Shown here: positions 1 through 64,000 of the stretch, piece by piece
Layout of the letters: each line of letters begins with the position of its first letter
Position numbering within the stretch: position 1 is the stretch's first letter
Assembly (NCBI RefSeq): GCF_988243305.1
Contig: NZ_OZ547136.1
Length of the DNA stretch: 64,000 nt
Direction: 5' to 3' (one strand)
Position numbers and translations under genes: made by a program
Notes under the pieces: generated by a model
What the model was told of the DNA's origin: nothing
The model's input: only the letters and a program-made list of their open reading frames with translations
The model's database searches: none

Positions 1-1
1 C

Positions 2-4633
<4,632 letters not shown>

Positions 4634-4640
<7 letters not shown>

Positions 4641-5245
4641 CAGAACAACAACGTCGCGAACTGGACTGGGAAAAAACCGACGGACTGATGCCGGTGATTG
4701 TGCAACACGCGGTATCCGGCGAAGTGTTAATGCTGGGCTATATGAACCCGGAAGCCTTAGACAAAACCATCGAAAGCGGCAAAGTCACCTTCTTCTCGCG
4801 CACTAAACAGCGACTGTGGACCAAAGGCGAAACGTCGGGCAATTTCCTCAACGTAGTAAATATTGCGCCGGACTGCGACAACGACACGCTACTGGTACTG
4901 GCGAATCCTATCGGACCAACCTGCCACAAAGGCACCAGCAGCTGCTTCGGCGACACCGCTCACCAATGGCTGTTCCTGTATCAACTGGAACAACTGCTCG
5001 CCGAACGCAAATCTGCCGACCCGGAAACCTCCTACACCGCCAAACTGTATGCCAGCGGCACCAAACGCATTGCGCAGAAAGTAGGTGAAGAAGGGGTGGA
5101 AACCGCACTGGCAGCGACGGTACATGACCGCTTTGAGCTGACCAACGAGGCATCTGACTTGATGTATCACCTGCTGGTGTTGTTGCAGGATCAGGATCTG
5201 GATTTAACAACGGTGATTGAGAACCTGCGTAAACGTCATCAGTGA
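4634..5245 (+). CDS. hisI: phosphoribosyl-AMP cyclohydrolase / phosphoribosyl-ATP pyrophosphatase
   Basis: 203 aa ORF, last gene of his operon. Confidence 0.93.
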
Positions 5246-5286
5246 GTTGCGGGGTAAGCGGATGCGATGTTGTCGTCGCATCCGGC

Positions 5287-5330
5287 AAAAAAAACGGGCA
5301 AGGTGTCACCACCCTGCCCATTTTCTTTAA
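5287..5330. terminator. bidirectional rho-independent terminator between convergent hisI and wzzB
   Basis: GC hairpin gggcaaggtgtcaccaccctgccc (about 5296-5319) flanked by an A-run upstream and a T-run downstream, so it is hairpin plus U-tract on either strand. Confidence 0.7.
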
Positions 5331-5341
5331 AACCGAAAAGA

Positions 5342-6319
5342 TTACTTCGCGTTGTAATTACGCAGAGCATTACGCCCCAACACAATCCCCGCGCCAACCA
5401 TGCCGCCCAGCAGCACCGCCAGAATCAAGGTAATTGCCTTTTTCGGGCTATCGCGACGAATAGGTAACGTCGGTTTCATCACATAACGGTAAGCATGAAT
5501 ATCAAGATCATCAACCTTTAAGTTTTCAATATCCAACAGGTTTTGACGTGTCTGATAGTAGTTTGGTGAGAACACCAACGGACGGGTCGCCTCATGCTTA
5601 ATCATCGACTCCAGCGCTTCGCTACCCAAAAGGAACAACGTATCTTGCGTCACATCTTCAGTCTGCTGAACCTGTGGCTTTGTCACCTGCGCCTGATTCG
5701 CATACTGCAACGCTTCCTGAATCTGACGGATACGCAGATCTTTCTGCTCCTGCGCAACTACTTCCTGCGTTCTTAAAGAGTCCTGCAAGTTTTTCCGTCC
5801 CAGAGCAATGTTGTCCTTGAGATCCTTTTCTAACTCTTGATTCACTTTATCGTCAACTTGCTGAATGTATTGGGCCAACTTCATTTGTGCGCCCTCTGCA
5901 GTTTGCCCAACATAAGAAACAGTTAATGGTAATTGCTGGTTCTTAACAGAAGGTTCGATGGTAAGTTTTTCTGGTTCTTCCTGATTATCCAGCGTTTCTG
6001 CTAATGCAGAGAAGGCAGAACTGAAGCGACCAATTAACGTCTCCTGCAAATCCGATACTTTCGGTGCAGCCTGACCATAGATAACATTCATGGCATTGTT
6101 ATAGCCAGCAATTTGCCCCACGTCGGGCTGAGTGATAATTGCTGTTGACGTCCATTTCTCCTTCGCTACTACCAAATATCCAATAGCCAGGGCAATAGCC
6201 ACAATGACGGAAATGATGATTGTCATCTTGCCACGCCACAACTGCACTAGTAAATCAATCAAATCAATCTGTTCCGGGTCATGGTTTTGCCCAGAAACAT
6301 TATTATTTTCTACTCTCAT
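5342..6319 (-). CDS. wzzB: O-antigen chain length determinant (polysaccharide co-polymerase)
   Basis: ORF 5342-6355; N- and C-terminal transmembrane segments; start placed at the Met of MRVENNN (6319) by recollection of the known protein start. Confidence 0.85.
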   Translation of the reverse strand: MRVENNNVSGQNHDPEQIDLIDLLVQLWRGKMTIIISVIVAIALAIGYLVVAKEKWTSTAIITQPDVGQIAGYNNAMNVIYGQAAPKVSDLQETLIGRFSSAFSALAETLDNQEEPEKLTIEPSVKNQQLPLTVSYVGQTAEGAQMKLAQYIQQVDDKVNQELEKDLKDNIALGRKNLQDSLRTQEVVAQEQKDLRIRQIQEALQYANQAQVTKPQVQQTEDVTQDTLFLLGSEALESMIKHEATRPLVFSPNYYQTRQNLLDIENLKVDDLDIHAYRYVMKPTLPIRRDSPKKAITLILAVLLGGMVGAGIVLGRNALRNYNAK

Positions 6320-6464
6320 CATTACCCTAACTGACGGAAATTTCCAAGTCCGCATAGTTTAGCGATAATCCCCGTGAATGCTATAGGATAAGCGATAAAA
6401 ATAATGAATTATTGCGGAGGTAACAAAAGACAATCAGGGCGTAAATAGCCCTGATAACAAGATG

Positions 6465-7640
<1,176 letters not shown>

Positions 7641-7820
7641 TCAGAATTAACTTAACTGTGAATCATGATGTTTTTAGCATCCTGATAAGAGCTAAAAGTT
7701 TTAACGCTACGTTGTTCGATGGTCAACGCAACGAAAAACAATTCAGATTTTCTTTATAAGAATAGCTGATATTTATTAAGTTAATATTAAGCAGTGAAAT
7801 TTAGTCTATAAGATAATTGG

Positions 7821-7852
7821 CAAAAAAAAGCCCGGTGCAATATACGCCGGGC
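7821..7852 (-). terminator. rho-independent terminator downstream of gnd
   Basis: inverted repeat gcccggtg...cgccgggc followed on the minus strand by an 8-nt T-run. Confidence 0.7.
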
Positions 7853-7879
7853 CTCAATTTTATTGTTGGTTAAATCAGA

Positions 7880-9286
7880 TTAATCCAGCCATTCAGTATG
7901 GAACACACCTTCTTTATCAATGCGCTTATAAGTATGCGCACCGAAATAGTCACGCTGTGCCTGGATCAGGTTCGCAGGCAGAACAGCGGCACGGTAGCTA
8001 TCGTAATAGGCAACCGCAGCAGCGAAGGTCGGAACCGGGATACCGTTCTGTACTGCATAAGCAACGACATCACGCAGCGCCTGCTGGTAGTCATCGGCAA
8101 TTTGCTTGAAGTACGGAGCCAGCAGCAGGTTAGCGATCTGCGGATTTTCGGCATAAGCATCGGTGATTTTCTGCAAGAACTGCGCACGAATGATGCAACC
8201 AGCACGGAAAATCTTCGCGATTTCGCCGTAGTTCAGATCCCAGTTGTACTCTTCAGACGCTGCGCGCAGCTGAGAGAAACCCTGAGCGTAAGAAACGATT
8301 TTGCCCAGATACAGAGCACGACGAACTTTTTCGATGAACTCACCTTTGTCGCCAGCTGGCTGCGCTTGCGGGCCAGAGAGAACTTTAGATGCGGCAACAC
8401 GCTGCTCTTTCAGAGAAGAGATATAACGTGCAAACACAGACTCGGTAATCAGCGACAGCGGTTCTCCGAGATCAAGCGCGCTCTGGCTGGTCCATTTACC
8501 GGTACCTTTGTTAGCCGCTTCATCCAGGATCACATCAACCAGGTAGTTACCGTCTTCATCTTTTTTGGTGAAGATGTCTTTGGTGATGTCGATCAGGTAA
8601 CTACTCAGTTCACCGTTATTCCACTCGGTAAAGGTCTGTGCCAGTTCTTCGTTAGAGAGATTCAGGCCGCCTTTCAGGAGAGAATAGGCTTCAGCAATCA
8701 GTTGCATATCACCGTATTCAATACCGTTGTGAACCATCTTCACATAGTGACCCGCGCCATCAGCACCAATATAGGTAACGCACGGTTCGCCATCTTCAGC
8801 AACGGCGGCGATTTTGGTCAGGATCGGAGCAACCAGTTCATAGGCTTCTTTCTGCCCACCAGGCATGATGGAAGGCCCTTTCAGCGCCCCCTCTTCACCG
8901 CCGGAAACACCGGTACCGATGAAGTTAAAACCTTCGGCAGAAAGCTCACGGTTACGACGAATGGTGTCCTGGAAGAAGGTGTTACCACCATCAATGATGA
9001 TGTCACCTTTATCGAGGTATGGCTTGAGAGAATCAATAGCAGCATCCGTGCCTGCACCTGCTTTCACCATTAACAGGATGCGACGAGGCGTTTCCAGAGA
9101 TTCAACGAACTCTTTCACCGTATAGTAAGGAACCAGTTTCTTGCCTGGATTTTCGGCAATCACTTCTTCCGTCTTCTCACGGGAGCGGTTGAAAATAGAG
9201 ACGGTATAACCACGGCTTTCGATGTTGAGCGCAAGGTTGCGCCCCATCACTGCCATACCGACGACGCCGATCTGTTGCTTTGACAT
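7880..9286 (-). CDS. gnd: 6-phosphogluconate dehydrogenase, decarboxylating
   Basis: 468 aa ORF, N-terminal [16 protein letters not shown]-binding motif. Confidence 0.95.
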
Positions 9287-9448
9287 TGTTTACTCCTGTC
9301 AGGGGTGGTCACCGCCGAGTGTGCGGCTTAAATGTGGTATAGATGTTAACTCACTCATAGAGATGGTGAATAGCATTACCTTTGCGATACCACACTGAAT
9401 ATCTCATCTTTTCCGTCTTTTAAAACCTATTTATATGAATTTACTCAA

Positions 9449-10819
9449 TTACTTATTCAGTAACTCAAGGATAAGTTTTGTCTTTTCTTCCATCAGCGGC
9501 ACATCACCGCGCGATTCCACATTCAGGCGCACCACCGGTTCGGTGTTGGAGGAGCGCAGGTTAAAGCGCCAGTCGGCAAAGGTCATGCTGATGCCATCGG
9601 TACGATCCACCGCCAGCGCCTCGCGGCTAAAGTGCTGTTCGACGCGGTTAATCGCCTCAACGGGTTGCGCCAGTTTGCTGTTGATCTCACCGCTTGCCGG
9701 AAACGCTGCCATCCGGTCGCGCACCAGTTCGCCCAGCGTTTTTCCTTTCAGGCACACCAGTTCGGCTACCAGCAGCCACGGGATCATGCCGCTGTCGCAG
9801 TAAGCGAAATCACGGAAGTAATGGTGAGCGCTCATTTCGCCACCATAGATGGCGTCTTCCTTGCGCATACGTTCTTTAATAAAGGCGTGTCCGGTTTTCG
9901 ACATCACCGGAGTGCCGCCCGCGGCGGTCACCACATCAACGGTATTCCAGGAGAGACGTGGATCGTGGATGATCTTCGCGCCGGGATTTTTTTCGAGGAA
10001 CGCTTCTGCCAGCAGGCCGACAATGTAATAGCCCTCGATAAACTGCCCTTTTTCGTCAAACAGGAAGCAGCGGTCAAAATCGCCATCAAAGGCAATGCCC
10101 ATATCCGCTCCGTGTTTGATGACCGCATTGCGGGTGTCGTCGCGACATTCCGGCAGCAGCGGATTAGGAATACCGTTGGGGAAATTGCCGTCCGGCGTGT
10201 TGTGTACTTTGATTAATTCCACCGGTGCGCCGAGGGCTTTAAATCGGGCTTCAATGGCGTCCACCACCGGACCCGCCGCGCCGTTCCCGGAGTTAATCAC
10301 CAGCTTGAGCGACGTGAGGTTTTTGACGTTGATATAACCGAACAGGTGCTCAACGTAAGCGTCACGCAGATTGATTTGTTGATAGCGACCGCGTTTGGTT
10401 TCATCGACGGGAGGAAAGTCGTTGGCTTCTGCCAGACGCTGGACATCGCGTAGTCCGGTATCACCGCTGATCGGGCGAGCCCCCTCGCGAACCAGCTTCA
10501 TGCCGTTATAATCCATCGGATTATGGCTGGCGGTGACTTCAATGCCGCCATCCACGCCGAGATGGAACGTGGCGAAATAGATTTCTTCGGTGCCGGACAT
10601 GCCAATATCCAGCACATCGACGCCCGCATCCTGTAAACCTTTCGCCAGCGCCAGTTTTAAGGTTTCGCTGGTGAGGCGGGCATCACCGCCTAACACAATG
10701 GTTTTCGGTTTGAGAAATTCGCCATAGGCGCGACCAATGCGCCACGCAATATCTTCATTCAGTTCTTCGCCTAATTTCCCGCGAATATCATAGGCTTTAA
10801 AGCAGGTTAATTTTTTCAT
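9449..10819 (-). CDS. manB: phosphomannomutase, O-antigen cluster copy
   Basis: 456 aa ORF; nearly identical over most of its length to the colanic acid copy at 31900-33270; diverges only in the last ~15 codons. Confidence 0.9.
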
Positions 10820-10843
10820 ATAAAAACCTTACCAATAATAAAA

Positions 10844-11602
10844 TTATTTATGCGCAAATAATTGCATTAGTTTTGATATTTTTCTGATAATGATAGCAAT
10901 TTTCCAATTTACATTATGGTTTTTCATAACTTCTACAATTTCCTTTGTACTTGATATCGCGTTATCAATTCTGGTACTTTCCCCACCCAATCTCATCTTT
11001 ACAAATACTTGAGGAACATAAATAACTTTAATATCATCACGTTTCAAAATCCTGACCATCTGATCATAGTCTGCAGCAATCCTATAGGATAAATCAAAAT
11101 ATCCATCGTCTTTATATAATTCCCTCCTCATATAGAAAGATGGATGCGGTGGTGCCCAGCCTAATGATAGCTTAGAACGTTTAAAAGGACCACTACGCCA
11201 GTATCGTTTGATTATATCAATTTGGTTTTTTTCGAAAAAAACCAAATCACCGTATACAACATCCGCTTTTGTCTCATGGAAACGGCTTACAATAGTTTCA
11301 ATAATATCAGGTCTTGCTAAAAGGTCATCAGAATGAACGAATCCAATAATATCTCCCGTAGATAAATTTATACCTTTATTTAAAGCATCATAGATACCGT
11401 TATCGCTTTCTGATAGACATTTGGTTACTCTTGTTGATACTTCGTTAATTAGTTTTAACGTATTATCTGTAGAACCACCATCAATAATTATATACTCTAT
11501 ATCTTTATAGGTTTGCAACTCTATTGACTCTAAAGTATCCCTTAAAGTCTTTTCACTATTATAAGTCACTGTAATAATACTGACTTTCATTTTAACATCC
11601 AA
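10844..11602 (-). CDS. glycosyltransferase, family 2-like
   Basis: 252 aa ORF; N-terminal SIITVTYN...DGGSTD motif typical of GT-A fold; AT-rich; start may be the internal Met at MKVSIIT. Confidence 0.75.
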   Translation of the reverse strand: MDVKMKVSIITVTYNSEKTLRDTLESIELQTYKDIEYIIIDGGSTDNTLKLINEVSTRVTKCLSESDNGIYDALNKGINLSTGDIIGFVHSDDLLARPDIIETIVSRFHETKADVVYGDLVFFEKNQIDIIKRYWRSGPFKRSKLSLGWAPPHPSFYMRRELYKDDGYFDLSYRIAADYDQMVRILKRDDIKVIYVPQVFVKMRLGGESTRIDNAISSTKEIVEVMKNHNVNWKIAIIIRKISKLMQLFAHK

Positions 11603-11673
11603 TAATAATCATAATTAAATAACGTCAGTACCGCATTACGAATAATAATGTTGCATTAGTATCCAGCATCATT

Positions 11674-13074
11674 TTAGATTCTAACAACATCATCTTCATC
11701 CAAGTAAACACCTGAACGTACCTCAATAATCTCCAAAGGGATCTTTCCTGGATTCTCAATAAAATGAGGTACACCTATTGGTATATAAGTTGATTCATTT
11801 TCAGAAACAAGAAATATTTCATCTTCATAATGGACTTTTGCTGTTCCAGAAACAACAATCCAATGCTCAGTACGATGGTAATGAATCTGTTTAGCAGTTT
11901 TATGTCCAGGATGAATAACGACATGTTTAACCTCAAATCGAGATCCTTCCGCTATAGAGTCATGACTGCCCCATGGCCTAAATATTTCACGATGCTGCAG
12001 ATATTCCGTACGGTTATTAACTTTAAGTTTTTCTACAATATTTTTTACCTGTTGAACTTTATCTTTATGCGCAACGAGAATAGCATCTTTAGTTTCAACA
12101 ACTACTAAATCTTTAACTCCTACTACACCAATTAATCTATGTTGTGAGTAAAGATAACTGTCAGAAGAATCATGAATTAATACATCTCCTCTAATTGCAT
12201 TTCCACTTTTATCTTTTCTGCTAATTTCCCATAATGCAGACCAAGAACCAACATCGCTCCAGTGGGCATTTAATGGAACTACCACAGCCTCTGTTGTTTT
12301 CTCCATAACAGCGTAATCAATGGATTCTTCAGGGCAACAACTAAATGAGTCATTATCTATACGGATAAAATCAAGATCTTGTGTAGAGGACTTCAATGCT
12401 TGTTGGCATATTTTTAGTATGTCTGGTCTAAATTTATTCAACTCATCAATAAACACAGAAGCCCTAAACATGAATATTCCACTATTCCAAAGATAATCTC
12501 CATCTTCAAGATATTTTTTGGCCACATCTAGCTCAGGCTTTTCAACAAAAGCAGAAACTTTAAAACCATATTCATTTAAATTTTCTCCGGTTTTTATATA
12601 GCCATATCCAGTTTCGGGTTTGGTTGGCACAATACCAAAAGTTACCAGCTTACCTTCCTCTGCAAATTCTTTTGCAGCCAATATTGACGATATAAAGCGC
12701 TTTTGGTCTTGTATTTCATGATCGGCTGCTAGTACAAGCAGTATTGGATCCTCACCTGATGAAATCGCTTTAAGAGCAGCAAGCGCAACTGCGGGGGCAG
12801 TATTACGACCTACCGGCTCTAGTAAAATGCCACTATTCGCTAAATTTACATTACGCATCTGTTCTGCAACGATAAAACGATGAACTTCATTACAAATAAC
12901 CAGAGCAGGACGATGTTCAACCCCTTCAAGCCTTCTTAAGGTCTCTTGTAGCATAGTCAAACGACTAGTTAACGACAGGAATTGCTTCGGATATAGTGTT
13001 CGAGAAAGTGGCCACAATCTAGTTCCAGAACCACCGGCCATTACAACAGGAAGTAGCATATAAATAACCTTCAC
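11674..13074 (-). CDS. manC: mannose-1-phosphate guanylyltransferase, O-antigen cluster copy
   Basis: 466 aa ORF; [19 protein letters not shown] nucleotidyltransferase motif; paralog of the colanic acid copy but divergent and AT-rich. Confidence 0.88.
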   Translation of the reverse strand: MKVIYMLLPVVMAGGSGTRLWPLSRTLYPKQFLSLTSRLTMLQETLRRLEGVEHRPALVICNEVHRFIVAEQMRNVNLANSGILLEPVGRNTAPAVALAALKAISSGEDPILLVLAADHEIQDQKRFISSILAAKEFAEEGKLVTFGIVPTKPETGYGYIKTGENLNEYGFKVSAFVEKPELDVAKKYLEDGDYLWNSGIFMFRASVFIDELNKFRPDILKICQQALKSSTQDLDFIRIDNDSFSCCPEESIDYAVMEKTTEAVVVPLNAHWSDVGSWSALWEISRKDKSGNAIRGDVLIHDSSDSYLYSQHRLIGVVGVKDLVVVETKDAILVAHKDKVQQVKNIVEKLKVNNRTEYLQHREIFRPWGSHDSIAEGSRFEVKHVVIHPGHKTAKQIHYHRTEHWIVVSGTAKVHYEDEIFLVSENESTYIPIGVPHFIENPGKIPLEIIEVRSGVYLDEDDVVRI

Positions 13075-13526
13075 TTAAAATAATTTTTTGTGTACTGATG
13101 AACTGAGGAATTAGCTAACAATTCGGCTATATCGAACCAATTGTAAGTACTATGTTGTAGTGTTGGATAGTTAATTTGATGTGGCATCAAACTAATCTCA
13201 TATCCGTGTACGACATAATGAGTTGAAAAACAAGTCCCAGAAAAATTGTCGCTGTAGAAATGTTCATAAATCCCAAGAAATTTTGCTTCATTAATGCTAA
13301 TTTGAACACCCAATTCTTCAAAAGTAACTCTTTTGAATGCGTTCTCGAAAGACTCATCTTTAAGAATCCGTCCCCCCGGCACAAACCAATAATTTTGTGC
13401 TGGACGATTAAGGCGCTGACCAAGCAGCGCCTTACCATCTTCGTTTCTTATAATAAGGTCTATCGAGATTAGTGGAGTATGTTCAACTATTGATTTAAAT
13501 AACTCTGTTTCTAATCTCTTGTTCAA
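13071..13526 (-). CDS. gmm: GDP-mannose mannosyl hydrolase (Nudix)
   Basis: 151 aa ORF, Nudix-like, between fcl and manC as in the colanic acid cluster. Confidence 0.8.
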   Translation of the reverse strand: MNKRLETELFKSIVEHTPLISIDLIIRNEDGKALLGQRLNRPAQNYWFVPGGRILKDESFENAFKRVTFEELGVQISINEAKFLGIYEHFYSDNFSGTCFSTHYVVHGYEISLMPHQINYPTLQHSTYNWFDIAELLANSSVHQYTKNYFK

Positions 13527-13528
13527 TA

Positions 13529-14494
13529 TTAACTCCTAAATGAGTCAAGATTATTTATAAACCATTTATATGTTAATTCTAGTCCTTGTTTTAAATTATA
13601 ACGATATTTCCAGCCCAAATTCTCAAGGCGTGTAACATCCATAAGTTTACGAGGCGAACCATCTGGTTTTGTTATATCAAAAACAATTTTTCCATCATAG
13701 CCAACAACTAAAGCCATTGTTTCTGCCATTTCACGTATGGAACAATCAACACCAGTACCTACGTTAATATGAGATAACATTGGTTGAGTATTTTTTTTAT
13801 AAATTTCATCATCAAGCTCCATCACATATACTGATGCAGCTGCCATATCATCAACATATAAAAACTCGCGTTTTGGAGTTCCCGTTCCCCAGACAACCAC
13901 TTCATTTAAACCAAGTTCCTTTGCTTCATGAAAACGCCGCATAAGCGCTGGAATTACATGTGAGTTATTGGGATGAAAATTATCATTCATACCATATAAG
14001 TTAGTAGGCATTACACTGCGATAATCACATCCATATTGGCGATTATAAGATTCACATAGCTTTATACCTGCTATTTTGGAAATAGCATAAGGCTCATTAG
14101 TAGGCTCAAGAGTTCCCGTCAAAAGTGCAGATTCTTTCATTGGCTGTTCTGCAAACTTTGGATAGATACAACTTGACCCTAAGAATAATAGTTTCTTTAT
14201 GCCCGCTTTATAAGATGAGTGAATAATATTGCTTTCAATGAGAAGGTTCTGATAAATAAATTCAGCTGGAAAAGTGTTATTAGCATGAATTCCTCCTACT
14301 TTTGCTGCTGCAAGGTAAACCTGATCTATTCTCTCTTGCTCAAAAAAACATTCAACATCCTTTTGAACTGTCAAATCGAGTTCTTTGTGAGTTTTGACAA
14401 TTAACTCAACATCATTACGTGCTAATAATTGACGACAAATAGCAGAACCAACCATCCCACGATGTCCAGCCACAAAAATTCGCTTCTTGGTCAT
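13529..14494 (-). CDS. fcl: GDP-L-fucose synthase
   Basis: 321 aa ORF; N-terminus [13 protein letters not shown] matches the colanic acid Fcl paralog. Confidence 0.88.
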
Positions 14495-14497
14495 ACT

Positions 14498-15619
14498 TTA
14501 ACGCTCCAAAGAGACTGCCACGTCAAAACCATGGCTTTTAAGAAGTGCATGCTGTTTAGCTTTTTCTAAATCACTAGCCACCATTTCTGCACACATTTCT
14601 TCAACTGTAATCTCTGGCTCCCAACCCAAGACATTTTTTGCTTTTGTTGGATCACCAAGAAGAGTTTCAACTTCTGCTGGTCGAAAATAACGAGGGTCAA
14701 CGCGAACAATAACATCACCAATATTAACACCAACGGCGCAATCTGATGTTTTATTTACAACCATTGCAACCTCATCAACACCAGTACCGGAAAACTCAAG
14801 TTCAAGTCCAACTTCTTTAGCAGACATACGGACAAATTCACGTACAGATATTTGTTTGCCAGTGGCAATAACAAAGTCTTCTGGCTGGTCTTGTTGAAGC
14901 ATCATCCATTGCATACGAACATAATCTTTCGCATGCCCCCAATCACGTAAAGAATCCATGTTGCCAAGATATAAGCATTTTTCTATTCCCTGCGAAATAT
15001 TAGCTATAGCACGTGTGATTTTACGTGTTACAAACGTTTCCCCACGACGTGGGGATTCATGATTGAACAAAATACCGTTGCATGCATACATTCCATAAGA
15101 CTCACGATAGTTTACAGTGATCCAATATGCATACAGTTTAGCTACGGCATAAGGTGAACGAGGATAGAACGGCGTTGCCTCTTTTTGTGGAACTTCCTGA
15201 ACTAATCCATACAATTCAGAGGTTGACGCCTGATAAAATCGGGTTTTTTTTTCTAATCCCAAAAAACGAATAGCTTCCAATAATCGTAAAGTACCTATAG
15301 CATCAACATCAGCTGTATATTCTGGGGATTCGAAGGAAACAGCTACGTGACTCATTGCTCCGAGGTTGTAAACTTCATCAGGTTGAACTTCAGATAATAT
15401 ACGAGTCAAATTAGAAGTATCTGTTAAGTCACCATAATGAAGGTGTAATTTTAAATTAATATTATGGGGATCTTGGTATATATGGTCAATACGTCCAGTA
15501 TTAAAAATAGAAGAACGTCGTTTTATTCCATGAACCTCGTAACCTTTATTTAGTAGAAACTCTGCCAAATATGAACCATCTTGACCAGTAATGCCAGTAA
15601 TTAATGCTTTCTTTGTCAT
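14498..15619 (-). CDS. gmd: GDP-mannose 4,6-dehydratase
   Basis: 373 aa ORF; [20 protein letters not shown]-terminus, highly similar protein to the colanic acid Gmd, but AT-rich DNA. Confidence 0.9.
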
Positions 15620-15629
15620 AAAATTATTC

Positions 15630-16664
15630 CTACAGTAGTTTCTTGTAAATATCGATAGTTTTGTCAGTACATTTTTTCCAAGAAAAACGTTGTGCTTGAG
15701 ATAAACCTTTCTTAATAATTTGATTTCGATTTCTATTTATAAATGATATACCATCAATAAGGTTGCTTATACTTAACTCATCCATCAAATAACCGGCGTC
15801 ACCTGCAACCTCTGGTATTGAGGAGTGATTATACGCAATGAATGGGCATCCTGCCCTCATTGCTTCTAAAAGAGGAATACCAAATCCTTCATAACTTGAC
15901 GGATAAATAAGAGAATGAGCTTGATTAAATTTTAGATTCAACTCTTGCTCAGTTAAATATGGATAATGAATATATCGATATGGTATATATTTATCAAGTA
16001 AAAATTTCTCAGCCTTTCCCAAAGGGCCTCCACCTACAATATATAGTTTGAACCCCTCTAATTTGTTTATTGCTTCAACTGCAAGTTGAAAGTTTTTATA
16101 TGCTTTTCTCGAACCAATAAAAAGCATGAAATTATCATCATCGTTATAATTAACGTTTTTTAATTCATAAAAATTATCAGACACCCCATTGTGAATGATT
16201 TCGATTTTACTTTCAGGTACTGGACAATACCTCAACAAATCATTGGCAGTATTTTCTGAAATGCAAATTATTTTATCACTGTTTTTTATAGCATTGTACT
16301 TCTGATGACAATGAACGTATTTACGTAAACCTGACATATATTTTTCATATGTAAAGTCATGTACTGTTGTTATGTTTTTATTTTTTTTGCCCTTACTAAA
16401 TCTATAATAACTAGAATGTAATAGAGAGTTTTCAGGAATATCAACAGCTCGATACCTTTCAAGAAAGCGAGGATATAGATTAATATAACGTCCAGGTTGT
16501 CGCACATCTTCACTTATAAATTGACAGCCTGTATTCTCATAGTTTAATATCGTATATTCAATATTTGTGGCTTTTATCGCTTTTATTATTTGATTATAAT
16601 AAACAGAAATGCCACCGTATGACTGGAGATTATATATAATACCATCCAAATATAACATAGGCAC
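15630..16664 (-). CDS. glycosyltransferase, GT-B fold (family 1/4-like)
   Basis: 344 aa ORF; C-terminal [19 protein letters not shown] motif typical of GT4 retaining transferases. Confidence 0.75.
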
Positions 16665-16673
16665 CTTTTATAT

Positions 16674-17687
16674 TTAATTGTATCCATCAGGATTTAGCGT
16701 ATGCCATTTCCACGCAGAAGAAAGCATTTCGGTCAAATCTCGCCTAGCCTTCCAGTCCAGTTCTTTTTCAGCTTTGGAAACATCCGCCCAACATTCTGCA
16801 ACATCGCCGCTTCGGTTAGGGCCAAAACTATAATTAATATTTTTCCCAATAATTGATTGAAATGTTTTTATTACTTCTAATACAGAATATCCTCTACCCG
16901 TACCTAAGTTATATATTTTATAATTTCCTCCTTTGCCAAACATTTTAAATGCTGAAATATGCCCCTCAGCTAAATCATTTACATGAATATAATCTCTGAT
17001 ACCAGTCCCATCAGGCGTTGGATAGTCATGACCATAAATAGTAAGCGCAGGTAATTTACCTAAAGCAACATTCATCATATATGGAACTAAGTTAGCAGGA
17101 GTACCTCTGGGATTTTCACCTATTAACCCAGACTCATGCGCCCCCACTGGATTAAAATATCGCAAAATAATCACATCTAATTTAGGGTTTGCCAGAGAAG
17201 CATCTTTTAATATAACCTCGGAGTAATATTTACTGGTCCCGTATGGATTCGTTGTTTCACCTATACGACATTTTTCATTGATAGGTATCGTTTCTGGAAG
17301 ACCGTACACCGTAGCAGATGAGCTAAAGATAATTTTATTTACATGAAAGATCTTCATTAACTCTAACAAATTTAAAAGCCCAACAATATTATTCATATAA
17401 TAACGTATAGGACTTTGAACTGATTCTGAGACAGACTTAAGGCCTGCAAAATGTAATACTTTAGAGAATGTGTGATTCGTGAATATAGTCTTTAATTCTT
17501 TTTTGTCCAATAAATCTACCTTATATGCTCTGATTTTCTTACCACTAAGCTTTGAAATGACTTTGATGATATCTTCTGTAGAATTAGAAAAATTATCTAT
17601 GATGACAACGTCTTCATTCTGCTCCAATAATGACAGAACAGTATGGGACCCAATATATCCAGCTCCACCCGTAACTAATATTGTCAT
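16674..17687 (-). CDS. NAD-dependent sugar-nucleotide 4-epimerase (GalE family)
   Basis: 337 aa ORF; VTGGAGYIGSH Rossmann motif and YGTSK catalytic motif; substrate not determinable from sequence. Confidence 0.8.
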   Translation of the reverse strand: MTILVTGGAGYIGSHTVLSLLEQNEDVVIIDNFSNSTEDIIKVISKLSGKKIRAYKVDLLDKKELKTIFTNHTFSKVLHFAGLKSVSESVQSPIRYYMNNIVGLLNLLELMKIFHVNKIIFSSSATVYGLPETIPINEKCRIGETTNPYGTSKYYSEVILKDASLANPKLDVIILRYFNPVGAHESGLIGENPRGTPANLVPYMMNVALGKLPALTIYGHDYPTPDGTGIRDYIHVNDLAEGHISAFKMFGKGGNYKIYNLGTGRGYSVLEVIKTFQSIIGKNINYSFGPNRSGDVAECWADVSKAEKELDWKARRDLTEMLSSAWKWHTLNPDGYN

Positions 17688-17696
17688 AAAAACACC

Positions 17697-19019
17697 TTAT
17701 TTGAATTTAAAAAAAACTATTTGCATCGATAATCTCAAGCATATGTATGCCATAAAGAACATACCTAATTCAAATATCATAGAAGAAAACTCTGAGCGTT
17801 GGAAATTGATAGATTGGGAAAGAAAAACAAGATAAAGAAAATAGTTGCTCCCAATTAACCTTTCCATTATATATGAATAACCACATAAAATGGCAGGAAA
17901 TATAATTACACCATAATAATTATAATTAATAAAAGCTTCTGTAAAAGGAGTAAATGCATATCCCATCATAAACTCTTGACTTGGCAAATAAACTTCCTTT
18001 GCAAATTGAATAGCTAATGTGTCTGGCTTTAATCCCATAAATAATTCTTTTGGTATAAAGTTTACAATGAACTGAAGATAGGATATACCAAAAAATTGAG
18101 TCTGATAATGTATCGAAGAATAATATTGAAGTGTAGATATAGGATAAATAAATTCACCCAAAGCATTCAATAATCTTATGCTTGATTCGACATTATAATC
18201 TGAACGATATATCCCAAAAAGTATAATCGTTGATACAAATAGAATACTGAACAACGCTACTTTTAATGGTATCTTAAATTTAGCTTTATAAAGTGATAGC
18301 AATACAGCCATAATAAAAGATAAAGCAATTTCTCGTCTTGAACCTACCAGCATTAAAGTATAAAAATATAAAAGCACAGGTATGCTGTATATTACGAAAC
18401 TATAATTTGTGAGACTTTTTTTTACTATCTTTAAATCAAGTAAAATCCAAAAATAAGCAATAACCACATATTTCAGATACCATCCACTTTGACTTACCGA
18501 ATTAATTAACTCTAGGCGAGTACTTTCGCCCAAAGCATTCAGAGAAAGATTTCTTGATTGATATAGAAAAAATAATGATATTAACCATGCTATGCATGAT
18601 GGAATAAATAGATTATAGTTATTGTCATAGTTATATTGTTTGTTTAAAAGAAATATATTGATACCGTGAGGCCTAATCAAACTAATCGATGCAACTATAC
18701 ACCAAACAGCAACACAATATAAGAATGAAGTGTTGATTATATTATTTTCAACATTAAATACATTAACACCAAAAAAATAATACAACAAAAAAGACACAAA
18801 AAAATAAAAAGGCGATAATATTATAAATATTCCATCAAACCATACCCACATTCGATTATATACAAAAAAAAGAATTGCAATTGTAAATATTACAGATAAA
18901 AACCAAATTAGGATAGCATCAATTTCAACTTTGACAGAAGTGCTCAATACAGCAATCATTATCAACCCAATAAAGCCATAAAATTGAGCCAATACCAGTT
19001 TGTATTGTTTATAAATCAT
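17697..19019 (-). CDS. wzy: putative O-antigen polymerase
   Basis: 440 aa, very hydrophobic multi-spanning ORF, very AT-rich, within O-antigen cluster; assignment by topology and context only. Confidence 0.6.
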   Translation of the reverse strand: MIYKQYKLVLAQFYGFIGLIMIAVLSTSVKVEIDAILIWFLSVIFTIAILFFVYNRMWVWFDGIFIILSPFYFFVSFLLYYFFGVNVFNVENNIINTSFLYCVAVWCIVASISLIRPHGINIFLLNKQYNYDNNYNLFIPSCIAWLISLFFLYQSRNLSLNALGESTRLELINSVSQSGWYLKYVVIAYFWILLDLKIVKKSLTNYSFVIYSIPVLLYFYTLMLVGSRREIALSFIMAVLLSLYKAKFKIPLKVALFSILFVSTIILFGIYRSDYNVESSIRLLNALGEFIYPISTLQYYSSIHYQTQFFGISYLQFIVNFIPKELFMGLKPDTLAIQFAKEVYLPSQEFMMGYAFTPFTEAFINYNYYGVIIFPAILCGYSYIMERLIGSNYFLYLVFLSQSINFQRSEFSSMIFELGMFFMAYICLRLSMQIVFFKFK

Positions 19020-19854
19020 ATTTTAACAATCCCGTCCAGAAACCGATTAATCTGTACATATATAATTTTTTTTGTTTTTTTAAAACGATACCAAAAAATG
19101 ATTTTACTGTGATCCTGAAAATTTCCAATAGTAATAAATAACGAGATTTCACTAAATACTTCTTTATCACGACACCATATCCAACTGCATATTTTCTGTA
19201 TTTTTCTGGTATCCCTTCACAATATAAATCATTATCGTGATAAACTCCAAATATAGGTTGAAAACATACTCTAAACCCAAGAGATTTCAGCCGAAAAAAT
19301 AACTCCGTTTCTTCGGATCCACCGAATAAAGTACCAACACCTAACCTTTCATCAAAATATATATTATCGAGTTTATGAGTAAAAATAAAAGTACCCACAC
19401 TTAGTGACGATTTAATTATTTGATTATAACCCATTTCCTTTTTAGTTTTAGGATAAACTCTATTGGCATAAGATTTCATTGTTTGAAAATCTAATACAGG
19501 AACTGAAAGAACGGTTTCTTTTTTGATATTTGATTGAATCACCTTCTCAAAAAAATCAGGAGCATAAAAAGCATCATCATCACAGAACCCAATAACATTA
19601 CCACTGCATAGTTTAAGCCCTTGATTACGAGCAGTTGAAAGTGGTACTTTATTTGATTTAACCAACTTGTATTTTATATTTTTTGCGTGTTTTAAAAATA
19701 ATTGCTCAATTATGATATCATCAGTCTGATCAATAAATATAATTTCTAGGTTTTTGTACGTACTGCTAGCTATGCTATTTAGCAGTCGTTCAATTTCTTT
19801 ATCCCTTCCACCTTGAGTTGTGCCTATCAAACTAATTTTATAAAAGTTATTCAT
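19009..19854 (-). CDS. putative glycosyltransferase
   Basis: 281 aa ORF in O-antigen cluster, GT2-like N-terminal region, overlaps wzy by 11 nt. Confidence 0.6.
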   Translation of the reverse strand: MNNFYKISLIGTTQGGRDKEIERLLNSIASSTYKNLEIIFIDQTDDIIIEQLFLKHAKNIKYKLVKSNKVPLSTARNQGLKLCSGNVIGFCDDDAFYAPDFFEKVIQSNIKKETVLSVPVLDFQTMKSYANRVYPKTKKEMGYNQIIKSSLSVGTFIFTHKLDNIYFDERLGVGTLFGGSEETELFFRLKSLGFRVCFQPIFGVYHDNDLYCEGIPEKYRKYAVGYGVVIKKYLVKSRYLLLLEIFRITVKSFFGIVLKKQKKLYMYRLIGFWTGLLKYDL

Positions 19855-19855
19855 A

Positions 19856-20776
19856 TTAATATCCTTTTTTTAAGATTGAATTAATCTTTATTTTACAATA
19901 ATAAGCAAATTTTCTAAGAAAAACACCATTTATATATTTAATCTTTACTCCTAACTTAGAAAAAATAATAAAATACACCTTAAAATAATAACAAATAGCA
20001 TTAAGAAAACGATGACTTGATTGCGGAAACAAAACCATCCCTAGCTCATCTTTATCGAGAATAATCCCCTGTTTTTTTAAATTACCAATGGCAATAGATA
20101 TGTGAATATCTGCTTGTATATGCTTTTTTATATTCGATATTTGATTTCCGTGATTTCGATAATAAAGCAAGGGTATATTTATATTACAGAATTTTCCGTA
20201 GTTTGCTAATCTACTCCAAAACTCATAATCTTCAGCATATTGGTAGCGTGGCTTATAATATAGGCATTCTTTTTTTATAATGCTGCTTCTCATCATTACA
20301 GTTGGATGAGCAAAACAACTGCCCACCAACAATCCTATTTTACAGGCTTCGTCTGAGTTAGGCATTTTTATAATTTTTCCGCTATTAACAGCTGACTCAA
20401 AAACTTTGATATTAGTTCCACAACACGCTATTTTTTGATCTGCATCCATTATTTCAACTTGTAATCTCAACCTTTCTCTGTGAGCAATATCATCAGCATC
20501 CATTCTAGCAATATACACTCCCGTAGCCATGTCTAATAATTCATTTAAAGTAGCTACTATCCCTTTATTTTCTCTATGCTTAATTTTGAATATCGCGGGA
20601 TATTTATTTTTATATTCATCAAGTATCTTTTGTGTACCATCCTGCGAGCCATCATTGATGATGATAATTTCAAATATTTTATATGTTTGTTCCAATATAC
20701 TGTCAATGCATGCGCCTAAGTATTTTTCAGCATTATATACCGGTATTATAACGGATACTTTGTTTTTATTAATCAT
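19856..20776 (-). CDS. glycosyltransferase, family 2
   Basis: 306 aa ORF; VSVIIPVYNAEKYL...INDGSQD motif. Confidence 0.78.
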   Translation of the reverse strand: MINKNKVSVIIPVYNAEKYLGACIDSILEQTYKIFEIIIINDGSQDGTQKILDEYKNKYPAIFKIKHRENKGIVATLNELLDMATGVYIARMDADDIAHRERLRLQVEIMDADQKIACCGTNIKVFESAVNSGKIIKMPNSDEACKIGLLVGSCFAHPTVMMRSSIIKKECLYYKPRYQYAEDYEFWSRLANYGKFCNINIPLLYYRNHGNQISNIKKHIQADIHISIAIGNLKKQGIILDKDELGMVLFPQSSHRFLNAICYYFKVYFIIFSKLGVKIKYINGVFLRKFAYYCKIKINSILKKGY

Positions 20777-20782
20777 AATATA

Positions 20783-22054
20783 TCATACTTTGTTTTTATT
20801 AAGCAGATAACAGATCGTTACTATTAAGGAGAACATATATAATGCTTGAGATATTATATACGCTTTAAAAACATAAGAAATTTGAGCATTTTCGACGTAG
20901 CATAACGAATACTTACTTAATATACAATATACAGACCATTGTAACACTTCTAACACTATATATTCTTTTACGAATGCTTTGCTAATCAGCAAATAACCAA
21001 GCACCCATGCAATTATCTTAAAAAAATCTCCAATTAGTTGATAAACTATAACATCAACAATAGGAACGAACTCGTGTGTAAATAGAATATTTACTATCAA
21101 ACCGCGAAATGTATACATCAAGACTGAAGATATACAAACTAACGGAACCAAATACAAATAACAAACTTTTATTTCATTAAGCAATTCTGAACGGTTAGAT
21201 GCACTTGAAAACCTTGGAAAGAAATATACCCCCAATGTAGTCGTAATTAACATCAAATAGACTGAACTTATTCTATTAACAGCATCCCACAACCCAGCAT
21301 ACTCAATATTTATTGATGTTATGATTTCATTTCTCACATATAACGTACTAACTGGCACTAATATAGCTGAAGTGACTGTCATTAAAGAAAAAATTATGAT
21401 CCGTTTTAATATTGAAATATCAATTCGATTGCAATTATTAACATAGTATTCTCTTAAATATTTTTTTGAGTAAAAAAAAGTCACAAAAAACAATATAGCT
21501 TGATTTGAAACTACAGCAATCAATGCTCCTCTCATACCAAAAGAGATTGTCAATATAAAGGCGTATATTGCAGATATTAAACTCGATATGATATTAATCC
21601 ATATATAATTTTTAATAAATGACAATCCATTTAACATAGAAAGAATTATATTATTCCATGCATATAAAATAACACTCCCTCCCAAGAAATAAATTGCGAT
21701 GCTTACTTCATCATTAGAATTGAAAAATTGTTCGATAATTATATTTTTAAAGATAATTATGATAACAGCGGTTATAAATCCCATTATAGTAGACAAATAA
21801 ATTGCATTAATCCAAAAACTCCAGATTTTTTCCTTATTACTATTCTTATACTCTGACGTATACTTAACAATACTCGTTGAAATAGCTTGTGATGGCGCAA
21901 CCATAGCTATATTAAGGATATTTTGGATTTGGCCAATAAGTGCATATCCAGACGTACCTAAATATATTGCGAATACTTTATTAAGTCCAAGTAGAGTTGC
22001 TATTTTGACAAATACAGAAAGGCCATTAAGAATAAAGACATTATATACTTTCAC
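20783..22054 (-). CDS. wzx: putative O-antigen flippase
   Basis: 423 aa multi-spanning membrane ORF, first gene after the JUMPstart element. Confidence 0.65.
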   Translation of the reverse strand: MKVYNVFILNGLSVFVKIATLLGLNKVFAIYLGTSGYALIGQIQNILNIAMVAPSQAISTSIVKYTSEYKNSNKEKIWSFWINAIYLSTIMGFITAVIIIIFKNIIIEQFFNSNDEVSIAIYFLGGSVILYAWNNIILSMLNGLSFIKNYIWINIISSLISAIYAFILTISFGMRGALIAVVSNQAILFFVTFFYSKKYLREYYVNNCNRIDISILKRIIIFSLMTVTSAILVPVSTLYVRNEIITSINIEYAGLWDAVNRISSVYLMLITTTLGVYFFPRFSSASNRSELLNEIKVCYLYLVPLVCISSVLMYTFRGLIVNILFTHEFVPIVDVIVYQLIGDFFKIIAWVLGYLLISKAFVKEYIVLEVLQWSVYCILSKYSLCYVENAQISYVFKAYIISQALYMFSLIVTICYLLNKNKV

Positions 22055-22116
22055 AGTTCACCTAACATATTAAGTAGGTTATGATAACAAAACTCATATT
22101 TAATTATACCATAAAT

Positions 22117-22160
22117 ATAAACCACGCTACCGCCCCTGGCTATACAGCTACCAGAGCACT
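22117..22160 (-). promoter_or_regulatory. JUMPstart element with ops site upstream of the O-antigen operon
   Basis: plus-strand cacgctaccgcc at 22123-22134 is the reverse complement of the ops sequence GGCGGTAGCGTG; same motif context recurs upstream of wza. Confidence 0.8.
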
Positions 22161-22407
22161 GCGTGTGTGTCTACAATGTAACGAGCGTTTCATGCTCGCA
22201 ATAAACAAAAAACCAAAAGCTAAATTATCTTACTAATCAGCTCTGAAAACAAGGAAATGTGTAAAAAAAGTCCTATTGCTGACTTGTTATTATCCCGAAT
22301 ATTTATAAATCAATAATAGCAGGAAGACTCGCAACAAGTTACTTTGCCTGCTAATCTTCACAACTATTACAGTCTTTTCGCATCTGTTGCATCCGATTCG
22401 ATTTTCA

Positions 22408-23304
22408 TTATTCCCTTAACAGCTTCTCAATCCCTTTACGGAACTTCGCCCCTTCTTTTAGGTTACGCAGTCCATACTTCACAAACGCTTGCATATAACC
22501 CATTTTTTTACCGCAGTCGTAGCTGTCACCGGTCATCAGCATGGCATCAACAGACTGTTTTTTCGCCAGTTCGGCAATAGCATCAGTCAGTTGGATACGT
22601 CCCCATGCACCTGGCTGAGTGCGTTCCAGTTCCGGCCAAATATCGGCAGAAAGCACATAACGGCCCACGGCCATGATGTCTGAGTCCAGCGTCTGCGGCT
22701 GATCCGGTTTTTCGATAAATTCAACAATGCGGCTGACTTTACCTTCGCGATCCAGCGGTTCTTTGGTCTGGATGACGGAGTATTCAGAGAGGTCACCCGG
22801 CATACGTTTTGCCAGCACCTGGCTACGGCCCGTTTCATTGAAGCGTGCAATCATGGCAGCAAGGTTGTAGCGTAGCGGGTCGGCGCTGGCGTCGTCGATC
22901 ACAACGTCTGGCAGCACCACGACAAATGGATTGTCACCAATGGCGGGTCGTGCACACAAAATGGAATGACCTAAACCTAAAGGTTCGCCCTGACGCACGT
23001 TCATAATAGTCACGCCCGGCGGGCAGATAGATTGCACTTCCGCCAGTAGTTGACGCTTCACGCGCTGCTCAAGGAGAGATTCTAATTCATAAGAGGTGTC
23101 GAAGTGGTTTTCGACCGCGTTCTTGGACGCGTGAGTTACCAGGAGGATTTCTTTGATCCCTGCAGCCACAATCTCGTCAACAATGTACTGAATCATTGGC
23201 TTGTCGACGATCGGTAGCATCTCTTTGGGAATCGCCTTAGTGGCAGGCAACATATGCATCCCAAGACCCGCTACCGGTATAACTGCTTTTAAATTCGTCA
23301 TCAT
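22408..23304 (-). CDS. galF: UTP-glucose-1-phosphate uridylyltransferase-like regulatory subunit
   Basis: 298 aa ORF, nucleotidyltransferase N-terminus, conserved position upstream of O-antigen cluster. Confidence 0.9.
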
Positions 23305-23542
23305 TTTCCTACCTCTAAGTGGCTGATAGTGCGTAAATTATGCCATAGGTTAGCCAAACGGTATGGCTATATACCAAAGCTTAGTTCCGCATAACTTTGA
23401 TTAAACCTTACGATAACACTACACACCATCAGCATCTGGGTTACTCGGATTACTCGGAAATCCACATACTGATAATTTAATCAGTACCTCTTTCCGAATA
23501 ATCGTAGTCCAACCTGGTCCTTTTTTCTCTGACTCGTCTGCA

Positions 23543-24538
23543 TTACTCAGAAACAAACGTTATGTCGTCTTTTTTGGCATGAACGAATTCATACTGCAGA
23601 GTTCGATCCAGACCTTGCGACAGCGTATACGGTGCCACAAAACCTGAAGAATGCACTTTCGTTGCGTCAAACTGTGTTGTTGCGCAGAATTTTTTCACGC
23701 GCACTGAGCTGACAGCGTATTTTTTGCCCGTAATTTTGCTCAGGATATCAAAACAATATCCACCCAGCATTCCTAGTGGGTAAGGCAAGTGCATAGAAGG
23801 GATCTTTTTGTTCAGGCTTTGTTCAACTTCAGCAACCAACTGGTTCATGTTCAGGTCTGGCTTATCAACGTAGTTATAAACCTCATAACCTGCGGCAACA
23901 TTCTTCAGTTTGTACTTGATAAACTCAACAATGTTTCCAACATAAGCCATGGACTTATAGTTAGTTCCTGCACCCACCATCATAAACTTGCCGCCAGCGA
24001 TCTGTTTCAGCAAGTTATAGACGTTACCGCGGTTGCGTTCACCGAAGATAACGGTAGGACGGATGATGGTTAATGAACGTTCTGTTGGTGCTTTGTTATA
24101 CCATTCACGCAGCACTTCCTCTGCCTGCCACTTACTTTTGCCGTAGTGGTTGAAAGGGTCGTGTGGATGGTTTTCGTCAGGGTTATGTTTGTTCAAACCA
24201 TAAACAGCAACGGAACTGGTAAAGATGATATTTTTAACGCCATTTTTTTCCATGGCCGCCAGCACATTGCGGGTACCCTGAACGTTGACATCATAATAGA
24301 GAGAAGTAGGGCTGACGTCATCGCGGTGTTCCGCTGCCAGTAGTACAACAGTGTCAAAACCAACTAATGCCTGGTCGAGTGCCTGTTGATCGCGAACATC
24401 GCCAATCTGTGTGATTTCTGGATAAAAGTGGCTCTGCTGTTTGTCCAGGTTCTTGATATTAAAGTCAGCAATTGCCGTTTCAAGTAGTCGGGTTCCTACG
24501 AATCCGGAAGCTCCTATGAGCAAAACGTTATCGTTCAT
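23543..24538 (-). CDS. gne: UDP-N-acetylglucosamine 4-epimerase-like protein
   Basis: 331 aa ORF; N-terminal LLIGASGFVG Rossmann motif; lies between wcaM and galF as recalled for gne in some E. coli lineages. Confidence 0.75.
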   Translation of the reverse strand: MNDNVLLIGASGFVGTRLLETAIADFNIKNLDKQQSHFYPEITQIGDVRDQQALDQALVGFDTVVLLAAEHRDDVSPTSLYYDVNVQGTRNVLAAMEKNGVKNIIFTSSVAVYGLNKHNPDENHPHDPFNHYGKSKWQAEEVLREWYNKAPTERSLTIIRPTVIFGERNRGNVYNLLKQIAGGKFMMVGAGTNYKSMAYVGNIVEFIKYKLKNVAAGYEVYNYVDKPDLNMNQLVAEVEQSLNKKIPSMHLPYPLGMLGGYCFDILSKITGKKYAVSSVRVKKFCATTQFDATKVHSSGFVAPYTLSQGLDRTLQYEFVHAKKDDITFVSE

Positions 24539-24695
24539 AAATCACTTTAGTCTGGTTGTTACGTAAGAAACACAAGATAAAGATGAGTACCTTCCCTGAG
24601 TAGTCAATGCTGCCCAGCCCCAGCTTTAACAGTTAGTGTGAGGATTATAATCTTTTAGAACATTATATCCAGTAAGTTTATGAATGGTCGCAAAT

Positions 24696-26090
24696 CTACT
24701 CCCTCCGTTCCGGCAATCTAAAGTTAATCTTTTCCACATTAACAATATGGTGATTAATCCTGTCGATATCGACGGAGCTTTGCCCTTTTTCATTCACCGC
24801 ATGAACATTTGCAAGAGACAGTAGTGTTTCTTTTTTCGCCATAAATACGCCGCGAACGTCTTTGCGCATGTCAAAGTTCATGCTCAATGCGGGTCCAACT
24901 GAGGATTCCTGCATCACCTTGATATTTCGCATAAAAAGATGTTGCGGTTTGTTGTGTAACTCCAGCGACGCACGCTTCATCTCAATGTTAGTCAGTGCCA
25001 CAAAGGAGACGGCATTCCCGGCAGAGATTTGGATGCCGCGCAATTTGTAAGCAAGGTGGGTATTATCCAGTTGAATATTATTCACTCGGAAATTTTGCGG
25101 TATCGAGAGATATGTGCCTTTAATTACCCCATAGCCGATTAACATTCCGGCGCTATTAATCATTTCAATATTATCAATCACGAAATTGTCACAACCGTAA
25201 ATAGCGACCGTCGCGTTATCAATACCTGCTTTCTTACTGAAATCCGGCGTGATATTGCGGGCTTTGATATTACGAATAACAAAATGTTTACCATTTTCAA
25301 CATGGATCAACTGCCGACAATCTGATCCCGTGATATTCGCCACGACAAAGTTTTTCACTGCCTGGTCTTCCGGGTAATTATTATCATAAGTGCTTCCCGC
25401 AAGACCTATGCCGATGCCCCAGTTGATTTTGCCGTTGGTACAGTTGATGCGCTCGATGACATGGTCGGAGATCAAAATATCACGGTCGTTAATCGCCACG
25501 TTCCATTCAATGGCGTCGCCCTGTAAGTCGCTGAACTTACAGTTGGTGATGTTGGCACCGATAATCTGGTTATGAAATCCCTGGCGTAAGATGGCGTAAT
25601 TAGCGTGGCTAACGGTCAGGTTATCGATGGTCAGGTTGCGCATGACCCGTTTGTTTTTGCCGCCGATATAAATCTGCGTTACCGGGCCAAAGCCGCTCAT
25701 AGTCAGCCCTTTGATGGTGCAGTCAGAGCCGCGCACATCCAGGGTGATGTTATGCATACTGCCGCCCTCCTCCCCTGTCACCTGGCTGCCGTCCTCTAAG
25801 ACAAACCGCCCTCTGCCGTTGCCGCGCAGGCTTCCAAGAATGTGTAACGTTTTGCCAGCAGGAATGAAGATGCCGGTGTTGATATTGTCACAAACCAATC
25901 CGCCAGGCACGACGACTGTTTGCCCTTCGCTGAAGGCTTGTTTAAATGAGGCGATCCAGTCGTGTGGATTATAATCGTTAATGTTAACGCTTGTTCGGGC
26001 GGGAAGTGCACGGGCGAAAGGGGTATGGAGGAAGGCAAGCGCCGAGCTTACCGTCAGGAAGGTGCGTCGGGAGAGTTTTTTAAATGGCAT
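24696..26090 (-). CDS. wcaM: colanic acid biosynthesis protein WcaM
   Basis: 464 aa ORF; N-terminal twin-arginine-like signal (SRRTFL); last gene of colanic acid operon. Confidence 0.88.
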
Positions 26091-26100
26091 ACGTTCTCCT

Positions 26101-27321
26101 CTATAAAGCCTGTAACAAGCTGGCGAGTTCTCGATTAATCACCTGCTGGTTAAAATCGTGTTCGACTTTTTCGCGCGCACGTTTGACAACCGGAGCCAGT
26201 TCGTCGGTGTCCAGTTGGCTAAACGCCGCCAGTCGTTGCGCCAGTGCGCGAGCATCGTTCTCAGGCACCAGCCAGCCGGATTTATCGGCCTCCACCAGTT
26301 CCGGTATTCCGCTATGCAGAGTAGAAACCACCGGAATGCCGACCGCCATCGCTTCCATTAGCGCCACCGGAATACCTTCCATATCGCCATCCGCACCCGT
26401 TACCGATGGCAACAAGAAAACATCCGCGTTGTCGAGCATCGCTTTCACTTCATGGCTCGGTTTAAAGCCAGGCATCTCTACCACATCTTCCAGTTGATAT
26501 TGTTCGATGAGGGTGCGCAGGCGTCGTTCCCACGGGCCAATGCCGAGAATGCGATAGCGAAATGCAACGCCCTGCTCTTTCAACTGCCGGCAGGCTTCGA
26601 TCGCCACATGCAGGCCTTTTTTCTCGGTTAAGCGTGCGACGGAGATGATTTCCAGCGGCGTTGCGGGCGCTTTCACCGGACGCGGGCTAAAGCGCGTCAT
26701 GTCCACGCCCATGCGCGATACGGCGATTTTTTCCCTCGGGCAGCCCATTTTTTGCAGCCTTCCGGCCCACAAATCGCTTATCGGTAACATCAGGTCGCCA
26801 CGGCGAAACAGTTGTTGATATTCGGGAGTGTAATGGTTGAGCACTTCCCGACTGGAAATATCAATTCCGTGGAAAATGGTGGCAATTTTGCCGCGAATGA
26901 CACCCAGTTCGCGGAGTTTTGCTGCGGTTACCCCCGCAGGGCCAAAATGAGCGATAAAGACATCGGCATGAAGCGGTGTTGCGACCTGGCCGCAAATGGC
27001 AGACAAAATCAGGTTCCGCGACTCAGCACCATAGCGTTTGAGGTTGAGCGCCTGCCAGGTATTTTTACGATGAATGCCGCGTAACGTCTGGCTGGCGCGG
27101 TGGCGCAGTTTCGCTACTTTGCCCGCAGGTTCGTCCTGTAACCAACGGGTTCTTGCGGCAAGGTTGTATTTCGTCCATGCCGCGTGGGTGTTTTGTGTGT
27201 CGCCTTGTTGCAGCGCGACAATCTCCACCTCAAAGCCCATATCAATAAACGCAGTGATTTGGTTAAGAACGAAGGTTTCCGACGACAGCGGAAATTTCAA
27301 TAAGAAGAAGCCGACCTTCAT
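26101..27321 (-). CDS. wcaL: colanic acid glycosyltransferase
   Basis: 406 aa GT-B fold ORF, cluster position. Confidence 0.88.
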
Positions 27322-28598
27322 TTCACCTCCCCGATGCGTTCCAGTACAGACTGTACCATCTGCATTCCTGTCTGACGCTCACGACTGACGGCTTCACTAA
27401 GTCGCGCATTCAGCGCCGGAAGCTGGCCTAAGGTATCCGCAACCATCGCTTGCAGGCTGCCGTCTAATAAATGACGGATATCAATTGCCATCTCTGGTAG
27501 CCCCAGTTGTTGCATAATCCCGGCGGATTTATGTTCATAGTTGATGGCAATCGCCGGAGTAGCAAAGTTCATTGAGATAATGGCGGAGTGCAGGCGCGTA
27601 CCGACGGTGAGTTCACAGGCTCCGAGAATTTTGCCCATTTCCAGATCGTTGAGTTCATCCATCACCACGTGGTAACGGGCAGGATCGCTGATGTGCTGGC
27701 GAAGATTGAGCGCCACCATGCGGTCGTCTTTGTTATAGCTGTCGATGCCCGTACAGGTGGATAGCGCAATCACCTGATACCCTTCATCGAGAATGCGATT
27801 GACCACTCCGGCAAAGGCTTTTTCATACGCTTGTTGAGTGGTGCCGAGACGTTTGTCGAACGGTGCCAGTTCGCGCAGGGTAATTGCCACCGTTTTCTGT
27901 TGTGCGGCAACGTCCAGCCAATGTTGAACGGCATAGCTGGCGGTGAATTCTTCTGTGTGGTGATCGACCAGCCACGCGGTATCGACGCCATGTTCCACTT
28001 TTGCGGTAGTGATATTGCTGCGTTTCATCAAATTAAGGCTGACCGATTCGCGCAGGATCAGCGCGTCGCAATGACCAAAGACATAGTTCGCCAGTTGGTT
28101 AAATTGCTCATCCTGGAACGGGCCGACGCTGTGACCAATCATAAACAGCGGCTTTTTCGCCATAAACGTGCAAAGTGCATGTTCAAACTGCGGCACGCCG
28201 TAGAGATCGACAAAAAACGATCCGCCGACCTGAATAATGGCGTCGTAACCTGACAGCAGGCGCACGAAGTCGGTGAATCCCTGGGCGATGGCGATATTAC
28301 GCAGCTTGCCAGTGTCGGTGACGCGTGAGAGCAATACCTGATGCTGGTAGCGGCGACGGAGGACTTTTTTAACGCGCCCGACAACGCCCGCCGCGCTGTT
28401 GTGTTGTTTCATTTGCAGGAACAGCGGATCGCCCATTACCGGGCGGTTGAGCAGCCAGGAAGAACTGACCGGATAGCGGCTCATCACGTCCACTTCGGCG
28501 TGTGGATTGAGGATGTTGATGGCATCAAGTAAGCCGCGCAAGATGGCGCTGTCGCCACGATTGCCGCAAGTGTGGTTGCCCAGAATAAGTAATTTCAT
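27318..28598 (-). CDS. wcaK: colanic acid pyruvyl transferase
   Basis: 426 aa ORF, cluster position. Confidence 0.88.
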   Translation of the reverse strand: MKLLILGNHTCGNRGDSAILRGLLDAINILNPHAEVDVMSRYPVSSSWLLNRPVMGDPLFLQMKQHNSAAGVVGRVKKVLRRRYQHQVLLSRVTDTGKLRNIAIAQGFTDFVRLLSGYDAIIQVGGSFFVDLYGVPQFEHALCTFMAKKPLFMIGHSVGPFQDEQFNQLANYVFGHCDALILRESVSLNLMKRSNITTAKVEHGVDTAWLVDHHTEEFTASYAVQHWLDVAAQQKTVAITLRELAPFDKRLGTTQQAYEKAFAGVVNRILDEGYQVIALSTCTGIDSYNKDDRMVALNLRQHISDPARYHVVMDELNDLEMGKILGACELTVGTRLHSAIISMNFATPAIAINYEHKSAGIMQQLGLPEMAIDIRHLLDGSLQAMVADTLGQLPALNARLSEAVSRERQTGMQMVQSVLERIGEVK

Positions 28599-28639
28599 TT
28601 TTTCCTCATAAATTTGATGCCAGGTGAGGCTGTGTTTGT

Positions 28640-28960
<321 letters not shown>

Positions 28961-28970
28961 AAACAGCAAC

Positions 28971-30449
28971 TCACCCCGCCCGTAAAAGCATTTTCATTTT
29001 TTCGCTGCGACAAAACTGACGCTTCACTTCCACCATCAGCGGATGGCGCGACAGCACAATCATCACCACAAACGCCAGCACGCCCGCGGCTATTTGCACC
29101 GCCAGCAGCATCCCCAGCGCCAGTTGCCCTTTCAGCACAATGCCCAGCGCATAACTGACCACCAGCGTCGGCAGCGAGAGATAAAACGGCAGCCACAAAC
29201 TCAGGATGTACTGGCGATAACTGGAACCGAGTACCGGTTTAATCATCACGAAGTAACTCAGAATGGTGTTGATAATCTGCACCAGCAGGAAACCGAGCGT
29301 GACGCCGATTGCGCCCGCCATCTGCCCACCAATAACAATCGCCGGAATAAACAGAAATGTTTTGAATACGTTGAATTTAAAGCTGATATCGACCCGCGCT
29401 TTCGCCATCAGCAGCGAACCAATCGGGTTACCCACGGAGCGCAGCAGACCCACCACACACAGCAATTGCAGCACCGGAATAATACTGTTCCACTTCTCAC
29501 CAAAGACCAGCGGTACAAAGTTATTCGACACCACCATCAGCCCGAGCAGCGCCGGAAAGTTGATAATCCCCACCACCGACAGCAGCTTGTAGAAGTTGAC
29601 GCGCAGCTTTTCGGTGTCGTCCTGAATTTTGGCAAATGCCGGAAACAACACGCGGGTGATGATTGGGTTCAGTTTCATCGGCGGCACAACGGCCACGTTG
29701 TACGCCAGGTTGTATCCCCCTGCCACGCCCGCGCCGAGAATACGCGCCAGCACCAGCGTTGAAAGGTTGGTATTGAGATAGTTGATGATGCTGTCCGCCG
29801 TCAGCCAGGCACCAAAGCGTAAGTTCGGTGCCACCGACGCCAGCGAGAAATGCAGACCGGGGCGATAAATTTTGCGGCCAAAGTAGCCAAACAGCAGCGT
29901 TCTCACCGCACTATTGACCAGATAACCGAGGATCGCGGTCATCGCCAGCGGCCAGAAATGGGCGCTAACCACCGTAAAAGTGAAGCCCGCCAGTACCGCG
30001 CTGGTTTCGATCATGCCGATTTTGTTGAACTCCAGCTCCTTCTGCATCAACGCGCGGAACTGTTGCCCGTGGGGGATCACCACAAACGCCAGCGACAATG
30101 TTTTAATCAACGGTGCCAGGTCCGGGTTATTCAGCACGTCGCCGATGAGATCACTCAACAAAAACACCGCCACGCACACCACGATCCCCAGCCCGACGTT
30201 CAGCCAGTACAACGTGGTGAGTTCAAGGTGACTGATTTCTTTTCGCTGAATAATCGAGTTAGCGATACCAAAGTCAGAAAGCGTATCTGCCAGCGCGATG
30301 ATCACCAGCGACACGGTAAGCAAACCGAACTGGTGGTTGTCGATAATCCGCGCCAGCACGGTCATCTGCACCAGCCCGAGGCCGATGATGATCACCGTGG
30401 CAATCGCCGACCACTTCGCGCCGCTGATGGTTTTTTCACGTAAGCTCAT
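28971..30449 (-). CDS. wzxC: colanic acid repeat-unit flippase
   Basis: 492 aa multi-spanning membrane ORF, cluster position. Confidence 0.88.
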   Translation of the reverse strand: MSLREKTISGAKWSAIATVIIIGLGLVQMTVLARIIDNHQFGLLTVSLVIIALADTLSDFGIANSIIQRKEISHLELTTLYWLNVGLGIVVCVAVFLLSDLIGDVLNNPDLAPLIKTLSLAFVVIPHGQQFRALMQKELEFNKIGMIETSAVLAGFTFTVVSAHFWPLAMTAILGYLVNSAVRTLLFGYFGRKIYRPGLHFSLASVAPNLRFGAWLTADSIINYLNTNLSTLVLARILGAGVAGGYNLAYNVAVVPPMKLNPIITRVLFPAFAKIQDDTEKLRVNFYKLLSVVGIINFPALLGLMVVSNNFVPLVFGEKWNSIIPVLQLLCVVGLLRSVGNPIGSLLMAKARVDISFKFNVFKTFLFIPAIVIGGQMAGAIGVTLGFLLVQIINTILSYFVMIKPVLGSSYRQYILSLWLPFYLSLPTLVVSYALGIVLKGQLALGMLLAVQIAAGVLAFVVMIVLSRHPLMVEVKRQFCRSEKMKMLLRAG

Positions 30450-30450
30450 A

Positions 30451-31845
30451 TCAATATGCCGCTTTGTTAACGAAGCCTTTGAATACCGTCAGGAAAACGA
30501 TTTTGATATCGAACCAGACGCTCCATTCGCGGATGTACTCAAGGTCGAACTCGACGCGTTTTTCCATTTTCTCCAGCGTGTCGGTTTCGCCGCGCCAGCC
30601 GTTAATCTGCGCCCAGCCGGTAATGCCCGGTTTCACCTTATGACGCAGCATGTAGCCTTCAATGAGCTGTCGATACTGTTCGTTATGCGCCACCGCGTGC
30701 GGACGTGGACCGACAATCGACATCCCCCCGGTCAGCACATTGATAAACTGCGGCAATTCATCCAGCGAGGTGCGGCGCAGAAAGTTCCCCACTTTGGTGA
30801 CGCGCGGATCGTTCTGCGTCGCCTGGGTCACCACTTTGTCGTTCTCCATCACTTTCATGGAACGGAACTTCCACACTTTGATCGGCTTGCCATCCATGCC
30901 GTAGCGAGTCTGGCGGAAAATAACCGGCCCAGGTGAACTGAGTTTCACCGCCAGCGCAATGCAGCACAGCACCGGGGAGATCAGCAGCAGGATAAGCGTC
31001 GCCAGCACAATGTCTTCCGCACGTTTGAGCAGGCGGTTAACCCCGGAAAGCGGCGTGTCGTAAAGCGGCACCACCGGAACGCCGTTCATCTCTTCAAGAC
31101 GTGAATGGAGAATGTTGAAGGTAAAGACATCGGGGATCAGCAGCACCGAACAGGTGGTGTCCGCCAGTTGATGGACCAGTTTTTTCACTCGCGCGCCGTC
31201 GCACATTTGCATCGCGATATAGACGTTATGAATCTTGCCTGCTTTAGCATCCTCGACCAGCTGTTGCAGGTTACCCGCCCAGTCGTTAGAAACGCCGCCC
31301 GGTTTCGGGTCGTGGTAAACCCCCACCACTTCAAACCCTAACCACGGCTGATTACGGAAGCTCTCCATCAGCATTTGTCCGGCGGCTAAATCCCCCGCCA
31401 CCGCGACCATGCGCTTGTTATAGCCATGATTACGCAGCCAGCCCGCCCCAATGCGAATACACGAACGGCAAACCACCAGTCCGATGCTGGTCAGCCCATA
31501 CCACGCCAGCCAGATTTTCAGTTGCGTGTCGAAATCATTATTGAACGCCACCAGTCCGGCGCTGAAAATCACGCTTAACGTCCAGTTTTGTAGCAACAGG
31601 GCAAATTCTGTCGCTGCCCGAACACCGCGCCATGAGCGATAAAAATCGGTGATGCCGCCCAGCATCTGGAACACCACCAGCGTAATCAGCGCCACCAACA
31701 GGTGCATGTAGAGGAATGACAGTCCGCTGACTTCGCAAACCAGCCATAGCCCGGCAAACATGATGGTGATATCTGAAAAGCGTTGCACCATAGAGATTAA
31801 CGATGCATTGGTTTTCGCTCGCTCGCGCTTTTTTAGATTTGTCAT
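30451..31845 (-). CDS. wcaJ: UDP-glucose:undecaprenyl-phosphate glucose-1-phosphate transferase
   Basis: 464 aa ORF with N-terminal TM segments and C-terminal sugar transferase domain. Confidence 0.9.
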   Translation of the reverse strand: MTNLKKRERAKTNASLISMVQRFSDITIMFAGLWLVCEVSGLSFLYMHLLVALITLVVFQMLGGITDFYRSWRGVRAATEFALLLQNWTLSVIFSAGLVAFNNDFDTQLKIWLAWYGLTSIGLVVCRSCIRIGAGWLRNHGYNKRMVAVAGDLAAGQMLMESFRNQPWLGFEVVGVYHDPKPGGVSNDWAGNLQQLVEDAKAGKIHNVYIAMQMCDGARVKKLVHQLADTTCSVLLIPDVFTFNILHSRLEEMNGVPVVPLYDTPLSGVNRLLKRAEDIVLATLILLLISPVLCCIALAVKLSSPGPVIFRQTRYGMDGKPIKVWKFRSMKVMENDKVVTQATQNDPRVTKVGNFLRRTSLDELPQFINVLTGGMSIVGPRPHAVAHNEQYRQLIEGYMLRHKVKPGITGWAQINGWRGETDTLEKMEKRVEFDLEYIREWSVWFDIKIVFLTVFKGFVNKAAY

Positions 31846-31899
31846 CGTTGTTCCTGTTATTAGCCCCTTACCCGCAATGGGGTAAGGGAAGATCCGACA

Positions 31900-33270
31900 T
31901 TACTCATTCAGCAACGTCAGCAGAGTTCGCGTTCGCGCTTCCATCAGCGGCACATCACCGCGCGATTCCACATTCAACCGCACCACCGGTTCGGTGTTGG
32001 AGGAGCGCAGGTTAAAGCGCCAGTCGGCAAAGGTCATGCTGATGCCATCGGTGCGATCCACCGCCAGCGCCTCGCGGCTAAAATGCTGTTCGACGCGGTT
32101 AATCGCCTCAACGGGTTGTGACAGTTTGCTGTTGATCTCACCGCTTGCCGGGAATGCCGCCATCCGGTCGCGCACCAGTTCGCCCAGCGTTTTTCCTTTC
32201 AGGCACACCAGTTCGGCGACCAGCAGCCACGGGATCATGCCGCTGTCGCAGTAAGCGAAATCACGGAAGTAATGGTGGGCGCTCATTTCGCCACCGTAGA
32301 TGGCGTCTTCCTTGCGCATACGTTCTTTAATAAAGGCGTGTCCGTTTTTCGACATCACCGGCGTGCCGCCAGCGGCAGTCACCACATCAACGGTATTCCA
32401 GGAGAGACGTGGATCGTGGATGATCTTCGCGCCGGGATTTTTTTCGAGGAACGCTTCTGCCAGCAGGCCGACAATGTAGTAGCCTTCGATAAACTGCCCT
32501 TTTTCGTTAAACAGGAAGCAGCGGTCAAAATCGCCATCAAAGGCAATGCCCATATCCGCGCCGTGTTTGATGACCGCATTGCGGGTGTCGTCGCGGCATT
32601 CAGGCAGCAGCGGGTTAGGAATACCGTTGGGGAAATTGCCGTCCGGTGTGTTGTGTACTTTGATTAATTCCACCGGCGCGCCGAGGGCTTTAAAGCGGGC
32701 TTCGATGGCGTCAACTACCGGACCCGCTGCGCCGTTCCCGGAGTTGATCACCAGCTTGAGCGGCGTGAGATTTTTGACATTGATATAACCGAACAGGTGA
32801 TCAACGTAAGCGTCACGCAGGTTGATTTGCTGATAGCGACCGCGTTTGGTTTCATCGACGAGAGGAAAGTTGTTGGCTTCAGCCAGACGCTGGATGTCGC
32901 GCAGTCCGGTATCACCGCTGATCGGGCGAGCCCCTTCGCGCACCAGCTTCATGCCGTTGTAATCCATCGGGTTATGGCTGGCGGTAACTTCAATGCCGCC
33001 ATCCACACCGAGATGGAACGTGGCGAAATAAATCTCTTCGGTGCCGGACATGCCAATATCCAGCACGTCGACGCCCGCATCCTGTAAACCTTTCGCCAGC
33101 GCCAGTTTTAAGGTTTCGCTGGTGAGGCGGACATCACCGCCTAACACAATGGTTTTCGGTTTGAGAAATTCGCCATAAGCGCGACCAATGCGCCAGGCAA
33201 TATCTTCATTCAGTTCTTCGCCTAATTTTCCACGAATATCATAGGCTTTAAAGCAGGTTAATTTTTTCAT
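31900..33270 (-). CDS. manB: phosphomannomutase, colanic acid cluster copy
   Basis: ORF 31900-33318; start set at [10 protein letters not shown] (cat at 33268-33270), giving 456 aa. Confidence 0.92.
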
Positions 33271-33339
33271 GTCGTTACCCTTTTTCAGGCAATAGTTGGC
33301 CCTGACCGAAGCGGCCAATTTTGTTTTTGTCGTTATTTA

Positions 33340-33550
<211 letters not shown>

Positions 33551-34996
33551 TTACACCCGTCCGTAGCGATCCGCGAAGCGCACCACATCATCCTCTTCGA
33601 GATAAGAGCCGGAGCGCACTTCAATTAAATCGAGCGGAATTTTCCCCGGGTTTTCCAGGCAATGCGTCGCCCCCAGCGGAATATAAATGGACTCGTTTTC
33701 ACCAAGCAGTTTGATATCACCGTCGATAGTGACTTTTGCCGTTCCCGCGACCACCACCCAGTGTTCCGCGCGGTGATGGTGCATCTGTACCGACAAGCCC
33801 TCGCCCGGTTTCACGGTGATGCGTTTCACCTGGTAGCGGTCGCCCGCGTCGATAGAGTCATATTTGCCCCACGGACGATACACTTCGCGATGCACCCGAT
33901 GCTCATGGCGACCATCGGCTTTGATCTGCTCGACCACTTTTTTCACATCCTGCACCGCGTTACGGTCGGCAATCAGCACCGCATCTTTGGTCTGCACCAC
34001 TACCAGATCTTTCACCCCGACGGTGGTGACCAGGCCAGATTCGGCGTACACATAGCTGTTTTCAGTTTTGTGATTAATCACATCACCGTGGCAAACGTTG
34101 CCCTCGGCGGTGTGGGCGCTGATCTCCCATAATGAAGACCAGGAACCGACATCGCTCCAGCCCGCATCCATCGGCACCACAACGGCATCTGCCGTACGTT
34201 CCATGACCGCGTAATCCACCGACTCTTCCGGGCAGGCCAGAAACGCTTCTTCATCCACGCGAATAAAATCGAGATCCGGATCGACGGCGCTCATCGCTTG
34301 TTCACAGGCGTCGAGAATATCCGGGCGATATTTTTTCAGTTCTTCGAGATAGCGTCCGGCGCGGAACAGGAACATGCCGCTGTTCCAGTAATATTCGCCG
34401 CTTGCCACATAGGCCTGGGCGGTTTCCAGATTCGGTTTTTCGACAAACTGCGCCACTTCAAAGGCCACCGTATCCTGCTCACCCGCAGATACTTCACCGC
34501 GACGAATATAGCCATATCCGGTTTCAGGTAGATCCGGCACAATGCCGAAGGTCACCAGCTTGCCCGCTTCGGCATATGGCATGGCATTACGCACGGCGGT
34601 GCGAAAAGCGTCTTCATCGGCAATCACATGATCCGCCGCCAGCACCAGCATTAACGGGTCGCTCTCCGGGCTATGACGTTTTGCCGCCAGCGCCGCCAGC
34701 GCCGCCAGCGCAATGGCAGGTGCAGTGTTACGCCCTGCCGGTTCGAGAATAATGTTCTCGGTGAGTTTGTTCAGTTGGCGCAGCTGTTCCGCGACAATAA
34801 AGCGGTGCTGCTCATTGCAAATCACCACCGGGCTTTCGCACTCTACGCCTTTCAGGCGGCAGATGGTGGTTTGCAGCATGGTGAGATCGCCTTTCAGGCA
34901 TAAAAACTGCTTGGGGTAAAGTACGCGGGAAAGCGGCCATAAGCGGCTACCGGAGCCACCTGCCATCACAACTGGATAGAGTTTCGACTGCGCCAT
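33551..34996 (-). CDS. manC: mannose-1-phosphate guanylyltransferase, colanic acid cluster copy
   Basis: 481 aa ORF; [18 protein letters not shown] motif. Confidence 0.92.
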
Positions 34997-34998
34997 AA

Positions 34999-36222
34999 TT
35001 ATCCCCGAATATCATTTATAAATTGACGTAACACGTTCTCTTTATCGAGCGTGCGTTCGGCATATTCACGTGCCACCGTGTTGTGTTTGGGCAGCAGAAG
35101 CGCCTGACGGATCCCCGCCACCAGCGCCTCGACCGATTCCGGTTCTACGCAAACCGCAATTCCCGGAAAGGTTTCGCAAAGCTGCCCCAGTTCTGTGTGG
35201 GCTTCCGCGGTAATCACCGCGTTACCGCCTACCGCCAGAATATTGGTCAGTTTCGACGGCAATACGGCATCTGCCGCGCCGCGTTTTTGCACCACCAGAT
35301 GGCAATCGCCCATCTTCAGCAGTGCGGGTAAAGCGTCATACGATTGCAGCGGGAAAAATTGCATGTTGCGCAGTCCACGCTGCTGCGCCATTTTTTCCAG
35401 CCGCGCTTTGCCGCCGCCCTGCCCGACAATGGCAAAAATCAGCGGTTCATCGCGCAGGAGATCGGCAGCTTCAATAACGTTTTCCAGCCCCTGCTTTTCA
35501 CCAATATTGCCGGAGTAAAGAATGATTTTTTTGTTATCCGGCAGGCCAAGCTGGTTACGAAGAGCGTCAACATCGGCATCTGCAACATGCTGAAAACGGG
35601 CAATTTCCGACCAGTTGGGGAAGAAGATGACGTTTTCCGCCGCCACGCCTTTTTCGATGGCTTTATTCATCATCGAACGCGAAATCGTGGAGACGTTATC
35701 GACGTTATGCAGTCCGCTACGTTCGAACGCCGTTGCCAGCTGTGCCACTTTGCCGCCTTTGCCTTTTCCGGCAAGGCCCAGCCCCAGCATGGCGTCCACT
35801 TCGTAATCCTGAATATGCAGCACGGTACGCGCACCAGAGAGTTTCGCCAGCAGGCGCATTCCCGGCGTGCAAAACAGCGTTGGCACCACGCCAATAATGC
35901 GATCCGGCTTCCAGCGACGTTGCGCCATCAACGGGAAAAAACTGCTGACGGCAAAACTGCCGAGATGTAACAGGCGTTTCAGGGTGCTCGGCTGTTTTGG
36001 CACGTACAGCGGGCAGCGCCACACCGTAGCGGCCCCCTCTTCTCGTTTGTATCGCCAGGCGGAATAGTTCTCGCCCACCTGCCACTGCGGGTAGTAAGGT
36101 GGTGCGGTAATGACCCGCACCTCATGACCTTGTGCCGCCAGCCATTCCACCATCTCGCCGGTGTATTTGCCGATGCCGGTTAACTCCGGCGAGTAGTTAA
36201 TGCCGTAGACCAGTATTTTCAT
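34999..36222 (-). CDS. wcaI: colanic acid glycosyltransferase
   Basis: 407 aa GT-B fold ORF, cluster position. Confidence 0.88.
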
Positions 36223-36701
36223 AATCCGGGTACTCCGGCACGCTTCTCAGCGAGAAAATAGGCGCGGCTGTTAGCGTGAACATCGTTACTGGCGAGCAGC
36301 GCGTCCGGCGTCAGCCAGCGGTAATCGTCATGCTGCTCATCCGGCAGTATCAGATCTTCTTCAGCGACTCTGAAGCGAAAACCGAGCACCACATAGTGAG
36401 TGGTGAAATCCGTGCCGGAGAAGTTATCGTCATAAAAGTGCTGCCAGACACCGTAAAACTGGCCTGCTGTTATCGGCAGACGCAGCCCCAGTTCCGCCAT
36501 CGTCAGCCGCTCGAATGCGGCTTCCAGCGTTTCGTCTTTCTGCACGCGCCCTCCCGGCACAAACCAGTAACCCTGCGCCGGGCGGTTGGTTCTTTTGCCA
36601 AGCAGAAACTCGCCGCGACTGTTCTCGACAATAAAGTCGAGAGAGACAAGCGGGGTGGAGCGCACTACCGTGGCAAAGTCTTCCTGACGTAAAAACATCA
36701 T
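36219..36701 (-). CDS. gmm: GDP-mannose mannosyl hydrolase (Nudix)
   Basis: 160 aa ORF, Nudix-like, cluster position. Confidence 0.88.
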
Positions 36702-37666
36702 TACCCCCGAAAGCGGTCTTGATTCTCAAGGAACCACTGGTAAGTGCTGGCAAGCCCCGCTTCCAGTGAGATTTCGTGATACCAGCCAAGCTGATGCAGG
36801 CGCGTCACATCCAGCAGTTTGCGCGGCGTGCCATCCGGTTTGCTGGCATCAAAAACCACCCGGCCTTTGTAACCCACCACTTTGGCGATGGTTTGCGCCA
36901 GCTCGCGGATAGTGCAGTCAACGCCCGTGCCGACGTTAATGTGCGACAACATCGGCTGGGTGTTCTCCAGCCAGACTTCATGCGCCAGCTCCATGACATG
37001 AATGCTCGCCGCCGCCATATCATCGACGTGCAGAAATTCGCGCATCGGTGTACCGCTGCCCCATACCACCACGTCCGGCGCATTCTGTGCCGTCGCCTCG
37101 TGGAAGCGACGCAGCAATGCTGGGATCACATGCGAATTACTCGGGTGGAAGTTGTCGTGTGGCCCGTACAGGTTGGTCGGCATGACTGAGCGGTAATCGC
37201 GTCCGTACTGGCGGTTGTATGATTCGCACAGTTTGATCCCGGCGATTTTGGCAATAGCATAAGGCTCGTTAGTCGGCTCCAGCGTGCCCTGCAACAACTC
37301 GCTTTCTGCCATCGGCTGTTTTGCCAGTTTCGGGTAGATGCAGGACGATCCGAGAAACAGCAGTTTGTTCACGTCGTTCTGATGCGCGGCGTGAATGATG
37401 TTGCTCTCAATCATCATGTTCTGGTAGATGAAATCCGCCGGATAGGTGTTGTTGGCAACAATGCCGCCCACTTTCGCCGCCGCCAGATAGACCTGGTCAA
37501 TACGTTCGCTGGCAAAGAAATCATGCACGGCGCGGCTGTCCAGCAGGTTCAGCTCGTCGCGGGTGCGTAATACCAGTTCCACATCACCGCGCTGTTCGAG
37601 CTGCCGCCTGATGGCAGAACCGACCATCCCGCGATGGCCAGCGATAAAAATGCGTTGTTTACTCAT
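36701..37666 (-). CDS. fcl: GDP-L-fucose synthase
   Basis: 321 aa ORF, cluster position. Confidence 0.92.
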
Positions 37667-37668
37667 GC

Positions 37669-38790
37669 TTATGACTCCAGCGCGATCGCCACGTCGTAGC
37701 CGTGAGATTTCAGCAGAGAGTGTTTTTTCGCCGCTTCGAGGTCATTAGCCACCATTTCAGACACCATCTCTCTGAGGGTGATTTCCGGTTTCCAGCCCAG
37801 TTTTTCGTGCGCTTTGGTCGGGTCGCCGAGCAGCGTTTCAACTTCTGCCGGACGGAAGTAACGCGGGTCAACGGCGATAATCACATCACCCGGTTTAACG
37901 CCCGGCGCGTCATGCCCGGTGACGGAAACCACAATGCCCTTCTCTTCAACACCCGTGCCTTCAAAGCGCAGTTTGATGCCCAGCTGTGCTGCCGCCATTT
38001 CCACGAACTGACGTACGGAGTACTGAACGCCGGTAGCGATAACAAAATCTTCCGGCTGTTCCTGTTGCAGCATCATCCACTGCATTTTTACGTAGTCTTT
38101 GGCATGGCCCCAGTCACGCAGGGAATCCATATTGCCGAGGTACAGACACGACTCCAGCCCCTGGGCGATGTTGGCGATTGCGCGGGTGATTTTGCGGGTA
38201 ACGAAGGTTTCACCGCGGCGCGGGGATTCATGGTTGAAGAGAATACCGTTACAGGCGTACATGCCGTAGGATTCGCGGTAGTTAACGGTGATCCAGTAGG
38301 CGTACAGTTTGGCGACCGCATACGGAGATCGCGGGTAGAACGGCGTGGTCTCTTTCTGCGGAATTTCCTGCACCAGACCATACAGTTCAGAGGTGGAAGC
38401 CTGATAGAAACGAGTTTTCTTTTCCAGACCGAGGAAGCGGATCGCCTCCAGCAGGCGCAGCGTACCCATCGCGTCGACGTCAGCGGTATATTCTGGTGAC
38501 TCAAAAGAGACCGCAACGTGGCTCATTGCGCCCAGGTTGTACACTTCATCCGGCTGTACTTCACGCAAAATGCGCGTCAGGTTAGAGGTATCACTCAGGT
38601 CGCCATAATGCAGATGGAATTTCGGGTTGCAGGTGTGCGGATCCTGATAAATGTGATCCACGCGCTCGGTGTTGAATGACGATGCGCGACGCTTAATACC
38701 ATGCACCTCGTAACCTTTTTCCAGCAGAAACTCTGCCAGGTAAGAACCGTCTTGTCCGGTTACACCGGTGATGAGAGCGACTTTTGACAT
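37669..38790 (-). CDS. gmd: GDP-mannose 4,6-dehydratase
   Basis: 373 aa ORF, cluster position. Confidence 0.92.
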
Positions 38791-38815
38791 GTCTTATTCC
38801 TCTGTATTTTTGAAT

Positions 38816-39364
38816 TTATTCAGTTTCAACGCGTTCGCGTATCACCACTGCGGGATTCCCCCGGCAAACCACATTTGCCGGAAGCGATTTAAAAACACTG
38901 CTTCGTGCACCCACGACGGTGCCGTCGCCGATTGTGACGCCTGGGGCAACAAAGACATCGGTTGCCAGCCAGCATTTCTCGCCAATCACAATAGGCGTGG
39001 CGTTAATGGTGAAATGTTGACTTGCATGGTCGTGGCTACCGGTGCATAAATAACTTTTTTGCGATATCACCGAATGTGCGCCAATGGTTATTTCACCGAG
39101 GGTATATAAATTGACGTCATCGCCGACCCACGCGTAATCACCTAAGGTTAATTTCCACGGATAGGTAATTTTTACTGACGGACGAATAACTACGTTTTTT
39201 CCTATTTTTGCTCCGAATAAACGTAATAAAAAAGCCCGCCAGCGATACAATACTTGTGGCGACCAGGCAAATATTGTTGCCTGTACTGCCCACCATAATT
39301 GCACTTTAATAGCGTTGCCGCCCCGGAACCCTTTCGGCACCGAGAAACCGCTTAAATCTTGCAT
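38816..39364 (-). CDS. wcaF: colanic acid acetyltransferase (hexapeptide repeat)
   Basis: 182 aa ORF, cluster position. Confidence 0.88.
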   Translation of the reverse strand: MQDLSGFSVPKGFRGGNAIKVQLWWAVQATIFAWSPQVLYRWRAFLLRLFGAKIGKNVVIRPSVKITYPWKLTLGDYAWVGDDVNLYTLGEITIGAHSVISQKSYLCTGSHDHASQHFTINATPIVIGEKCWLATDVFVAPGVTIGDGTVVGARSSVFKSLPANVVCRGNPAVVIRERVETE

Positions 39365-39379
39365 TGGTTTTCCTTATAT

Positions 39380-40126
39380 TCAGACTTTGTTATATAAGGC
39401 TTTCGTCTTTGAGGTAGTACGTTGGCGTAAATGCCAGGATAATTCAGCCCAAAAGCCAGGCACATGTAATATTTGTCGTTGGACTTTTTTCGCGTCAGCA
39501 CACAATTCCATATTATTGGTGGTAGATACCCCACCCATGGAAAATTCAGACACCAGGCCATTGAGTTTTTTAAATGCATAACCGGCTTTATACATTTTGG
39601 CTGCCAGCGCGTAGTCGGAAGAAACTTTATATTCCAGGTCATAACGCCATTTTTTCAAGCCGGATACAGGGAAAAATATCGCCTGATGACTGGCGGGCAG
39701 GCTGTGATAAATATACCAGCCCGGTTTGGCGCTACGTTTAATTTTATGCCCGTCGCCAAAATCCAGCAGCGCATCGCCGGTGATCATCACGTTATCTTTT
39801 TGCATTTTTAACTTACGGACAAAATTTGCGGCATTCTGATGAAAAATATCGCCCGAATTGAGAAACAACGCGAACTTGCCTTGTGCCATCGCAATGCCTT
39901 TGTTCATGGCGTCGTAGATACCGTTATCTGGCTCGCTGACAAAGCGTAGGTTAAAGATACCATTGAGATTTTCCAGATACTCACGGGTGCCGTCGTTGGA
40001 ACCGCCATCGACAACAATCCATTCGAAGCTGATATCTTCCACCTGCGCCAGATGCGCCAGCGAGGCATGTGTTTTGACTATCCCTTCGAGGTTACGAAAC
40101 GCGACAGTGATTATGCTAAGCAACAT
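39380..40126 (-). CDS. wcaE: colanic acid glycosyltransferase, family 2
   Basis: 248 aa ORF; SIITVAFRN...DGGSNDGT motif. Confidence 0.88.
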
Positions 40127-40136
40127 GTTCTTATTC

Positions 40137-41354
40137 TTACCTCGTAATATTTAACGCTTTTCGCAAAATAAACGGACAGACGATTAAAAATGCATATTCC
40201 GGGCTAAATATCGAACCGGTAAAAAACAGCGATACCGGAGTAAAAAGATATAATTGCACGCGAAAATTGCGGTTATCACCAAAAGCGTTGATCATCATTT
40301 TTATCACTTTCCCCATGTACCACAGCGATAAAAACACTGCGAACCAGGAAAAATAAATAATCAGCAGATACAAACCATTGTCTATGGTTTTTCCGACATC
40401 CGCACCGTTAAATATTCCGAATGATGCGACATATTCATAAAGTGAGCCAAATCTGACTACACCGTCAATATGGGTCAAAGAATAACCGACCATCACCAGC
40501 GGACCGACAATACGATAATACGATGACGATCCTTCCGTGCCTAAATCACCCAGACGGGTGGAAATATAAGGAAATGCAATTACCACACCAACCAGGAATA
40601 CAGCCAGAGAAATCAATGCTAACGGTAACTTTTTCTTAATCGCCTCTTTATTCAGATATTGAAATGCCCACTCCAGCAAATAAAACAGGATAAAGGTCAT
40701 AACCCCTGAAAACGATCCGGATAATATTATCCCTGCGAGAATCATAGCATCGGTTTTAGGGGTTTTGATACCAAACTGTTTGATGCTGAGCCAAATTGAG
40801 ATTAATGCCAGAGCGAAAAATGCCGGTTCGAAATAAAGTGCTGTCGTGCGCTTGCCGCCGAATTTGATGAAATTCAGCACATAGCTGTTGCTGTAAATCA
40901 GATATTTCGAAATCGATTCCATAATACTGCTGCCGCCGGTGAGGATAATTTGCGCCATCTCCACCGCCGCCAGCGCCACCACCAACCCGACCACCAGATA
41001 AAAGAAACGTAATATCTTGCGATGGTTGTGTGGCGAAATCGTTTTAAAGCGAATACTCCACACCATGCCAATAATGATCACAATATAGACAAACAGCATG
41101 GTTGAAGTGACGTATTTACTGGCATCCAACGACTGACCAAACAGGTAGTTAAACGCCGTGAGTCCCGCGCCAATCCCCAGGGCAATCATTAATTTTTTAA
41201 CGCTGATGCGCTCTAAAAACAGCAGCAGCAAGACAGGTAAAAAAGTGACGATGGTGATGGGGAAACTTTCGCCCAGCTGGGCGATTTTGACGTTAACCAG
41301 CAGGTAAATCAGCGGCAGCAGCAGGTAGCTACAGATTCTGATAGAAGTTGACAT
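40137..41354 (-). CDS. wcaD: colanic acid polymerase
   Basis: multi-spanning membrane ORF; ORF track gives 40137-41426, start moved to the Met of [10 protein letters not shown] to give about 405 aa and reduce overlap with wcaC. Confidence 0.8.
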
Positions 41355-42546
41355 ACTCCTCCAGCATCTGTTGTCCACTGTAGGCGGCGCGGCTGCATTG
41401 GCTGAACTCAGCCAGCGTGGTGCCAAATATCGCCTTCGCGATTTCCGGTTTGCTTAACTGCACCAGTTGCAGCACGTCTTCTTCGCTGACGGTTTTACCG
41501 CCGGATTTTTGCAGCACTTCACGTGCCGCGTCGCTATGGGTGGCAATCACCGGCACGCCAATCGATAGCGCCTCACACAAAATCAGCGGGTAGTTATCGA
41601 CGCGAGAACTGAATACCAGCGCATCCATCTGATTGAGCGCGCTCATCAACTTGCGCTTGTCAGTTTCAAAGCCGTGATTAACCACGTTGCCAGCGGTGAA
41701 CGGCGAGAACTTACCAAAGGTATGCAGTTCGATTTTGTCGCCCAGCGCCATCATCTCGCGTACCAGTTGCTGGTTAGTTTTGCCGTCGTAACGCAGATCA
41801 TGCGCCACCACCGCGATTTTCGGCTTGCCCTGAGTTTCGCGCACCGGAGGCAGGTCCGCCAGAATCGCTTCGGTTGCCATATCAATGCCATTATTGATAA
41901 TCCGGCAACGCCCTGGACCGTACAGACTATTGAAAGCATCAGCCACATGCTGGCTGGGGGAAATAAACTGACAGCCCAGCGCCAGCATCTCACGGAATAA
42001 CTGGCGTTTGCCCGCCACCAGCTGGTGTGCGCGATCAATCTTCACCGGCGGATAGTTATTTAAGGTCGGGCATTTCTGGCAGCCCTTTTTCCAGCCTTCA
42101 CAACCGTCGGTAAAGGCGCAGCGTCCGGTAACGCTCCAGTGATCGTGTAACGTCCAGACCAAAGTGACATTCGGTTTGTGGTTTTTCACCTTTTCGCAAA
42201 AGCGCACCACGCTCTTAAGATTCAACCAGTAGCTGTGCAGCACATGAAAATGCAGGACCACCGGACCCGGTGTGCGAGTAATGGTGCGATATAACTCATT
42301 GAAATTGCCGAACAGATCGCGATTAAACAGACGAAACAGGGCAATGTTCGCCATCGCGGTCATCCGCGGCGTATGTTTGATGACCTGCGGATAGTTCTGA
42401 TGGCTGACGCTCTCTTTGCCGCCTTTGCCGTAACCGTAGACAAAATGTGACGCCAGCCCCTGTTGCAGCGCACGCTGGTGGAGATCTAACGCCACACCTG
42501 CCGCCCCGCCTTCCGCCAGTCGCACATTAAATTGCAGAATATTCAT
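41329..42546 (-). CDS. wcaC: colanic acid glycosyltransferase
   Basis: 405 aa ORF, cluster position. Confidence 0.88.
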   Translation of the reverse strand: MNILQFNVRLAEGGAAGVALDLHQRALQQGLASHFVYGYGKGGKESVSHQNYPQVIKHTPRMTAMANIALFRLFNRDLFGNFNELYRTITRTPGPVVLHFHVLHSYWLNLKSVVRFCEKVKNHKPNVTLVWTLHDHWSVTGRCAFTDGCEGWKKGCQKCPTLNNYPPVKIDRAHQLVAGKRQLFREMLALGCQFISPSQHVADAFNSLYGPGRCRIINNGIDMATEAILADLPPVRETQGKPKIAVVAHDLRYDGKTNQQLVREMMALGDKIELHTFGKFSPFTAGNVVNHGFETDKRKLMSALNQMDALVFSSRVDNYPLILCEALSIGVPVIATHSDAAREVLQKSGGKTVSEEDVLQLVQLSKPEIAKAIFGTTLAEFSQCSRAAYSGQQMLEEYVNFYQNL

Positions 42547-43031
42547 TTAATTACCTTCACTCGCGCTTTTTCTCCCACCACCAGCGCGTTGTCCGGGACA
42601 GAGTCGAGCACCACGCTGCCCGCGCCCACGGTGACGTTGTTACCAAGCGTGATATCACCAAGAATAATGACGTTGGCACCGAGCTCGACGCCGTTGCCAA
42701 TGTGTGGACATGCCATGTTATCGGCACCACGATTGCCGATAGTGACGCCGTGGCGAATGGTGAAATCATCCCCCGCTACCACGTTTTTATTGATCACTAC
42801 GGCGTAACCGTGATGGATAGTGAAACGGCGACCAATGGTTGCGGCTGCCTGGATTTCATAACCGAAAAAGCATTCGGTGATAATGCGATACAGCACCAGC
42901 AGCGGGGCCGCCCAAATATTGTTGAGGACGTTCTTTTTGCGCCACACCGAACAAAAATGAGCGACGCGATAGGCAAGAACCATGCAGCACGGGCGTAAAC
43001 TCCAGCTGTTGGCGCGCAGATCTTCCAGCAT
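42543..43031 (-). CDS. wcaB: colanic acid acetyltransferase (hexapeptide repeat)
   Basis: 162 aa ORF, cluster position. Confidence 0.88.
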   Translation of the reverse strand: MLEDLRANSWSLRPCCMVLAYRVAHFCSVWRKKNVLNNIWAAPLLVLYRIITECFFGYEIQAAATIGRRFTIHHGYAVVINKNVVAGDDFTIRHGVTIGNRGADNMACPHIGNGVELGANVIILGDITLGNNVTVGAGSVVLDSVPDNALVVGEKARVKVIK

Positions 43032-43033
43032 CT

Positions 43034-43873
43034 TTAGCGCCCCCGAATACCATCAGCCAGACGTTTGCCGTTACGCACCGACAGCAGCGTCAGCAAAGTG
43101 CGCCAGGTCATGCGTTTATTGCGGATCTGGTAGAGGGTAAACAGCTGATATTTTTTGCTGGCACGGTCGAATTTGTCTTTGTGCTTGCGGTAAAAGTGGA
43201 AGTACCCGGAGAATTTTTTCGGTGACGAGGTGATCTGCATTTCACCGTGATTGATATGCAGGATCTGCGTCGCCTCTTCCACTTTCCACGGTTCGCCATA
43301 CTCCACCACCATCCGCAGGAAGATGTCGTAATCCTGTGCCGCTTTCAGTTCGGTATCAAACAAACACTCTTTGAAACGCCATGCCCAGGTAAAGACCTGA
43401 TTGCCAATGATATTGCGTTTGTAGAACAGGCGGCGTGAATACGGCGATTTGGGATACAGCGGTAAGCTTGCCGGTTGGGAATAGACTTCGCCCTGGCAAA
43501 CGTAATCGTTAGCGTACAAAAAGGCGTGAGTGACCAGTTGCTGTTTATGGGCGAGGAAGACGCTCAGACGGTTGGGGGTCCATTCATCATCATCATCGAT
43601 CCCGGTGATGTATTCCCCTTGCGCCAGCATAATAGCCTGGTTACGTACCGCGCACGCCCCGCTGTTAATGTCGTTGTGAATGTAGGTAATACGCGGATCG
43701 TTGAGGGCGGTGACGTACTGTTGCAGTTGTTCCCAGGAGGTGGAGCAATCATCCACGACGATCATCTCCCAGTTGTTGTAGTCCTGGCGCAGGACCGATT
43801 TTATCGCCCGAATCGCCAGTTGTTGGCGGTTCCAGGTCGGCATATAGATTGAGATCAGCGGATTGTCTTTCAT
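43034..43873 (-). CDS. wcaA: colanic acid glycosyltransferase, family 2
   Basis: 279 aa ORF; ISIYMPTWNRQ...DDCST motif. Confidence 0.88.
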   Translation of the reverse strand: MKDNPLISIYMPTWNRQQLAIRAIKSVLRQDYNNWEMIVVDDCSTSWEQLQQYVTALNDPRITYIHNDINSGACAVRNQAIMLAQGEYITGIDDDDEWTPNRLSVFLAHKQQLVTHAFLYANDYVCQGEVYSQPASLPLYPKSPYSRRLFYKRNIIGNQVFTWAWRFKECLFDTELKAAQDYDIFLRMVVEYGEPWKVEEATQILHINHGEMQITSSPKKFSGYFHFYRKHKDKFDRASKKYQLFTLYQIRNKRMTWRTLLTLLSVRNGKRLADGIRGR

Positions 43874-43889
43874 AGGTTGTTCTCCCGGC

Positions 43890-43965
43890 TTATGAGCTGG
43901 TTTGCTTGCCGGATGCGGCGTGAGCGCCTTATCCGGCCTACGGGGCGGTGCGAATGCAGGCGTCG
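43890..43965. repeat. REP element between wzc and wcaA
   Basis: palindromic gccggatgcggcgtgagcgccttatccggcctac unit. Confidence 0.8.
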
Positions 43966-46128
43966 TTATTTCGCATCCGACTTATATTCGTATTCGTAAT
44001 AGCCATAATCCTGATACGCGCTGGCGCGACGGAAGATGGAGTTCAGAATCACCCCTTTCACCGGAATACCGTTTTGCTCAAAGCGGCTCAGACTGGTTTC
44101 CACTTCTTTCAATGTGTTGACCGCATAACGCGCCACCATTAACGTGGTTCCGACATGACGACCAACAATTGCCGCATCGGTCACTGCCAGAATCGGCGGC
44201 GTATCAATCAACACCAGGTCATAGTTTTTACTCGCCCAGTTCACCAGTTCGGCAAAGCGTTCGCTCATCAACAGTTCAGAAGGATTTGGCGGTACCTGAC
44301 CGCGCGGGATCAGGTCAAATTTGGCAATAGAGGTCGGTTTAGCAGCGGTAGTAATATCGCCCTGACCAATCAAAATTTCCGACAGGCCATTGACGTTATT
44401 GGTGCCCAACAGCTCGTGGGTGTAGCCTTTGCGCATATCGCAGTCGATCAACAACACCCGTTTATTGGTCTGACTGATCACCGCCGCCAGGTTAGCGCAG
44501 ACAAAGGTTTTACCGATTGACGGGCTAACCCCGGTCATCATCAACACATTGTTCTGCGCCTGCATCATCGCGAAGTGCAGACTGGTACGCAGACTGCGGA
44601 TGGCTTCAATCGCCAGATCGGTTGGATTCCCCACCGCCAGTAGCTGGCTCTGTTTATAGCGTTTAACCCCTTTGATGGTTTTGACGCTATCGCGCGCTTT
44701 CTGCCATTCCGACAGCGGGATGCTGGCATAGACGCTAATACCGTGTTCTTCCAGCACCTGTGGGCTTTCGATGCCGCGATTGAACAACGAGCGCAGCAGC
44801 ACACCCACGATAGAGAGCATCAGGCCGAGGATAATCGCGCCGAGGATAATCAGCCCTTTCTTCGGTTTTAGCACGCCAGGCTGGGTGATTGCCGGGTCAA
44901 CAATGCGCACATCGCCGACGGTGCTGGCCTCGGTGATTTTCAGCTCCTGCTCTTTATTCAGCAGTTGCATATAGACCTGTTGACCAGACTCGACATCGCG
45001 GGTCAGACGGACAATTTCCTGCTGGGTTTTCGGCATCGCCGTTACGCGACCGTTAAGTTTGGCTTTTTCGTCTTCCAGCGCCTGCCGTTTCTCCAGCAGC
45101 GTGCGGTACGCCGGGTGAACTTTGGTGTACAGCTTGGAGATTTCCGCTTCTTTAAAGGTCAGTTCGTTCAACTGCGCGTCGATGTTCACCATCGAATCGA
45201 GCACCGCTTTCGCTTCCAGCGGCAGATCAACAGAATCTTTATCCTGACGGAAGGCATTCAGTTTGTTTTCGGCAACATCGAGGCGGCTACGTACTTCCGG
45301 TAACTGTTGCGCGAGGAAAGCGAGGCTTTTCGACGCTTCCGCCGATTTGCGCTCAATATTTTGTTCCTGATAGTTACGGGCGATGCTGTTAAGAATGTCG
45401 CGGATCTGTTCGCGATCTTCACCGGTATAAGTCAGGCTCAAAACGCCAGCATCTTTGCCGTTCTCCGTTACCGTCAGGCTGTTTTGCAGTTGGTTGATCA
45501 TCCCCAGCGTGGAGTATTTGGTGACGGTAAACTCACTGCCCGGGCTGGCGTGAATGGCTTCAACCATCAGCGTGACGCCTTCTTTTTTCAGCATCTGGCC
45601 CGCTTGCCCACGGGCGCTAAAGCCGCCATCACTGCTCAGGGTGTAGTTTTTGTCATCAAGCACATTAAGCGTAAACACCTGATCCGCCATCTCTTTCGGG
45701 CGGTTAAAGGTGGTCACTTTCACCGTCTCGTTCTGACGTCCCATCAGGCGATCCCAGCCCGCACCGAAAATCGGGAACGTGTTTTTGCTCACCGCAATAT
45801 CGAGGTCGAGATCGTCCACCGTTTTACCAAGCACCAGACGCGAACGAATCAACTGGATCTCGGCGTCCGATGCTGGCGGTTTGTTGGCTAATGCCGAACC
45901 AATGTCCTGCACTAACGAATTGCCGCTGTTTTGCTCGATTTGTACCAGTGCGTCGGCACTATAAATCGGCGTGGCGAAGAAGGTGTAAACCACGGCACAG
46001 AGGGCGAATACGGCAGTGATGCCAATTACCCACCAGCGCGCCTCAATGACGGTGCCAACCAGGCGACCAATATCGATTTCATCACTGCCCGTTACCGGAG
46101 CGGCATGTTGTTTTACTTTTTCTGTCAT
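43966..46128 (-). CDS. wzc: tyrosine autokinase / polysaccharide co-polymerase
   Basis: ORF 43966-46164 trimmed to start at MTEKVKQH (720 aa); Walker A GVSPSIGKT; C-terminal Tyr-rich tail YQDYGYYEYEY. Confidence 0.92.
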   Translation of the reverse strand: MTEKVKQHAAPVTGSDEIDIGRLVGTVIEARWWVIGITAVFALCAVVYTFFATPIYSADALVQIEQNSGNSLVQDIGSALANKPPASDAEIQLIRSRLVLGKTVDDLDLDIAVSKNTFPIFGAGWDRLMGRQNETVKVTTFNRPKEMADQVFTLNVLDDKNYTLSSDGGFSARGQAGQMLKKEGVTLMVEAIHASPGSEFTVTKYSTLGMINQLQNSLTVTENGKDAGVLSLTYTGEDREQIRDILNSIARNYQEQNIERKSAEASKSLAFLAQQLPEVRSRLDVAENKLNAFRQDKDSVDLPLEAKAVLDSMVNIDAQLNELTFKEAEISKLYTKVHPAYRTLLEKRQALEDEKAKLNGRVTAMPKTQQEIVRLTRDVESGQQVYMQLLNKEQELKITEASTVGDVRIVDPAITQPGVLKPKKGLIILGAIILGLMLSIVGVLLRSLFNRGIESPQVLEEHGISVYASIPLSEWQKARDSVKTIKGVKRYKQSQLLAVGNPTDLAIEAIRSLRTSLHFAMMQAQNNVLMMTGVSPSIGKTFVCANLAAVISQTNKRVLLIDCDMRKGYTHELLGTNNVNGLSEILIGQGDITTAAKPTSIAKFDLIPRGQVPPNPSELLMSERFAELVNWASKNYDLVLIDTPPILAVTDAAIVGRHVGTTLMVARYAVNTLKEVETSLSRFEQNGIPVKGVILNSIFRRASAYQDYGYYEYEYKSDAK

Positions 46129-46130
46129 TC

Positions 46131-46574
46131 TTATACCTGCTCTGCGTTCAATGCCTGCGCCCACTGGCGGGCAGACCGTTCAAGTAATGTGTACACCGCT
46201 GCAAACGTTTCCCGGCTTTTGCGATACGGATCGGGGATTTCACATTCGTTATCCCAGTGACCAAACAGCATCACTTTGCCGCGCATCTCAGGTGCCATCT
46301 CGCATAAGCGTTCGATATGGCGCTTTTCCATGGTCAAAATCAGGTCGTAGTTGCGACACAGGCGACGGCTGATTTGCCGTGCACAGTGACCTTCCAGAGA
46401 CAGTTGATGTTCTGCGGCGACGCTGATAGCAGTAGGGTCAGCGCCCTTACCGACCAGCGCGCCGAGTCCAGCGGACTCCACTTTCAGCTCCGGGTGATAA
46501 CGTTGCAGTAAGCGTTCCGCCGTCGGGGAACGGCAAATATTGCCGACACAGACAACTAAGATGTTGTTAAACAT
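46131..46574 (-). CDS. wzb: low-molecular-weight protein-tyrosine phosphatase
   Basis: 147 aa ORF with CVGNICRSP P-loop signature. Confidence 0.92.
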   Translation of the reverse strand: MFNNILVVCVGNICRSPTAERLLQRYHPELKVESAGLGALVGKGADPTAISVAAEHQLSLEGHCARQISRRLCRNYDLILTMEKRHIERLCEMAPEMRGKVMLFGHWDNECEIPDPYRKSRETFAAVYTLLERSARQWAQALNAEQV

Positions 46575-46579
46575 GACGA

Positions 46580-47719
46580 TTACCAGTTATGAATGTCGCT
46601 GGCTGTATCCGTCATGTAACGGACACCGCTAATAGTTGGCAGCAACTGATTGATCAGACGGTTCCAGCGGGAAACCGGGGCGGTGGTGACATACACCACG
46701 TCATAAGGTTGCAGGCGGAATTCTGTCGCCATCACCAGCGACGTGGCATCGGACATATCCAGCTGGTAGATATTGGCAATCTTGCCGTTACGCCCACCCT
46801 CGCCTTTCAGCGGACGAATGACAAAGATGCCGCTGGCGTTGGAGGTGGTCATGTCGATGCCTTCAGCATTGCCCAGGGCTTCAGTCAGGGTCATGCCGCT
46901 AAAGTCCATTTTCAGGGTGCTCTGTTTTTTAACTTCACCCATCACAAATACTTTCAGATCATCATTACGCGGCACGTAGAGAATATCGCCGGGGTAAAGC
47001 AGTCGGTTCTGATTGAGGTCGCCGTTTTGCATCAGCGCCTGCAAAGAAATGCGTTCTTCACGACCATTGTGTGTTAGCACCACGTTGCGCCAGTCAGCGG
47101 TGTCGGTCAGACCACCTGCGGCGTTGATGGCATCGAGAATGGTCAGTGGTACGTTGGTGATGGCCTGTTGACCGGATTTATTCACCTGACCTGAGATATA
47201 CGCTTTTTGCGAGCGGAAGGCGGCGATATTAACGTCCACCTGCGGGTCAGCGATGTACGTCGCTAAGCGCCCGGTAATATCACTGCGGATTTCAGCGAGC
47301 GTTTTCCCCACCACGTGAACTTTGCCGATATACGGGTAGAACATGGTGCCGTCAGGCTGTACCCAGTTGCCGGTGTCGCTGGAGCTGCGGTACTGACCGG
47401 CTGGCGTGGTAAGTTCCGGGTGATCCCAGACGGTGACATTAAGAACGTCCCCCGGCCCGACGCGATACTGGTAATTCGCGATCTCGCTTTCCAGCGTCAT
47501 ATTGGGGCGCGCTACGTTGGGTCGTGGGCGTAATTGATCAATCAGGCGCGGGGTCAACGGATAAACATTCACCATTTTGTCGAGATCGAAATCAGCGTCC
47601 TGCTGTTTGATGACGTCTTTGCCCATCGTCGACATATTGCTGCCCGGAAGTACTGTGCAACCGCTTATCAAGGTTACTGACACCAATAATGGCATCAATT
47701 TCATTTTGGATTTCATCAT
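46580..47719 (-). CDS. wza: outer membrane polysaccharide export lipoprotein
   Basis: 379 aa ORF with lipoprotein signal (LISGC); first gene of colanic acid operon. Confidence 0.92.
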
Positions 47720-47892
47720 TGTTTATTTATCACTTTGGCAGAGTAATTATCCTGTGCACTATTAATAGCAATGTCGCCATGCACATTTACCTTGCAGTTA
47801 ATTGAATAAAAATTTAACTGGCATCAGTCCTAAAAAAATTGATTTCATCCGCAGGCTATTGACAGAATAATTCAGACTGGTCTTTCAGGCAT

Positions 47893-47935
47893 CCAGACAC
47901 GCTACCGCCCCTGGCTTTTTAGCTACCAATACACT
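47893..47935 (-). promoter_or_regulatory. JUMPstart element with ops site in the leader of the colanic acid operon
   Basis: plus-strand cacgctaccgcc at 47898-47909, reverse complement of GGCGGTAGCGTG, about 180 nt upstream of the wza start. Confidence 0.8.
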
Positions 47936-48377
47936 GATTTAGCTTAATTTTTAAAACCCTCTCAACATACAGTCGTTGATGAGAAAGGGTTATTGCGGAA
48001 ATTAACTTCCGAATATAAGGTGACATTATGGTAATTGAATATTGGCTCTCCAATAATGCAGGAGGAAGTGTTACAGCTAACGGAATAGCAGGCAAGGTAA
48101 CAATTCGGCAATTGGCTATTTTTAAGAATTATATTAAGTGTCATTCAACATGGTTTTTAGGAGTTTCTTTAGGTTGACAATATTTAATATAGTGTCTCCA
48201 CATGCGATATTTCTTAAATAATGTTTTATTATTACCACTTTTAATTCAGGGATAATGTGAGGTTATAAACCTCAAATAATATGAGATAAATAGTGCTGCA
48301 ACATTGCATTTTTGCCCCGATTTATCCATGATCGAATTGTGACATTTGTCATACAACGAATAGGTTTTGTACTTACT

Positions 48378-49961
48378 ATGGAATGGATTGCCGATCCGTC
48401 TATCTGGGCCGGGTTAATCACGCTGATTGTGATCGAACTGGTCCTCGGCATTGATAACCTGGTCTTTATTGCCATCCTCGCCGAAAAACTACCGCCGAAG
48501 CAGCGCGACCGCGCACGGGTTACCGGGCTGCTGCTGGCGATGTTAATGCGCCTGTTACTGCTGGCGTCAATCTCCTGGCTGGTCACCCTGACACAACCGC
48601 TATTCAGCTTTCGCTCGTTTACCTTTAGCGCCCGCGACTTAATCATGCTGTTTGGTGGTTTCTTCCTGCTGTTCAAAGCCACGATGGAGCTGAACGAACG
48701 GCTGGAAGGGAAAGACAGCAATAACCCCACGCAACGCAAAGGTGCGAAGTTCTGGGGGGTGGTGACACAAATTGTGGTACTGGACGCCATCTTCTCACTC
48801 GACTCGGTGATTACCGCCGTCGGGATGGTCGACCATTTACTGGTCATGATGGCCGCCGTCGTTATCGCTATTAGCCTGATGTTGATGGCCAGCAAGCCGT
48901 TAACGCAATTTGTTAACAGTCACCCGACGATCGTTATTCTCTGCTTAAGCTTCCTGTTGATGATTGGCTTTAGCCTGGTGGCAGAAGGTTTCGGCTTCGT
49001 CATTCCGAAAGGCTACCTGTACGCTGCTATTGGTTTCTCGGTGATGATCGAGGCGCTCAATCAGTTGGCTATCTTTAACCGGCGACGTTTTCTTTCCGCT
49101 AACCAGACACTGCGCCAGCGGACTACCGAAGCGGTAATGCGCCTGCTTAGCGGGCAAAAAGAAGATGCGGAACTGGACGCCGAAACCGCGTCCATGCTGG
49201 TGGATCATGGTAACCAGCAGATCTTTAATCCGCAGGAACGGCGGATGATTGAGCGGGTACTTAATCTTAACCAGCGTACTGTCAGCAGCATTATGACGTC
49301 GCGCCACGATATTGAGCATATCGATCTCAACGCGCCGGAAGAAGAAATCCGCCAGTTGCTGGAGCGAAATCAGCATACGCGGTTGGTGGTTACCGACGGT
49401 GATGACGCAGAAGATTTGCTCGGTGTTGTTCACGTTATCGACCTGCTACAACAGTCACTGCGCGGCGAACCGCTCAACCTGCGGGTGTTGATTCGCCAGC
49501 CGCTGGTGTTCCCGGAAACCTTGCCGTTGTTACCTGCTTTGGAGCAGTTCCGTAATGCCCGCACACACTTTGCTTTTGTGGTGGATGAGTTTGGCTCGGT
49601 GGAAGGGATTGTGACATTAAGTGACGTCACGGAAACTATTGCCGGTAACTTGCCGAACGAAGTGGAAGAGATCGACGCCCGCCATGATATTCAGAAAAAC
49701 GCCGACGGTTCCTGGACGGCGAATGGTCATATGCCACTGGAAGATCTGGTGCAATATGTGCCGCTACCGCTGGATGAGAAACGCGAATATCACACCATTG
49801 CCGGGCTGCTGATGGAATATTTGCAGCGTATTCCAAAACCTGGCGAAGAAGTTCAGGTGGGGGATTATTTGCTTAAAACGTTGCAGGTGGAAAGCCATCG
49901 CGTGCAGAAGGTGCAGATTATACCGCTGCGTAAGGATGGCGAGATGGAGTACGAGGTGTGA
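48378..49961 (+). CDS. yegH: inner membrane protein with TerC-family membrane domain and CBS / CorC-HlyC C-terminal domains
   Basis: ORF 48312-49961; start set at [10 protein letters not shown] (ATG at 48378) to give 527 aa; domain call from recollection and hydrophobic N-terminal half. Confidence 0.8.
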
Positions 49962-50179
49962 TGGTATCGCCATTTTACCCGATGCTGCGTAACGCCTTAT
50001 AACTTCAGCAATGAAGCGATGTCTGTGGTACATGGACATCACAGCGGGGGTGTGGGTCCGGGTTGCCAGGGTGGTGGAGATTGAGCCACCCTGGCACGTT
50101 CACCGGCTTGAGCGTTCCATAGTAGCGAGGAACATCAAGTGAACGGAACAGCCTTCGATCTTACATATTCAGAATATAA

Positions 50180-50245
50180 TGGTGCCGCCACGAACGCCTG
50201 ATGCGACGCTTTACGCGTCTTATCAGGCCTACAGGACAGGTCACC
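50180..50245. repeat. REP element between convergent yegH and asmA
   Basis: gcctgatgcgacgctttacgcgtcttatcaggcctacagg palindromic unit. Confidence 0.8.
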
Positions 50246-50252
50246 TGGTAAA

Positions 50253-52106
50253 CTACATCTTCTCCAGCAACTTCTTCACATCTTTGCCATTGCGGGAATC
50301 TTTATTCCGCTCGGCCCAGTCATTCAGGCGACGTTTCGCTTCGTCCTGTAGATGTTTGCGCAGCAGCTGGTCCACTTGCAGGCTGTAATTGAGTTGCTGC
50401 CAGTTGCCATAAACCCGCAGCGGTACTGGCGTTTCTTTGAGGAAATCAATCAGTTTGCTTTCTCCGTTCCATCCACCCACGACCCGAATATCAAACTGGG
50501 TGTCGCAGGTTTGCTCCGCCAGATTCAACGTACCAGCCCCGGAAAGCGCCAGCACAGGCGATTGACCTTGCATGTCGTTTAACGTCACGACGCCATCCTT
50601 CAACGTCAAATAGGTGGTAAAGCGGTCAAGACGCGTCACGTTATCGAAGTTTTCAGCGGCCTTCACATCACCACCATTACGTTCTACCGCTTGCTGAATC
50701 ATCTGCTGGAAGTTCATCCCTTCCATGCGTGTGTCGGTCATTTCGACATGTGCCTGTCCTTGCCAGTTGTGGCGGAATGCGTCGGCATCTATGTCAGCAC
50801 CGGAGAAATCACCAGCCAGTGACATCTTTCCGGTCAACGAAATCGGATAGTTAAACGCCTTCAGAATGGTGCCTATCTCAACGTTTTCCAGCCGTGGCTG
50901 GAAGTTTATCCGCGGATTTATTGATGTCGCGTCCAGCGTGCCCGGCAGTGAAACCTGTCCACCGTTAAGCTTGCCCTGCAGTTGAGTAATTTCCAGCAAA
51001 CCCGACTTGTTGGTCATTTGCGTGGCAACATCTGTAAAATTCATTCCGCGCCAGCGCACGTTACTGGCCTGCAACAAAATATCAGCCGTAAAGCCTTGCA
51101 GTCCCTGATAGGCCGGTTCATCAATACGCGAAGAAATGACCGGGCGCGGCAACGTTGATTGGCTCTGCCCCTGCTGCGCGGCACCGTTTTCACCGTTCGC
51201 TGTTTCATTAAGCGGGATGAGGTTGTCAAGATTCAGTTGCGGGAATTGCAGTCTCAGCTGCCATTCCGGTTTCTCTGTCAACGTGACCTGTGCTTGCCCG
51301 CTCAGCGTACTGTCATTGGCGGTCAAACTAATTTGGTTAAATGAAAGGCGTTTATGTGACTCCTGCCACTGGGCCTGGAAACTCCCCTGCCCCTGAATAC
51401 CTTGTTTTGGTAAATCTGCACCCTGCAACTGCCAGTTAATTTGTTCAATAGCCGCCGTTAAATCATGCGGATAATCAGAAGCATCTACCGTACCGTTAAG
51501 GGATATCGTGAGATCGCGCTGATCGCGATTAACCCGCCCGGAGAACTCAAATGAGCCACGATGTTGGGGATCTTGTTCCATTTGCAGACGGATATTGCGG
51601 ATTGTCACCTGCTCGTCATCTTCATGCTGGAACACCAGCACGCTGTCCGCCACCTTAAGACTGGATATATCAAACGACCATCCGCGATCGTCTGACAGAT
51701 CCGGCAAGGTATTGTCGCGCGGTGCAACCGGAGCGTCTTCACTGCGCACCGCTTCCGTCTGCGGCGTCAGTTGGATCACTGCCCCTTTTAGCATCACCTG
51801 CTTAACGCTCAGTTGATGACTCAGTAGTGGTAAAAGCGCCACGTCCAGACGCATGTTGTCGGCGCGAACCAGTGGCTGGCTCGCGCCCTGGGCGGTGAGA
51901 GACATTCGCCCGGAGAGGATACTAAGCTGCGGCCAGACGTGCCAACGCAGTGGCCCGTCGAGCTGCAATTGATAACCGCTACGTGCAGCAACTTGCTTGA
52001 CCATATAGTCGCGGAAATCATTCGGATTCACCAGCAACACTAACGCAGATAACCCGGCCACCAGCACGACCAGGAGTATCATCAGCGTCGTCAGAAATCG
52101 TCTCAT
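50253..52106 (-). CDS. asmA: AsmA, outer membrane assembly / lipid transport family protein
   Basis: 617 aa ORF with N-terminal TM anchor, conserved position upstream of dcd. Confidence 0.88.
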   Translation of the reverse strand: MRRFLTTLMILLVVLVAGLSALVLLVNPNDFRDYMVKQVAARSGYQLQLDGPLRWHVWPQLSILSGRMSLTAQGASQPLVRADNMRLDVALLPLLSHQLSVKQVMLKGAVIQLTPQTEAVRSEDAPVAPRDNTLPDLSDDRGWSFDISSLKVADSVLVFQHEDDEQVTIRNIRLQMEQDPQHRGSFEFSGRVNRDQRDLTISLNGTVDASDYPHDLTAAIEQINWQLQGADLPKQGIQGQGSFQAQWQESHKRLSFNQISLTANDSTLSGQAQVTLTEKPEWQLRLQFPQLNLDNLIPLNETANGENGAAQQGQSQSTLPRPVISSRIDEPAYQGLQGFTADILLQASNVRWRGMNFTDVATQMTNKSGLLEITQLQGKLNGGQVSLPGTLDATSINPRINFQPRLENVEIGTILKAFNYPISLTGKMSLAGDFSGADIDADAFRHNWQGQAHVEMTDTRMEGMNFQQMIQQAVERNGGDVKAAENFDNVTRLDRFTTYLTLKDGVVTLNDMQGQSPVLALSGAGTLNLAEQTCDTQFDIRVVGGWNGESKLIDFLKETPVPLRVYGNWQQLNYSLQVDQLLRKHLQDEAKRRLNDWAERNKDSRNGKDVKKLLEKM

Positions 52107-52127
52107 GGTATCCTCAATGGGCCTGAA

Positions 52128-52709
52128 TTAGTCTTTATCGATTCGGCTGGCTACCGCGCCCTGCTGGTTGCGATATTTCGCATCTTCACGGCGGTTGTAA
52201 GGTCGCGCCGCCGGGCCGGAAAGCGGCTCAAAGCTCAGCGCACCAATTAACATGCCCGGACGCAGCGCCAGCGGCAGCTTACCGGAGTTGTAGAACTCCA
52301 GCACAATACAGCCAGACCAGCCCGGATCGATACGGTGCGCGGTGACGTGCACCATAAGCCCCAGACGCGCCAGTGAGGAACGACCGTCCAGCCATCCCAC
52401 CAGATCGGCTGGCAGCGTCACCGACTCCAGCGTCACCGCCAGCGCCAGCTCTCCTGGGTGAAGATAAAACGCCTCGCTTTCATCGAGTACGATCTCATCG
52501 CTCATCACGCGGTCAAGCGCGGCGCTCACTTCATCTTTGGGACCGCTCAGATCGATAAACGCTGCCGTGTGACCACGGAAGGTACGAAATTTATTGCCCA
52601 GGCGCACATCCACCGTCGCGCCATTAATACGCTCCACTGGCGGACGTGGGTTGATCGACAAACGGCCTTCATCAAGCCAGGCTTCAATATCTCGGTCACA
52701 CAGACGCAT
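52128..52709 (-). CDS. dcd: dCTP deaminase
   Basis: 193 aa ORF. Confidence 0.92.
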
Positions 52710-52800
52710 GGCATTTTCTCCTTTCGTGCATCACTCCCTTAACGCCAATTACGTCAAGGGCATACCAGGTTATCACTGAACGGTACACAATTTATCAAGC

Positions 52801-53442
52801 TTATTCAAAGAACTGACTTATTTTCGCTTTCAATATATCGATGGCGATGCGGTTTTTCCCGCCGCGCGGCACGATAATGTCCGCATATTGTTTAGAAGGC
52901 TCAATGAATTGCAGGAACATCGGACGCACGGTTTTTTGATATTGCGCCATCACTGAATCCATTGAACGCCCACGCTCGTTAACGTCACGCTTGATGCGGC
53001 GCATCAGGCAGATATCCAGCGGGGTATCAACGAAAATTGAGAAGTTAAGTTCATCACGCAAACGCGCATCCGTTAGCAGCAAAATGCCTTCGAGAATGAT
53101 GACTTTCTTCGGCTCAACCGTCACCGTTTCTTTCATACGCGTATGTTCAACATAGCTGTAAACCGGCAGGTCAATTGCCGAGCCGCGTTTCAACGCTTGT
53201 AAATGCTCAAGCAGCAGGCTGTGATCCATCGCGCTGGGATGGTCGTAGTTGGTCTTAACGCGTTCTTCCATCGACAGATGGCTTTGATCTTTGTAATAGC
53301 AGTCTTCGGGAATTACGCCGATGTGTTCATCACCGACTTGCTCACGTAATTCACGATAAAGGGTACTGGCAATAAGACTCTTGCCGGAAGCCGATGCGCC
53401 AGCGATACCGATAATGACGCACTGATGAGACTGATCAGTCAT
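52801..53442 (-). CDS. udk: uridine/cytidine kinase
   Basis: ORF 52801-53505 trimmed to start at [22 protein letters not shown] (Walker A), 213 aa. Confidence 0.9.
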
Positions 53443-53759
53443 ATATTTAGCGACCTGATTAACCTGGATGTTAGGAAGGGGGCGACGAAGCGCCAAACGC
53501 GGCAATTATAGGGATTTCATCCGCCTGATACCAGTCGAATAGCGTTGCCGCGCGCTCAGAGTTAATTGTTGACAAAGAATTCCCGGTGGCAAATTACGTT
53601 GATCAGTTTTATACAAGGTAAAAAATGTTATACGCCGTTGCGCAAATTATCCGCCTTTACGTCACTTTATGAGCAATTCGCATATAAAATGTAAAACTTT
53701 TGTACTAGCATAAACACAGAAACGAATACTGGCGACCTGGTCTTGCGGATAAAGCGGTA

Positions 53760-56700
53760 ATGAGCAAACAATCACAGCATGTATTAATTGCCCTGCCCCA
53801 CCCGCTGCTTCACCTGGTCAGTTTAGGTTTAGTCTCGTTTATCTTTACCCTTTTCTCGCTTGAGCTTTCGCAGTTTGGCACCCAACTCGCCCCACTGTGG
53901 TTCCCGACGTCCATCATGATGGTGGCGTTTTATCGCCATGCCGGGCGTATGTGGCCGGGGATTGCGCTGAGCTGCTCACTGGGAAATATCGCCGCATCCA
54001 TCCTGCTTTTTTCCACCAGCTCGCTGAACATGACCTGGACGACCATCAATATTGTTGAAGCCGTGGTCGGGGCAGTGCTACTGCGTAAATTGCTGCCGTG
54101 GTATAACCCATTGCAAAATCTGGCTGACTGGCTGCGTCTGGCACTCGGCAGCGCCATTGTTCCGCCTCTGTTGGGGGGTGTTCTGGTTATCCTGCTGACG
54201 CCCGGAGACGATCCTCTCAGGGCATTTTTGATATGGGTACTGTCAGAATCCATCGGCGCACTGGCACTGGTGCCACTGGGATTGTTATTTAAACCACACT
54301 ATCTGCTGCGCCATCGCAACCCAAGGTTGCTTTTTGAGTCGCTGCTCACGTTAGCCATCACACTGACGTTAAGCTGGCTTTCGATGCTGTATCTGCCGTG
54401 GCCTTTTACTTTCATTATTGTGCTGTTGATGTGGAGCGCCGTGCGCCTGCCACGAATGGAAGCCTTTTTGATCTTCCTTACCACGGTGATGATGGTGTCA
54501 CTGATGATGGCCGCGGATCCCTCCCTGCTTGCTACGCCGCGTACATACCTGATGAGCCATATGCCGTGGCTACCGTTTTTGCTGATCCTGCTGCCCGCCA
54601 ACATCATGACCATGGTGATGTATGCCTTTCGTGCGGAACGCAAACACATTTCCGAAAGCGAAACCCGCTTTCGGAACGCGATGGAATATTCCGCTATCGG
54701 TATGGCGTTAGTGGGCACCGAGGGACAATGGCTGCAATCCAACAAAGCACTCTGCCAGTTTCTCGGTTACAGTCAGGAAGAGCTGCGCGGACTCACCTTT
54801 CAGCAACTGACCTGGCCGGAGGATCTCAATAAAGATCTGCAACAGGTTGAAAAGCTGATCAGCGGTGAAATAAACACCTATTCAATGGAAAAACGCTACT
54901 ACAACCGCAATGGCGATGTTGTCTGGGCGTTGCTTGCCGTCTCACTGGTGCGCCACACGGATGGCACGCCGCTCTATTTTATCGCTCAGATTGAAGACAT
55001 TAACGAGCTAAAACGCACCGAACAGGTGAATCAGCAACTGATGGAGCGCATCACGCTGGCTAACGAAGCGGGCGGGATTGGCATCTGGGAGTGGGAGCTT
55101 AAGCCGAATATTTTTAGCTGGGATAAGCGGATGTTCGAGCTGTATGAAATTCCTCCGCATATCAAACCGAACTGGCAGGTGTGGTACGAGTGCGTGCTGC
55201 CGGAAGATCGCCAGCATGCCGAAAAAGTGATTCGTGATTCGTTGCAATCACGCTCTCCCTTTAAACTGGAATTTCGCATTACCGTGAAAGACGGCATTCG
55301 CCATATCCGCGCCCTCGCTAACCGGGTACTGAATAAAGAAGGCGAAGTCGAACGCCTGCTCGGCATTAATATGGATATGACCGAGGTAAAACAGCTTAAC
55401 GAGGCATTGTTTCAGGAAAAAGAGCGCCTGCACATTACGCTGGATTCCATCGGCGAAGCCGTGGTCTGTATTGATATGGCAATGAAAATTACCTTTATGA
55501 ATCCGGTGGCGGAGAAGATGAGCGGCTGGACGCAGGAAGAAGCGTTAGGTGTTCCACTCCTGACGGTGTTGCATATTACTTTTGGCGACAACGGACCATT
55601 AATGGAGAACATTTACAGTGCCGACACCTCACGTTCCGCGATTGAACAAGATGTGGTGTTGCACTGCCGAAGCGGCGGCAGCTACGACGTGCATTACAGT
55701 ATTACGCCGTTAAGTACTCTGGACGGCAGCAATATTGGTTCGGTTCTGGTGATTCAGGACGTCACCGAATCGCGCAAAATGCTGCGCCAGCTGAGCTACA
55801 GCGCCTCCCATGATGCACTGACGCATCTCGCCAATCGCGCCAGTTTTGAGAAGCAACTACGCATCCTGCTGCAAACGGTAAACAGTACACATCAGCGACA
55901 TGCACTGGTGTTTATCGATCTTGATCGCTTTAAAGCGGTGAATGACAGCGCCGGGCACGCCGCTGGCGACGCTTTACTGCGCGAACTGGCGTCATTGATG
56001 CTGAGTATGCTGCGCTCCAGCGACGTGCTGGCGCGACTCGGTGGCGATGAATTTGGTCTGCTGCTGCCAGATTGTAATGTCGAAAGTGCGCGTTTTATCG
56101 CTACACGCATTATCAGCGCCGTGAATGACTATCACTTTATCTGGGAAGGACGTGTACATCGGGTAGGTGCCAGTGCCGGGATTACCTTGATTGATGACAA
56201 CAATCATCAGGCGGCTGAAGTGATGTCGCAGGCTGATATCGCCTGTTATGCCTCCAAAAATGGTGGCCGGGGCCGGGTGACGATTTACGAACCGCAGCAA
56301 GCTGCCGCACATAGCGAACGGGCGGCGATGTCGCTTGATGAACAGTGGCGGATGATTAAAGAGAATCAGTTGATGATGATCGCCCACGGTGTCGCTTCGC
56401 CGCGGATCCCGCAAGCGCGTAATTTGTGGCTGATTTCACTTAAGCTCTGGAGTTGCGAAGGCGAGATTATTGATGAACAAACATTTCGTCGTAGCTTCAG
56501 CGATCCGGCACTTAGCCATGCTCTTGACCGACGGGTATTCCACGATTTTTTCCAGCAGGCCGCCAAAGCGGTTGCCAGTAAAGGTATAAGCATCGCCCTC
56601 CCGCTTTCCGTTGCCGGTTTGAGTAGCGCCACGCTGGTGAATGAACTAATTGAGCAGCTGGAAAATAGCCCTCTACCACCACGGTTATTACATCTGATTA

Positions 56701-57077
56701 TTCCGGCAGACGCGATTTTAGATCACGCAGAAAGCGTGCAAAAACTGCGGCTGGCGGGATGTCGGATCGTATTCAGTCAGGTGGGCCGCGATCTGCAAAT
56801 CTTCAACTCGCTGAAAGCGAATATGGCAGATTACCTGCTACTTGATGGTGAGTTATGCGCCAACGTGCAGGGAAATTTGATGGATGAGATGCTGATTACG
56901 ATCATTCAGGGGCACGCTCAGCGGCTCGGGATGAAGACCATCGCCGGGCCAGTAGTTTTACCCCTGGTGATGGATACGCTTTCTGGCATCGGCGTCGATC
57001 TGATTTATGGCGATGTGATTGCCGATGCCCAACCGCTGGATTTGCTGGTGAATAGCAGTTATTTCGCGATTAACTGA
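53760..57077 (+). CDS. dgcE: membrane-anchored diguanylate cyclase (sensory N-terminus, GGDEF domain, C-terminal EAL-like region)
   Basis: 1105 aa ORF; hydrophobic N-terminal third; GGDEF motif present (RLGGDEFGLLL); no canonical EAL motif seen in the C-terminal region. Confidence 0.88.
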   Translation: MSKQSQHVLIALPHPLLHLVSLGLVSFIFTLFSLELSQFGTQLAPLWFPTSIMMVAFYRHAGRMWPGIALSCSLGNIAASILLFSTSSLNMTWTTINIVEAVVGAVLLRKLLPWYNPLQNLADWLRLALGSAIVPPLLGGVLVILLTPGDDPLRAFLIWVLSESIGALALVPLGLLFKPHYLLRHRNPRLLFESLLTLAITLTLSWLSMLYLPWPFTFIIVLLMWSAVRLPRMEAFLIFLTTVMMVSLMMAADPSLLATPRTYLMSHMPWLPFLLILLPANIMTMVMYAFRAERKHISESETRFRNAMEYSAIGMALVGTEGQWLQSNKALCQFLGYSQEELRGLTFQQLTWPEDLNKDLQQVEKLISGEINTYSMEKRYYNRNGDVVWALLAVSLVRHTDGTPLYFIAQIEDINELKRTEQVNQQLMERITLANEAGGIGIWEWELKPNIFSWDKRMFELYEIPPHIKPNWQVWYECVLPEDRQHAEKVIRDSLQSRSPFKLEFRITVKDGIRHIRALANRVLNKEGEVERLLGINMDMTEVKQLNEALFQEKERLHITLDSIGEAVVCIDMAMKITFMNPVAEKMSGWTQEEALGVPLLTVLHITFGDNGPLMENIYSADTSRSAIEQDVVLHCRSGGSYDVHYSITPLSTLDGSNIGSVLVIQDVTESRKMLRQLSYSASHDALTHLANRASFEKQLRILLQTVNSTHQRHALVFIDLDRFKAVNDSAGHAAGDALLRELASLMLSMLRSSDVLARLGGDEFGLLLPDCNVESARFIATRIISAVNDYHFIWEGRVHRVGASAGITLIDDNNHQAAEVMSQADIACYASKNGGRGRVTIYEPQQAAAHSERAAMSLDEQWRMIKENQLMMIAHGVASPRIPQARNLWLISLKLWSCEGEIIDEQTFRRSFSDPALSHALDRRVFHDFFQQAAKAVASKGISIALPLSVAGLSSATLVNELIEQLENSPLPPRLLHLIIPADAILDHAESVQKLRLAGCRIVFSQVGRDLQIFNSLKANMADYLLLDGELCANVQGNLMDEMLITIIQGHAQRLGMKTIAGPVVLPLVMDTLSGIGVDLIYGDVIADAQPLDLLVNSSYFAIN

Positions 57078-57093
57078 GGCGTGCTTCCCCATC

Positions 57094-57117
57094 GCCTGAT
57101 GCGGCGTATCAGGCCTA
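57094..57117. repeat. REP element overlapping the alkA stop codon
   Basis: gcctgatgcggcgtatcaggcctac palindrome. Confidence 0.75.
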
Positions 57118-57972
57118 CAATTCGTCCGTTCCGTCTGGTTGCCAGCCTTCCGTATACCAGATATGCAACAGCGCATAAGAACGCCAGGGCTTCCAGCGTT
57201 CGGCATAACGGCGGATTTGTGCCGGTGTCATTCCCGGAAATCGCTGTTTAATCAGATAATCATCCGGCAGGAAAACATCTTTCGCCTGCCAGCCACGTAA
57301 GGCGAAATAATTCGCCGTCCAGCGCCCGATACCCGGAAAAGTTTGCAGCGTTTTCATCGCTTGCTCTACGTCGCCCGGAAATGTCATTGGTAAGGTGCCC
57401 TCCAGCGCCGCATTTGCCAGATGAATCAGTGCCTCTGCCCGTTTCAACGGCATACCTAACGCTTTTAATGCCTGCGGGTCGGCTGCAGCCAGCCGCTGAG
57501 GCGTGGGGAAGCAGACATAATCCGGAAAATCATCCAGCCGTTCGCCATAAAGCTGTGCCACTCTGGCGGTCAATTTTGCCGCCATCGCCACGCTCACCAG
57601 TTGGCCTAAAATCGCCCGCACGCCCTGCTCAAAAGCATCAACACTGCCGGGTAAACGCAATCCGGGCCGCGCCGCGCCTAACTTGCCCAACGCACCGTTA
57701 ACAATCTGCGGGTTACATTGCAGATCAAACAGGCGGCTCATTTTCGCCAGACACTCTGCGGCAACAGGTTCTAAACCTGCACTTAAATTTATGTGCAGAG
57801 TATGGCGGGCTATATCCGGAATAGCAGTCACCACGCCGCGATATTCGCCCACCGCCAGACTACGGGCATAATAATCGTCAGCGACCGTTTCCACACCGTT
57901 CACCGCACGGGCGGCGAGAAATCCCAACATCCACGACCAGTCATACGGCGGCTGCCAGTTCAGGGTATACAT
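57115..57972 (-). CDS. alkA: 3-methyladenine DNA glycosylase II
   Basis: 285 aa ORF starting MYTLNWQPPYDW. Confidence 0.92.
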   Translation of the reverse strand: MYTLNWQPPYDWSWMLGFLAARAVNGVETVADDYYARSLAVGEYRGVVTAIPDIARHTLHINLSAGLEPVAAECLAKMSRLFDLQCNPQIVNGALGKLGAARPGLRLPGSVDAFEQGVRAILGQLVSVAMAAKLTARVAQLYGERLDDFPDYVCFPTPQRLAAADPQALKALGMPLKRAEALIHLANAALEGTLPMTFPGDVEQAMKTLQTFPGIGRWTANYFALRGWQAKDVFLPDDYLIKQRFPGMTPAQIRRYAERWKPWRSYALLHIWYTEGWQPDGTDEL

Positions 57973-58024
57973 CGCATCTCCTTGTTAATCCGCTTTCAGC
58001 ATAAACGTTATTCAGACGTTACGC

Positions 58025-58032
58025 TTTGCTTT
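58025..58032 (-). promoter_or_regulatory. candidate Ada box in alkA promoter
   Basis: plus-strand tttgcttt is AAAGCAAA on the alkA strand, about 55 bp upstream of the alkA start; matches my recollection of the Ada recognition sequence. Confidence 0.45.
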
Positions 58033-58105
58033 CATATTCCGGTTGTCGCGACGGCAACATTTCGCTAAAGTCACGCCCCTTCTTCACCGGCATGGGGATT
58101 ATTTC

Positions 58106-59458
58106 GTGTTTATTGGTTTTGATTACGGTACAGCAAACTGTTCAGTGGCGGTCATGCGCGACGGTAAACCGCATTTGCTAAAAATGGAAAACGACAGCAC
58201 GCTGCTGCCTTCAATGCTTTGCGCGCCAACGCGTGAAGCGGTAAGCGAATGGCTGTACCGCCATCATGATGTTCCGGCAGACGACGATGAAACGCAGGCG
58301 CTGCTGCGTCGGGCGATTCGTTATAACCGCGAAGAAGATATCGATGTTACGGCGAAAAGCGTGCAGTTCGGTCTTTCCTCACTGGCACAGTACATTGATG
58401 ATCCAGAAGAAGTGTGGTTTGTGAAATCACCAAAATCGTTCCTCGGTGCCAGCGGCTTAAAACCGCAGCAGGTAGCGCTGTTTGAGGATCTGGTCTGCGC
58501 AATGATGTTGCACATTCGCCAGCAGGCGCAGGCACAGCTGCCAGAAGCGATTACTCAGGCGGTGATTGGTCGCCCTATCAACTTCCAGGGGCTGGGCGGC
58601 GATGAAGCAAACACCCAGGCGCAGGGGATTCTGGAACGCGCGGCGAAGCGTGCCGGGTTTAAGGATGTGGTATTCCAGTACGAGCCGGTCGCGGCTGGGC
58701 TGGATTACGAAGCCACCTTGCAGGAAGAAAAACGGGTGCTGGTGGTGGATATCGGCGGTGGTACGACTGACTGTTCATTGCTGCTGATGGGGCCGCAGTG
58801 GCGTTCGCGTCTCGATCGTGAAGCCAGCCTGCTGGGTCACAGTGGTTGCCGTATTGGCGGTAACGATCTGGATATCGCACTGGCGTTTAAAAACCTGATG
58901 CCGTTACTGGGCATGGGTGGCGAAACCGAAAAAGGCATCGCCCTGCCGATTCTGCCGTGGTGGAATGCGGTTGCCATCAACGACGTACCTGCGCAAAGTG
59001 ATTTCTACAGTAGTGCCAACGGTCGTCTGCTTAACGATCTGGTACGCGATGCCCGCGAACCGGAAAAAGTGGCCCTGTTACAGAAAGTCTGGCGTCAGCG
59101 TTTAAGCTATCGCCTGGTACGTAGCGCAGAAGAGAGCAAAATTGCGCTTTCAAGCGTAGCGGAAACCCGCGCCTCACTGCCGTTTATCAGCGATGAACTG
59201 GCTACGCTGATTAGCCAGCAAGGGCTGGAAAGCGCCCTCAACCAGCCACTGATGCGGATTCTGGAACAGGTGCAACTGGCGCTGGATAACGCCCAGGAAA
59301 AACCGGATGTCATCTACCTGACCGGCGGTAGCGCCCGTTCGCCGCTGATTAAAAAAGCGCTGGCAGAACAGTTGCCGGGCATTCCGATTGCAGGCGGCGA
59401 TGACTTTGGCTCCGTCACCGCCGGGCTGGCACGCTGGGCGGAGGTGGTGTTTCGTTAA
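58106..59458 (+). CDS. yegD: Hsp70/actin-fold ATPase family protein
   Basis: ORF 58043-59458 begins at TTG; likely true start is GTG at 58106 (MFIGFDYGTANCSVAV), giving 450 aa; DYGT and DIGGGTTD motifs. Confidence 0.85.
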   Translation: MFIGFDYGTANCSVAVMRDGKPHLLKMENDSTLLPSMLCAPTREAVSEWLYRHHDVPADDDETQALLRRAIRYNREEDIDVTAKSVQFGLSSLAQYIDDPEEVWFVKSPKSFLGASGLKPQQVALFEDLVCAMMLHIRQQAQAQLPEAITQAVIGRPINFQGLGGDEANTQAQGILERAAKRAGFKDVVFQYEPVAAGLDYEATLQEEKRVLVVDIGGGTTDCSLLLMGPQWRSRLDREASLLGHSGCRIGGNDLDIALAFKNLMPLLGMGGETEKGIALPILPWWNAVAINDVPAQSDFYSSANGRLLNDLVRDAREPEKVALLQKVWRQRLSYRLVRSAEESKIALSSVAETRASLPFISDELATLISQQGLESALNQPLMRILEQVQLALDNAQEKPDVIYLTGGSARSPLIKKALAEQLPGIPIAGGDDFGSVTAGLARWAEVVFR

Positions 59459-59470
59459 TTGAAAACTGGC

Positions 59471-61417
59471 TCAGCAACGGCTTAAATCAGCCTGCGCCTG
59501 AGCCAGTTTTTCTGCCGCCTGACGTAACGGTTCCATCAACGGCATGGTCCGTGCTGGAGCATGAAGGCGGAATCGCTGCAACTCTGTCGCACCGACAGTC
59601 AGCGCCGATTCCAGCCGATGTCGTTTGGCGGCCATTTTTGCCATTACCGCTTGTCTGTCTGCAGGCGTTACCGCTTCGTTCGGCCTGAAAACAAAACGGC
59701 GTTCGCAACTCGCTTTCCAGTCGATAACCGCCTGGGTCAGATGATCACCAAAACCTTTTACTTGCTTAACGCTCCGTCGGGTAACGTCTGCCGCCGTTTC
59801 AATACCAAAGGACCGTAACGCCGCTTTACGCGCAGGGCCAACGCCGGGAATAGAGGCAACATCAATAAAAAATCCCTCCAGAAACTTCTGCTTCTGCCGT
59901 TCCCTTGCGGTGTCCTGAAGTGCTGCCAGATCGCGCTTTTCTTCTTCCGGTAACCCAAGAATTTCGTCCTTCATTTTTTCGAGCATCGTCCGTTTGGCGA
60001 TAAAACCTTCCAGCCCGCCCAACCGTTGGATCTGGCTGACTAAATGGTCATAGTCCATTTTCGCGCGATTAAACGCCTCACGGCGTTGCTGGATTTCTGC
60101 TTTGTACGCTTTGCTTGTCAGGCTGCCAATAATCCAGATAGCCGCCAGCACAGGAACCAAAATAATATAACGCGGTTCTGCCTGAAGGCCGCAAAGCAAC
60201 AGCGATAACGCTGACAGTGCGATCTCAATCAGAATGATGTATTCGCGCCGTAACAGGCCTAAAGGAAGCGGCCTGCCAGTCAGTTGGAAATGATCGGGTA
60301 ATGGCAGTTGCAATGCTGGCGGTGCTACTGACGCCATCACCATCGCCCAGACTTTCGCCAGCACAAAATCACCGCTGGTGGTAATGACCTCTTCGCCGAG
60401 ATCAATAAAATAGATAACGCCTTGATTATCCAGCGCACACCACGGGCAGTCAGTCAAATGACCGGGGTAAACATGCATTGCCGAAACGGTACATTTCTTT
60501 AACTGTTGGCGTAGTAAATCAAGTGCCGCAACCCACGCTTTTGCCGTCGGACGCCCGGTTGCCACGCCACTTTCCGTGAATGCCTGCTGAAACATGGTTT
60601 CAACATCGCCCGGTAACATCGACAGCGGAATAGATCGTGGCGGCGGTTTTAAACCACGTCGCTGATTATCTGACGCGTAGGCATAACGGAAATGGGCAAT
60701 ATCCGTCTCCAGTGCATTACCCGCATCAGAGACAAGCGGTACACCGGAATAAGGATGCCGCCCACCAAACAAGACGTGAAAAATCAGCAACGCAAGGCCA
60801 AAATTATCGTGATTCGCGGTGCGTTCAAAGCCGACAAATGATGGCAAGGTTTGCAGCTCTGGCGGCGTAAAATGCGACACGCCGACTTCGCATAAATGCA
60901 GCGTGCCATTGGCGTTAATCTGAAAGGAGTCGCTATCAATCAACACCACTTTGCTGTCACGGCCTACCATAAAGCTGTTCTGGTTTACGTCACCCACGAC
61001 ATGCCCGTGCTCGTGAACCGTAGCAAAAGATGAAGCAATATTGCGCGCAACATAGAGTAGAAAATCCCACGCACAATGAGGGTAACGTTGGCGACGATGT
61101 GCCGGGCTATAGATCATATGAATCGGTTCTTTACCAGAAACTTTTGGCATCATAAAACCGATAACCTTTCCGCCTCGTCCACCGTGAAGCGTTGCCTGCG
61201 GCCAGGCGACATAATTCAACAATTGCGCGTCAGCTGTCGCAGCCATAAAGGCAAGTTTGTCCTGTTTTAAGGCGGGTGGCGGCGTGTGATAAATCTTGGC
61301 GACACTATCGACAAACTCCTCGATATCATAAACCGCGCCTTCGCCACCTTTTCCCAGTTCACGCCCGAGAGTGGTCAATTCACCTGTCGATGTAAATACT
61401 TTTATATTTGTCTTCAT
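59471..61417 (-). CDS. yegI: eukaryotic-like Ser/Thr protein kinase family membrane protein
   Basis: 648 aa ORF; N-terminal glycine-rich loop LGKGGEGAVY followed by VAKIY lysine motif; central hydrophobic segments; C-terminal extension. Confidence 0.85.
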   Translation of the reverse strand: MKTNIKVFTSTGELTTLGRELGKGGEGAVYDIEEFVDSVAKIYHTPPPALKQDKLAFMAATADAQLLNYVAWPQATLHGGRGGKVIGFMMPKVSGKEPIHMIYSPAHRRQRYPHCAWDFLLYVARNIASSFATVHEHGHVVGDVNQNSFMVGRDSKVVLIDSDSFQINANGTLHLCEVGVSHFTPPELQTLPSFVGFERTANHDNFGLALLIFHVLFGGRHPYSGVPLVSDAGNALETDIAHFRYAYASDNQRRGLKPPPRSIPLSMLPGDVETMFQQAFTESGVATGRPTAKAWVAALDLLRQQLKKCTVSAMHVYPGHLTDCPWCALDNQGVIYFIDLGEEVITTSGDFVLAKVWAMVMASVAPPALQLPLPDHFQLTGRPLPLGLLRREYIILIEIALSALSLLLCGLQAEPRYIILVPVLAAIWIIGSLTSKAYKAEIQQRREAFNRAKMDYDHLVSQIQRLGGLEGFIAKRTMLEKMKDEILGLPEEEKRDLAALQDTARERQKQKFLEGFFIDVASIPGVGPARKAALRSFGIETAADVTRRSVKQVKGFGDHLTQAVIDWKASCERRFVFRPNEAVTPADRQAVMAKMAAKRHRLESALTVGATELQRFRLHAPARTMPLMEPLRQAAEKLAQAQADLSRC

Positions 61418-61617
61418 AATGTTTTAAGGGCAGTCATATTATATTTTAATGAATAATAACACTGCCCATTATAATTATTTCCATATTGGAAGAGTCCCAC
61501 TCAAGAATAAAAATGATAATGCAATTTCATCAGGATACAATTCAATTCCAACCTGATAATGATTCACTTCCACAGATTTTTTGCTAACTTTTACTACACA
61601 GGGATTCTGGAAAAAAG

Positions 61618-62079
61618 ATGAAAAAGATATTACTTATGTTGAGTCTGCTATTTTTTACTACCGCGGGCTTTAGTGAAGTTTCGGATACGTTAGTGACGGG
61701 AGGTTATGATAAACAAGCGATGTCTGACGCCATTCAACATGCGCGGAAAGAAACCGATCAATTCATCGAAATTATGAATAAAAAAGATGCCGATACTTTC
61801 GCGGTCAAAGCCCCGATAACCGATCACGGAAGAACAGAGCATTTCTGGCTTACGGATGTCACTTATTCTAACGGCATGTTTATTGGCGTAATAAGCAATG
61901 ACCCTGGTATTGTTACAAACGTAGAATATGGTCAGGAGTGGAAAATCAAGAAAGAAGATATTTCAGACTGGATGTATACGCGCGGGGATAAAATTTACGG
62001 CGGTTATACCATTGATCCTTTATTAGTCACCTATCCAAAAGAAGAAGCCGACGAGCTAAGAGCAAAATTAGTTCGCTAA
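61618..62079 (+). CDS. yegJ: secreted protein of unknown function
   Basis: 153 aa ORF with N-terminal signal peptide (MKKILLMLSLLFFTTAGFS); AT-rich. Confidence 0.8.
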   Translation: MKKILLMLSLLFFTTAGFSEVSDTLVTGGYDKQAMSDAIQHARKETDQFIEIMNKKDADTFAVKAPITDHGRTEHFWLTDVTYSNGMFIGVISNDPGIVTNVEYGQEWKIKKEDISDWMYTRGDKIYGGYTIDPLLVTYPKEEADELRAKLVR

Positions 62080-62143
62080 CCAGCCATTATATTGATTGCT
62101 TAAACTGGCGGTTGAACTGTTGTCTTCAACCGCCATGCGATGT

Positions 62144-62905
62144 TCATTCTGTCCACAGCGCCAGTGCCAACGTTTTATCATCATCCGTACGCTCGTTTAC
62201 CGCCGGGCTGGACAAAAACTGCTTTAACAATTCAGGTAATAAATCGAGTTGTTCCTGCGTTGCTGACGCCAGTCCATTGAAAAACGGGGTAAAAAAAGGC
62301 ACATGCGGAGAATTATTCAACATATTTAACGCCAGCCTCTGAATACCATCCGTAAATGCTGCAACTTTATGCGCACGCTCAGTACTGGTGTAAGTTTCCA
62401 GTCTGGAAACAGCATCGTCATCGGTAATGAAGTGCGTCATGTTGGCATATTCACCCACCATCGGCGTGAGAGGCAATTGCAGACCGTGACCCAAATCTAC
62501 CACCATGCCGCCATCGCCAATCTGCATAATCAAGGTGCCGTCAGGCGATGAAATCAGTCCCAGAAATGTACAGGCAAAATCGCGAACCGCTAATTCTTTG
62601 GCCTCTGCCTCGGCAAAAAGTCGCTGACGAATGGTCAGCACAATATCCGTGGCGAGGACATCATTAAGCCCCAATTCCCCACCCTGCACTTTTTGCGACA
62701 TATAAGCCATCGCTTCATTGACGGCGAGCATCGCGCCTTCGCCACCCTGCGAGACGCTGCCTGCGCCATCAGCGACAAATACCGACAATAATGGCTGCTG
62801 GTCATTTAACCAGGCAACCTGCATCTGGCAGGCATCCTGGCAAGGCAAGTCCGCGCTGATGTGCGACGTTCCAACGGTTGATGCATAGACCAGACGCCAG
62901 CTCAC
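62144..62905 (-). CDS. yegK: PP2C-family protein phosphatase
   Basis: 253 aa ORF; acidic metal-binding motifs (VADGAGS, DGG); 4-bp overlap with yegL. Confidence 0.82.
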
Positions 62906-63561
62906 ACTGACGTCCAGCCTTTTGGCGCTTCCAGCACAACTTCCGTTCCCGGCGTGGAGCGGGAAACCGAACGCAGCGAACTGGATAACCAGCTAAACAG
63001 TTCACGGAATTGTAATCCCTGCAGTGGCAAAGGCTGACGAACGCTGATTTGTGCCAAAGTCTTCATATCCGCCCCCTGAACACCGATGGAAAAGAAGGCA
63101 AACTTCTTATCTTCTTCCCCCTGAAACACTTTGTTGGCGGCAGCCTGCCACTCATCGGTTGGAGCGCCATCGGTGATCAGGAAAATCCACGGGCGATAAT
63201 AGGAAATACCATTGGCGCGATACTCACGTTTGCGCTCCTCAACCATATCCAGGGCTTTGGTAATGGCGGCCCCCATTGGTGTATCGCCCTGGGCAAACAG
63301 GATGGGCGGGAAAAAATTAGCGGCGCTGGTAAAGGGTTGTTCCACATGCACCGGGCCGAACGTCACAATACCGAGTTCCACTCTTTTTAAGGCCAGCGGA
63401 TCGGCAAGCAGTTCATCGCGAAAGGTAACCAATCCGGCGTTAAGTTCATTAATAGGTCTACCACTCATCGAACCAGAAACATCCAACAGCAAAATGCAGG
63501 GGCAACGTGGTTCCGGGTTACTGGCAAAATCGCTGGTGGCAAACGTGATTTGTTCGCTCAT
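62902..63561 (-). CDS. yegL: von Willebrand factor A domain protein
   Basis: 219 aa ORF with MIDAS-like motif LLLDVSGSM. Confidence 0.82.
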
Positions 63562-63739
63562 AAGAAATCCTTTCTTAGAGAATTATTGAGGTCCGGTATC
63601 ATACCGATTGCAATAATGAAATAAGAGCAAACGAAGAAACTTTCAGAATTAGGCCCGGCGGCGCAGAAAATTTTGCTATTCGCCTCGCAAGAACGGAGAG
63701 CCGTCGATTGACACTAAGGGCGGAGTGACATAATTTCAG

Positions 63740-63885
63740 GAGTGAGGGTTAGGGAGAGGTTTCTCCCTCCCCCTGGTGTTCTTAGTAAGCCTGGAAGCTA
63801 ATCACTAAGAGTATCTCCAGTATGATGACGTGCTTCATCATAACCCTTTCCTTATTAAAAGCCCTCTTCTCCGGGAGAGGGTTTC
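63740..63885 (+). ncRNA. Sib-family antisense RNA (antitoxin of Ibs), boundaries approximate
   Basis: plus-strand region fully overlapping the minus-strand Ibs ORF, ending at a hairpin plus T-tract; locus position after yegL matches the recalled sib/ibs location; 5' end not determinable from sequence. Confidence 0.5.
63782..63841 (-). CDS. Ibs-family type I toxin, 19 aa hydrophobic peptide
   Basis: hand translation of the minus strand gives MMKHVIILEILLVISFQAY followed by a stop; not in the ORF track because it is below the length cutoff. Confidence 0.65.
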   Translation of the reverse strand: MMKHVIILEILLVISFQAY

Positions 63886-63890
63886 CCGTT
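63861..63890 (+). terminator. rho-independent terminator, probably of the Sib RNA
   Basis: hairpin ccctcttctccgggagaggg followed by tttcccgtttc. Confidence 0.6.
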
Positions 63891-64000
63891 TCAGCGTCCC
63901 GCTGAAATCGTCGGCTTACCTCCTTTCGCCCTGAATGCAGTCTATCGCTAACGCGTGAACAAAATAGTTTCCTCTGTGATTATTGCGTAACGACTCGCAA

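Follow-up and report, generated by a model that had tools for sequence, protein, structure and literature searches.

An O-antigen gene cluster matching that of Escherichia coli O125, with a predicted GT2-family fucosyltransferase, WdaG

The window that we analyzed is a 64,000-nucleotide stretch of contig NZ_OZ547136.1 from NCBI RefSeq assembly GCF_988243305.1. It contains his-side flanks, an O-antigen cluster (positions 9449 to 22160), the wca cluster, and yeg genes. We found that all 12 open reading frames (ORFs) between gnd and galF are intact, lie on the minus strand, have no internal stops, and have the coordinates noted in a first-pass annotation of this DNA. From the gnd side, the gene order is manB, a GT2 gene, manC, gmm, fcl, gmd, a GT4 gene, a galE-like gene, wzy, two further GT2 genes, and wzx (Table 1). 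The ORFs and searches with NCBIfam, Pfam, and Rfam agreed with the gene content, order, strand, and JUMPstart/ops element described in that annotation. NCBIfam also confirmed the flanking genes gnd, galF, ugd, wzzB, and wcaM. Using Pfam, we placed three of the four transferases in GT2 (PF00535) and one in GT4 (PF00534 plus PF13439). The locus carries wzx and wzy with no wzm or wzt, lies between galF and gnd, and has JUMPstart/ops upstream, as is characteristic of the Wzx/Wzy-dependent loci of Enterobacteriaceae. The gene families thus confirm the earlier description of a Wzx/Wzy-dependent O-antigen cluster with a GDP-L-fucose pathway and four transferases. The GC content is 28 to 39% over 10.8 to 22 kb versus about 51% in gnd and galF. 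The manB gene is a high-GC copy (GC, 0.543) with 94.6% nucleotide identity to the colanic-acid cpsG gene at 31900 to 33270.

Table 1. Features of the O-antigen cluster and associated flanking genes, in window coordinates.
Feature	Position	Strand	Evidence or assignment
manB (phosphomannomutase)	9449..10819	-	NCBIfam PRK15414, CpsG subfamily, 1048 bits
wdaG, 248-aa GT2	10844..11590	-	Pfam PF00535; predicted alpha-1,3-L-fucosyltransferase on GalNAc-PP-Und
manC (mannose-1-phosphate guanylyltransferase / PMI)	11674..13059	-	TIGR01479, 741 bits; RefSeq start
gmm (GDP-mannose mannosyl hydrolase, Nudix)	13071..13526	-	NF011963, 194 bits
fcl (GDP-L-fucose synthase)	13529..14494	-	NF047922, 538 bits
gmd (GDP-mannose 4,6-dehydratase)	14498..15619	-	TIGR01472, 584 bits
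wdaF, GT4 (retaining)	15630..16658	-	Pfam PF00534 + PF13439; EX7E motif at residue 257
gne, GalE-family UDP-hexose 4-epimerase	16674..17687	-	TIGR01179, 430 bits; Cys299
wzy (O125 O-antigen polymerase)	17697..19019	-	439/440 aa identical to NCTC8623 protein
wetE, GT2	19009..19854	-	Pfam PF00535; proposed beta-1,2-GalNAc transferase on Man
wetD, GT2	19856..20776	-	Pfam PF00535, 131 bits; proposed beta-1,3-galactosyltransferase, side branch
wzx (O125 O-unit flippase), GTG start	20783..22054	-	423/423 aa identical to NCTC8623 protein; WzxE-like, 144 bits (full-length match)
JUMPstart + ops	22123..22161	-	Rfam RF01707
gnu (Z3206-type Und-PP-GlcNAc 4-epimerase)	23543..24538	-	RefSeq name in O125 genomes; SDR-family matches
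wzzB (O-antigen chain-length regulator), flanking, acts with Wzy	5342..6319	-	NF012015, 609 bits; RefSeq annotation

The JUMPstart element matched its Rfam model with 52.2 bits (E = 4e-11; gathering score, 35). We read the ops sequence, GGCGGTAG, directly at positions 22127 to 22134, and the ops pattern occurs twice in the window versus 0.13 times expected. By its sequence, the JUMPstart/ops element is the predicted RfaH-dependent antitermination site of the operon. When the spacers galF-wzx and gnd-manB were scanned for promoter and terminator consensus sequences, the matches did not rise above chance level. For Wzy, the TIGR04370 family model scored 33.5 bits versus a cutoff of 40, and a Pfam search returned no match; a hydropathy scan revealed about 10 hydrophobic segments. 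Gne has Cys299 at the gatekeeper position, where K-12 GalE has Tyr299. The 1LRK and 1LRL chains, which carry Cys at 299, gave Gne scores above those of the other E. coli GalE chains. In a Y299C study, a small residue in place of Tyr299 reportedly opened the GalE site to UDP-GalNAc. Gne likely supplies UDP-GalNAc. We also noted that gnu, which is needed for a GalNAc-initiated unit, lies outside the region that the first-pass annotation covered and was overlooked there.

We compared the cluster with 5,426 complete genomes by megablast and found a 12,952-nt block that is 99.7 to 99.9% identical over its full length in seven of them. In six of these genomes, the match is a single colinear piece that spans all 12,952 nt (100%; 99.9% identity), and the annotation tables are identical. 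In all seven matching E. coli genomes, wzx and wzy are annotated as "O125 family," and these genomes include NCTC8623, a listed O125 EPEC strain, and one designated 'O125ac:K+:H10'. From galF to gnd, the window agrees with the O125 reference genomes in both gene content and gene order. Relative to NCTC8623, there are 12 nucleotide differences in the cluster and six amino acid changes, in manB, gmd, wdaF, wzy, and wetD; a T run in wetE is T9 in NCTC8623 and T8 in the window. O125ac strain C 236-04A differs by 1 nt in wzx and 3 nt in wzy; in this strain, but not in the window, a 1.2-kb IS5-family element is inserted upstream of wzx. For wzx, the threshold for an O125 allele was an identity of at least 95 to 98% to the reference. 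Since neither Wzx nor Wzy matched a serogroup-specific model in the NCBIfam searches, we base the assignment on identity to annotated genomes at both the nucleotide and the protein levels. We conclude, with a probability of roughly 0.93, that the region is the O-antigen cluster of E. coli O125 (O125ab/O125ac), a single RfaH/JUMPstart-controlled operon of the Wzx/Wzy-dependent type. O125 is a classical EPEC- and EAEC-associated serogroup. Its reference cluster is described in Iguchi 2015, DebRoy 2016, and Furevi 2022.

Part of this cluster is also found in O11. We found that O11 shares the manB-wdaG-manC-gmm-fcl-gmd block at 97 to 100% amino acid identity (about 98% by megablast), with WdaG 99.6% identical, and that the shared block ends just upstream of the gmd start, at about position 15622 (megablast query positions 1 to 6174). 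Beyond it, O11 has a GT4 49% identical to WdaF and a GalE-like gene (51%) in the same positions as in O125. In contrast, the O11 Wzx and Wzy proteins are unrelated to those of O125 (no blastp match), the distal transferases differ, and O11 carries a second WrtF-like GT2 gene adjoining wzx.

A partial match to such a shared module assigns no serogroup by itself, and the likeness to O125 might have been confined to the sugar-pathway half of a new or hybrid serogroup with an undescribed O antigen. We found instead that the serogroup-specific half is near-identical to O125 too (wzx and wzy differ from those of NCTC8623 by 0 and 1 nt, respectively) and that the gene order is the same over the full length in the seven genomes. 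We therefore rejected a novel serogroup on the basis of the full-length 99.9% identity to O125 and give this reading almost no credence. The first-pass annotation had left the serogroup unassigned; the cluster matches that of the O125 reference with 99.9% identity. That annotation also singled out the locus as the part of the window most likely to be unusual and stated that Wzx and Wzy essentially identical to those of a characterized serogroup of known structure would make it ordinary. This is what we found: because Wzx is identical and Wzy nearly identical to the O125 proteins, the locus is real but ordinary, and its structure and gene assignments are already published. An O125 cluster could also be intact and yet silent in a rough strain, owing to defects elsewhere or in regulation, and related O125 and O11 genomes do carry IS insertions in or adjoining the cluster. 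Here, the cluster is free of IS elements, and the 12 ORFs and the JUMPstart/ops element are all intact. A silent cluster is thus improbable, and we would expect this one to be expressed.

The published O125ac repeat is the pentasaccharide ->4)[beta-Gal-(1->3)]-beta-GalNAc-(1->2)-alpha-Man-(1->3)-alpha-L-Fuc-(1->3)-alpha-GalNAc-(1-> (Furevi 2022, PMC9680116), which bears out the earlier expectation of an O unit of about five sugars that includes L-fucose. O125ab has one additional glucose, alpha-Glc on Man, for which a gtr system outside the cluster was proposed (Furevi 2022, PMC9680116). The O125ab and O125ac clusters are 98 to 99.9% identical (PMC4732683), and their sequences do not separate the two subgroups. 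We looked for gtr genes to tell the two apart and found none in the 64-kb window. The names wetD, wetE, wdaF, and wdaG, their GT families (2, 2, 4, and 2), and their proposed functions are published, and the role of Gnu, encoded beyond galF, for GalNAc as the first sugar is stated in the same paper (PMC9680116).

According to this model, WecA, which is encoded elsewhere, would form Und-PP-GlcNAc, and Gnu would epimerize it to Und-PP-GalNAc. ManB and ManC would produce GDP-Man, from which Gmd and Fcl would then make GDP-L-Fuc. WdaG, as an inverting GT2 of the WrtF/WbdO/WcaE type, would add alpha-1,3-Fuc. The retaining GT4 WdaF, a proposed alpha-1,3-mannosyltransferase acting on Fuc (PMC9680116), would follow with alpha-1,3-Man. 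WetE would add beta-1,2-GalNAc, with UDP-GalNAc from the Cys299 epimerase Gne, and WetD would add the beta-1,3-Gal branch. The unit would be flipped by Wzx and polymerized by Wzy, with the chain length set by WzzB.

None of the four transferases has the GT11 domain PF01531 in Pfam, and we found no HxRRxD motif in them or in the six frames of positions 9449 to 22160. GT11 alpha-1,2-fucosyltransferases, such as WbsJ of O128 and WbiQ of O127, also use GDP-L-Fuc in O-antigen synthesis; the O125 polymer has no Fuc-alpha-1,2-Gal linkage (PMC9680116). The first-pass annotation had likewise noted the absence of HxRRxD and suggested a fucosyltransferase of a different family, and this suggestion holds up, with only GT2 and GT4 found by Pfam and with WdaG in a GT2 clade. 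The best PDB relative of WdaG is WrtF, a GT2 alpha-L-fucosyltransferase of R. tropici (PDB 9OMH; E = 7e-25; 100 bits over 205 aa). WdaG is also 30% identical to WbdO of E. coli O157 over 246 aa (E = 1e-24) and 29% identical to WcaE of the colanic acid pathway (E = 2e-16). Its identity to each of the three is 29 to 31% over about 190 to 246 aa, and its length is like that of WbdO and WcaE. WdaG shares with them the nucleotide-binding signature SE.D.GIYDA.NKG, and it keeps D63 (the guanine-binding Asp), GIYDA, D89, H149, and D174 (the general-base Asp). These alignments place WdaG with WrtF, WbdO, and WcaE in a clade of GT2 (GT-A fold) fucosyltransferases, of which Bf4306 and GtfD are further members.

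WdaG also departs from the other members of this clade. The residues described for the clade are, in WrtF numbering, Asp66, His142, Asn143, Asp167, and Phe191 (F/Y) (PMC12595478). We found that Asp66, His142, and Asp167 correspond to D63, H149, and D174 of WdaG, whereas Asn143 and Phe191 correspond to P150 and M199. WcaE, when aligned, also lacks Asn at the Asn143 position, where it has Gln. The 'DxD' region of WdaG reads HSDD, not GADD or N(A/S)GD. WdaG is predicted to form an alpha-1,3 linkage to GalNAc-PP-Und, in contrast to the alpha-1,4 linkage to Glc given for the group of WrtF, WbdO, and WcaE. It appears fairly likely that WdaG-type 248-aa GT2s represent an 'HSDD' subgroup of this recently defined clade with a new specificity, alpha-1,3 onto GalNAc-PP-undecaprenol. 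In a chemical-synthesis paper, whose text leaves out the position of the Man-to-Fuc linkage, the O11 repeat was synthesized as GalNAc <- alpha-L-Fuc <- D-Man, and we infer the O11 reducing-end sequence from that paper. Both alpha-L-Fuc-(1->3)-GalNAc and WdaG would then be common to O125 and O11, which indirectly supports fucosyl transfer by WdaG.

Of the five residues described as common to GT2 fucosyltransferases, WdaG has only three, which would fit another arrangement, in which WdaF, WetD, or WetE is the fucosyltransferase and WdaG transfers another sugar. For WdaF, a retaining GT4 using GDP-beta-L-Fuc would yield beta-Fuc and not the alpha-Fuc of the polymer (PMC9680116). For WetD and WetE, we found that full-length alignment with WrtF, WbdO, and WcaE is confined to WdaG; WetD aligns with WrtF across its N-terminal 90 aa only, and WetE barely matches it. 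Consistently with this, WcaE as a query finds WdaG and neither WetD nor WetE. In at least three further cluster types, manC and manB also flank a homologous GT2 gene, which there travels with GDP-Fuc genes. We consider it very unlikely that another of the transferases is the fucosyltransferase and predict that WdaG is the O125/O11 fucosyltransferase, which would transfer alpha-1,3-Fuc onto GalNAc-PP-Und. The assignments of WetE as a beta-1,2-GalNAc transferase acting on Man and of WetD as the beta-1,3-galactosyltransferase for the side branch were proposed solely by the reverse-gene-order argument (PMC9680116), and this rule holds in only 39% of clusters (review). Both enzymes would be inverting GT2s making beta linkages, and PDB searches with WetD, WetE, and WdaF returned only generic GT2 and GT4 relatives, which do not settle donor specificity. 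The published roles might thus be swapped, with WetD as the GalNAc and WetE as the Gal transferase. The other two transferases do obey the inverse order (the last-encoded, WdaG, would be the first to act, and the third-encoded, WdaF, the second), and we regard a swap as possible and the published roles as the better candidates.

The value of this analysis is in annotation: the strain is assigned to O125, and there is no need for more discovery work on the locus. As a by-product, the proposal, already in print, of WdaG as the O125/O11 fucosyltransferase gains independent evidence from sequence. The support comes from homology to WrtF (structure) and WbdO (biochemistry) and from coinheritance with GDP-fucose genes. 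The function of WdaG was already proposed in print for O125, and only a definition of the subgroup and biochemical confirmation would be new. Liu et al. 2020 do not use the names 'wdaG' and 'wetD' in their main text. WdaG would be a suitable E. coli enzyme for studies of GT-A fucosyltransferases. Like O125 and O11, at least two further O-antigen clusters of E. coli carry a gene of the WdaG type in the interval from manC to manB.

We searched 9449-22400 by megablast against 5,426 complete E. coli genomes and found all 12,952 nt as a single colinear piece, at 99.7 to 99.9% identity, in seven of them. RefSeq labels the wzx and wzy genes of all seven "O125 family," and the serogroup is given directly for two: NCTC8623, which is listed as an O125 EPEC strain (PMC5704137), and C 236-04A, deposited as O125ac:K+:H10. 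A base-by-base comparison found 12 differences from NCTC8623 and 43 from the O125ac strain, 24 of the latter in manB and one being a 1.2-kb insertion sequence (IS) in the reference. Wzx matches that of NCTC8623 at 423/423 residues and Wzy at 439/440, exceeding by a wide margin the identity of at least 95% to one serogroup proposed for assignment. Therefore, the locus, which the first-pass annotation had left without a serogroup, is the known E. coli O125 O-antigen gene cluster. The expectation that it would be the part of the window most likely to be unusual is not supported, since its polysaccharide structure and gene assignments are published. The O125ab and O125ac clusters are 98 to 99.9% identical, and their merger has been proposed (DebRoy et al., PMC4732683).

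The cluster is real and was rightly described beforehand: its gene content and layout were borne out in every detail by the ORF list (6 to 26 kb), NCBIfam, Pfam, and Rfam. From 9449 to 22054, with gnd and galF on either side, there are 12 closely packed minus-strand ORFs, none with an internal stop. GC content drops to 28 to 39% over the cluster, manB excepted. Family-model support was weak for the putative Wzy (TIGR04370, 33.5 bits; cut-off, 40), which has no domain match in Pfam and about 10 hydrophobic segments. The JUMPstart sequence (Rfam RF01707, 52.2 bits; gathering score, 35) is a textbook element in the spacer upstream of the cluster. NCBIfam also identified the neighbors Gnd, Ugd, WzzB, GalF, and WcaM.

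Features of the O125 locus and related elements in the window
Feature	Position	Strand	Family match	Bits
gnd	7880-9286		NCBIfam	
manB	9449-10819	-	NCBIfam, CpsG subfamily	1048
wdaG	10844-11590	-	GT2, Pfam PF00535	
manC		-	NCBIfam	741
gmm		-	NCBIfam	194
fcl		-	NCBIfam	538
gmd		-	NCBIfam	584
wdaF	15630-16658	-	GT4, Pfam PF00534 + PF13439	
gne (GalE family)	16674-17687	-	NCBIfam	430
wzy	17697-19019	-		
wetE	19009-19854	-	GT2, Pfam PF00535	
wetD	19856-20776	-	GT2, Pfam PF00535	
wzx	20783-22054	-	NCBIfam, WzxE-like flippase, full length	144
JUMPstart	22123-22161	-	Rfam RF01707	52.2
ops octamer	22127-22134			
galF	22408-23304		NCBIfam	
gnu	23543-24538			
cpsG (colanic acid)	31900-33270			
Second ops/JUMPstart core	47898-47909	-		
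asmA-yegH gap	49961-50253			

The earlier prediction that the O unit has about five sugars, L-fucose among them, was right and already in print. The O125ac repeat is ->4)[beta-D-Gal-(1->3)]-beta-D-GalNAc-(1->2)-alpha-D-Man-(1->3)-alpha-L-Fuc-(1->3)-alpha-D-GalNAc-(1-> (Furevi, Udekwu, Widmalm, Glycobiology 2022, PMC9680116). The same study confirmed that O125ab (Kjellberg 1996) carries an additional alpha-Glc at O3 of Man, and it speculated that a Gtr system encoded elsewhere adds this glucose. We found no gtr genes in the window, the rest of which consists of the colanic-acid cluster and yeg genes. The authors of PMC9680116 described manBC and two 4-epimerases, taken as gnu and gne, and named the transferases wetD, wetE, wdaF, and wdaG (GT2, GT2, GT4, and GT2), proposing that they transfer Gal, GalNAc, Man, and Fuc, respectively. 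These assignments combined inverting/retaining arguments with the inverse gene-order rule. The proposed order of WetD and WetE stands on that rule, which is valid for 39% of clusters according to a review.

As the first-pass annotation had noted, the transferases lack a GT11-type motif. HxRRxD was absent from all four and from every frame of the cluster, and Pfam found no GT11 domain among the four, which it placed as three GT2 and one GT4. This fits the O125 structure, because there is no Fuc-alpha-1,2-Gal linkage in it. Independent evidence of several kinds favors WdaG, a GT2 of 248 aa encoded between manB and manC, as the predicted fucosyltransferase. Its closest solved relative is PDB 9OMH (E 7e-25, residues 3 to 212). 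This is WrtF of Rhizobium tropici, which was described in 2025 as the first GT-A-fold (GT2) L-fucosyltransferase to be structurally characterized (PMC12595478). The same paper groups it with WbdO of E. coli O157, for which there is biochemical evidence; with WcaE, for which there are knockout data; and with Bf4306 and GtfD. WdaG shares 30% identity with WbdO of the Sakai genome over 246 aa (E 1e-24) and 29% with the window's own WcaE, and all three proteins have 248 aa. An alignment of seven sequences showed no variation at the Asp that binds guanine (WrtF Asp66, WdaG D63), in the GIYDA.NKG stretch, or at Asp92 (D89), His142 (H149), and Asp167 (D174), the general base. Of the five residues that PMC12595478 gives as shared, two are replaced in WdaG (Asn143 by Pro and Phe191 by Met), and its DxD equivalent is HSDD.

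WetD and WetE, the other GT2s of the cluster, do not fit this clade. The match of WetD to WrtF is confined to 90 generic residues at the N terminus, that of WetE is slight, and WcaE as the query matched neither. A distant blastn search found wdaG matches in 228 of the 5,426 genomes. The same gmd-fcl-gmm-manC-GT2-manB arrangement recurs in two more cluster types, in which the GT2 is a 248-aa homologue of WdaG (70% and 51% identical). Traveling with the donor-sugar pathway is the behavior expected of the fucosyltransferase. Only the link of WdaG to this recently defined GT-A clade is mildly new, and it backs what had already been proposed in print.

In the GalE-like protein, Cys299 takes the place of Tyr299 of K-12 GalE. 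Its best E. coli PDB match is the 1LRK/1LRL sequence, which also has Cys at that site and which we take to be the GalE Y299C mutant with gained UDP-GalNAc activity. It would fit as a putative Gne, supplying UDP-GalNAc for the internal beta-GalNAc. Upstream of galF lies a gene whose annotation in the O125 genomes is gnu, the Und-PP-GlcNAc 4-epimerase. Gnu fits with GalNAc as the first sugar, and the gene belongs functionally to the O125 system, though it lies outside the coordinates first assigned to the cluster.

The first 6,174 nt of the query span manB through gmd, with wdaG among them, and are found at ~98% identity in many other genomes; the two inspected carry O11-family wzx and wzy. WdaG is 99.6% identical between O11 and O125, the next GT4 and the GalE-like protein are 49% and 51% identical, and the two serogroups have unrelated Wzx and Wzy proteins. 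The reducing-end trisaccharide is of the same type in both, matching the shared WdaG and homologous GT4. In the reported synthesis of the O11 repeat, GalNAc was followed by a 1,2-cis (alpha) L-fucosyl residue and then D-mannose, the acceptor being a 4,6-benzylidene-protected GalN3 with O3 free (PMC4906483). The nucleotide identity (~98% over manB-wdaG-manC-gmm-fcl-gmd) ends at the gmd start, and the gmd/wdaF junction (~15620-15630; 15171-15182 in the O11 cluster, L003) is a sharp mosaic boundary within a 10-nt intergenic spacer. O11 has a second WrtF/WcaE-like GT2 adjoining wzx (L003 19596-20321; 93 bits against WrtF, 36% identity with WdaG, and an NADD motif) and therefore may encode two GT2 fucosyltransferase-type enzymes.

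We also compared manB with colanic-acid cpsG, ~22 kb away, and found 94.6% nucleotide and 96.5% amino acid identity; for the remaining GDP-Fuc paralogue pairs, nucleotide identity is only 57 to 71%. GC content is 54% in manB and 35 to 39% in the other O-cluster GDP-Fuc gene copies. The likeness of manB and cpsG looks like gene conversion between both copies.

Several smaller differences were seen among related genomes. The 3' end of wetE has a T8 run (19065-19072), as in other O125 genomes; the NCTC8623 assembly has T9 (L001 ~14118), which frameshifts the last 17 codons and could be either a sequencing error in the homopolymer or a genuine slippage site. Between asmA and yegH, AH25, the best-matching O125 genome, encodes a RelE/ParE toxin paired with an HTH antitoxin (L005 13464-14210). 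This module appears to be missing from the window, because the asmA-yegH gap is only ~290 nt, and the window therefore does not come from AH25.

The colanic-acid operon also has an exact ops/JUMPstart core, GGCGGTAGCGTG, at its head, upstream of wza. The window thus has two RfaH-type elements, as well as two complete GDP-L-fucose pathways. The IS of C 236-04A is a 1.2-kb IS5-family (ISKpn26) element located a few bases 5' of wzx, where it separates the start codon from JUMPstart/ops (L002 15765-16745; equivalent to ~22060), and is absent from the window. It could alter O-antigen expression in that strain. In ES8, an O11 frog-farm isolate, wzy is truncated by an IS1 insertion (L004 18470-20376), a further case of IS disruption among related clusters.

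Follow-up and report, generated by a model that had tools for sequence, protein, structure and literature searches.

A colanic-acid-type manB gene in the O125 O-antigen cluster of Escherichia coli, the allele pool that it appears to share with cpsG, and deletion between the two genes

Within the window analyzed here, a 64 000-nucleotide stretch of the E. coli chromosome (NCBI RefSeq assembly GCF_988243305.1, contig NZ_OZ547136.1), the his operon is followed by wzz, ugd, gnd, an O-antigen cluster, galF, gne and the wca genes for colanic acid, with asmA, dcd and udk beyond them. The polysaccharide genes are encoded by the minus strand. The genes at positions 10820–22400 match seven complete genomes at 99.8–99.9% identity, a typed O125ac strain is among these seven, and the wzx and wzy genes of these genomes are annotated as belonging to the O125 family; by these matches the O-antigen cluster is assigned to serogroup O125. 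Family scans of the cluster fit a Wzx/Wzy-type system and identify gmd, fcl, gmm, manC, several glycosyltransferases, and a GalE-like epimerase. Two genes for epimerases are thus seen in different parts of the window: a GalE equivalog in the O125 cluster (16674–17687) and, in the interval from wcaM to galF, a gne/gnu-type gene (23543–24538), counterparts of which in O11 and O157 are annotated as GlcNAc-PP-undecaprenol 4-epimerase.

The manB gene of the O125 cluster (9449–10819) is an intact open reading frame for a phosphomannomutase of 456 amino acids. It sits inside the O-antigen cluster, with gnd (7880–9286) on one side, across a 162-nt spacer (9287–9448), and on the other the O125 wzx and wzy genes and galF (22408–23304), which forms the other flank of the cluster. 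Directly upstream of manB is an AT-rich GDP-fucose module consisting of gmd, fcl, gmm, manC, and a GT2 glycosyltransferase gene (10844–15619), which is common to serogroup O11. The colanic acid cluster has a manB gene of its own, cpsG (31900–33270), which is also an open reading frame and lies between cpsB (33551–34996) and wcaJ (30451–31845). The initial annotation of this DNA described the two manB genes as direct repeats, and this is the case: both are on the minus strand, with 22 451 bp from start to start and 21 080 bp between them. The O125 part of this inter-repeat segment (10820–31899) contains genes for a GT2, manC, gmm, fcl, gmd, a GT4, a galE-like gene, wzy, two further GT2 genes, and wzx; its remaining genes are galF, gne, wcaM, wcaL, wcaK, wzxC, and wcaJ.

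Both manB and cpsG are 1371 nt (456 amino acids) in length and can be aligned without gaps. Across the first 1333 nt of the gene (9487–10819 in manB, 31938–33270 in cpsG) the ungapped alignment has 57 mismatches, an identity of 95.7%; in the remaining 3′ tail of manB, gene nt 1334–1371 (9449–9486), 17 of the 38 nt differ from cpsG and the protein tails differ as well. When identity is followed in 50-nt windows, it rises from chance level to 86–100% at the start codon and returns to chance past nt 1333, and the DNA flanking the two genes is at chance level on both sides. The sharp transition inside the 3′ end of manB that had been proposed in the initial annotation is therefore real, although it involves the last 12–13 codons and not the ∼15 that were suggested. 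Other details of that proposal need to be modified. The identity of the two genes is high, but ‘near-identical’ overstates it for a pair with 4.3% nucleotide divergence, a dS of 0.17, and nine amino-acid differences in codons 1–444. A proposed similarity in the 20 nt that precede the ATG amounts to 5 ungapped matches out of 20, which is chance level, and the similarity begins at the ATG.

Base composition also sets manB apart from the genes around it. The GC3 of manB, and that of its core, is 0.63, compared with 0.22–0.30 in all other O-antigen genes, and the paralogs shared by the O-antigen and colanic acid clusters have nucleotide identities of only 71% (gmd), 66% (fcl), 56% (gmm), and 64% (manC), in agreement with the earlier description of the other O-antigen genes as AT-rich and far more diverged. 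The final 39 nt of manB (9449–9487) are 28% GC, versus 54% in the matching stretch of cpsG. Both proteins match the NCBIfam model NF011943 ‘phosphomannomutase CpsG’ along its full length (residues 1–456 of 456), with 1047.7 bits for manB and 1046.1 bits for cpsG against a curated cutoff of 801, and the dN/dS between them is 0.05; these scores and this ratio identify both as intact, constrained phosphomannomutase genes. The features by which a colanic-acid-type manB is recognized, namely nucleotide identity to cpsG of at least about 93–95%, host-like GC content, and diverged, AT-rich neighbors, are all seen in the O125 gene. Residual sequence of another type at a gene end, the mark of a recombination junction, is also present in the form of the 3′ tail from nt 1334. 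Judged from its sequence, the body of manB is of the colanic acid (cpsG) type, with an AT-rich remnant at its 3′ end.

The junctions of manB were compared across serogroups. Apart from a few differences, O125, O11, O6, and O7 have in common the 3′ junction after nt 1333, the tail, and the 162-nt spacer that leads to gnd; this spacer is similarly conserved in two of the genomes with deletions that are described below. The tail is identical in the manB genes of O11, O6, and O7 and in the hybrid genes of the deletions. Among 5426 complete E. coli genomes, 444 contain the tail and spacer together at a coverage of at least 80%, and BL21(DE3) and ATCC 25922 are two of these. An origin of this junction in the present genome was rejected because it is common to the O11, O6, and O7 clusters and to these 444 genomes. 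In O157 and O75 the tails are different and the 3′ junctions are slightly earlier. The 5′ junctions also vary with serogroup: those of O125 and O11 are located no later than the ATG, and those of O6, O7, O157, and O75 fall within the first 10–35 nt; at the 5′ end of manB, no residual non-cpsG sequence is visible in O125 and O11, unlike in the other four serogroups. Since the junctions differ between serogroups, at both ends for O157 and O75, there must have been several replacement events. The O125 junction is likely to be old and to travel with the right-hand end of the cluster, because it is shared by O11, O6, and O7, and these comparisons place the replacement event that is relevant to O125 before the formation of the O125 cluster in its present form.

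Several searches were made for sequences related to the tail. An exact 31-nt pattern and a degenerate back-translation of the tail peptide each gave 0 matches in a collection with one genome per species. A distant blastn search of E. coli with the tail and spacer returned only cpsG-annotated genes with the same junction, with no native AT-rich manB among the matches listed, and for this reason it is solely from its composition and position that the tail is read as a remnant of the original gene. The O6 and O75 clusters have a manC as well as a manB of colanic-acid-like sequence, with the annotations cpsB and cpsG (loci L003 32695–35587, L006 32258–35150, and L008 22441–25318), so that homology with the colanic acid cluster is about twice as long; in O75, wzx lies between manB and gnd.

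The relationship of manB to cpsG alleles in other strains was assessed using megablast of manB against the 5426 complete E. coli genomes. Over nt 1–1333, cpsG alleles elsewhere are 95.0–96.8% identical to manB, and the 95.7% identity of the resident cpsG is thus unexceptional. In total, 5731 places in 4696 genomes were matched, and roughly 1000 genomes have two copies. No match to manB or cpsG was obtained by megablast in 730 of the 5426 genomes, and other genomes have up to six matching places; it is possible that cpsG has been lost or has strongly diverged in the former, or that the repeat has been amplified in the latter. For a direct comparison of alleles, both genes were taken from six further genomes (two O6 strains, O11, O7, O75, and O157), and the pool analysis covered 16 sequences and only seven two-copy genomes, from six serogroups. 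Among the 16 sequences there are 169 segregating sites in nt 31–1332, of which 141 are at third codon positions, and no fixed differences between manB and cpsG were found in this interval. The four-gamete test was failed by 1941 of 4371 informative pairs of sites, and the alleles are therefore heavily mosaic. The mean number of mismatches between manB and cpsG is 49.1 within genomes and 49.3 between genomes, with means of 47.1 for pairs of cpsG alleles and 46.9 for pairs of manB alleles. This lack of fixed differences, the equal divergence within and between genomes, and the heavy mosaicism point to both loci drawing on one species-wide mosaic allele pool.

These observations support an explanation in several steps, which we regard as a whole with considerable confidence. 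The sequence pattern suggests that cpsG-type sequence took the place of an original, AT-rich manB between the start codon and codon 444, by homologous recombination of the gene-conversion type between the two paralogs, and that only 38 nt of the old gene were left at the 3′ end. The overwriting would not have occurred in this genome, but would have produced an old junction that moves with the right-hand end of the O125, O11, O6, and O7 clusters. Subsequent exchange of manB and cpsG alleles, both between strains and between the two loci, would have given rise to a single mosaic pool that is ∼3.6% diverse, and the two genes in the window, 4.3% apart, would be two draws from it. Both copies encode intact phosphomannomutases under purifying selection. 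In the final step the two genes, as 1.33-kb direct repeats 21 kb apart, provide a substrate for unequal homologous crossing over.

A different balance between these processes is possible, though we consider it the less probable account: the diversity of manB might come mainly from strain-to-strain homologous recombination that uses manB and gnd as a conserved right flank, with exchange between the loci being rare and limited to a few founding events. Switching of O-antigens by recombination in the flanks is documented (PMC5359238), and the comparison of O125 with O11 contains a pattern of this kind. The module from gmd to the GT2 gene is 98.8% identical to that of O11-type genomes over 4803 nt, and in 200-nt windows its identity of 98–100% drops to 95–96.5% exactly at the start of manB and stays low through gnd. 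The drop fits a later replacement of manB; because it continues into gnd, it could equally be the product of strain-to-strain recombination with a breakpoint at manB and resolution in manB and gnd. The module that is shared between the two serogroups (10820–15500 in the window; 30900–35700 in the O11 locus L004) has its right boundary exactly at the ATG of manB and a sharp left boundary in the 5′ part of gmd, at ∼15300–15600, beyond which the serogroup-specific genes are only 55–60% identical.

Nucleotide diversity in the wider region bears on this question in two ways. Among six genomes, the colanic acid genes from wcaF to wcaM (24696–39364) are 2–3% diverse, increasing to 4–5% in wcaK, wcaL, and wcaM beside the O-antigen cluster, and a diversity of 2–5% across the whole region that increases towards this cluster favors recombination between strains. 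Within the same six genomes, however, the diversity of cpsG (3.5%) exceeds that of its neighbors cpsB (2.4%) and wcaJ (2.2%), a local peak that strain-to-strain exchange alone leaves unexplained, as it does the polymorphisms shared by manB and cpsG with no fixed differences between them. In this small sample of six genomes, the cpsG peak is compatible with input from a second locus.

The initial annotation attributed the colanic-acid-type sequence of manB to conversion by the colanic acid copy. The cpsG-type body with its AT-rich remnant upholds this in a general sense, but not with the resident cpsG as a recent donor. It is very improbable that the resident gene overwrote the O125 manB within this lineage, even though the high identity does not extend beyond the coding region and ends sharply on both sides, and gene conversion between manB and cpsG has been proposed for O157 (PMC3158064). 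The 57 mismatches between the resident genes (dS 0.17) make them no closer than a manB and a cpsG from separate genomes (49.3 mismatches on average, range 33–67), some foreign cpsG alleles are closer to manB, at up to 96.8%, and the junction is common to other serogroups and to the 444 genomes. Furthermore, the longest identical run between them, of 101 nt, is expected from random placement of 57 mismatches (P = 0.48), and no clustering of these mismatches into conversion tracts was found. The window pair thus has no excess similarity over between-genome pairs and no unusually long identical tract, and there is no sign of recent exchange between its own manB and cpsG. It is similarly improbable that cpsG was duplicated once, long ago, into an ancestral O-antigen cluster and that the two loci then diverged independently without exchanging sequence again: one 3′ junction in four serogroups does fit a single founding event for that group, but the absence of fixed differences, the equal divergence of manB–manB and manB–cpsG pairs, the pervasive four-gamete incompatibility, and junctions in O157 and O75 that differ at both ends and indicate several events all argue against it.

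Crossing over between direct repeats leads to deletion or duplication of the intervening DNA. An inversion, which had been suggested alongside deletion in the initial annotation, is not expected of two copies that share a strand. As in a typical substrate for deletion, manB and cpsG have the same orientation, on the minus strand, and long homology of high identity (95.7% over 1333 nt), with a perfect run of up to 101 nt. Unequal crossing over would remove 22 451 bp, made up of the inter-repeat segment and one copy of the repeat, and with them the whole O-antigen cluster together with galF, gne, and the genes from wcaM to wcaJ. The product would be a hybrid gene beside gnd, with the 5′ part of cpsG and the 3′ tail of manB, and the reciprocal product would be a duplication.

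The predicted recombinant was assembled as a query from the 5′ part of gnd, the spacer, the manB tail, the cpsG core, the cpsB–cpsG spacer, and the 3′ part of cpsB, and was used to search the 5426 complete E. coli genomes. End-to-end matches within ∼3.1 kb were obtained in four of them (NZ_LR536431.1, NZ_CP128888.1, NZ_HG994851.1, and NZ_CP069459.1). Annotation of these four has gnd, a single ‘cpsG’, cpsB, and wcaI onward, and they are without the O-antigen cluster, galF, and wcaM through wcaJ, exactly the set of genes that lies between the repeats in the window. In the two hybrid genes that were translated, those of NZ_LR536431.1 and NZ_HG994851.1, there is a cpsG-like start (MKKLTCF) and the manB tail at the end. 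The hybrid core of NZ_HG994851.1 is identical to an O6 manB, and its crossover is thereby located within a few dozen nt of the start of the gene. The proposal that the pair is a substrate for deletion is therefore supported, by the exact junction of gnd, hybrid manB, and cpsB in four of the 5426 genomes and by published cases in O14 and in the long-term evolution experiment. The deletion junctions are those of E. coli at large, as none of the four genomes is tied to an O125 parent. We infer that deletion depends on RecA. A count of all 70 genomes with at least 80% coverage of the query as deletions was rejected; only four are deletions, and the others listed have O75-type clusters, in which a colanic-acid-like manC–manB pair adjoins wzx and gnd.

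Other features of these regions were observed in the same comparisons. The genome NZ_LR536431.1 also has an IS3 insertion that splits ugd and an internal stop in wcaE (locus L001, 5618–8045 and 17248–17994), which points to further decay of surface-polysaccharide genes. The cpsB–cpsG spacer of the window (33271–33550) contains two tandem copies of a ∼90-nt REP/BIME-like element (GCCTGATGCGACGCTGCCGCGTCTTATCAGGCCTACAAATCC...), and this element explains why the recombinant query matched a median of 12 places in each genome. The length of the spacer varies between strains, at ∼101, 192, or 280 nt in the genomes compared.

Many of these properties are known from other serogroups. In O157, clusters that are otherwise near-identical vary most in manB, and this diversity has been attributed by Iguchi et al. 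(2011; PMC3158064) to gene conversion with the colanic acid gene cpsG; the original replacement of the O157 manB by cpsG is credited to Samuel et al. (2004), as cited in that paper. As in O125, the O-antigen manB of O157 is >95% identical to cpsG and the remaining cluster is AT-rich, and a similar picture was obtained here for an O157:H7 genome. It differs in its 3′ tail (...EKKTKALLKLLSE), in a 3′ junction ∼15 nt earlier, in a 5′ junction that begins MKSL..., and in having manC and manB with no glycosyltransferase gene between them.

In E. coli B (REL606/BL21), which is O7-derived, direct repeats that are 96% identical and ∼23 kb apart recombine, with loss of the O-antigen genes and of several genes for colanic acid. 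During the long-term evolution experiment, seven rearrangements between manB and cpsG (96% identical) were described by Raeside et al. (2014; PMC4173774), including a deletion of 23 293 bp, and the resulting chimeric cpsG–manB gene has been described in a 2026 preprint (bioRxiv 10.64898/2026.06.14.732165). The tail and spacer of BL21(DE3) are the same as those in the window (93% over 234 nt), as is the tail of the O7 genome. E. coli B differs from the window in having O7 genes between the repeats and a cluster that was already inactive, and the O7 manB differs from that of O125 in its 5′ end (MLTCF...) and its length of 1365 nt. For the O14 type strain, loss of the O-antigen cluster by recombination between two manB genes is stated in Liu et al. 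(2019; PMC7685785), in a passage citing Jensen and Reeves (2004). By gene order, the four genomes with a gnd–hybrid–cpsB arrangement have the deletion architecture of this strain, and the window differs from it in having the undeleted, parental configuration. In Salmonella enterica, many O-antigen manB genes were reportedly 93–99% identical to the colanic acid manB, with a diverged manC of low GC content (Jensen and Reeves, Microbiology, 2001). This is a different species from the E. coli genomes with which manB was compared here.

A manB of the colanic acid type, its origin by replacement or conversion, and deletions between manB and cpsG have thus already been published for O157, O7 and E. 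coli B, O14, and Salmonella; O125, along with O11, is one more example of a known phenomenon. The finding matters little as a discovery, and the small pool analysis is a quantitative restatement of it, although one that could be scaled up to measure rates of exchange between the two loci. A bolder proposal, which we regard as speculative and rather unlikely, is that manB and cpsG are in effect one panmictic locus across the species, with manB alleles continually feeding the diversity of cpsG, and that their homology is perhaps selected as a contingency switch. If the two do form a panmictic locus, frequent conversion between them would produce the local peak in cpsG diversity, and if the homology is a contingency switch, variants without O-antigen (of the O14/ECA type) would arise at high frequency. 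There are also practical consequences, since annotation pipelines label the O-antigen manB as ‘cpsG’, and short-read assemblies and variant callers will mishandle the 1.3-kb manB/cpsG repeat. For the biology of the organism, O125 strains are expected to yield deletion variants that are negative for O-antigen and defective in colanic acid.

Follow-up and report, generated by a model that had tools for sequence, protein, structure and literature searches.

The AT-rich core of an Escherichia coli O125 O-antigen gene cluster is a mosaic adjoining a manB gene converted by cpsG

The window, a 64,000-nucleotide stretch of DNA, contains the O-antigen gene cluster of E. coli O125, of the Wzx/Wzy pathway, and its AT-rich stretch is the variable core of this cluster that is specific to the serogroup. 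Its domain content (Pfam, NCBIfam) is consistent with an O-antigen cluster, and its wzx and wzy are 99.8-99.9% identical to those of seven RefSeq genomes annotated as O125, where the products are named 'O125 family O-antigen flippase' and 'O125 family O-antigen polymerase'. Besides flippase and polymerase, the cluster encodes four glycosyltransferases, the UDP-GalNAc epimerase Gne and the GDP-mannose/GDP-fucose pathway (gmd, fcl, gmm and manC). The genes are arranged in the order wzx, two GT2 genes, wzy, gne, a GT4 gene, gmd, fcl, gmm, manC, a GT2 gene and manB (Table 1), and probably form one minus-strand operon with its head at the JUMPstart/ops element beside galF, running toward gnd. The ops motif is the RfaH loading site that heads O-antigen operons, and the motifs found here suggest that this operon would likewise depend on RfaH. 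The wetE and wzy genes overlap by 11 nt. Wzy has only nine relatives among 5.8 billion proteins, the nearest being a Citrobacter protein with 60% identity.

Table 1. Features of the O125 O-antigen locus and the related colanic-acid gene, in window coordinates
Feature	Position	Strand	Evidence or remark
Unconverted manB 3' tail, 38 nt, 26% G+C	9449..9486	-	Read from sequence; encodes 13-residue end
manB body, cpsG-like after conversion, G+C 0.551	9487..10819	-	95.7% identical to the window's own cpsG
GT2 glycosyltransferase wdaG, first AT-rich gene from gnd side, G+C 0.319	10844..11590	-	Pfam PF00535, E = 5e-29
manC, mannose-1-phosphate guanylyltransferase, G+C 0.373, GC3 0.231	11674..13059	-	Pfam PF00483 + PF01050
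gmm, GDP-mannose mannosyl hydrolase (NUDIX family), G+C 0.353	13071..13526	-	Pfam PF00293; RefSeq annotation
fcl, GDP-L-fucose synthase, G+C 0.355	13529..14494	-	Pfam PF01370; RefSeq annotation
gmd, GDP-mannose 4,6-dehydratase, G+C 0.387, GC3 0.243	14498..15619	-	Pfam PF16363, E = 7e-155
Approximate recombination junction in gmd 5' end	15360..15420	.	gnd side common to O11 at 95-100%; galF side O125-specific
GT4 glycosyltransferase wdaF, G+C 0.309	15630..16658	-	Pfam PF00534 + PF13439; start codon per RefSeq annotation
galE-type 4-epimerase, G+C 0.354	16674..17687	-	TIGR01179 galE 430 bits, above cut-off
wzy, O-antigen polymerase, G+C 0.276 (block minimum)	17697..19019	-	Sub-threshold TIGR04370 match
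GT2 glycosyltransferase wetE, G+C 0.294	19009..19854	-	Pfam PF00535, E = 1e-17
GT2 glycosyltransferase wetD, G+C 0.299	19856..20776	-	Pfam PF00535, E = 3e-38
wzx, O-unit flippase, G+C 0.285, GC3 0.248	20783..22054	-	Weak NCBIfam WzxE-type flippase match
galF-wzx intergenic leader/promoter region, 35.4% G+C, right edge of low-GC segment	22055..22407	-	
JUMPstart with ops motif GGCGGTAG at 22134-22127	22123..22161	-	Rfam RF01707 52.2 bits, gathering score 35; ops motif exact
gnu, Z3206-type Und-PP-GlcNAc 4-epimerase, G+C 0.447	23543..24538	-	RefSeq product name; outside AT-rich block, upstream of galF
Colanic-acid cpsG, template of manB conversion	31900..33270	-	Sequence comparison with manB

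The O125 (O125ab/O125ac) cluster has reportedly been the subject of publications by Iguchi et al. 2015, DebRoy et al. 2016 and Liu et al. 2020. The gene set of the published cluster agrees with the one described here (wzx, wetD, wetE, wzy, gne, wdaF, gmd, fcl, gmm, manC, wdaG and manB), as do the position between galF and gnd and the location of gnu upstream of galF, with no difference of substance (PMC9680116). The gene order was read from this DNA and the RefSeq annotation and the gene names were assigned from that publication, the name wetD being inferred from the order and families of its glycosyltransferases. The galE-type epimerase of O125 is taken there as gne, making UDP-GalNAc, and gnu has a role in O125 synthesis (PMC9680116). 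The RefSeq O125 genomes, including strain NCTC8623 and an O125ac:H10 strain, are 99.8-99.9% identical at the nucleotide level; none of the seven is 100% identical across the serogroup-specific part.

The preliminary description had judged the central block by eye to have about 30-35% G+C, with flanks of ordinary composition. Indeed, G+C is 32.6% across 10820-22060 and 51.6% in the remainder of the window, far from agreeing within a few percent, and to the right of the block every 11,241-bp stretch has at least 0.501 G+C. A two-changepoint likelihood segmentation, run over 7880-26000, placed the edges of the low-GC segment at about 10784 and 22412 (log-likelihood ratio 488), with 2-lnL support intervals of 10742-10808 and 22121-22511, respectively. 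The left edge first proposed was accurate within about 40 nt, except that the first gene of the block is not manC, as had been stated, but the GT2 glycosyltransferase gene at 10844, in line with the earlier reasoning itself. To the right of wzx, low G+C runs on through the 353-nt wzx-galF spacer (35% G+C) as far as galF. The adjoining gnd, manB and galF have the expected typical E. coli composition (0.506, 0.543 and 0.509), and the outlying ugd (0.437), wzz (0.456), gnu (0.447) and wcaM (0.476) are intermediate.

The shift extends to every gene of the block. All 11 ORFs have G+C of 0.276-0.387 and GC3 of 0.220-0.303, against a flank GC3 of about 0.63. The codon adaptation index, calculated with the his and wca genes as the reference set, is 0.37-0.43 in block genes and 0.60-0.72 outside, and rare codons number 5.6-12.8 per 100 in the block versus about 1-2 outside. 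The long A/T runs previously noticed in wzy and wzx were recovered as about 23 A/T-only runs of at least 8 nt per kb, compared to 0-2.2 in gnd, manB and galF. In the same window the gmd, fcl, gmm and manC genes of the colanic-acid cluster have GC3 of 0.63-0.70 (0.634 in gmd), and therefore protein function does not explain the AT bias. The two gmd copies share 83% of protein and 69% of DNA sequence, and manC is 58% identical to the colanic-acid cpsB.

The left edge of the block is sharp because it coincides with the end of a conversion tract in manB, which makes this edge secondary and not an insertion end point. The whole manB (9449-10819) is 94.6% identical in DNA to cpsG (31900-33270), whereas the other four duplicated genes are 51-69% identical, and dS between manB and cpsG is 0.19, all remaining paralogue pairs being saturated. 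Comparison was made with a genome referred to as Citrobacter, the name carried by its protein cluster. In both genomes manB is about 96% identical to its own cpsG and about 81% to the copies of the other genus; in the four-way manB/cpsG comparison 182 informative sites group the sequences by genus and 11 by locus. Nine of these 11 fall in the last 38 nt of manB (9449-9486) and two in its body, and the manB of the Citrobacter O-antigen cluster ends in the same type of tail. The earlier suggestion that manB was homogenised against the colanic-acid copy is thus strongly supported, the pattern being what repeated homogenisation against the resident cpsG leaves behind, and its presence in both genera indicates concerted evolution within each genus. 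Gene conversion by the resident colanic-acid cpsG has overwritten manB from the start codon to nt 1333, leaving 38 nt of AT-rich tail, which to judge from its sequence is the remnant of the original AT-rich manB of the cluster. Among 5426 E. coli genomes, 434, from several serogroups, carry the hybrid of manB tail and manB-gnd spacer, which is not peculiar to the O125 cluster. As a separate observation, an algC RNA motif lies at 33275-33324, just upstream of cpsG; the Rfam search of the window found none upstream of the O-antigen manB.

Replacement of manB by cpsG is said to have been described for O157 by Samuel et al. 2004 and Iguchi et al. 2011, and manB-cpsG recombination reportedly occurred in E. 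coli B in the long-term evolution experiment and in an O14 deletion. The O157 replacement is published (PMC3158064), and the present case resembles the known ones in that, within a genome, manB and cpsG share about 95-96% identity and the gnd-side copy has host-like G+C (PMC3158064; PMC4173774). The details given here are the stop of the converted tract at nt 1333 with retention of the 38-nt AT-rich tail, the recurrence of the same hybrid junction in other genomes, and the same pattern in the Citrobacter genome against its own cpsG.

The block itself is a mosaic. In BLAST comparisons an O11 strain matched positions 6368-15622 of the window with 98.7% identity; the wdaG protein is identical to its O11 counterpart. 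Scanned along gmd in sliding windows, the identity between O125 and O11 is 0.83-0.84 in the first 200 nt and 0.95-1.00 thereafter, and likeness to the O11 locus starts again at 22353, within the galF-wzx leader. The gnd-proximal module occurs at 90% identity or more in 78 genomes, the distal module in only seven; O11 shares the proximal half at about 98.7% and O43 at about 90%, and the distal half occurs in O125 only. The O125 block was assembled from at least two modules. One comprises wdaG, manC, gmm, fcl and the greater part of gmd and is nearly unchanged in O11; the other, which covers the 5' end of gmd and everything up to and including wzx, is O125-specific. Such modules would be exchanged at the locus between galF and gnd through homologous recombination between conserved flanking sequences.

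The proteins most similar to ManC and Wzy come from other Enterobacteriaceae. For ManC, identity is 83-84% in Escherichia, 79-80% in Citrobacter, 75-78% in Enterobacter and 66-68% in Vibrionaceae, Yersinia and Aeromonas. The Citrobacter genome contains a syntenic cluster with 43-87% protein identity, in which synonymous sites are saturated (pS 0.71-0.79) and GC3 is 0.20-0.34. In loci of Citrobacter, Enterobacter, Yersinia and even Photobacterium, O-unit genes have a lower G+C than the genes sampled from their flanks. The searches found no candidate donor that combined a matching native composition with close sequence.

The reading we favour, with a probability of about 0.85, is that the low-GC block is the O125 core, a two-module mosaic drawn from an enteric AT-rich gene pool, with manB converted by cpsG. 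Polysaccharide modules would form a pool exchanged among Enterobacteriaceae, whose silent sites are AT-rich in all the hosts covered by this analysis, and the composition of the block would differ from that of the chromosome because its genes belong to this pool. We infer that low G+C marks membership of a gene pool of foreign composition and not a recent import from one identifiable donor. As to the ultimate source, the data fit either a long stay in enteric hosts under a local AT-favouring regime or repeated low-GC imports from unsampled donors.

A tentative alternative is that low G+C is a steady state whatever its first origin, either an AT-biased mutational equilibrium where the forces keeping GC are weak, or a selected condition in which AT-richness and rare codons keep Wzx/Wzy expression low and H-NS silencing is combined with RfaH anti-termination. 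Low GC3 has been kept in E. coli and Citrobacter despite saturated synonymous divergence, which independent imports into both genera from related low-GC donors would also produce, and in the Photobacterium locus wzx, wzy and glycosyltransferases have GC3 of 0.12-0.21 versus 0.35-0.44 in sampled flanks. Recent SNPs imply an equilibrium G+C of about 0.2 for the block and about 0.3 for the flanks, and therefore the block GC3 of 0.24 lies near mutational equilibrium, but the SNP sample is small and rare polymorphisms are AT-biased genome-wide. In addition, the JUMPstart/ops element is present, low Wzy expression has been linked in the literature to rare codons and to low G+C (PMC12004945), and the especially low G+C of wzx and wzy is said to need explanation (PMC3715488). 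On the other hand, Salmonella rml genes reach host G+C on recombining with resident alleles, which has been read as evidence against a benefit of low G+C (PMC3715488). Likewise, manB functions in the same operon with cpsG-like G+C, and the colanic-acid flippase gene wzxC, with a comparable job, has 54.5% G+C.

It is improbable that the whole block at 10820-22060 came from one low-GC donor in a single event too recent for drift to E. coli composition. Such an import is how atypical G+C in O-antigen clusters has classically been understood (PMC5359238; PMC3715488 section 26), the pooled GC3 of the two modules is even (0.244 and 0.241; flanks 0.63), and both edges are sharp, but the left one was made by manB conversion. 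The two halves differ in history, the best non-enteric ManC has an identity of only 66-68%, and the Citrobacter cluster has equally low GC3 with its synonymous sites fully turned over. Moreover, variants within the O125 lineage comprise 15 GC>AT and eight AT>GC changes, which gives no sign of a shift to 50% G+C (p = 0.0015, tested with 0.5 as the equilibrium, on only 23 variants in all, polarised by a minor-allele rule). The preliminary view of a low-GC donor is accordingly only partly supported: it is not contradicted as regards ultimate origin, but one block from one donor is hard to reconcile with the O11 mosaic, the enteric kin of ManC and Wzy, and the saturated yet low-GC3 Citrobacter cluster.

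Finally, that low G+C is a by-product of hydrophobic, Ile/Phe/Lys/Asn-rich membrane proteins or a random fluctuation is extremely unlikely and was rejected: F, Y, M, I, N and K do make up 40-45% of residues in wzx, wzy and glycosyltransferases versus 26-28% in gnd, manB and galF, and this amino acid content accounts for the inter-module difference at codon positions 1 and 2, but GC3 is 0.22-0.30 in all 11 genes, soluble enzymes included, the colanic-acid paralogues with GC-rich third positions share 47-83% protein identity with the O-antigen copies, and the segmentation likelihood ratio argues against chance.

A classical genomic island, which the block resembles in atypical G+C and codon usage and in sharp edges, was also considered and rejected, as the window ORFs include no integrase or IS element and neither a tRNA gene nor flanking direct repeats were found; unlike such islands, the O125 block would be exchanged when its conserved flanks recombine with homologous sequences. 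Low-G+C O-antigen and rfb clusters are reportedly known from the work of Reeves and co-workers and Samuel et al. 2004. The O125 block conforms to these E. coli and Salmonella clusters in having less than 40% G+C between galF and gnd, in genomes near 51% (PMC5359238). It is also like rfb clusters in general in that wzx, wzy and glycosyltransferases are lowest (28-37%) and man genes intermediate (PMC3715488 section 26), in its modular structure with sugar-pathway genes at one end, and in divergence climbing toward a serogroup-specific junction, here within gmd. Compared to Salmonella manBC, for which 36-41% is quoted, its sugar-pathway genes are somewhat more AT-rich (0.35-0.39). Both low G+C and a colanic-acid-like manB are well-known features of O-antigen clusters, and the finding is real and ordinary, an instance of textbook O-antigen genetics.

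The window carries the O125 O-antigen locus of E. coli, which is of the Wzx/Wzy-dependent type. The cluster sits between galF and gnd, beside the colanic-acid and his operons. It contains three GT2 and one GT4 glycosyltransferase genes, together with the sugar genes gmd, fcl, gmm, manC, manB and a gene for a galE-type epimerase, and this set of glycosyltransferase and nucleotide-sugar genes fits the O125 repeat unit, whose sugars are Fuc, Man, Gal and GalNAc (PMC9680116). The profile matches of the predicted Wzx flippase and Wzy polymerase are weak, and both were assigned through near-identical genes annotated as O125 family. Of 5426 complete E. coli genomes, only 7 contain a match to the region 15630-22054, at 99.8-99.9% identity; wzx and wzy are annotated as O125 family in all seven, which include strain NCTC8623 and one labelled O125ac:K+:H10. 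The O125 cluster has already been sequenced and described (PMC9680116; PMC4732683), and gene order and gene set in the window agree with the published version, comprising the glycosyltransferase genes wetD, wetE, wdaF and wdaG and two epimerase genes, gne and gnu (PMC9680116). Since the O125ab and O125ac clusters are 98-99.9% identical (PMC4732683), the subgroup of the present cluster cannot be assigned.

Genes of the O125 O-antigen cluster and its borders, from galF to gnd
Gene	Coordinates	Strand	Basis of assignment
galF	22408-23304	-	TIGR01105 above cut-off
wzx	20783-22054	-	WzxE profile 144 bits, below cut-off; 99.8-99.9% identical to O125-family wzx
GT2	19856-20776	-	Pfam/NCBIfam scans and RefSeq annotation of essentially identical locus
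GT2	19009-19854	-	Pfam/NCBIfam scans and RefSeq annotation
wzy	17697-19019	-	TIGR04370 33.5 bits against cut-off of 40; 99.8-99.9% identical to O125-family wzy
galE-type epimerase	16674-17687	-	Pfam/NCBIfam scans and RefSeq annotation
GT4	15630-16658	-	Pfam/NCBIfam scans and RefSeq annotation
gmd	14498-15619	-	Pfam/NCBIfam scans and RefSeq annotation
fcl	13529-14494	-	Pfam/NCBIfam scans and RefSeq annotation
gmm	13071-13526	-	Pfam/NCBIfam scans and RefSeq annotation
manC	11674-13059	-	Pfam/NCBIfam scans and RefSeq annotation
GT2	10844-11590	-	Pfam/NCBIfam scans and RefSeq annotation
manB	9449-10819	-	Pfam/NCBIfam scans and RefSeq annotation
gnd	7880-9286	-	Gene order as in RefSeq annotation of identical locus

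A JUMPstart element (22123-22161, minus strand; Rfam RF01707, 52.2 bits against a gathering score of 35), with the ops motif GGCGGTAG, lies upstream of wzx, and from established knowledge of such operons the cluster would be read as one RfaH-dependent transcript toward gnd. Scans with promoter and terminator patterns gave counts no different from shuffled sequence and were thus uninformative in AT-rich DNA. The colanic-acid operon is headed by a second JUMPstart element (57 bits; 47898-47936, minus strand), which lies upstream of wza. The gnu gene, coding for an Und-PP-GlcNAc 4-epimerase of the Z3206 type, lies between galF and wcaM (23543-24538, minus strand; G+C 0.447), outside the AT-rich block; it is needed because the O125 repeat unit starts with GalNAc, and the functional cluster is therefore larger than the compositional island. 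In the E. coli O125ac:K+:H10 strain C 236-04A, an ISKpn26 (IS5-like) transposase gene is annotated between wzx and galF (13584-14564 in its locus, L095), and this insertion in the leader region of the operon could affect O-antigen expression. The wzx gene is frameshifted in O125 strain SWYH.B349aT (L092, 12154-13424), and O11 strain ES7 has an internal stop in manC and a wzy interrupted by IS1 (L003, 16226-17611 and 23364-25376); the natural inactivations in these two strains suggest rough variants.

The preliminary description had reported a sharp compositional step, with long A/T runs especially in wzy and wzx, and both observations hold. The G+C content of 10820-22060 is 0.326, against 0.516 for the remainder of the window, and no segment of equal length on the right-hand side of this block has less than 0.501. 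Runs of at least 8 nt composed only of A/T number about 23 per kb in wzy and wzx, against 0-2.2 in gnd, manB and galF. When 7880-26000 was segmented by likelihood with two changepoints, the low-GC segment came out at 10784-22412 (log-likelihood ratio 488), its left edge being resolved to 10742-10808 and its right edge to 22121-22511. All 11 ORFs of the block are read from the minus strand; their G+C is 0.276-0.387 and their third-codon-position G+C (GC3) 0.220-0.303. The codon adaptation index, calculated, as the preliminary description had proposed, with a reference set built from the his and wca genes of the window, is 0.37-0.43 inside the block and 0.60-0.72 outside; for manB it is 0.709, the same as for its colanic-acid paralogue cpsG. 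As a small correction, the first gene of the block is the GT2 gene at 10844 and not manC. In the two parts of the block, wdaG through gmd and wdaF through wzx, pooled GC3 is 0.244 and 0.241; their overall G+C (0.359 versus 0.301) differs only at codon positions 1 and 2, a gap that reflects the Phe/Ile/Asn/Lys-rich membrane and transferase proteins.

The immediate neighbours gnd (0.506), manB (0.543) and galF (0.509) were earlier taken as typical of E. coli and are so, but one step further out ugd, wzz, gnu and wcaM are intermediate, at 0.44-0.48. In the wzz-ugd-spacer region (5342-7879), wzz (0.456) and ugd (0.437) are under the typical E. coli value and the 248-nt spacer between ugd and gnd has 32% G+C; the gnd-distal flank is thus atypical in composition too. 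A milder dip is present in the colanic-acid cluster at wcaF-wcaE-wcaD (38816-41354), with G+C of 0.44-0.48 against 0.53-0.56 in neighbouring genes; it is deepest in the polymerase gene wcaD (0.440), echoing the position of polymerase genes as the most AT-rich in polysaccharide clusters. A lone dip to 0.418 occurs at 61001-62000, close to an ORF of 153 aa (61618-62079, plus strand), and close to the right end of the window a Sib antitoxin RNA (RF00113, 146 bits; 63708-63856, plus strand) indicates an ibs/sib type I toxin-antitoxin locus.

No integrase or recombinase gene and no IS element occurs in the block, all of its ORFs being sugar or polysaccharide genes, no direct repeat was found spanning its two edges, and there is no tRNA gene within the 64-kb window. 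The block therefore does not qualify as a classical integrative island.

Comparative sequence evidence indicates that the sharp left edge of the block was made by gene conversion of manB. The O-antigen manB and cpsG (31900-33270) are 94.6% identical in DNA sequence, with dS of 0.19. On direct reading, the similarity begins at the ATG, the upstream leaders being unrelated, and stops 38 nt before the stop codon; from there the O-antigen copy has 26% G+C and the encoded C-terminal residues differ between the two genes. An algC RNA motif (RF02929, 77 bits; 33275-33324, minus strand) lies directly upstream of cpsG and is absent upstream of manB. For comparison, the genome CP073007.1, whose proteins are labelled Citrobacter, holds a syntenic O125-like cluster as well as its own colanic-acid cluster. 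Over nt 1-1333, manB and cpsG are 95.7% identical within E. coli and 95.9% within Citrobacter, against 81-82% in every between-genus comparison. Among the informative sites of this four-way comparison 182 group by genus and 11 by locus, and nine of the latter fall in the last 38 nt (nt 1334-1371). The greater likeness within genomes than between genera, with by-locus sites in the tail, shows that in each genus the resident cpsG has homogenised manB and that the end of the tract is conserved, which bears out the earlier proposal of homogenisation against the colanic-acid copy. The other four paralogue pairs (gmd, fcl, gmm and manC) are homogenised in neither E. coli nor Citrobacter.

The manB tail and the manB-gnd spacer are present in 434 of the 5426 genomes, including CFT073, the BL21/B lineage and PCN033, so that the hybrid manB is not specific to O125. 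In a strain with an unrelated rml-containing cluster, window positions 2-10819 are common at 98.1% and the break falls exactly at the manB start codon. Replacement of manB has been published for O157 (Samuel et al. 2004, as cited in PMC3158064), and manB-cpsG recombination has been observed in experiments with E. coli B (PMC4173774). In the window the two genes form a 96%-identical direct repeat with copies about 21 kb apart. Repeat pairs of this type are known to recombine with loss of O-antigen genes, as happened in the long-term evolution of E. coli B (PMC4173774) and in O14 strains (PMC7685785), the 96% identity of the pair driving these deletions. Three naRNA4/REP-type repeats (RF02564) were detected in the wcaK-wzxC and cpsB-cpsG spacers (28718-28885 and 33411-33481); in O157 strains the same spacers hold REP elements and recombination junctions (PMC3158064).

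The block itself is a mosaic. An O11 strain has window positions 6368-15622 in common at 98.7%, and in a sliding comparison the first 200 nt of gmd are 83-84% identical between O125 and O11 and the remainder 95-100%; this jump therefore marks a real O125/O11 junction inside gmd, at about 15360-15420. The proximal module on the gnd side (wdaG, manC, gmm, fcl and most of gmd) occurs at 90% identity or more in 78 genomes, O11 and O43 strains included, and at about 78% in 140 further genomes. The distal module, from the 5' end of gmd through wzx, is confined to the 7 O125 genomes among the 5426. Its O11 counterparts have protein identities of only 51% for wdaF and gne and only 22% for wzx, and likeness to O11 resumes on the galF side at 22353. 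Conversion of gmd by the colanic-acid gmd was considered and rejected, the sites differing between O125 and O11 giving no clear signal (12 match the colanic copy in O125, 20 in O11 and 14 in neither).

The closest relatives of ManC are found in E. albertii and E. coli (83-84%), Citrobacter (79-80%) and Enterobacter (75-78%), followed by Photobacterium, Grimontia, Yersinia and Aeromonas (66-68%); in low-GC (marine) hosts such as Colwellia identity is only 55-58%. Among the matches listed from species-representative genomes the best was from Grimontia (68%), a scan that says little because one genome per species misses strain-variable clusters. Wzy has just nine detectable relatives, the nearest being from Citrobacter (60%). 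In the Citrobacter CP073007.1 cluster the order is galF, wzx, GT2, GT2, wzy, GT4, gmd, fcl, gmm, manC, split GT2, manB, gnd. Protein identity to the O125 cluster is 43-87% and pS 0.71-0.79, as saturated as for the wca genes in the flank; GC3 in the Citrobacter cluster is 0.20-0.34, and its own flanks have 0.52-0.62. The wdaG-like GT2 gene is broken into two short ORFs (L088, 16683-17426). The galE-type gne is absent, and a 346-nt spacer with 27% G+C separates wzy from GT4 (L088, 11333-11678); the polysaccharide of this cluster is probably not identical to that of O125. A cassette of GT4, gmd, fcl, gmm, manC, a 248-aa GT2 and a phosphomannomutase is conserved across Enterobacteriaceae and Vibrionaceae (L084, L085 and L086, from Citrobacter, Enterobacter and Photobacterium). 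The cassette phosphomannomutase (473-474 aa) shares only about 22% identity with the cpsG-type ManB, and is therefore a different enzyme lineage doing the same job. In the Citrobacter, Enterobacter, Yersinia and Photobacterium loci with related gmd-manC cassettes, the wzx, wzy and transferase genes have 25-33% G+C; in Photobacterium their GC3 is 0.12-0.21, well below the 0.35-0.44 of the sampled flanking genes. AT-richness thus looks like a long-standing property of this gene class in every host examined.

Among eight O125 sequences, with minor-allele polarisation, block variants comprise 15 GC>AT and 8 AT>GC changes, a small sample implying an equilibrium G+C of about 0.2 and rejecting 0.5 (p = 0.0015); the gne-to-wcaK flank has 134 and 57 such changes, with an implied equilibrium of about 0.3. 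We put at roughly 0.35 the probability that low G+C is a stable state of O-antigen genes, held very long inside GC-richer enteric hosts, and not the fading signature of a donor. Such a state might arise if these genes stand at the AT-biased mutational equilibrium of the host, because GC-favouring forces are weak there, or AT-richness might be selected, via low Wzx/Wzy translation or via H-NS silencing with RfaH control. The especially low G+C of processing genes has been said to need explanation (PMC3715488), and in a review of Wzy low expression was linked to low G+C and rare codons (PMC12004945).

The low G+C may alternatively stem from repeated imports, the donors being unsampled. Interspecies transfer is the conventional reading for the galF-gnd region, where wzx and wzy are lowest (PMC5359238; PMC3715488 section 26), and the absence of a donor from the collections searched is not proof that none exists. 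Protein searches with ManC and Wzy, including the species-representative matches listed, found no low-GC donor with a close homologue and matching native composition. The earlier attribution of the block to a low-GC donor accords with the conventional reading, but such a donor was not found and the block is a mosaic; its AT-richness does not look like recent import from one donor. Amelioration toward E. coli composition was suggested by the O11-shared module, in which changes polarised with an O43 outgroup number 35 AT>GC against 15 GC>AT. It was rejected, since 28 of these 50 changes fall in gmd, most of them within the 5' 260 nt, a stretch over which the three alleles differ by 16-27%; this cluster reflects a recombination junction rather than point mutation. 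With gmd left out, 12 and 10 changes remain. The window holds colanic-acid copies of five O-antigen cluster genes, and four of these pairs rule out protein function as the cause: GC3 of the O-antigen and colanic copies is 0.243 and 0.634 for gmd (83% protein identity), 0.233 and 0.699 for fcl (71%), 0.303 and 0.634 for gmm (47%) and 0.231 and 0.627 for manC (58%), synonymous sites being saturated in these four pairs (pS 0.85-0.95).

The main value of these data is the correct annotation of the window as carrying the O125 O-antigen locus; the DNA that determines the serogroup, on which molecular serotyping relies, is marked by the step in composition. Compositional and functional edges do not coincide: the pathway genes manB and gnu lie outside the AT-rich DNA, and an island caller based on G+C would therefore mis-draw the cluster. 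The low-GC galF-gnd region (textbook knowledge), the O125 cluster and manB replacement are already known, and the AT-rich block is an ordinary, well-understood feature that had been correctly read. Mildly new are the 38-nt manB remnant, the concerted evolution of manB and cpsG in parallel in a second genus, the junction with O11 inside gmd and the sister cluster from Citrobacter. For the minor question of why O-antigen genes stay AT-rich, the paired E. coli and Citrobacter O125-like clusters, with saturated synonymous sites, GC3 of 0.2-0.3 in both and each manB tracking the cpsG of its own genus, could form a natural small test case.

Follow-up and report, generated by a model that had tools for sequence, protein, structure and literature searches.

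The second GDP-mannose/GDP-fucose gene set of an Escherichia coli O125 O-antigen cluster and its uneven divergence from the colanic acid genes

Described systems and layout of the locus

The O125 (O125ab/O125ac) O-antigen cluster of Escherichia coli has been published (Iguchi 2015; DebRoy 2016, PMC4732683; Liu 2020, PMC7685785; Furevi 2022, PMC9680116). The O125 repeat unit is built from L-Fuc, D-Man, GalNAc, and Gal, with one alpha-L-Fuc and one alpha-D-Man, GDP-L-Fuc and GDP-D-Man are listed as the donors, and the glycosyltransferase gene between manC and manB is named wdaG (PMC9680116). The O157 cluster likewise contains a second low-GC gmd-fcl-gmm(wbdQ)-manC set and a colanic acid (CA)-like manB that has a GC content of 0.54, is 97% identical to CpsG in amino acid sequence, and ends in an AT-rich 3' tail; according to Samuel et al. 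2004, as cited in Iguchi et al. 2011 (PMC3158064), the CA gene has taken the place of this manB, in which gene conversion is evident. The O157 set is of a different lineage, closer to CA (Gmd 80%, Fcl 66%, ManC 55%, and Gmm 49% identical to O125), its manB differs from that of O125 in tail sequence and 3' boundary, and its manC and manB, unlike those of O125, are not separated by a transferase gene. The K-12 CA set, gmd-fcl-gmm-wcaI-cpsB-cpsG, has the same five functions, order, and strand as the O125 set, and its Gmd and Fcl give gap-free alignments with those of O125 in which the catalytic residues are identical. The CA set is unlike that of O125 in its high GC content, its operon behind wza with a separate JUMPStart, the algC leader before cpsG, the insertion of wcaI between gmm and manC, and protein identities to O125 of 47-83% except for ManB.

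The window analyzed here, a 64,000-nucleotide stretch of contig NZ_OZ547136.1 (GCF_988243305.1), encompasses the E. coli his–gnd, O-antigen, galF, and CA region. Its O-antigen cluster is located between galF and gnd, 11.3 kb of it are 99.9% identical at the nucleotide level to seven O125 genomes, identity to NCTC8623 is likewise 99.9%, and PGAP names the products of wzx and wzy an 'O125 family' flippase and polymerase; by these sequence comparisons, the cluster is that of serogroup O125. From galF to gnd, the order is wzx, GT2, GT2, wzy, gne, GT4, gmd, fcl, gmm, manC, GT2, manB, and locus, order, and sugars agree with the published cluster, with no difference of substance. About a dozen differences from NCTC8623 were found in the block 9233-22975, including two SNPs in gmd, three in manB, and one homopolymer that differs by 1 nt close to the 3' terminus of the second GT2 gene, while the flanking gnd is ~4% different. 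The gmd-to-GT2 block of O11 (window 10800-15620) is 98.8% identical and encodes an identical GT2 protein, with gmd (96.0%) and manB (96.35%) below the genes between them; the O11 wzx, wzy, and other transferases are unrelated to those of O125. The genes compared are as follows.

O-antigen gmd: 14498-15619, minus strand, intact ORF (TIGR01472, PDB 1db3)
O-antigen fcl: 13529-14494, minus strand, 321 aa, GC 0.36 (NF047922, PDB 1bsv)
O-antigen gmm (Nudix): 13071-13526, minus strand, 151 aa, TTG start (NF011963, PDB 1rya)
O-antigen manC: 11674-13059, minus strand, 461 aa, PGAP start as in NCTC8623 (TIGR01479)
O-antigen GT2 glycosyltransferase gene between manC and manB: 10844-11590, minus strand, ORF matching GT2 models
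O-antigen manB: 9449-10819, minus strand, CA-like tract (9487-10819) plus AT-rich tail (9449-9486)
CA gmd: 37669-38790, minus strand, GC 0.54, in the context wcaF-gmd-fcl-gmm-wcaI
CA fcl: 36701-37666, minus strand, ORF used for pairwise comparison
CA gmm: 36219-36698, minus strand, 159 aa, ORF extending to 36701
wcaI of the CA locus: 34999-36222, minus strand, between gmm and cpsB/manC
CA manC (cpsB): 33551-34996, minus strand, 481 aa, with a 9-nt in-frame extra repeat
CA manB (cpsG): 31900-33270, minus strand, 456 aa

At both loci gmd, fcl, gmm, manC, and manB are intact and encoded on the minus strand. The first-pass annotation of this DNA had described a shared gmd-fcl-gmm-(x)-manC-(x)-manB template, which holds with a single intervening gene per set: the CA set has wcaI in this role, and the O-antigen set has the GT2 gene. 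The interval given in that annotation covers gmd-fcl-gmm, but manC and manB lie outside it. None of the ten ORFs contains an internal stop, and the Gmd and Fcl pairs are gapless (373 and 321 aa). The TTG start of O-antigen gmm is matched by an identical 456-nt PGAP CDS in NCTC8623, and the manC ORF could begin further out, at GTG 13074. Only generic GT2 models match the product of the gene between manC and manB, and clusters of both O125 and O11 have an annotated protein of identical sequence (WP_000868617.1). The CA Gmd protein of the window matches its wca-cluster counterpart from three other strains at 100%, and cpsB is 97-99% identical to those of other strains in an alignment allowing for the 9-nt indel. 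The second GDP-mannose/GDP-fucose set in O125 is already known, intact, and ordinary. With high confidence, we read it as the precursor set for O125 GDP-D-mannose and GDP-L-fucose, with its uneven divergence from the CA genes probably arising from constraint and its manB probably replaced by CA-type sequence.

Enzyme families and divergence of gmd, fcl, gmm, and manC

The O-antigen proteins were compared with curated family models, solved structures, and their CA counterparts. O-antigen Gmd scored 584 bits against TIGR01472 (cut-off 415) Fcl 537.7 bits against NF047922 (cut-off 500), and Gmm 194.4 bits against NF011963 (cut-off 146), all three, like ManC, scoring as equivalogs. The best solved structures are E. 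coli GMD (1db3, E 1.7e-213), GDP-fucose synthetase (1bsv, E 3.5e-156), and GDPMH (1rya, E 3.9e-46), respectively. In alignments, T133/E135/Y157/K161 of Gmd are identical to the CA copy, S107/C109/Y136/K140/H179 of Fcl (the Ser107/Tyr136/Lys140 triad plus Cys109/His179) are conserved, and the Nudix box GGR..KDE...E.LG and the Q-H motif of the catalytic-base region are aligned in Gmm. ManC matched the bifunctional model TIGR01479 across residues 2-461 with 740.7 bits (cut-off 373) and fell under the CpsB-specific cut-off (NF012004, 670 vs 859), and by these scores it is classified as a ManC, but not as a CpsB ortholog. ManB passed the CpsG subfamily model NF011943 (1047.7 bits, cut-off 801). The O-antigen enzymes are predicted to be catalytically active.

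Divergence from the CA copies is uneven. Protein and nucleotide identities are 82.8% and 68.9% for Gmd, 71.0% and 62.7% for Fcl, 58.3% and 58.2% for ManC, and 47.3% and 50.3% for Gmm, compared with 96.5% and 94.6% for ManB. Third-codon-position identity for the first four pairs is 0.30-0.34, GC content is 0.35-0.39 in the O-antigen genes vs 0.54-0.57 in CA, and GC3 is 0.23-0.30 vs 0.63-0.70. These values bear out the earlier statements that Gmd is similar despite divergent DNA and that Fcl and Gmm are less alike, and the Gmd N-termini quoted there match the window translations exactly. The view that ManC differs substantially at its N-terminus did not survive alignment, as the difference is confined to the first ~5-10 residues and stems in part from the choice of start codon, and residues 1-40 are 78% identical vs 58% overall. 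The suggested dN/dS estimates could be obtained only for manB (ratio 0.098), because the proportion of synonymous differences (pS) of 0.86-0.95 for gmd, fcl, gmm, and manC exceeds the Jukes-Cantor limit and makes dS, and with it dN/dS, inestimable for these pairs; their dN values are 0.135 (gmd), 0.245 (fcl), 0.364 (manC), and 0.528 (gmm).

One explanation for such unevenness is that the genes have separate histories, with gmd and in part fcl homogenized with CA by gene conversion and gmm and manC left out. The manB gene shows that exchange between the two loci happens, and among the four pairs other than manB, Gmd has the highest similarity. No conversion tracts were found in the first four genes, however, with third-position identity in sliding 40-codon windows of 0.17-0.47 throughout; that of gmd is 0.20-0.45 in all windows, like fcl and manC, and its pS of 0.94 is saturated. 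Efficient RecA-mediated exchange needs a minimal efficient processing segment of roughly 23-27 nt, and uninterrupted identity extends over at most 14 nt in gmd and 14-15 nt across the four pairs. The identity rank Gmd > Fcl > ManC >= Gmm also persists without the CA genes, when O125 is compared with O184, strain EC195, and O157, and it recurs in each of these independent comparisons. It is constant in seven pairings among O125, O184, EC195, O157, and CA, with Poisson distance ratios of ~1 : 1.4-2.1 : 1.8-4.4 : 2.5-4.5. Conversion of gmd is therefore largely refuted, and separate histories are very unlikely. The recurring rank points instead to enzyme-specific constraint, whereby the unequal protein divergence (Gmd < Fcl < ManC < Gmm) would reflect the differing functional constraint on each enzyme; uneven divergence between paralogs need not mean different gene histories.

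The shared gene order and orientation on the same strand, ~23 kb apart, and the 95% identity of manB to cpsG could also suggest that the CA genes were duplicated in tandem within E. coli and the copies then diverged in place. Divergence in place would not be expected to lower GC so far, from a GC3 of 0.63-0.70 to 0.23-0.30, and the set moves with the O-antigen cluster, as the block 9233-22975 is near-identical to NCTC8623 and the adjacent gnd is not. The same low-GC module is found in the O11, O184, and EC195 clusters, and the CA-derived appearance is limited to manB, with boundaries within coding sequence. We consider a duplication of this kind extremely unlikely. The low GC content together with the saturated synonymous sites argues for horizontal acquisition, and on this evidence the O-antigen gmd, fcl, gmm, and manC are best described as old horizontally acquired homologs that would have arrived along with the O-antigen cluster, not as recent CA duplicates.

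A redundant O-antigen set decaying under relaxed selection, especially at gmm (47%), with precursors made by the CA genes, would account for the strong divergence of Gmm and ManC, and a shared soluble pool makes redundancy of the two sets conceivable. We assign this scenario next to no probability, since every O-antigen ORF is intact, the proportion of nonsynonymous differences (pN 0.12-0.38) is far below pS, and catalytic residues are conserved in proteins scoring over curated cut-offs. In addition, fcl, gmm, and manC of O125 and O11 are 99.6-99.8% identical, a second gmd occupies ~780 extra places among the 4,843 complete genomes that gave a match, and Gmm evolves fastest in all comparisons, those between functional O-antigen sets included.

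The manB mosaic

ManB, the most unequal pair, was left unquantified by the first-pass annotation. Gene nucleotides 1-1333 of O-antigen manB (9487-10819) are CA-like, with a GC content of ~0.54 vs 0.34-0.39 in the neighboring genes, and this tract begins exactly at the ATG and is 94.6% identical to the cpsG of the window. The longest identical run between the two is 101 nt, dS is 0.19, and dN is 0.019, and CA copies from thousands of genomes align to the same 1333 nucleotides with 95-97% identity. Divergence sets in after ...CCGCTGATGGAAG, 38 nt before the stop, and the remainder (9449-9486) is an AT-rich 3' tail comprising the last 12-13 codons and the stop that is not CA-like. This tail is also present in O184 and O11, the O157 tail is AT-rich but different, and the tail plus the manB-gnd spacer are common to ~439 complete genomes, among them BL21 and UPEC 536.

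The mosaic is consistent with the gene-conversion pattern described for O157. Nearly all of manB would have been overwritten by cpsG-type sequence via homologous recombination or gene conversion, with a low-GC predecessor surviving as the last ~13 codons and with the cpsG leader and its algC motif not carried over; we infer both the direction and the timing of this replacement. In the related EC195 cluster, manB is unrelated (474 aa, 23% identity) and would be unfit as a recombination substrate, so that the 13-codon tail is the only trace pointing to the O125 predecessor. Across the sampled cpsG and O-antigen manB genes, identity to O125 manB is 95.5-96.8% and none stands out as donor. Recent conversion within this genome is not supported, as manB is 95.7% identical to the cpsG of its own genome (nt 1-1326) vs 95.5-96.8% to cpsG elsewhere. 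The chimeric manB is most likely an old gnd-proximal module, found in many serogroups, that was not made in this strain.

The two ~95% identical manB copies are in direct orientation and 21 kb apart, and such direct manB repeats are known to undergo exchange and to give rise to rough strains by deletion, as reported for O14. Copies of the manB/cpsG body are ~95-97% alike whatever the locus. A more far-reaching proposal, which we regard as speculative and rather unlikely, is that the chimeric manB might be an actively maintained portable homology arm, in which recurrent exchange with cpsG would hold the body in the species-wide cpsG allele pool, both the AT-rich tail and the absence of the algC leader would be under selection, and the 21-kb repeat would promote exchange of the cluster and set the rate of O14-type deletions. 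If this were true, O-antigen manB would escape CA-specific cis-regulation, and O14-type deletions would take out the O-antigen cluster plus the distal wca genes.

Leader elements and sugar supply

Three RNA or leader elements were identified in the window with Rfam models.

JUMPStart/ops of the O-antigen operon, upstream of wzx: 22123-22161, minus strand (RF01707, 52.2 bits)
JUMPStart/ops of the CA operon, upstream of wza: 47898-47936, minus strand (RF01707, 57.3 bits)
algC RNA motif in the cpsG leader: 33275-33324, minus strand (RF02929, 77.3 bits, gathering score 33.8)

The two 39-bp JUMPStart elements each precede the first gene of their operon, as expected for RfaH/JUMPStart-dependent polysaccharide operons. 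Both JUMPStart matches are above the RF01707 gathering score of 35, and the ops core, GGCGGTAG, is located at 22127-22134 in the O-antigen element and at 47902-47909 in the CA element. The algC RNA motif precedes cpsG in three other genomes, with no copy before their O-antigen manB, and a search of window positions 10700-11000, upstream of O-antigen manB, gave no match at E<=10. The O-antigen genes are tightly packed behind their own JUMPStart, and the CA set is behind a different one, an arrangement that suggests co-transcription of the O-antigen module as one operon, presumably with the rest of the cluster from a promoter and the JUMPStart downstream of galF. Transcription of CA is under Rcs control and largely shut down at 37 C. 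From the operon structure and general knowledge, the O-antigen operon is probably Rcs-independent. Scans of the regions preceding wza and wzx for the RcsAB-box consensus gave no hit under strict criteria, and a promoter/terminator consensus scan of 9200-22450 returned no more sites than shuffled sequence and is uninformative on internal promoters.

The gene content of the cluster (gmd, fcl, manC, manB, gne, and four transferases) fits the L-Fuc, D-Man, GalNAc, and Gal of the repeat unit. ManB and ManC would produce GDP-mannose, which Gmd and Fcl would convert to GDP-L-fucose, with Gmm as a Nudix GDP-mannose hydrolase accompanying the module genes, and the GDP-sugars would be used by transferases adding one Man and one Fuc per O125 repeat unit. 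The first-pass annotation had proposed that a duplicated pathway supplies GDP-fucose to the O antigen independently of CA expression. A separate supply agrees with the sugars, the enzyme families, and the operon's own JUMPStart and presumed promoter downstream of galF, which would make precursor supply independent of the CA operon; the term duplicated does not apply to homologs that were probably acquired horizontally. This independence is at the level of transcription only, as one soluble pool is fed by both sets. That an O125 strain carries a complete, intact, and presumably separately transcribed GDP-fucose/GDP-mannose module matters little beyond correct annotation. Both manB copies carry the PGAP label 'cpsG', and this double label could mislead automated pathway or serotype calls.

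Two gene sets for GDP-sugar synthesis in one window

The window was found, from its ORF map and base composition, to hold the classic E. coli arrangement, with all genes on the minus strand except the his genes.

Features of the window (individual genes from ORFs, larger blocks from the ORF map or base composition as marked, JUMPStart/ops elements from Rfam RF01707)
1-5245, not minus strand, unlike the rest: his genes (ORF map)
wzzB, ugd, then 7880-9286 gnd, minus (ORF map)
about 9.4-22.1 kb: low-GC block, GC 0.28-0.39 (base composition)
9449-10819, minus: O-antigen manB
10844-11590, minus: O-antigen GT2 transferase
11674-13059, minus: O-antigen manC
13071-13526, minus: O-antigen gmm
13529-14494, minus: O-antigen fcl
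14498-15619, minus: O-antigen gmd
22123-22161, minus: JUMPStart/ops element of the O-antigen genes
galF, a 4-epimerase gene, and the wca (colanic acid, CA) cluster at 24.7-47.7 kb, minus (ORF map)
31900-33270, minus: CA cpsG/manB
33551-34996, minus: CA cpsB/manC
between gmm and cpsB, minus: CA wcaI
36219-36698, minus: CA gmm
36701-37666, minus: CA fcl
37669-38790, minus: CA gmd
47898-47936, minus: JUMPStart element of the CA operon, upstream of wza

When complete E. coli genomes were searched by megablast with positions 10800-22100, seven matched over the full length at 99.9% identity, including NCTC8623 and an O125ac:H10 strain, and the wzx and wzy genes of these seven carry the PGAP name 'O125 family'. 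This match identifies the low-GC block as the already published O125 O-antigen gene cluster. The gene positions bear out the first-pass annotation in that both loci share the same gene order and orientation, with one additional transferase per locus, placed differently in the two sets.

When window positions 7300-25600 were compared with NCTC8623, only about a dozen positions differed within the O125 block (about 9233-22975), whereas the flanks were much more diverged (gnd by ~4%; galF, the epimerase gene and wcaM were diverged too). A near-identical block between diverged flanks is what transfer of the entire cluster from one lineage to another, with manB as part of the moving unit, leaves behind. 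Compared with the O11 cluster, the inner genes of the shared block (fcl, gmm and manC) show 99.6-99.8% identity and the genes at its two ends show less, gmd 96.0% and manB 96.35%, which suggests a separate recombination history for the ends. Separately, an A8 tract at ~19055-19065, in the 3' end of the GT2 gene at 19009-19854 (minus), is A9 in NCTC8623, a shift that alters the last ~17 residues of the product (281 aa vs 279 aa). Total length varies by ±1 nt among other O125 genomes. The difference may reflect either genuine variation of the tract or a sequencing error in one of the records.

Unequal divergence of the paired enzymes

Identity and divergence of the paired genes (aa and nt as % identity)
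Pair: O-antigen vs CA aa, nt, dN; O125 vs O184 aa; O125 vs O157 aa; O157 vs CA aa
Gmd: 82.8, 68.9, 0.135; 92.8; 80.4; 89.5
Fcl: 71.0, 62.7, 0.245; 85.4; 66.4; 79.1
ManC: 58.3, 58.2, 0.364; 82.0; 54.7; 61.5
Gmm: 47.3, 50.3, 0.528; 74.2; 49.0; 60.8
ManB: 96.5, 94.6, 0.019

All 10 ORFs are uninterrupted, with no internal stop or frameshift in either copy, and the Gmd and Fcl pairs align without gaps from end to end. The first-pass annotation had quoted both Gmd N-termini exactly, and the unequal divergence that it described is confirmed, with amino acid identities of 47.3-96.5%. Its further remark that ManC is especially divergent at the N-terminus did not hold, as residues 1-40 are 78% identical vs 58% overall and the differences there are limited to the first few residues, in part reflecting start-codon choice.

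GC content is 0.35-0.39 (GC3 0.23-0.30) in the O-antigen copies of gmd, fcl, gmm and manC, vs 0.54-0.57 (GC3 0.63-0.70) in their CA counterparts. The dN/dS comparison proposed in the first-pass annotation was run, but because the proportion of synonymous differences (pS) is past saturation for these four pairs (0.86-0.95), neither dS nor dN/dS is estimable. These genes are old homologs, horizontally acquired with the cluster, and not recent duplicates.

Constraint was weighed against history using three further genomes that carry both loci (an O184 strain, EC195 and O157:H7). Amino acid identity ranked Gmd > Fcl > ManC ≥ Gmm in every pairing, including those free of CA copies, and Poisson distances stood at ratios of ~1 : 2 : 3 : 4 (Gmd : Fcl : ManC : Gmm), alike across pairings. 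With manB set apart, a search of the O-antigen/CA paralogs by 40-codon windows and identical runs found no conversion tracts: third-position identity was 0.17-0.47 in all windows and the longest identical run was 14-15 nt. The identity of these paralogs is too low for homologous exchange. Given the constant ranking and the absence of conversion tracts, ordinary enzyme-specific constraint accounts for the unequal divergence of these four genes.

The O-antigen products exceed the curated NCBIfam cut-offs for Gmd (584 vs 415), Fcl (537.7 vs 500), Gmm (194.4 vs 146), ManC (740.7 vs 373) and ManB/CpsG (1047.7 vs 801), and the closest solved structures for Gmd, Fcl and Gmm are the E. coli enzymes 1db3, 1bsv and 1rya. 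Alignment showed that the O-antigen copies keep Gmd T133/E135/Y157/K161, Fcl S107/C109/Y136/K140/H179 and the Gmm Nudix box with Q-H, the catalytic residues according to the structural literature on these enzymes. In every O-antigen/CA pair, synonymous change greatly exceeds non-synonymous change.

A mosaic manB

The sole addition to the first-pass annotation is manB, the real outlier and the extreme case of unequal divergence. The O-antigen copy has a GC content of 0.54, with a dS of only 0.19 from cpsG and an identical run of 101 nt. Similarity starts exactly at the ATG, with unrelated sequence 5' of it, and stops 38 nt ahead of the stop codon, from where the O-antigen copy is AT-rich, so that its last 13 residues differ from the CpsG counterpart; gene nt 1-1333 is the full extent matched by cpsG alleles from thousands of genomes. 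An algC RNA motif (RF02929, 77 bits) lies at 33275-33324 (minus), 5-54 nt upstream of CA cpsG. This motif precedes cpsG in 4/4 genomes examined and is absent ahead of every O-antigen manB in them; since the CA-like tract reaches no further upstream than the ATG, the leader did not come with it.

The O125 manB is 95.7% identical to the cpsG of its own genome, 95.5-96.8% to those of other strains and 95.6-96.3% to the O184, O157 and O11 manB copies. Being no nearer to its own cpsG than to others, it is unlikely to have been replaced recently in this genome. About 439 complete genomes, spread over several serogroups and including BL21 and UPEC 536, share its tail and the spacer between manB and gnd. 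EC195 differs: its gmd-fcl-gmm-manC-GT2 module has 83-90% amino acid identity to the O125 counterpart, but in place of a CA-like manB it carries an unrelated, low-GC phosphomannomutase of 474 aa, 23% identical to CpsG (L004, the EC195 locus, 32579-34003), followed by IS1.

A mosaic of this kind, and its explanation, are already in the literature. The O157 manB is reported as replaced by the CA gene, with gene conversion with cpsG invoked (PMC3158064), and the deletion seen in O14 strains has been attributed to recombination between the two manB genes (PMC7685785). The paired sets are likewise known, from the O125 cluster itself and more generally from O antigens that contain fucose or mannose. 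DebRoy et al. (PMC4732683) record manB and manC in 56 O-antigen gene clusters. Using the O-antigen gmd as a blastn query resulted in 5,627 places in 4,843 genomes, or roughly 780 second copies; manB resulted in 5,731 places in 4,696 genomes.

Sugar supply, regulation and repeats

The O125 repeat unit, →4)[β-D-Gal-(1→3)]-β-D-GalNAc-(1→2)-α-D-Man-(1→3)-α-L-Fuc-(1→3)-α-D-GalNAc-(1→, has GDP-L-Fuc and GDP-D-Man among its named donors (PMC9680116). The O-antigen genes from gmd to manB form a tight array in which neighbours are 2-83 nt apart. Together with the separate JUMPStart elements, the repeat-unit sugars and this packing support the interpretation in the first-pass annotation that O-antigen precursor supply is transcribed independently of the CA operon. 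This independence is transcriptional only, because both sets feed one soluble pool. Rcs control of the CA operon is established; here, an RcsAB-box scan with strict criteria upstream of wza and wzx was negative. Two 4-epimerase genes are present, a GalE/Gne-type gene in the O-antigen cluster (16674-17687, minus) and another upstream of galF (23543-24538, minus) annotated as Und-PP-GlcNAc 4-epimerase (Gnu), consistent with GalNAc as both the initiating and an internal O125 sugar.

Within the CA cluster, tandem repeats of the REP/BIME type, matched by the Rfam model naRNA4, fill the wzxC-wcaK gap (28599-28970; 372 nt, against 161-371 nt elsewhere in other strains) as well as the one between cpsB and cpsG (33271-33550). 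A 124-aa ORF at 28595-28969 falls inside such repeats and can almost certainly be dismissed as a gene. In cpsB, the 9-nt unit GCGCTGGCG occurs three times at 34685-34711 (minus) and twice in three other strains, the extra unit adding an in-frame Ala-Leu-Ala (481 aa vs 478). At 63708-63856 (plus), near the end of the window, the Sib antitoxin RNA family (Rfam RF00113) is matched over its full length at 146 bits; this RNA is unrelated to the O125 module.

Follow-up and report, generated by a model that had tools for sequence, protein, structure and literature searches.

A predicted Gne and a Gnu-type C4-epimerase for the two GalNAc positions of the Escherichia coli O125 O antigen

The gene upstream of galF in E. 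coli O157, formerly called gne, was found to encode an enzyme that is inactive on UDP-GlcNAc and converts UndPP-GlcNAc to UndPP-GalNAc (Rush et al. 2010, in the account given in PMC3682973). Cunneen et al. 2013 renamed this gene gnu and assigned it to clade D (PMC3682973). In the same scheme, in-cluster GalE-like suppliers of UDP-GalNAc are named gne and belong to clade A, where they are intermixed with GalE, and the UDP-GlcNAcA 4-epimerases are named gnaB and belong to clade B (PMC3682973). Because clade A mixes both, phylogeny alone cannot split Gne from GalE, and 'galE' is the default name recommended there (PMC3682973). The presence of gnu fits the GalNAc pattern in 104 of 115 serogroups, and that of gne in 105 (Cunneen et al. 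2013, PMC3682973).

Within the GalE family, enzymes that accept UDP-GlcNAc have a large C5 pocket, owing to Cys or Ser, both small, at the position of E. coli Tyr299 (human Cys307) (PMC6668579). The Y299C substitution raises the activity of E. coli GalE on UDP-GalNAc 230-fold, and the reverse change in the human enzyme, C307Y, abolishes its UDP-GalNAc activity (PMC6668579). The GalE of Bifidobacterium longum handles UDP-Gal and UDP-GalNAc equally (PMC6668579).

For serogroup O125, the structure of the O125ac unit was solved by Furevi et al. 2022 and reads ->4)[beta-D-Galp-(1->3)]-beta-D-GalpNAc-(1->2)-alpha-D-Manp-(1->3)-alpha-L-Fucp-(1->3)-alpha-D-GalpNAc-(1->, and O125ab carries in addition an alpha-Glc on Man (PMC9680116). 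The unit thus holds two GalNAc residues (the initial alpha and an internal beta) together with Gal, Man and L-Fuc; uronic acids are absent (PMC9680116). The two O125 epimerase genes were described by these authors as 'presumably gnu and gne' (PMC9680116). The O125 entry of Table S2 in Cunneen et al. lists two main-chain GalNAc, a need for both gnu and gne, and gnu present as expected (PMC3682973). Thus, neither the general logic of the Gne/Gnu pair (2010-2013) nor its assignment to O125 (2013 table, 2022 paper) is new.

The 64,000-nt stretch of DNA that we analyzed (the window) shows the order his–wzz–ugd–gnd–cluster–galF–gnu–wcaM, with the whole of 5.3-26 kb (wzz to wcaM) on the minus strand. 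When 5,426 complete E. coli genomes were searched with a 6.5-kb probe of the serogroup genes, seven matched, with an identity of 99.8-99.9%; they include an O125ac:K+:H10 strain and NCTC8623, whose gene order is that of the window. Because wzx and wzy are labelled 'O125 family' by PGAP in all seven of these near-identical genomes, we identified the locus, by its sequence, as the E. coli O125 O-antigen gene cluster. The cluster spans manB to wzx (Table 1). Its AT-rich part, bounded by the GT2 gene (10844) and wzx (22054), has 28-39% GC, and the flanks are richer in GC (galF 50.9%, gnd 50.6%).

Table 1. Features of the O125 O-antigen locus in the window, listed from gnu to manB
Feature	Position	Strand	Evidence and remarks
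gnu, predicted UndPP-GlcNAc 4-epimerase (formerly 'gne')	23543..24538	-	331 aa, 44.7% GC; between wcaM and galF
galF	22408..23304	-	TIGR01105 688 bits (cut-off 659) and annotation; conserved 5' flank, between gnu and cluster
JUMPstart element with ops	22123..22161 (ops GGCGGTAG at 22127-22134)	-	39 bp, exact ops match; sequence cagtgctctggtagctgtatagccaggggcggtagcgtg; 69 nt upstream of wzx start
wzx, O125 O-unit flippase	20783..22054	-	PGAP 'O125 family O-antigen flippase'; WzxE-like, E=7e-42
wetD, GT2 glycosyltransferase	19856..20776	-	GT2 matches; proposed beta-Gal-(1->3) transferase, final sugar (hypothesis of PMC9680116)
wetE, GT2 glycosyltransferase	19009..19854	-	PGAP GT2; proposed beta-GalNAc-(1->2) transferase, would use UDP-GalNAc from Gne (hypothesis of PMC9680116)
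wzy, O125 O-antigen polymerase	17697..19019	-	PGAP 'O125 family O-antigen polymerase'
In-cluster GalE-family 4-epimerase, predicted Gne	16674..17687	-	337 aa, 35.4% GC
wdaF, GT4 (retaining) glycosyltransferase	15630..16658	-	PGAP GT4 and GT4-type matches; proposed alpha-Man-(1->3) transferase (PMC9680116)
gmd-fcl-gmm-manC, GDP-L-fucose/GDP-mannose pathway	11674..15619	-	Annotation and ORFs; AT-rich, 35-39% GC
wdaG, GT2 glycosyltransferase	10844..11590	-	PGAP GT2 and GT2 matches; proposed alpha-L-Fuc-(1->3) transferase on UndPP-GalNAc, the predicted product of Gnu (PMC9680116)
manB, phosphomannomutase	9449..10819	-	Annotation; final cluster gene ahead of gnd

Some details of the cluster deserve mention. 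The wzy and wetE genes overlap by 11 nt, and the start of wetE differs among RefSeq records, which give the gene a length of 840 nt (NCTC8623) or 846 nt (C 236-04A). The manB gene has 54% GC, is called 'cpsG' by PGAP, and is 94.6% identical in nucleotides and 96.5% in amino acids to the colanic-acid cpsG (31900-33270) about 22 kb away. The gmd, fcl, gmm and manC genes share only 54-70% nucleotide identity with their colanic-acid twins. These values suggest mosaicism, or homogenisation with cpsG, at the 3' end of the cluster.

The in-cluster protein passed the GalE equivalog model TIGR01179 with 430.5 bits (cut-off 262.3) and NF007956 with 414.4 (cut-off 394). Its numbering runs 1:1 with that of E. 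coli GalE, with K84, S124, Y149, K153, N179 and N199 all kept, and its NAD-binding motif is GGAGYIG at residues 7-13 (G7-G10-G13). It could be aligned over its full length with GalE proteins of solved structure, the top PDB match being the group-2 B. longum GalE 6k0g (E=1.7e-117). These scores and alignments make the in-cluster protein a genuine member of the GalE family.

Residue 299 is Cys in the in-cluster protein (DVAECWAD) and Tyr in the housekeeping GalE of E. coli (PAYWAD). Consistent with this, the E. coli GalE Y299C mutant (1lrk) scored above the wild type as a match to the protein. All of the best 120 database homologues carry Cys in the same column. We used K-12 galE as the comparison sequence for the housekeeping enzyme, and a distant DNA search returned in-cluster paralogues from O128, O166, O6 and O103; those of O166, O128 and an O6-like cluster again have Cys at 299, and K-12 GalE has Tyr. 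Cunneen et al. give the name gne where the polysaccharide holds a non-initial GalNAc, and O125ac/ab has an internal ->3,4)-beta-D-GalpNAc (structure from PMC9680116). Taking into account this one pocket residue, the homologues and the sugar structure, we predicted that the in-cluster protein is a wide-pocket Gne acting on UDP-GlcNAc/UDP-GalNAc, which probably interconverts UDP-Glc and UDP-Gal as well.

The same gene could also be read as a plain GalE that gives extra UDP-Gal for the side-chain galactose, with UDP-GalNAc coming from another source. The protein does pass the GalE equivalog model, PGAP names it GalE, the O unit contains one Gal (PMC9680116), and 'galE' is after all the default name for clade A (PMC3682973). 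However, Cys299 is not the Tyr that bars N-acetylated substrates (PMC6668579), and UDP-Gal is already made by the housekeeping galE, present in 5391 of the 5426 complete genomes. The internal GalNAc, moreover, needs UDP-GalNAc, and the annotation of the cluster contains no other candidate source. We therefore consider a plain GalE very unlikely and keep to the predicted Gne.

The in-cluster gene itself was found in 7 of the 5426 complete E. coli genomes, under the PGAP name galE in all seven. In a search of a 5.8-billion-protein database, where the 8000 candidates sharing most words were scored, its closest relatives outside O125 had 58-60% identity. On this measure the O125 Gne is an isolated lineage, with no relative above ~60% identity among the 8000 scored candidates, and its donor would be AT-rich. 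In the course of the comparisons, we noticed that the record NZ_CM135829.1 ('strain DH5alpha') has, at locus coordinates 2271-3278, a galE paralogue amid glycosyltransferase genes and cpsB, unlike the K-12 rfb region. The ATCC 25922 and Nissle records give the same match pattern, and the DH5alpha label or the assembly may be wrong.

We then compared the two epimerases side by side. A first-pass annotation of the sequence had reported an epimerase ORF inside the cluster and another upstream of galF, and both are present as described (Table 1). It had further held that they share the Rossmann and YxxxK motifs and are otherwise clearly different proteins, and this was borne out. Both match PF01370 strongly (E=3e-53 for the in-cluster protein, E=4e-30 for the protein upstream of galF). 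In the same order, GxxGxxG spans residues 7-13 in the one and 9-15 in the other, and the YxxxK of the active site is formed by Y149/K153 and Y132/K136. Their mutual identity is 24% over 259 aligned residues (BLASTP E=3e-9). Hydropathy predicted no transmembrane segment in either. The claim that both belong to the GalE family stood for the in-cluster protein alone: the protein upstream of galF missed the cut-off of TIGR01179 by far, with 70.3 bits against 262.3, and aligned over its N-terminal 170 residues only. As for composition, the in-cluster gene is indeed AT-rich (35.4% GC, GC3 27.8%) next to the gene upstream of galF (44.7% GC, GC3 47.6%), but the latter, which had been taken as normal, lies below the ~51% of galF and gnd.

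Such a contrast of 35% and 45% GC speaks of different histories, and gnu lies outside the galF-gnd cassette and is carried by roughly one in four E. coli genomes, across many serogroups. Both facts would suit two redundant epimerases, one a leftover of O-antigen cluster replacement, as the first-pass annotation had offered for one option. The 24% identity and the different curated families argue against redundancy, and so does the tracking of the GalNAc pattern by gnu and gne across the 115 serogroups. In O86, either knock-out changes the LPS (PMC3682973), and the O125 unit requires an initial as well as an internal GalNAc (PMC9680116). We regard redundancy as even less probable than a plain GalE, and retain the reading of two non-redundant enzymes.

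The protein upstream of galF shares 330 of its 331 residues with WP_000999466.1, the protein encoded at the same locus in the O157:H7 strain NE1127; the sole change is V59 in the window against A59. PGAP names WP_000999466.1 N-acetyl-alpha-D-glucosaminyl-diphospho-ditrans,octacis-undecaprenol 4-epimerase. The best families for the protein are extended SDRs of the HpnA, LegB, OleD and 3-beta-HSD types, and its predicted triad is S109/Y132/K136. At at least 95% identity, the gene was found in 1314 of the 5426 complete E. coli genomes, and homologues with 80-90% identity are scattered across Enterobacterales, unlike those of the orphan in-cluster gene. The order wcaM, gnu, galF places it outside the galF-gnd cluster, where gnu genes are expected. 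[quoted passage not shown] From the near-identity with the O157:H7 protein, the family affinities and the location, we identified the protein as Gnu, the putative UndPP-GlcNAc 4-epimerase. The name gne that the first-pass annotation had given to this gene goes back to annotation before 2010 and has been replaced by gnu.

The structure of Gnu was also considered. Solved relatives are distant (E ~1e-17), one being a sterol-4-alpha-carboxylate 3-dehydrogenase (NSDHL), and no solved structure closer than ~25% identity was found in the PDB. An AlphaFold2 model, for which 34 homologues with 80-89% identity were used, had low confidence: its mean pLDDT was 69.5, and the active-site segment 110-134 lay below 50. 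Foldseek of this low-confidence model against the PDB returned generic extended-SDR sugar epimerases/dehydratases at ~20% identity and TM ~0.6. These results confirm the fold and the absence of a close relative among solved structures, and carry no information on lipid substrate binding. The sequence of Gnu is nearer to lipid-substrate SDRs (HpnA, OleD, 3-beta-HSD, NSDHL) than to GalE, yet lacks a predicted membrane segment; its hydropathy maximum (1.45, Kyte-Doolittle, 19-residue window) falls in a Rossmann strand.

That the protein upstream of galF is instead a soluble UDP-GlcNAc 4-epimerase (the old 'gne'), with WecA transferring GalNAc-1-P directly, has the original annotation behind it, the name 'UDP-N-acetylglucosamine 4-epimerase' that persists in some homologue entries, and the missing transmembrane segment, but is hardly credible beside the O157 enzyme, which by the account of Rush et al. 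2010 in PMC3682973 acts on UndPP-GlcNAc and not on UDP-GlcNAc, the 330/331 identity to the O157:H7 protein, and the affinities to lipid-substrate SDRs.

Taken together, we are highly confident that the O125 pair are non-redundant C4-epimerases that both make GalNAc, each on a carrier of its own and for a different position in the unit. The gene identities, motifs, Cys299, the 330/331 match between Gnu and the O157:H7 protein, and the operon layout come from the window and the genomes compared with it, and the O125 structure and the O157 Gnu activity come from the literature; the substrate range of the O125 Gne we infer. We propose that WecA, encoded elsewhere, would make UndPP-GlcNAc, and that Gnu, an extended SDR, would epimerise it at C4 to UndPP-GalNAc, which would become the initial alpha-GalNAc. 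L-Fuc, Man, GalNAc and Gal would then be added by WdaG, WdaF, WetE and WetD in that order, as proposed by Furevi et al. (PMC9680116). The internal beta-GalNAc requires UDP-GalNAc, which the housekeeping E. coli GalE, with its narrow Tyr299 pocket, is unable to make. The Cys299 pocket of the in-cluster paralogue would admit the N-acetyl group and let Gne interconvert UDP-GlcNAc and UDP-GalNAc. UDP-Gal would come from the housekeeping GalE and probably from Gne too. For both enzymes we expect bound NAD+, a Ser/Tyr/Lys triad and a transient 4-keto intermediate.

The first-pass annotation had suggested that two epimerases mean two different 4-epimerised sugars in the O unit. It was right in that the predicted specificities differ and that the unit does contain Gal besides two GalNAc (PMC9680116), but the pair is better explained by a single sugar, GalNAc, on two carriers (PMC3682973, PMC9680116). 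Its alternative of a uronic acid fell away: the O125 unit has none (PMC9680116), and on the TviC model the in-cluster protein reached 81.8 bits against a cut-off of 760. The protein outside the cluster had no match to that model, so that neither is of the GnaB/WbpP/TviC type, and no WbpO-like gene is present in the annotated O125 cluster.

The two genes also differ in their transcriptional setting. Because the JUMPstart element with its ops sits upstream of wzx, gne falls inside the operon and gnu outside it. The O125 operon, including gne, is expected to be RfaH-dependent, and gnu is not. The ops sequence GGCGGTAG has four further matches in the window, at 35229, 47902, 48489 and 59324. Upstream of gnu, a promoter-like site was found at 24671-24644, agreeing with the consensus at 10 of 12 positions. 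From this layout we infer that gne and gnu form separate transcription units. In NZ_CP109924.1, the O125ac:K+:H10 strain C 236-04A, the promoter/JUMPstart region of the O-antigen operon, which separates wzx from galF, holds a transposase gene of ISKpn26 (IS5-like) at locus coordinates 6914-7894; the insertion is absent from the window and from the other six O125 genomes.

We wondered about a further possibility, that this isolated in-cluster lineage is a group-2 epimerase with full activity towards both kinds of substrate, and that UDP-GalNAc and UDP-Gal both arise from the RfaH-controlled operon. We advance this tentatively and give it somewhat less than an even chance. If the enzyme is bifunctional, O125 O-antigen synthesis would be independent of the catabolite-regulated gal operon.

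The pair illustrates an accepted rule, by which an initial GalNAc goes with Gnu and an internal GalNAc with Gne. This rule lets the first sugar and the donor needs of an O unit be read from sequence. Automated readers will go on flagging the pair, because the in-cluster gene bears no other RefSeq label than 'GalE' and the name 'gne' clings to the outside gene in older annotation. A quick test is to look at the position of Tyr299, and the Cys found here supports the published 'presumably gne' for O125. What is new in the present analysis is this explicit check of Cys299, which backs that assignment over the RefSeq label 'GalE'; its importance beyond annotation is small.

Similar arrangements were seen in other clusters. 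In the O166 cluster (NZ_AP048497.1), gnu lies upstream of galF and its product has the same accession as the O157:H7 protein, and a GalE paralogue with Cys299 is the last cluster gene. In the O128 cluster (NZ_CP025859.1), an in-cluster GalE with Cys299 adjoins gnd. From the O166 and O128 examples, the O125 arrangement is therefore a recurrent pattern.

Among the closest described systems is E. coli O86 with gne1 and gne2, now gnu and gne. As in O125, gnu is located upstream of galF and a GalE-like gne within the galF-gnd cluster (PMC3682973). The O86 unit likewise has two GalNAc, one initial and one not, which is given as the reason for its two genes (PMC3682973). Gne1 of O86 and the O157 enzyme are the same in sequence (PMC3682973), as are the O125 Gnu and the O157:H7 protein in all but one residue. 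The two loci differ in that gne2 directly follows galF in O86, whereas gne is placed mid-cluster between wzy and the GT4 gene in O125. Compared with O125, E. coli O157 has one GalNAc only and no in-cluster gne, and its Gnu carries A59 instead of V59.

On the side of the GalE family, the group-2 enzymes B. longum GalE (6k0g) and human GALE have all sugar-pocket residues in common with the O125 protein, including Cys299 and Asn199/200 (PMC6668579), with ~51% identity for 6k0g. These enzymes belong to catabolic or Leloir pathways, whereas the O125 protein is an O-antigen-cluster paralogue known from sequence. The housekeeping E. coli GalE, of group 1, has the same family, fold and triad as the O125 protein and 48.5% identity to it. 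It differs in its Tyr299, its narrow pocket, its restriction to UDP-Glc/Gal and its normal GC, against Cys299 and 35% GC in the predicted O125 Gne.

Follow-up and report, generated by a model that had tools for sequence, protein, structure and literature searches.

A JUMPstart/ops element in the leader of the Escherichia coli O125 O-antigen operon as a putative RfaH loading signal

Introduction

The JUMPstart element with its ops sequence is a textbook feature of nearly every E. coli genome, and the JUMPstart element of enterobacterial polysaccharide gene clusters is said to go back to Hobbs and Reeves in 1994. Both the element and its mechanism, as well as its location in front of the O-antigen clusters of E. 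coli, have been known since the 1990s and are structurally resolved. The question raised here is whether a short minus-strand sequence between galF and the first gene of an O-antigen cluster, located in a 64-kb stretch of DNA that was analyzed as a whole (hereafter the window), is such an element, and whether the operon behind it can be expected to depend on the antiterminator RfaH. A first-pass annotation of the window had proposed both. What is particular to this locus is confined to three details, namely an A-to-T change in the hairpin loop at position 22141, a sequence resembling a −10 element 3′ of ops and, in a related O125ac strain, the insertion of an IS5-family element between ops and wzx.

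Sequence comparisons

For the analysis of conservation, the spacers between galF and the first gene of the cluster were aligned for ten E. coli loci with different first genes, among them rfbB, the wzx of O83, an acetyltransferase gene in O104:H4, glycosyltransferase genes and tviB. The canonical 39-mer used for comparison equals the majority consensus of the aligned E. coli loci.

Results and discussion

Identification of the JUMPstart and ops sequences

The JUMPstart element is 39 nt long (CAGTGCTCTGGTAGCTGTATAGCCAGGGGCGGTAGCGTG), lies on the minus strand at 22123..22161 and shares 38 of 39 positions with the canonical 39-mer. It matches the Rfam family RF01707 over the full length of the model (positions 1-38 of 38, 22123-22161 on the minus strand) with a score of 52.2 bits, compared with a gathering score of 35, and with E = 4.7e-9 for the whole window. 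The 3′-end of JUMPstart is formed by the 12-nt ops (operon polarity suppressor) sequence GGCGGTAGCGTG at 22123..22134 on the minus strand, which matches the 12-nt ops consensus GGCGGTAGnnTG exactly at 22134-22123 on the non-template (coding) strand and reads cacgctaccgcc on the plus strand. The first-pass annotation had placed a JUMPstart/ops element upstream of the O-antigen operon, and sequence, strand, position and gene context all agree with this proposal. Its coordinates for ops (minus strand 22134..22123, plus strand 22123-22134) are exact on both strands, while the wider range of 22117-22160 that it gave covers ops, but misses one base at the 5′-end of JUMPstart and adds six bases 3′ of ops.

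A chance origin of the match was ruled out. Two matches to the ops consensus GGCGGTAGNNTG are present in the 64-kb window, where 0.13 were expected and none of 100 shuffled sequences gave two. The canonical 39-nt JUMPstart has a single match in the window at 22161..22123 with one mismatch, compared with 0.00 expected. This sole mismatch is the A-to-T change in the hairpin loop at 22141, which among the aligned loci is present only in O125ab and O125ac and for which no functional effect is expected. An ops-like sequence with one mismatch (GGCGGTGGCGTG, plus strand, 3379-3390) was also considered and set aside as probably non-functional, because the mismatch changes A7 to G and A7 is required for the recruitment of RfaH (PMC5995543).

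The functional positions of ops have been defined by structural and mutational work. RNA polymerase pauses at U11 of ops, a consensus-type pause, and a hairpin formed in the non-template strand by the C3:G8 pair flips out T6, so that T6 is the flipped-out base and T11 the pause position, with G5 and T6 being recognized by RfaH (PMC5995543). Recruitment of RfaH is abolished by the substitutions G4C, G5A, A7T and G8C and is lowered approximately 3-fold in vitro by C3G and T6A; moreover, T11G is strongly defective in an in vivo reporter, and G12C removes the pause at U11 (PMC5995543). In the window these bases are located on the minus strand at G1 = 22134, C3 = 22132, G5 = 22130, T6 = 22129, G8 = 22127, T11 = 22124 and G12 = 22123, and direct reading against the mutational data gives the wild-type base at C3, G4, G5, T6, A7, G8, T11 and G12.

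The core of ops is present in two copies. One GGTAGC is located within ops at 22131-22126 and the other, a direct repeat of it, at 22147..22152 (read 22152-22147 on the minus strand), 21 nt apart in direct orientation. The first-pass annotation had described paired gctacc-like half-sites. The two copies are real, but they are direct repeats and not the half-sites of a dimer operator; recognition by RfaH involves one ops, which adopts a small hairpin in the single-stranded non-template DNA. The upstream copy, which overlaps the 5′ arm and the loop of the Rfam hairpin, has flanks (TCT...TGT) that lack both C3 and the T11-G12 pause dinucleotide.

No open reading frame covers ops, and the site is located inside the untranslated 353-nt spacer between galF and wzx. 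Since the Rfam threshold is passed and all experimentally relevant ops bases are present on the non-template strand of this untranslated spacer, the element was assigned, with a probability of roughly 0.9, to the JUMPstart/ops leader of the O-antigen (rfb) operon of E. coli O125, that is, to the loading signal for RfaH. No feature of the sequence speaks against this assignment.

Organization of the O125 O-antigen operon

The O125 O-antigen operon comprises 12 genes on the minus strand at 9449..22054, as delimited by open reading frames, the RefSeq annotation of the identical locus of strain NCTC8623 and NCBIfam matches. The gene order is wzx, two GT2 glycosyltransferase genes, wzy, galE/gne, a GT4 gene, gmd, fcl, gmm, manC, a further GT2 gene and manB. 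Upstream lies galF (22408..23304, minus strand; TIGR01105 galF, 688 bits), the conserved neighbor, with its stop codon 353 nt before the start of wzx, and gnd (7880-9286) follows 3′ of manB, so that the cluster sits between galF and gnd. A 551-nt query across the site found four complete E. coli genomes with 100% identity; these are O125 strains including NCTC8623, in which the annotation of the locus lists galF followed by wzx as 'O125 family O-antigen flippase'. The first operon gene, wzx, starts with a GTG codon at 22054, exactly 68 nt from the last ops base at 22123, in good agreement with the distance of about 70 nt given in the first-pass annotation.

The gaps between the genes of the cluster range from −11 to 71 nt, and a scan of the operon for internal intrinsic terminators gave no evidence of such sites, the number of terminator-like sites being at chance level (9 vs 8.8 expected, of which only two, both weak, are on the coding strand). 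The short gaps between genes of the same strand and the lack of a terminator excess are consistent with one transcription unit of 12,606 nt. According to its GC skew, the mRNA strand of the cluster is G-rich and not C-rich and, due to this composition, does not resemble a classical Rho loading substrate throughout.

Eleven of the genes have GC contents of 0.276-0.387, and the operon as a whole has 0.35 compared with 0.48 for the window, so that the description as a 12.6-kb AT-rich operon holds for the length and the overall composition. It fails for the last gene, manB (9449-10819, minus strand; CpsG model, 1047 bits), which has a GC content of 0.543 compared with 0.326 for the rest of the operon. 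At this 3′-end the cluster appears mosaic-like with the colanic-acid cpsG type, and gmd, fcl, gmm, manC and manB are present once more in the colanic-acid cluster of the window. At the other end the GC content drops across the leader junction from 0.51 in galF to 0.285 in wzx. The AT-rich composition of the eleven genes is of the type preferred by H-NS, a protein that typically silences AT-rich DNA of horizontal origin.

Conservation among E. coli loci and comparison with known systems

The 11 aligned E. coli regions all have the same ops, and their JUMPstart sequences are nearly invariant. A 77-nt query around the element was matched in 4798 of the 5426 complete E. coli genomes, and in 25 of 40 rows, among the matches listed, the match ended at query position 57-58, where ops ends. 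For most other serogroups no homology extends beyond the 3′-end of ops, and in the clusters starting with rfbB, wzx or a glycosyltransferase gene divergence begins directly after the GTG of ops. The homology ending at ops makes the element the last conserved sequence before the serogroup-specific DNA. The conserved 39-mer is a practical anchor in order to define or amplify O-antigen clusters; for the O125 cluster it marks the 5′ regulatory boundary and carries little weight beyond correct annotation. The 64-kb window does not include the gene rfaH, but its presence in the source strain is almost certain, because 5425 of the 5426 complete E. coli genomes have it.

With the JUMPstart family (RF01707) the window sequence shares 38 of 39 positions, the layout of a hairpin followed by ops at the 3′-end and the location in the coding-strand leader of a polysaccharide operon, and it differs from it by the one loop base at 22141. 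The ops/RfaH systems at rfb, waaQ (rfa), hly, kps and tra of E. coli have an ops identical to that of the window, which likewise lies in the non-template strand of a leader region ahead of a long AT-rich operon. RfaH-dependent operons, dependence being known for rfb and waaQ, are often described as having no canonical ribosome-binding site. In this respect the O125 locus differs, since its wzx is preceded by a recognizable Shine-Dalgarno-like sequence.

The closest experimentally studied counterpart is the galF-wzx leader of strain CFT073 (O6). Its alignment with the window extends from galF to the end of ops, the two ops sequences do not differ and both clusters begin with wzx, whereas the sequence after ops and the whole cluster are serogroup-specific (O6 vs O125). 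Further differences are a single −10 substitution in the promoter block discussed below (GACAAT in CFT073, GATAAT in the window) and a 10-nt deletion upstream of this block in the window relative to CFT073 and K-12. By its sequence, the ops of the window is an ortholog of the CFT073 wzx site, to which binding of RfaH was found experimentally. ChIP-seq of CFT073 located RfaH at eight ops sites, including those of wzx and wza, all eight in leader regions on the non-template strand, and no RfaH loading was found at intragenic ops sites (PMC9765446). All eight RfaH-bound operons were also bound by H-NS/StpA (PMC9765446).

The other JUMPstart element of the window heads the colanic-acid operon wza-wcaM (47898-47936, minus strand; RF01707, 57.3 bits) and is located 178 nt upstream of the wza open reading frame (46580-47719). 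It has the same ops on the same strand as the O-antigen copy, but it differs at 9 of the 27 positions 5′ of ops and in the distance to the first gene (178 vs 68 nt). Both ops-consensus sites of the window are located in operon leaders, on the coding strand. In CFT073 the wza operon has been described as cryptic unless its promoter is activated (PMC9765446).

Features of the leader

Within the galF-wzx spacer a sequence resembling a sigma-70 promoter was found on the minus strand at 22224..22252, consisting of a −35 element TTGTTT (22252-22247), a 17-nt spacer and a −10 element GATAAT (22229-22224), about 90 nt (89 nt) upstream of ops. A consensus promoter scan of 21900-22500 missed this block, in which the −35 element matches at only 3 of 6 positions. 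The blocks CTTGTTT and TAAGA.AATT are invariant across the ten serogroup-diverse loci and are also found in CFT073 and K-12. Judged by sequence and conservation, TTGTTT-17-GATAAT is probably the best promoter candidate for the operon. Two minus-strand candidates delivered by the scan, at 22430-22401 (inside or at the end of galF) and at 22142-22114 (overlapping JUMPstart), are weak and not conserved and were rejected. With a predicted start near 22217 the leader would be approximately 163 nt long, and ops would be located at approximately +84 to +95. In the K-12-type leader the −10 element is separated from the GTG of rfbB by 178 nt, which corresponds to about 172 nt if transcription starts 7 nt behind the −10 element. 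A leader of 173 nt was reportedly described for the O7 cluster by Marolda and Valvano in 1998, and the K-12-type length would agree with this figure.

Between the promoter candidate and JUMPstart the minus strand encodes a hairpin of 6 bp at 22181..22199 (GCGAGC-AUGAAAC-GCUCGU), which is present in the minimum free energy (MFE) and centroid folds. It can be aligned in K-12 and CFT073, where a one-sided C-to-U change keeps the pairing, and it is absent from the aligned leaders of O83 and O104.

The part of the leader between ops and wzx (22055..22122, minus strand, 68 nt) is serogroup-specific. It contains the Shine-Dalgarno-like sequence AGGTGA at 22063-22058 (minus strand) before the GTG of wzx, and the recruitment of ribosomes by RfaH may matter less for wzx because this gene has a ribosome-binding sequence of its own. 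The same part contains a perfect extended −10 element, TGgTATAAT, at 22111-22103 on the minus strand, 12 nt 3′ of ops. Extended −10 motifs occur in the window at chance frequency (2 vs 2.55 expected). A −10-like element after ops was considered as a general feature of O-antigen leaders and rejected, since it is absent from the leaders of other serogroups and specific to O125. It is improbable that TGgTATAAT acts either as a sigma-70-dependent pause, relieved when RfaH excludes sigma from the clamp helices, or as a secondary promoter for basal wzx transcripts independent of RfaH. If it did, the O125 leader would be a two-signal variant of the standard JUMPstart leader.

In the related strain E. 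coli O125ac:K+:H10 C 236-04A (NZ_CP109924.1) an IS5-family element of approximately 1.2 kb with an ISKpn26-like transposase is inserted between ops and wzx. It occupies 508-1713 of the compared locus, equivalent to 22062-22065 of the window, and is inserted 11 nt before the GTG of wzx. The insertion is accompanied by a TTAG duplication and has the same orientation as the operon, and the strain is still serotyped as O125ac. In this strain either RfaH-modified polymerase reads through the insertion sequence or the insertion sequence supplies a promoter.

Predicted mode of action and alternative readings

The promoter and the dependence on RfaH in the O125 strain are suggested by conservation and by the homologous loci. 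RNA polymerase would start at the conserved promoter (predicted start near 22217) and transcribe into the leader until, with ops (22134-22123) in the transcription bubble, it would pause at U11 (22124). The non-template strand would then fold into the tiny C3:G8 hairpin with T6 (22129) flipped out, and autoinhibited RfaH would recognize G5 and T6 and bind to the β′ clamp helices in place of NusG. As known for RfaH, its C-terminal domain refolds after loading and can recruit a ribosome, while RNA polymerase modified in this way becomes resistant to pausing and termination. At the O125 locus the C-terminal domain would refold into a β-barrel able to recruit a ribosome via S10, and the modified polymerase would be expected to resist pausing, Rho-dependent termination and roadblocks of H-NS/StpA over the 12.6-kb wzx-manB cluster. 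This resistance to termination would allow the distal genes to be expressed. The prediction is that O-antigen expression in O125 strains needs RfaH; in other E. coli, loss of RfaH attenuates virulence and gives rough LPS.

A different reading assigns the function mainly to the RNA, with the stem-loop CUGGU...GCCAG (22154-22136) of the transcript as the functional unit, e.g. as a protein- or sRNA-binding or processing signal. In Rfam, JUMPstart is listed among the cis-regulatory RNAs and has a hairpin of 5 bp, to which the window sequence fits, but the invariant part of the element is ops, and ops is located outside this hairpin. Folding of the leader gave the CUGGU/GCCAG hairpin in both the MFE and the centroid structure, although the whole leader fold is no more stable than those of shuffled sequences (z = −1.13). 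The hairpin is formable, 96% of the cells being paired in the 11 E. coli copies, sequences that are too similar for a covariation signal, and among its pairs in these copies there are no compensatory changes, three never varying and one varying on one side. Moreover, one pair is broken from U-A to U-U in two sequences (O83 and O104) without rescue. While a conserved stem-loop among JUMPstart elements was reported by Weinberg et al. (PMC2864571), recognition was assigned to the non-template DNA by structural and mutational work (PMC5995543), and a mainly RNA-based function is considered improbable. The 39-mer might also be kept chiefly as a boundary or homology anchor for the exchange of O-antigen clusters between galF and gnd, with regulation being minor at this locus. 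The end of homology, which in most other serogroups coincides exactly with the final base of ops, the divergence directly after the GTG of ops and the fall in GC content from galF to wzx at the junction are all in line with such a role. However, a recombination junction needs no invariant 12-mer that matches a pause and RfaH signal, and the colanic-acid operon, which is not serogroup-variable, is headed by the same element at 47898-47936. ChIP-seq, in addition, places RfaH at homologous sites (PMC9765446), and an anchor with little regulatory function is very improbable. The two roles are not exclusive, and the regulatory element may simply mark the point up to which purifying selection acts ahead of the variable region.

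It is also conceivable that ops is intact but the O125 cluster is largely independent of RfaH, with transcription starting 3′ of ops, either from the element at 22111-22103 or from internal promoters. The perfect extended −10 element 12 nt after ops and 63 promoter-like matches in 7500-22420 would suit this reading, but the counts are those expected by chance (2 vs 2.55 for the extended −10 motif and 63 vs 61.0 for the promoter-like matches), and TGgTATAAT is specific to O125 and not conserved in other leaders. H-NS, in addition, typically silences AT-rich horizontally acquired DNA, and next to no weight is given to this reading. For the preferred reading, the loading of RfaH at ops, the promoter-like matches have a different consequence: because the AT-rich cluster holds them at a chance number, the dependence of the distal O125 genes on RfaH may be quantitative and not absolute.

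Further RNA elements in the window

Apart from the two JUMPstart elements, several other structured RNAs were found in the window. An algC RNA motif (RF02929, 77.3 bits) is located on the minus strand at 33275-33324, directly upstream of the colanic-acid phosphomannomutase gene cpsG. Three naRNA4 matches (RF02564, 72.7-81.9 bits) on the plus strand at 28718-28789, 28815-28885 and 33411-33481 are REP/BIME-type repeats in intergenic regions of the colanic-acid cluster. Additionally, a full-length Sib RNA (RF00113, 145.9 bits) is encoded on the plus strand at 63708-63856; in the type I toxin-antitoxin pair Ibs/Sib it serves as the antitoxin.
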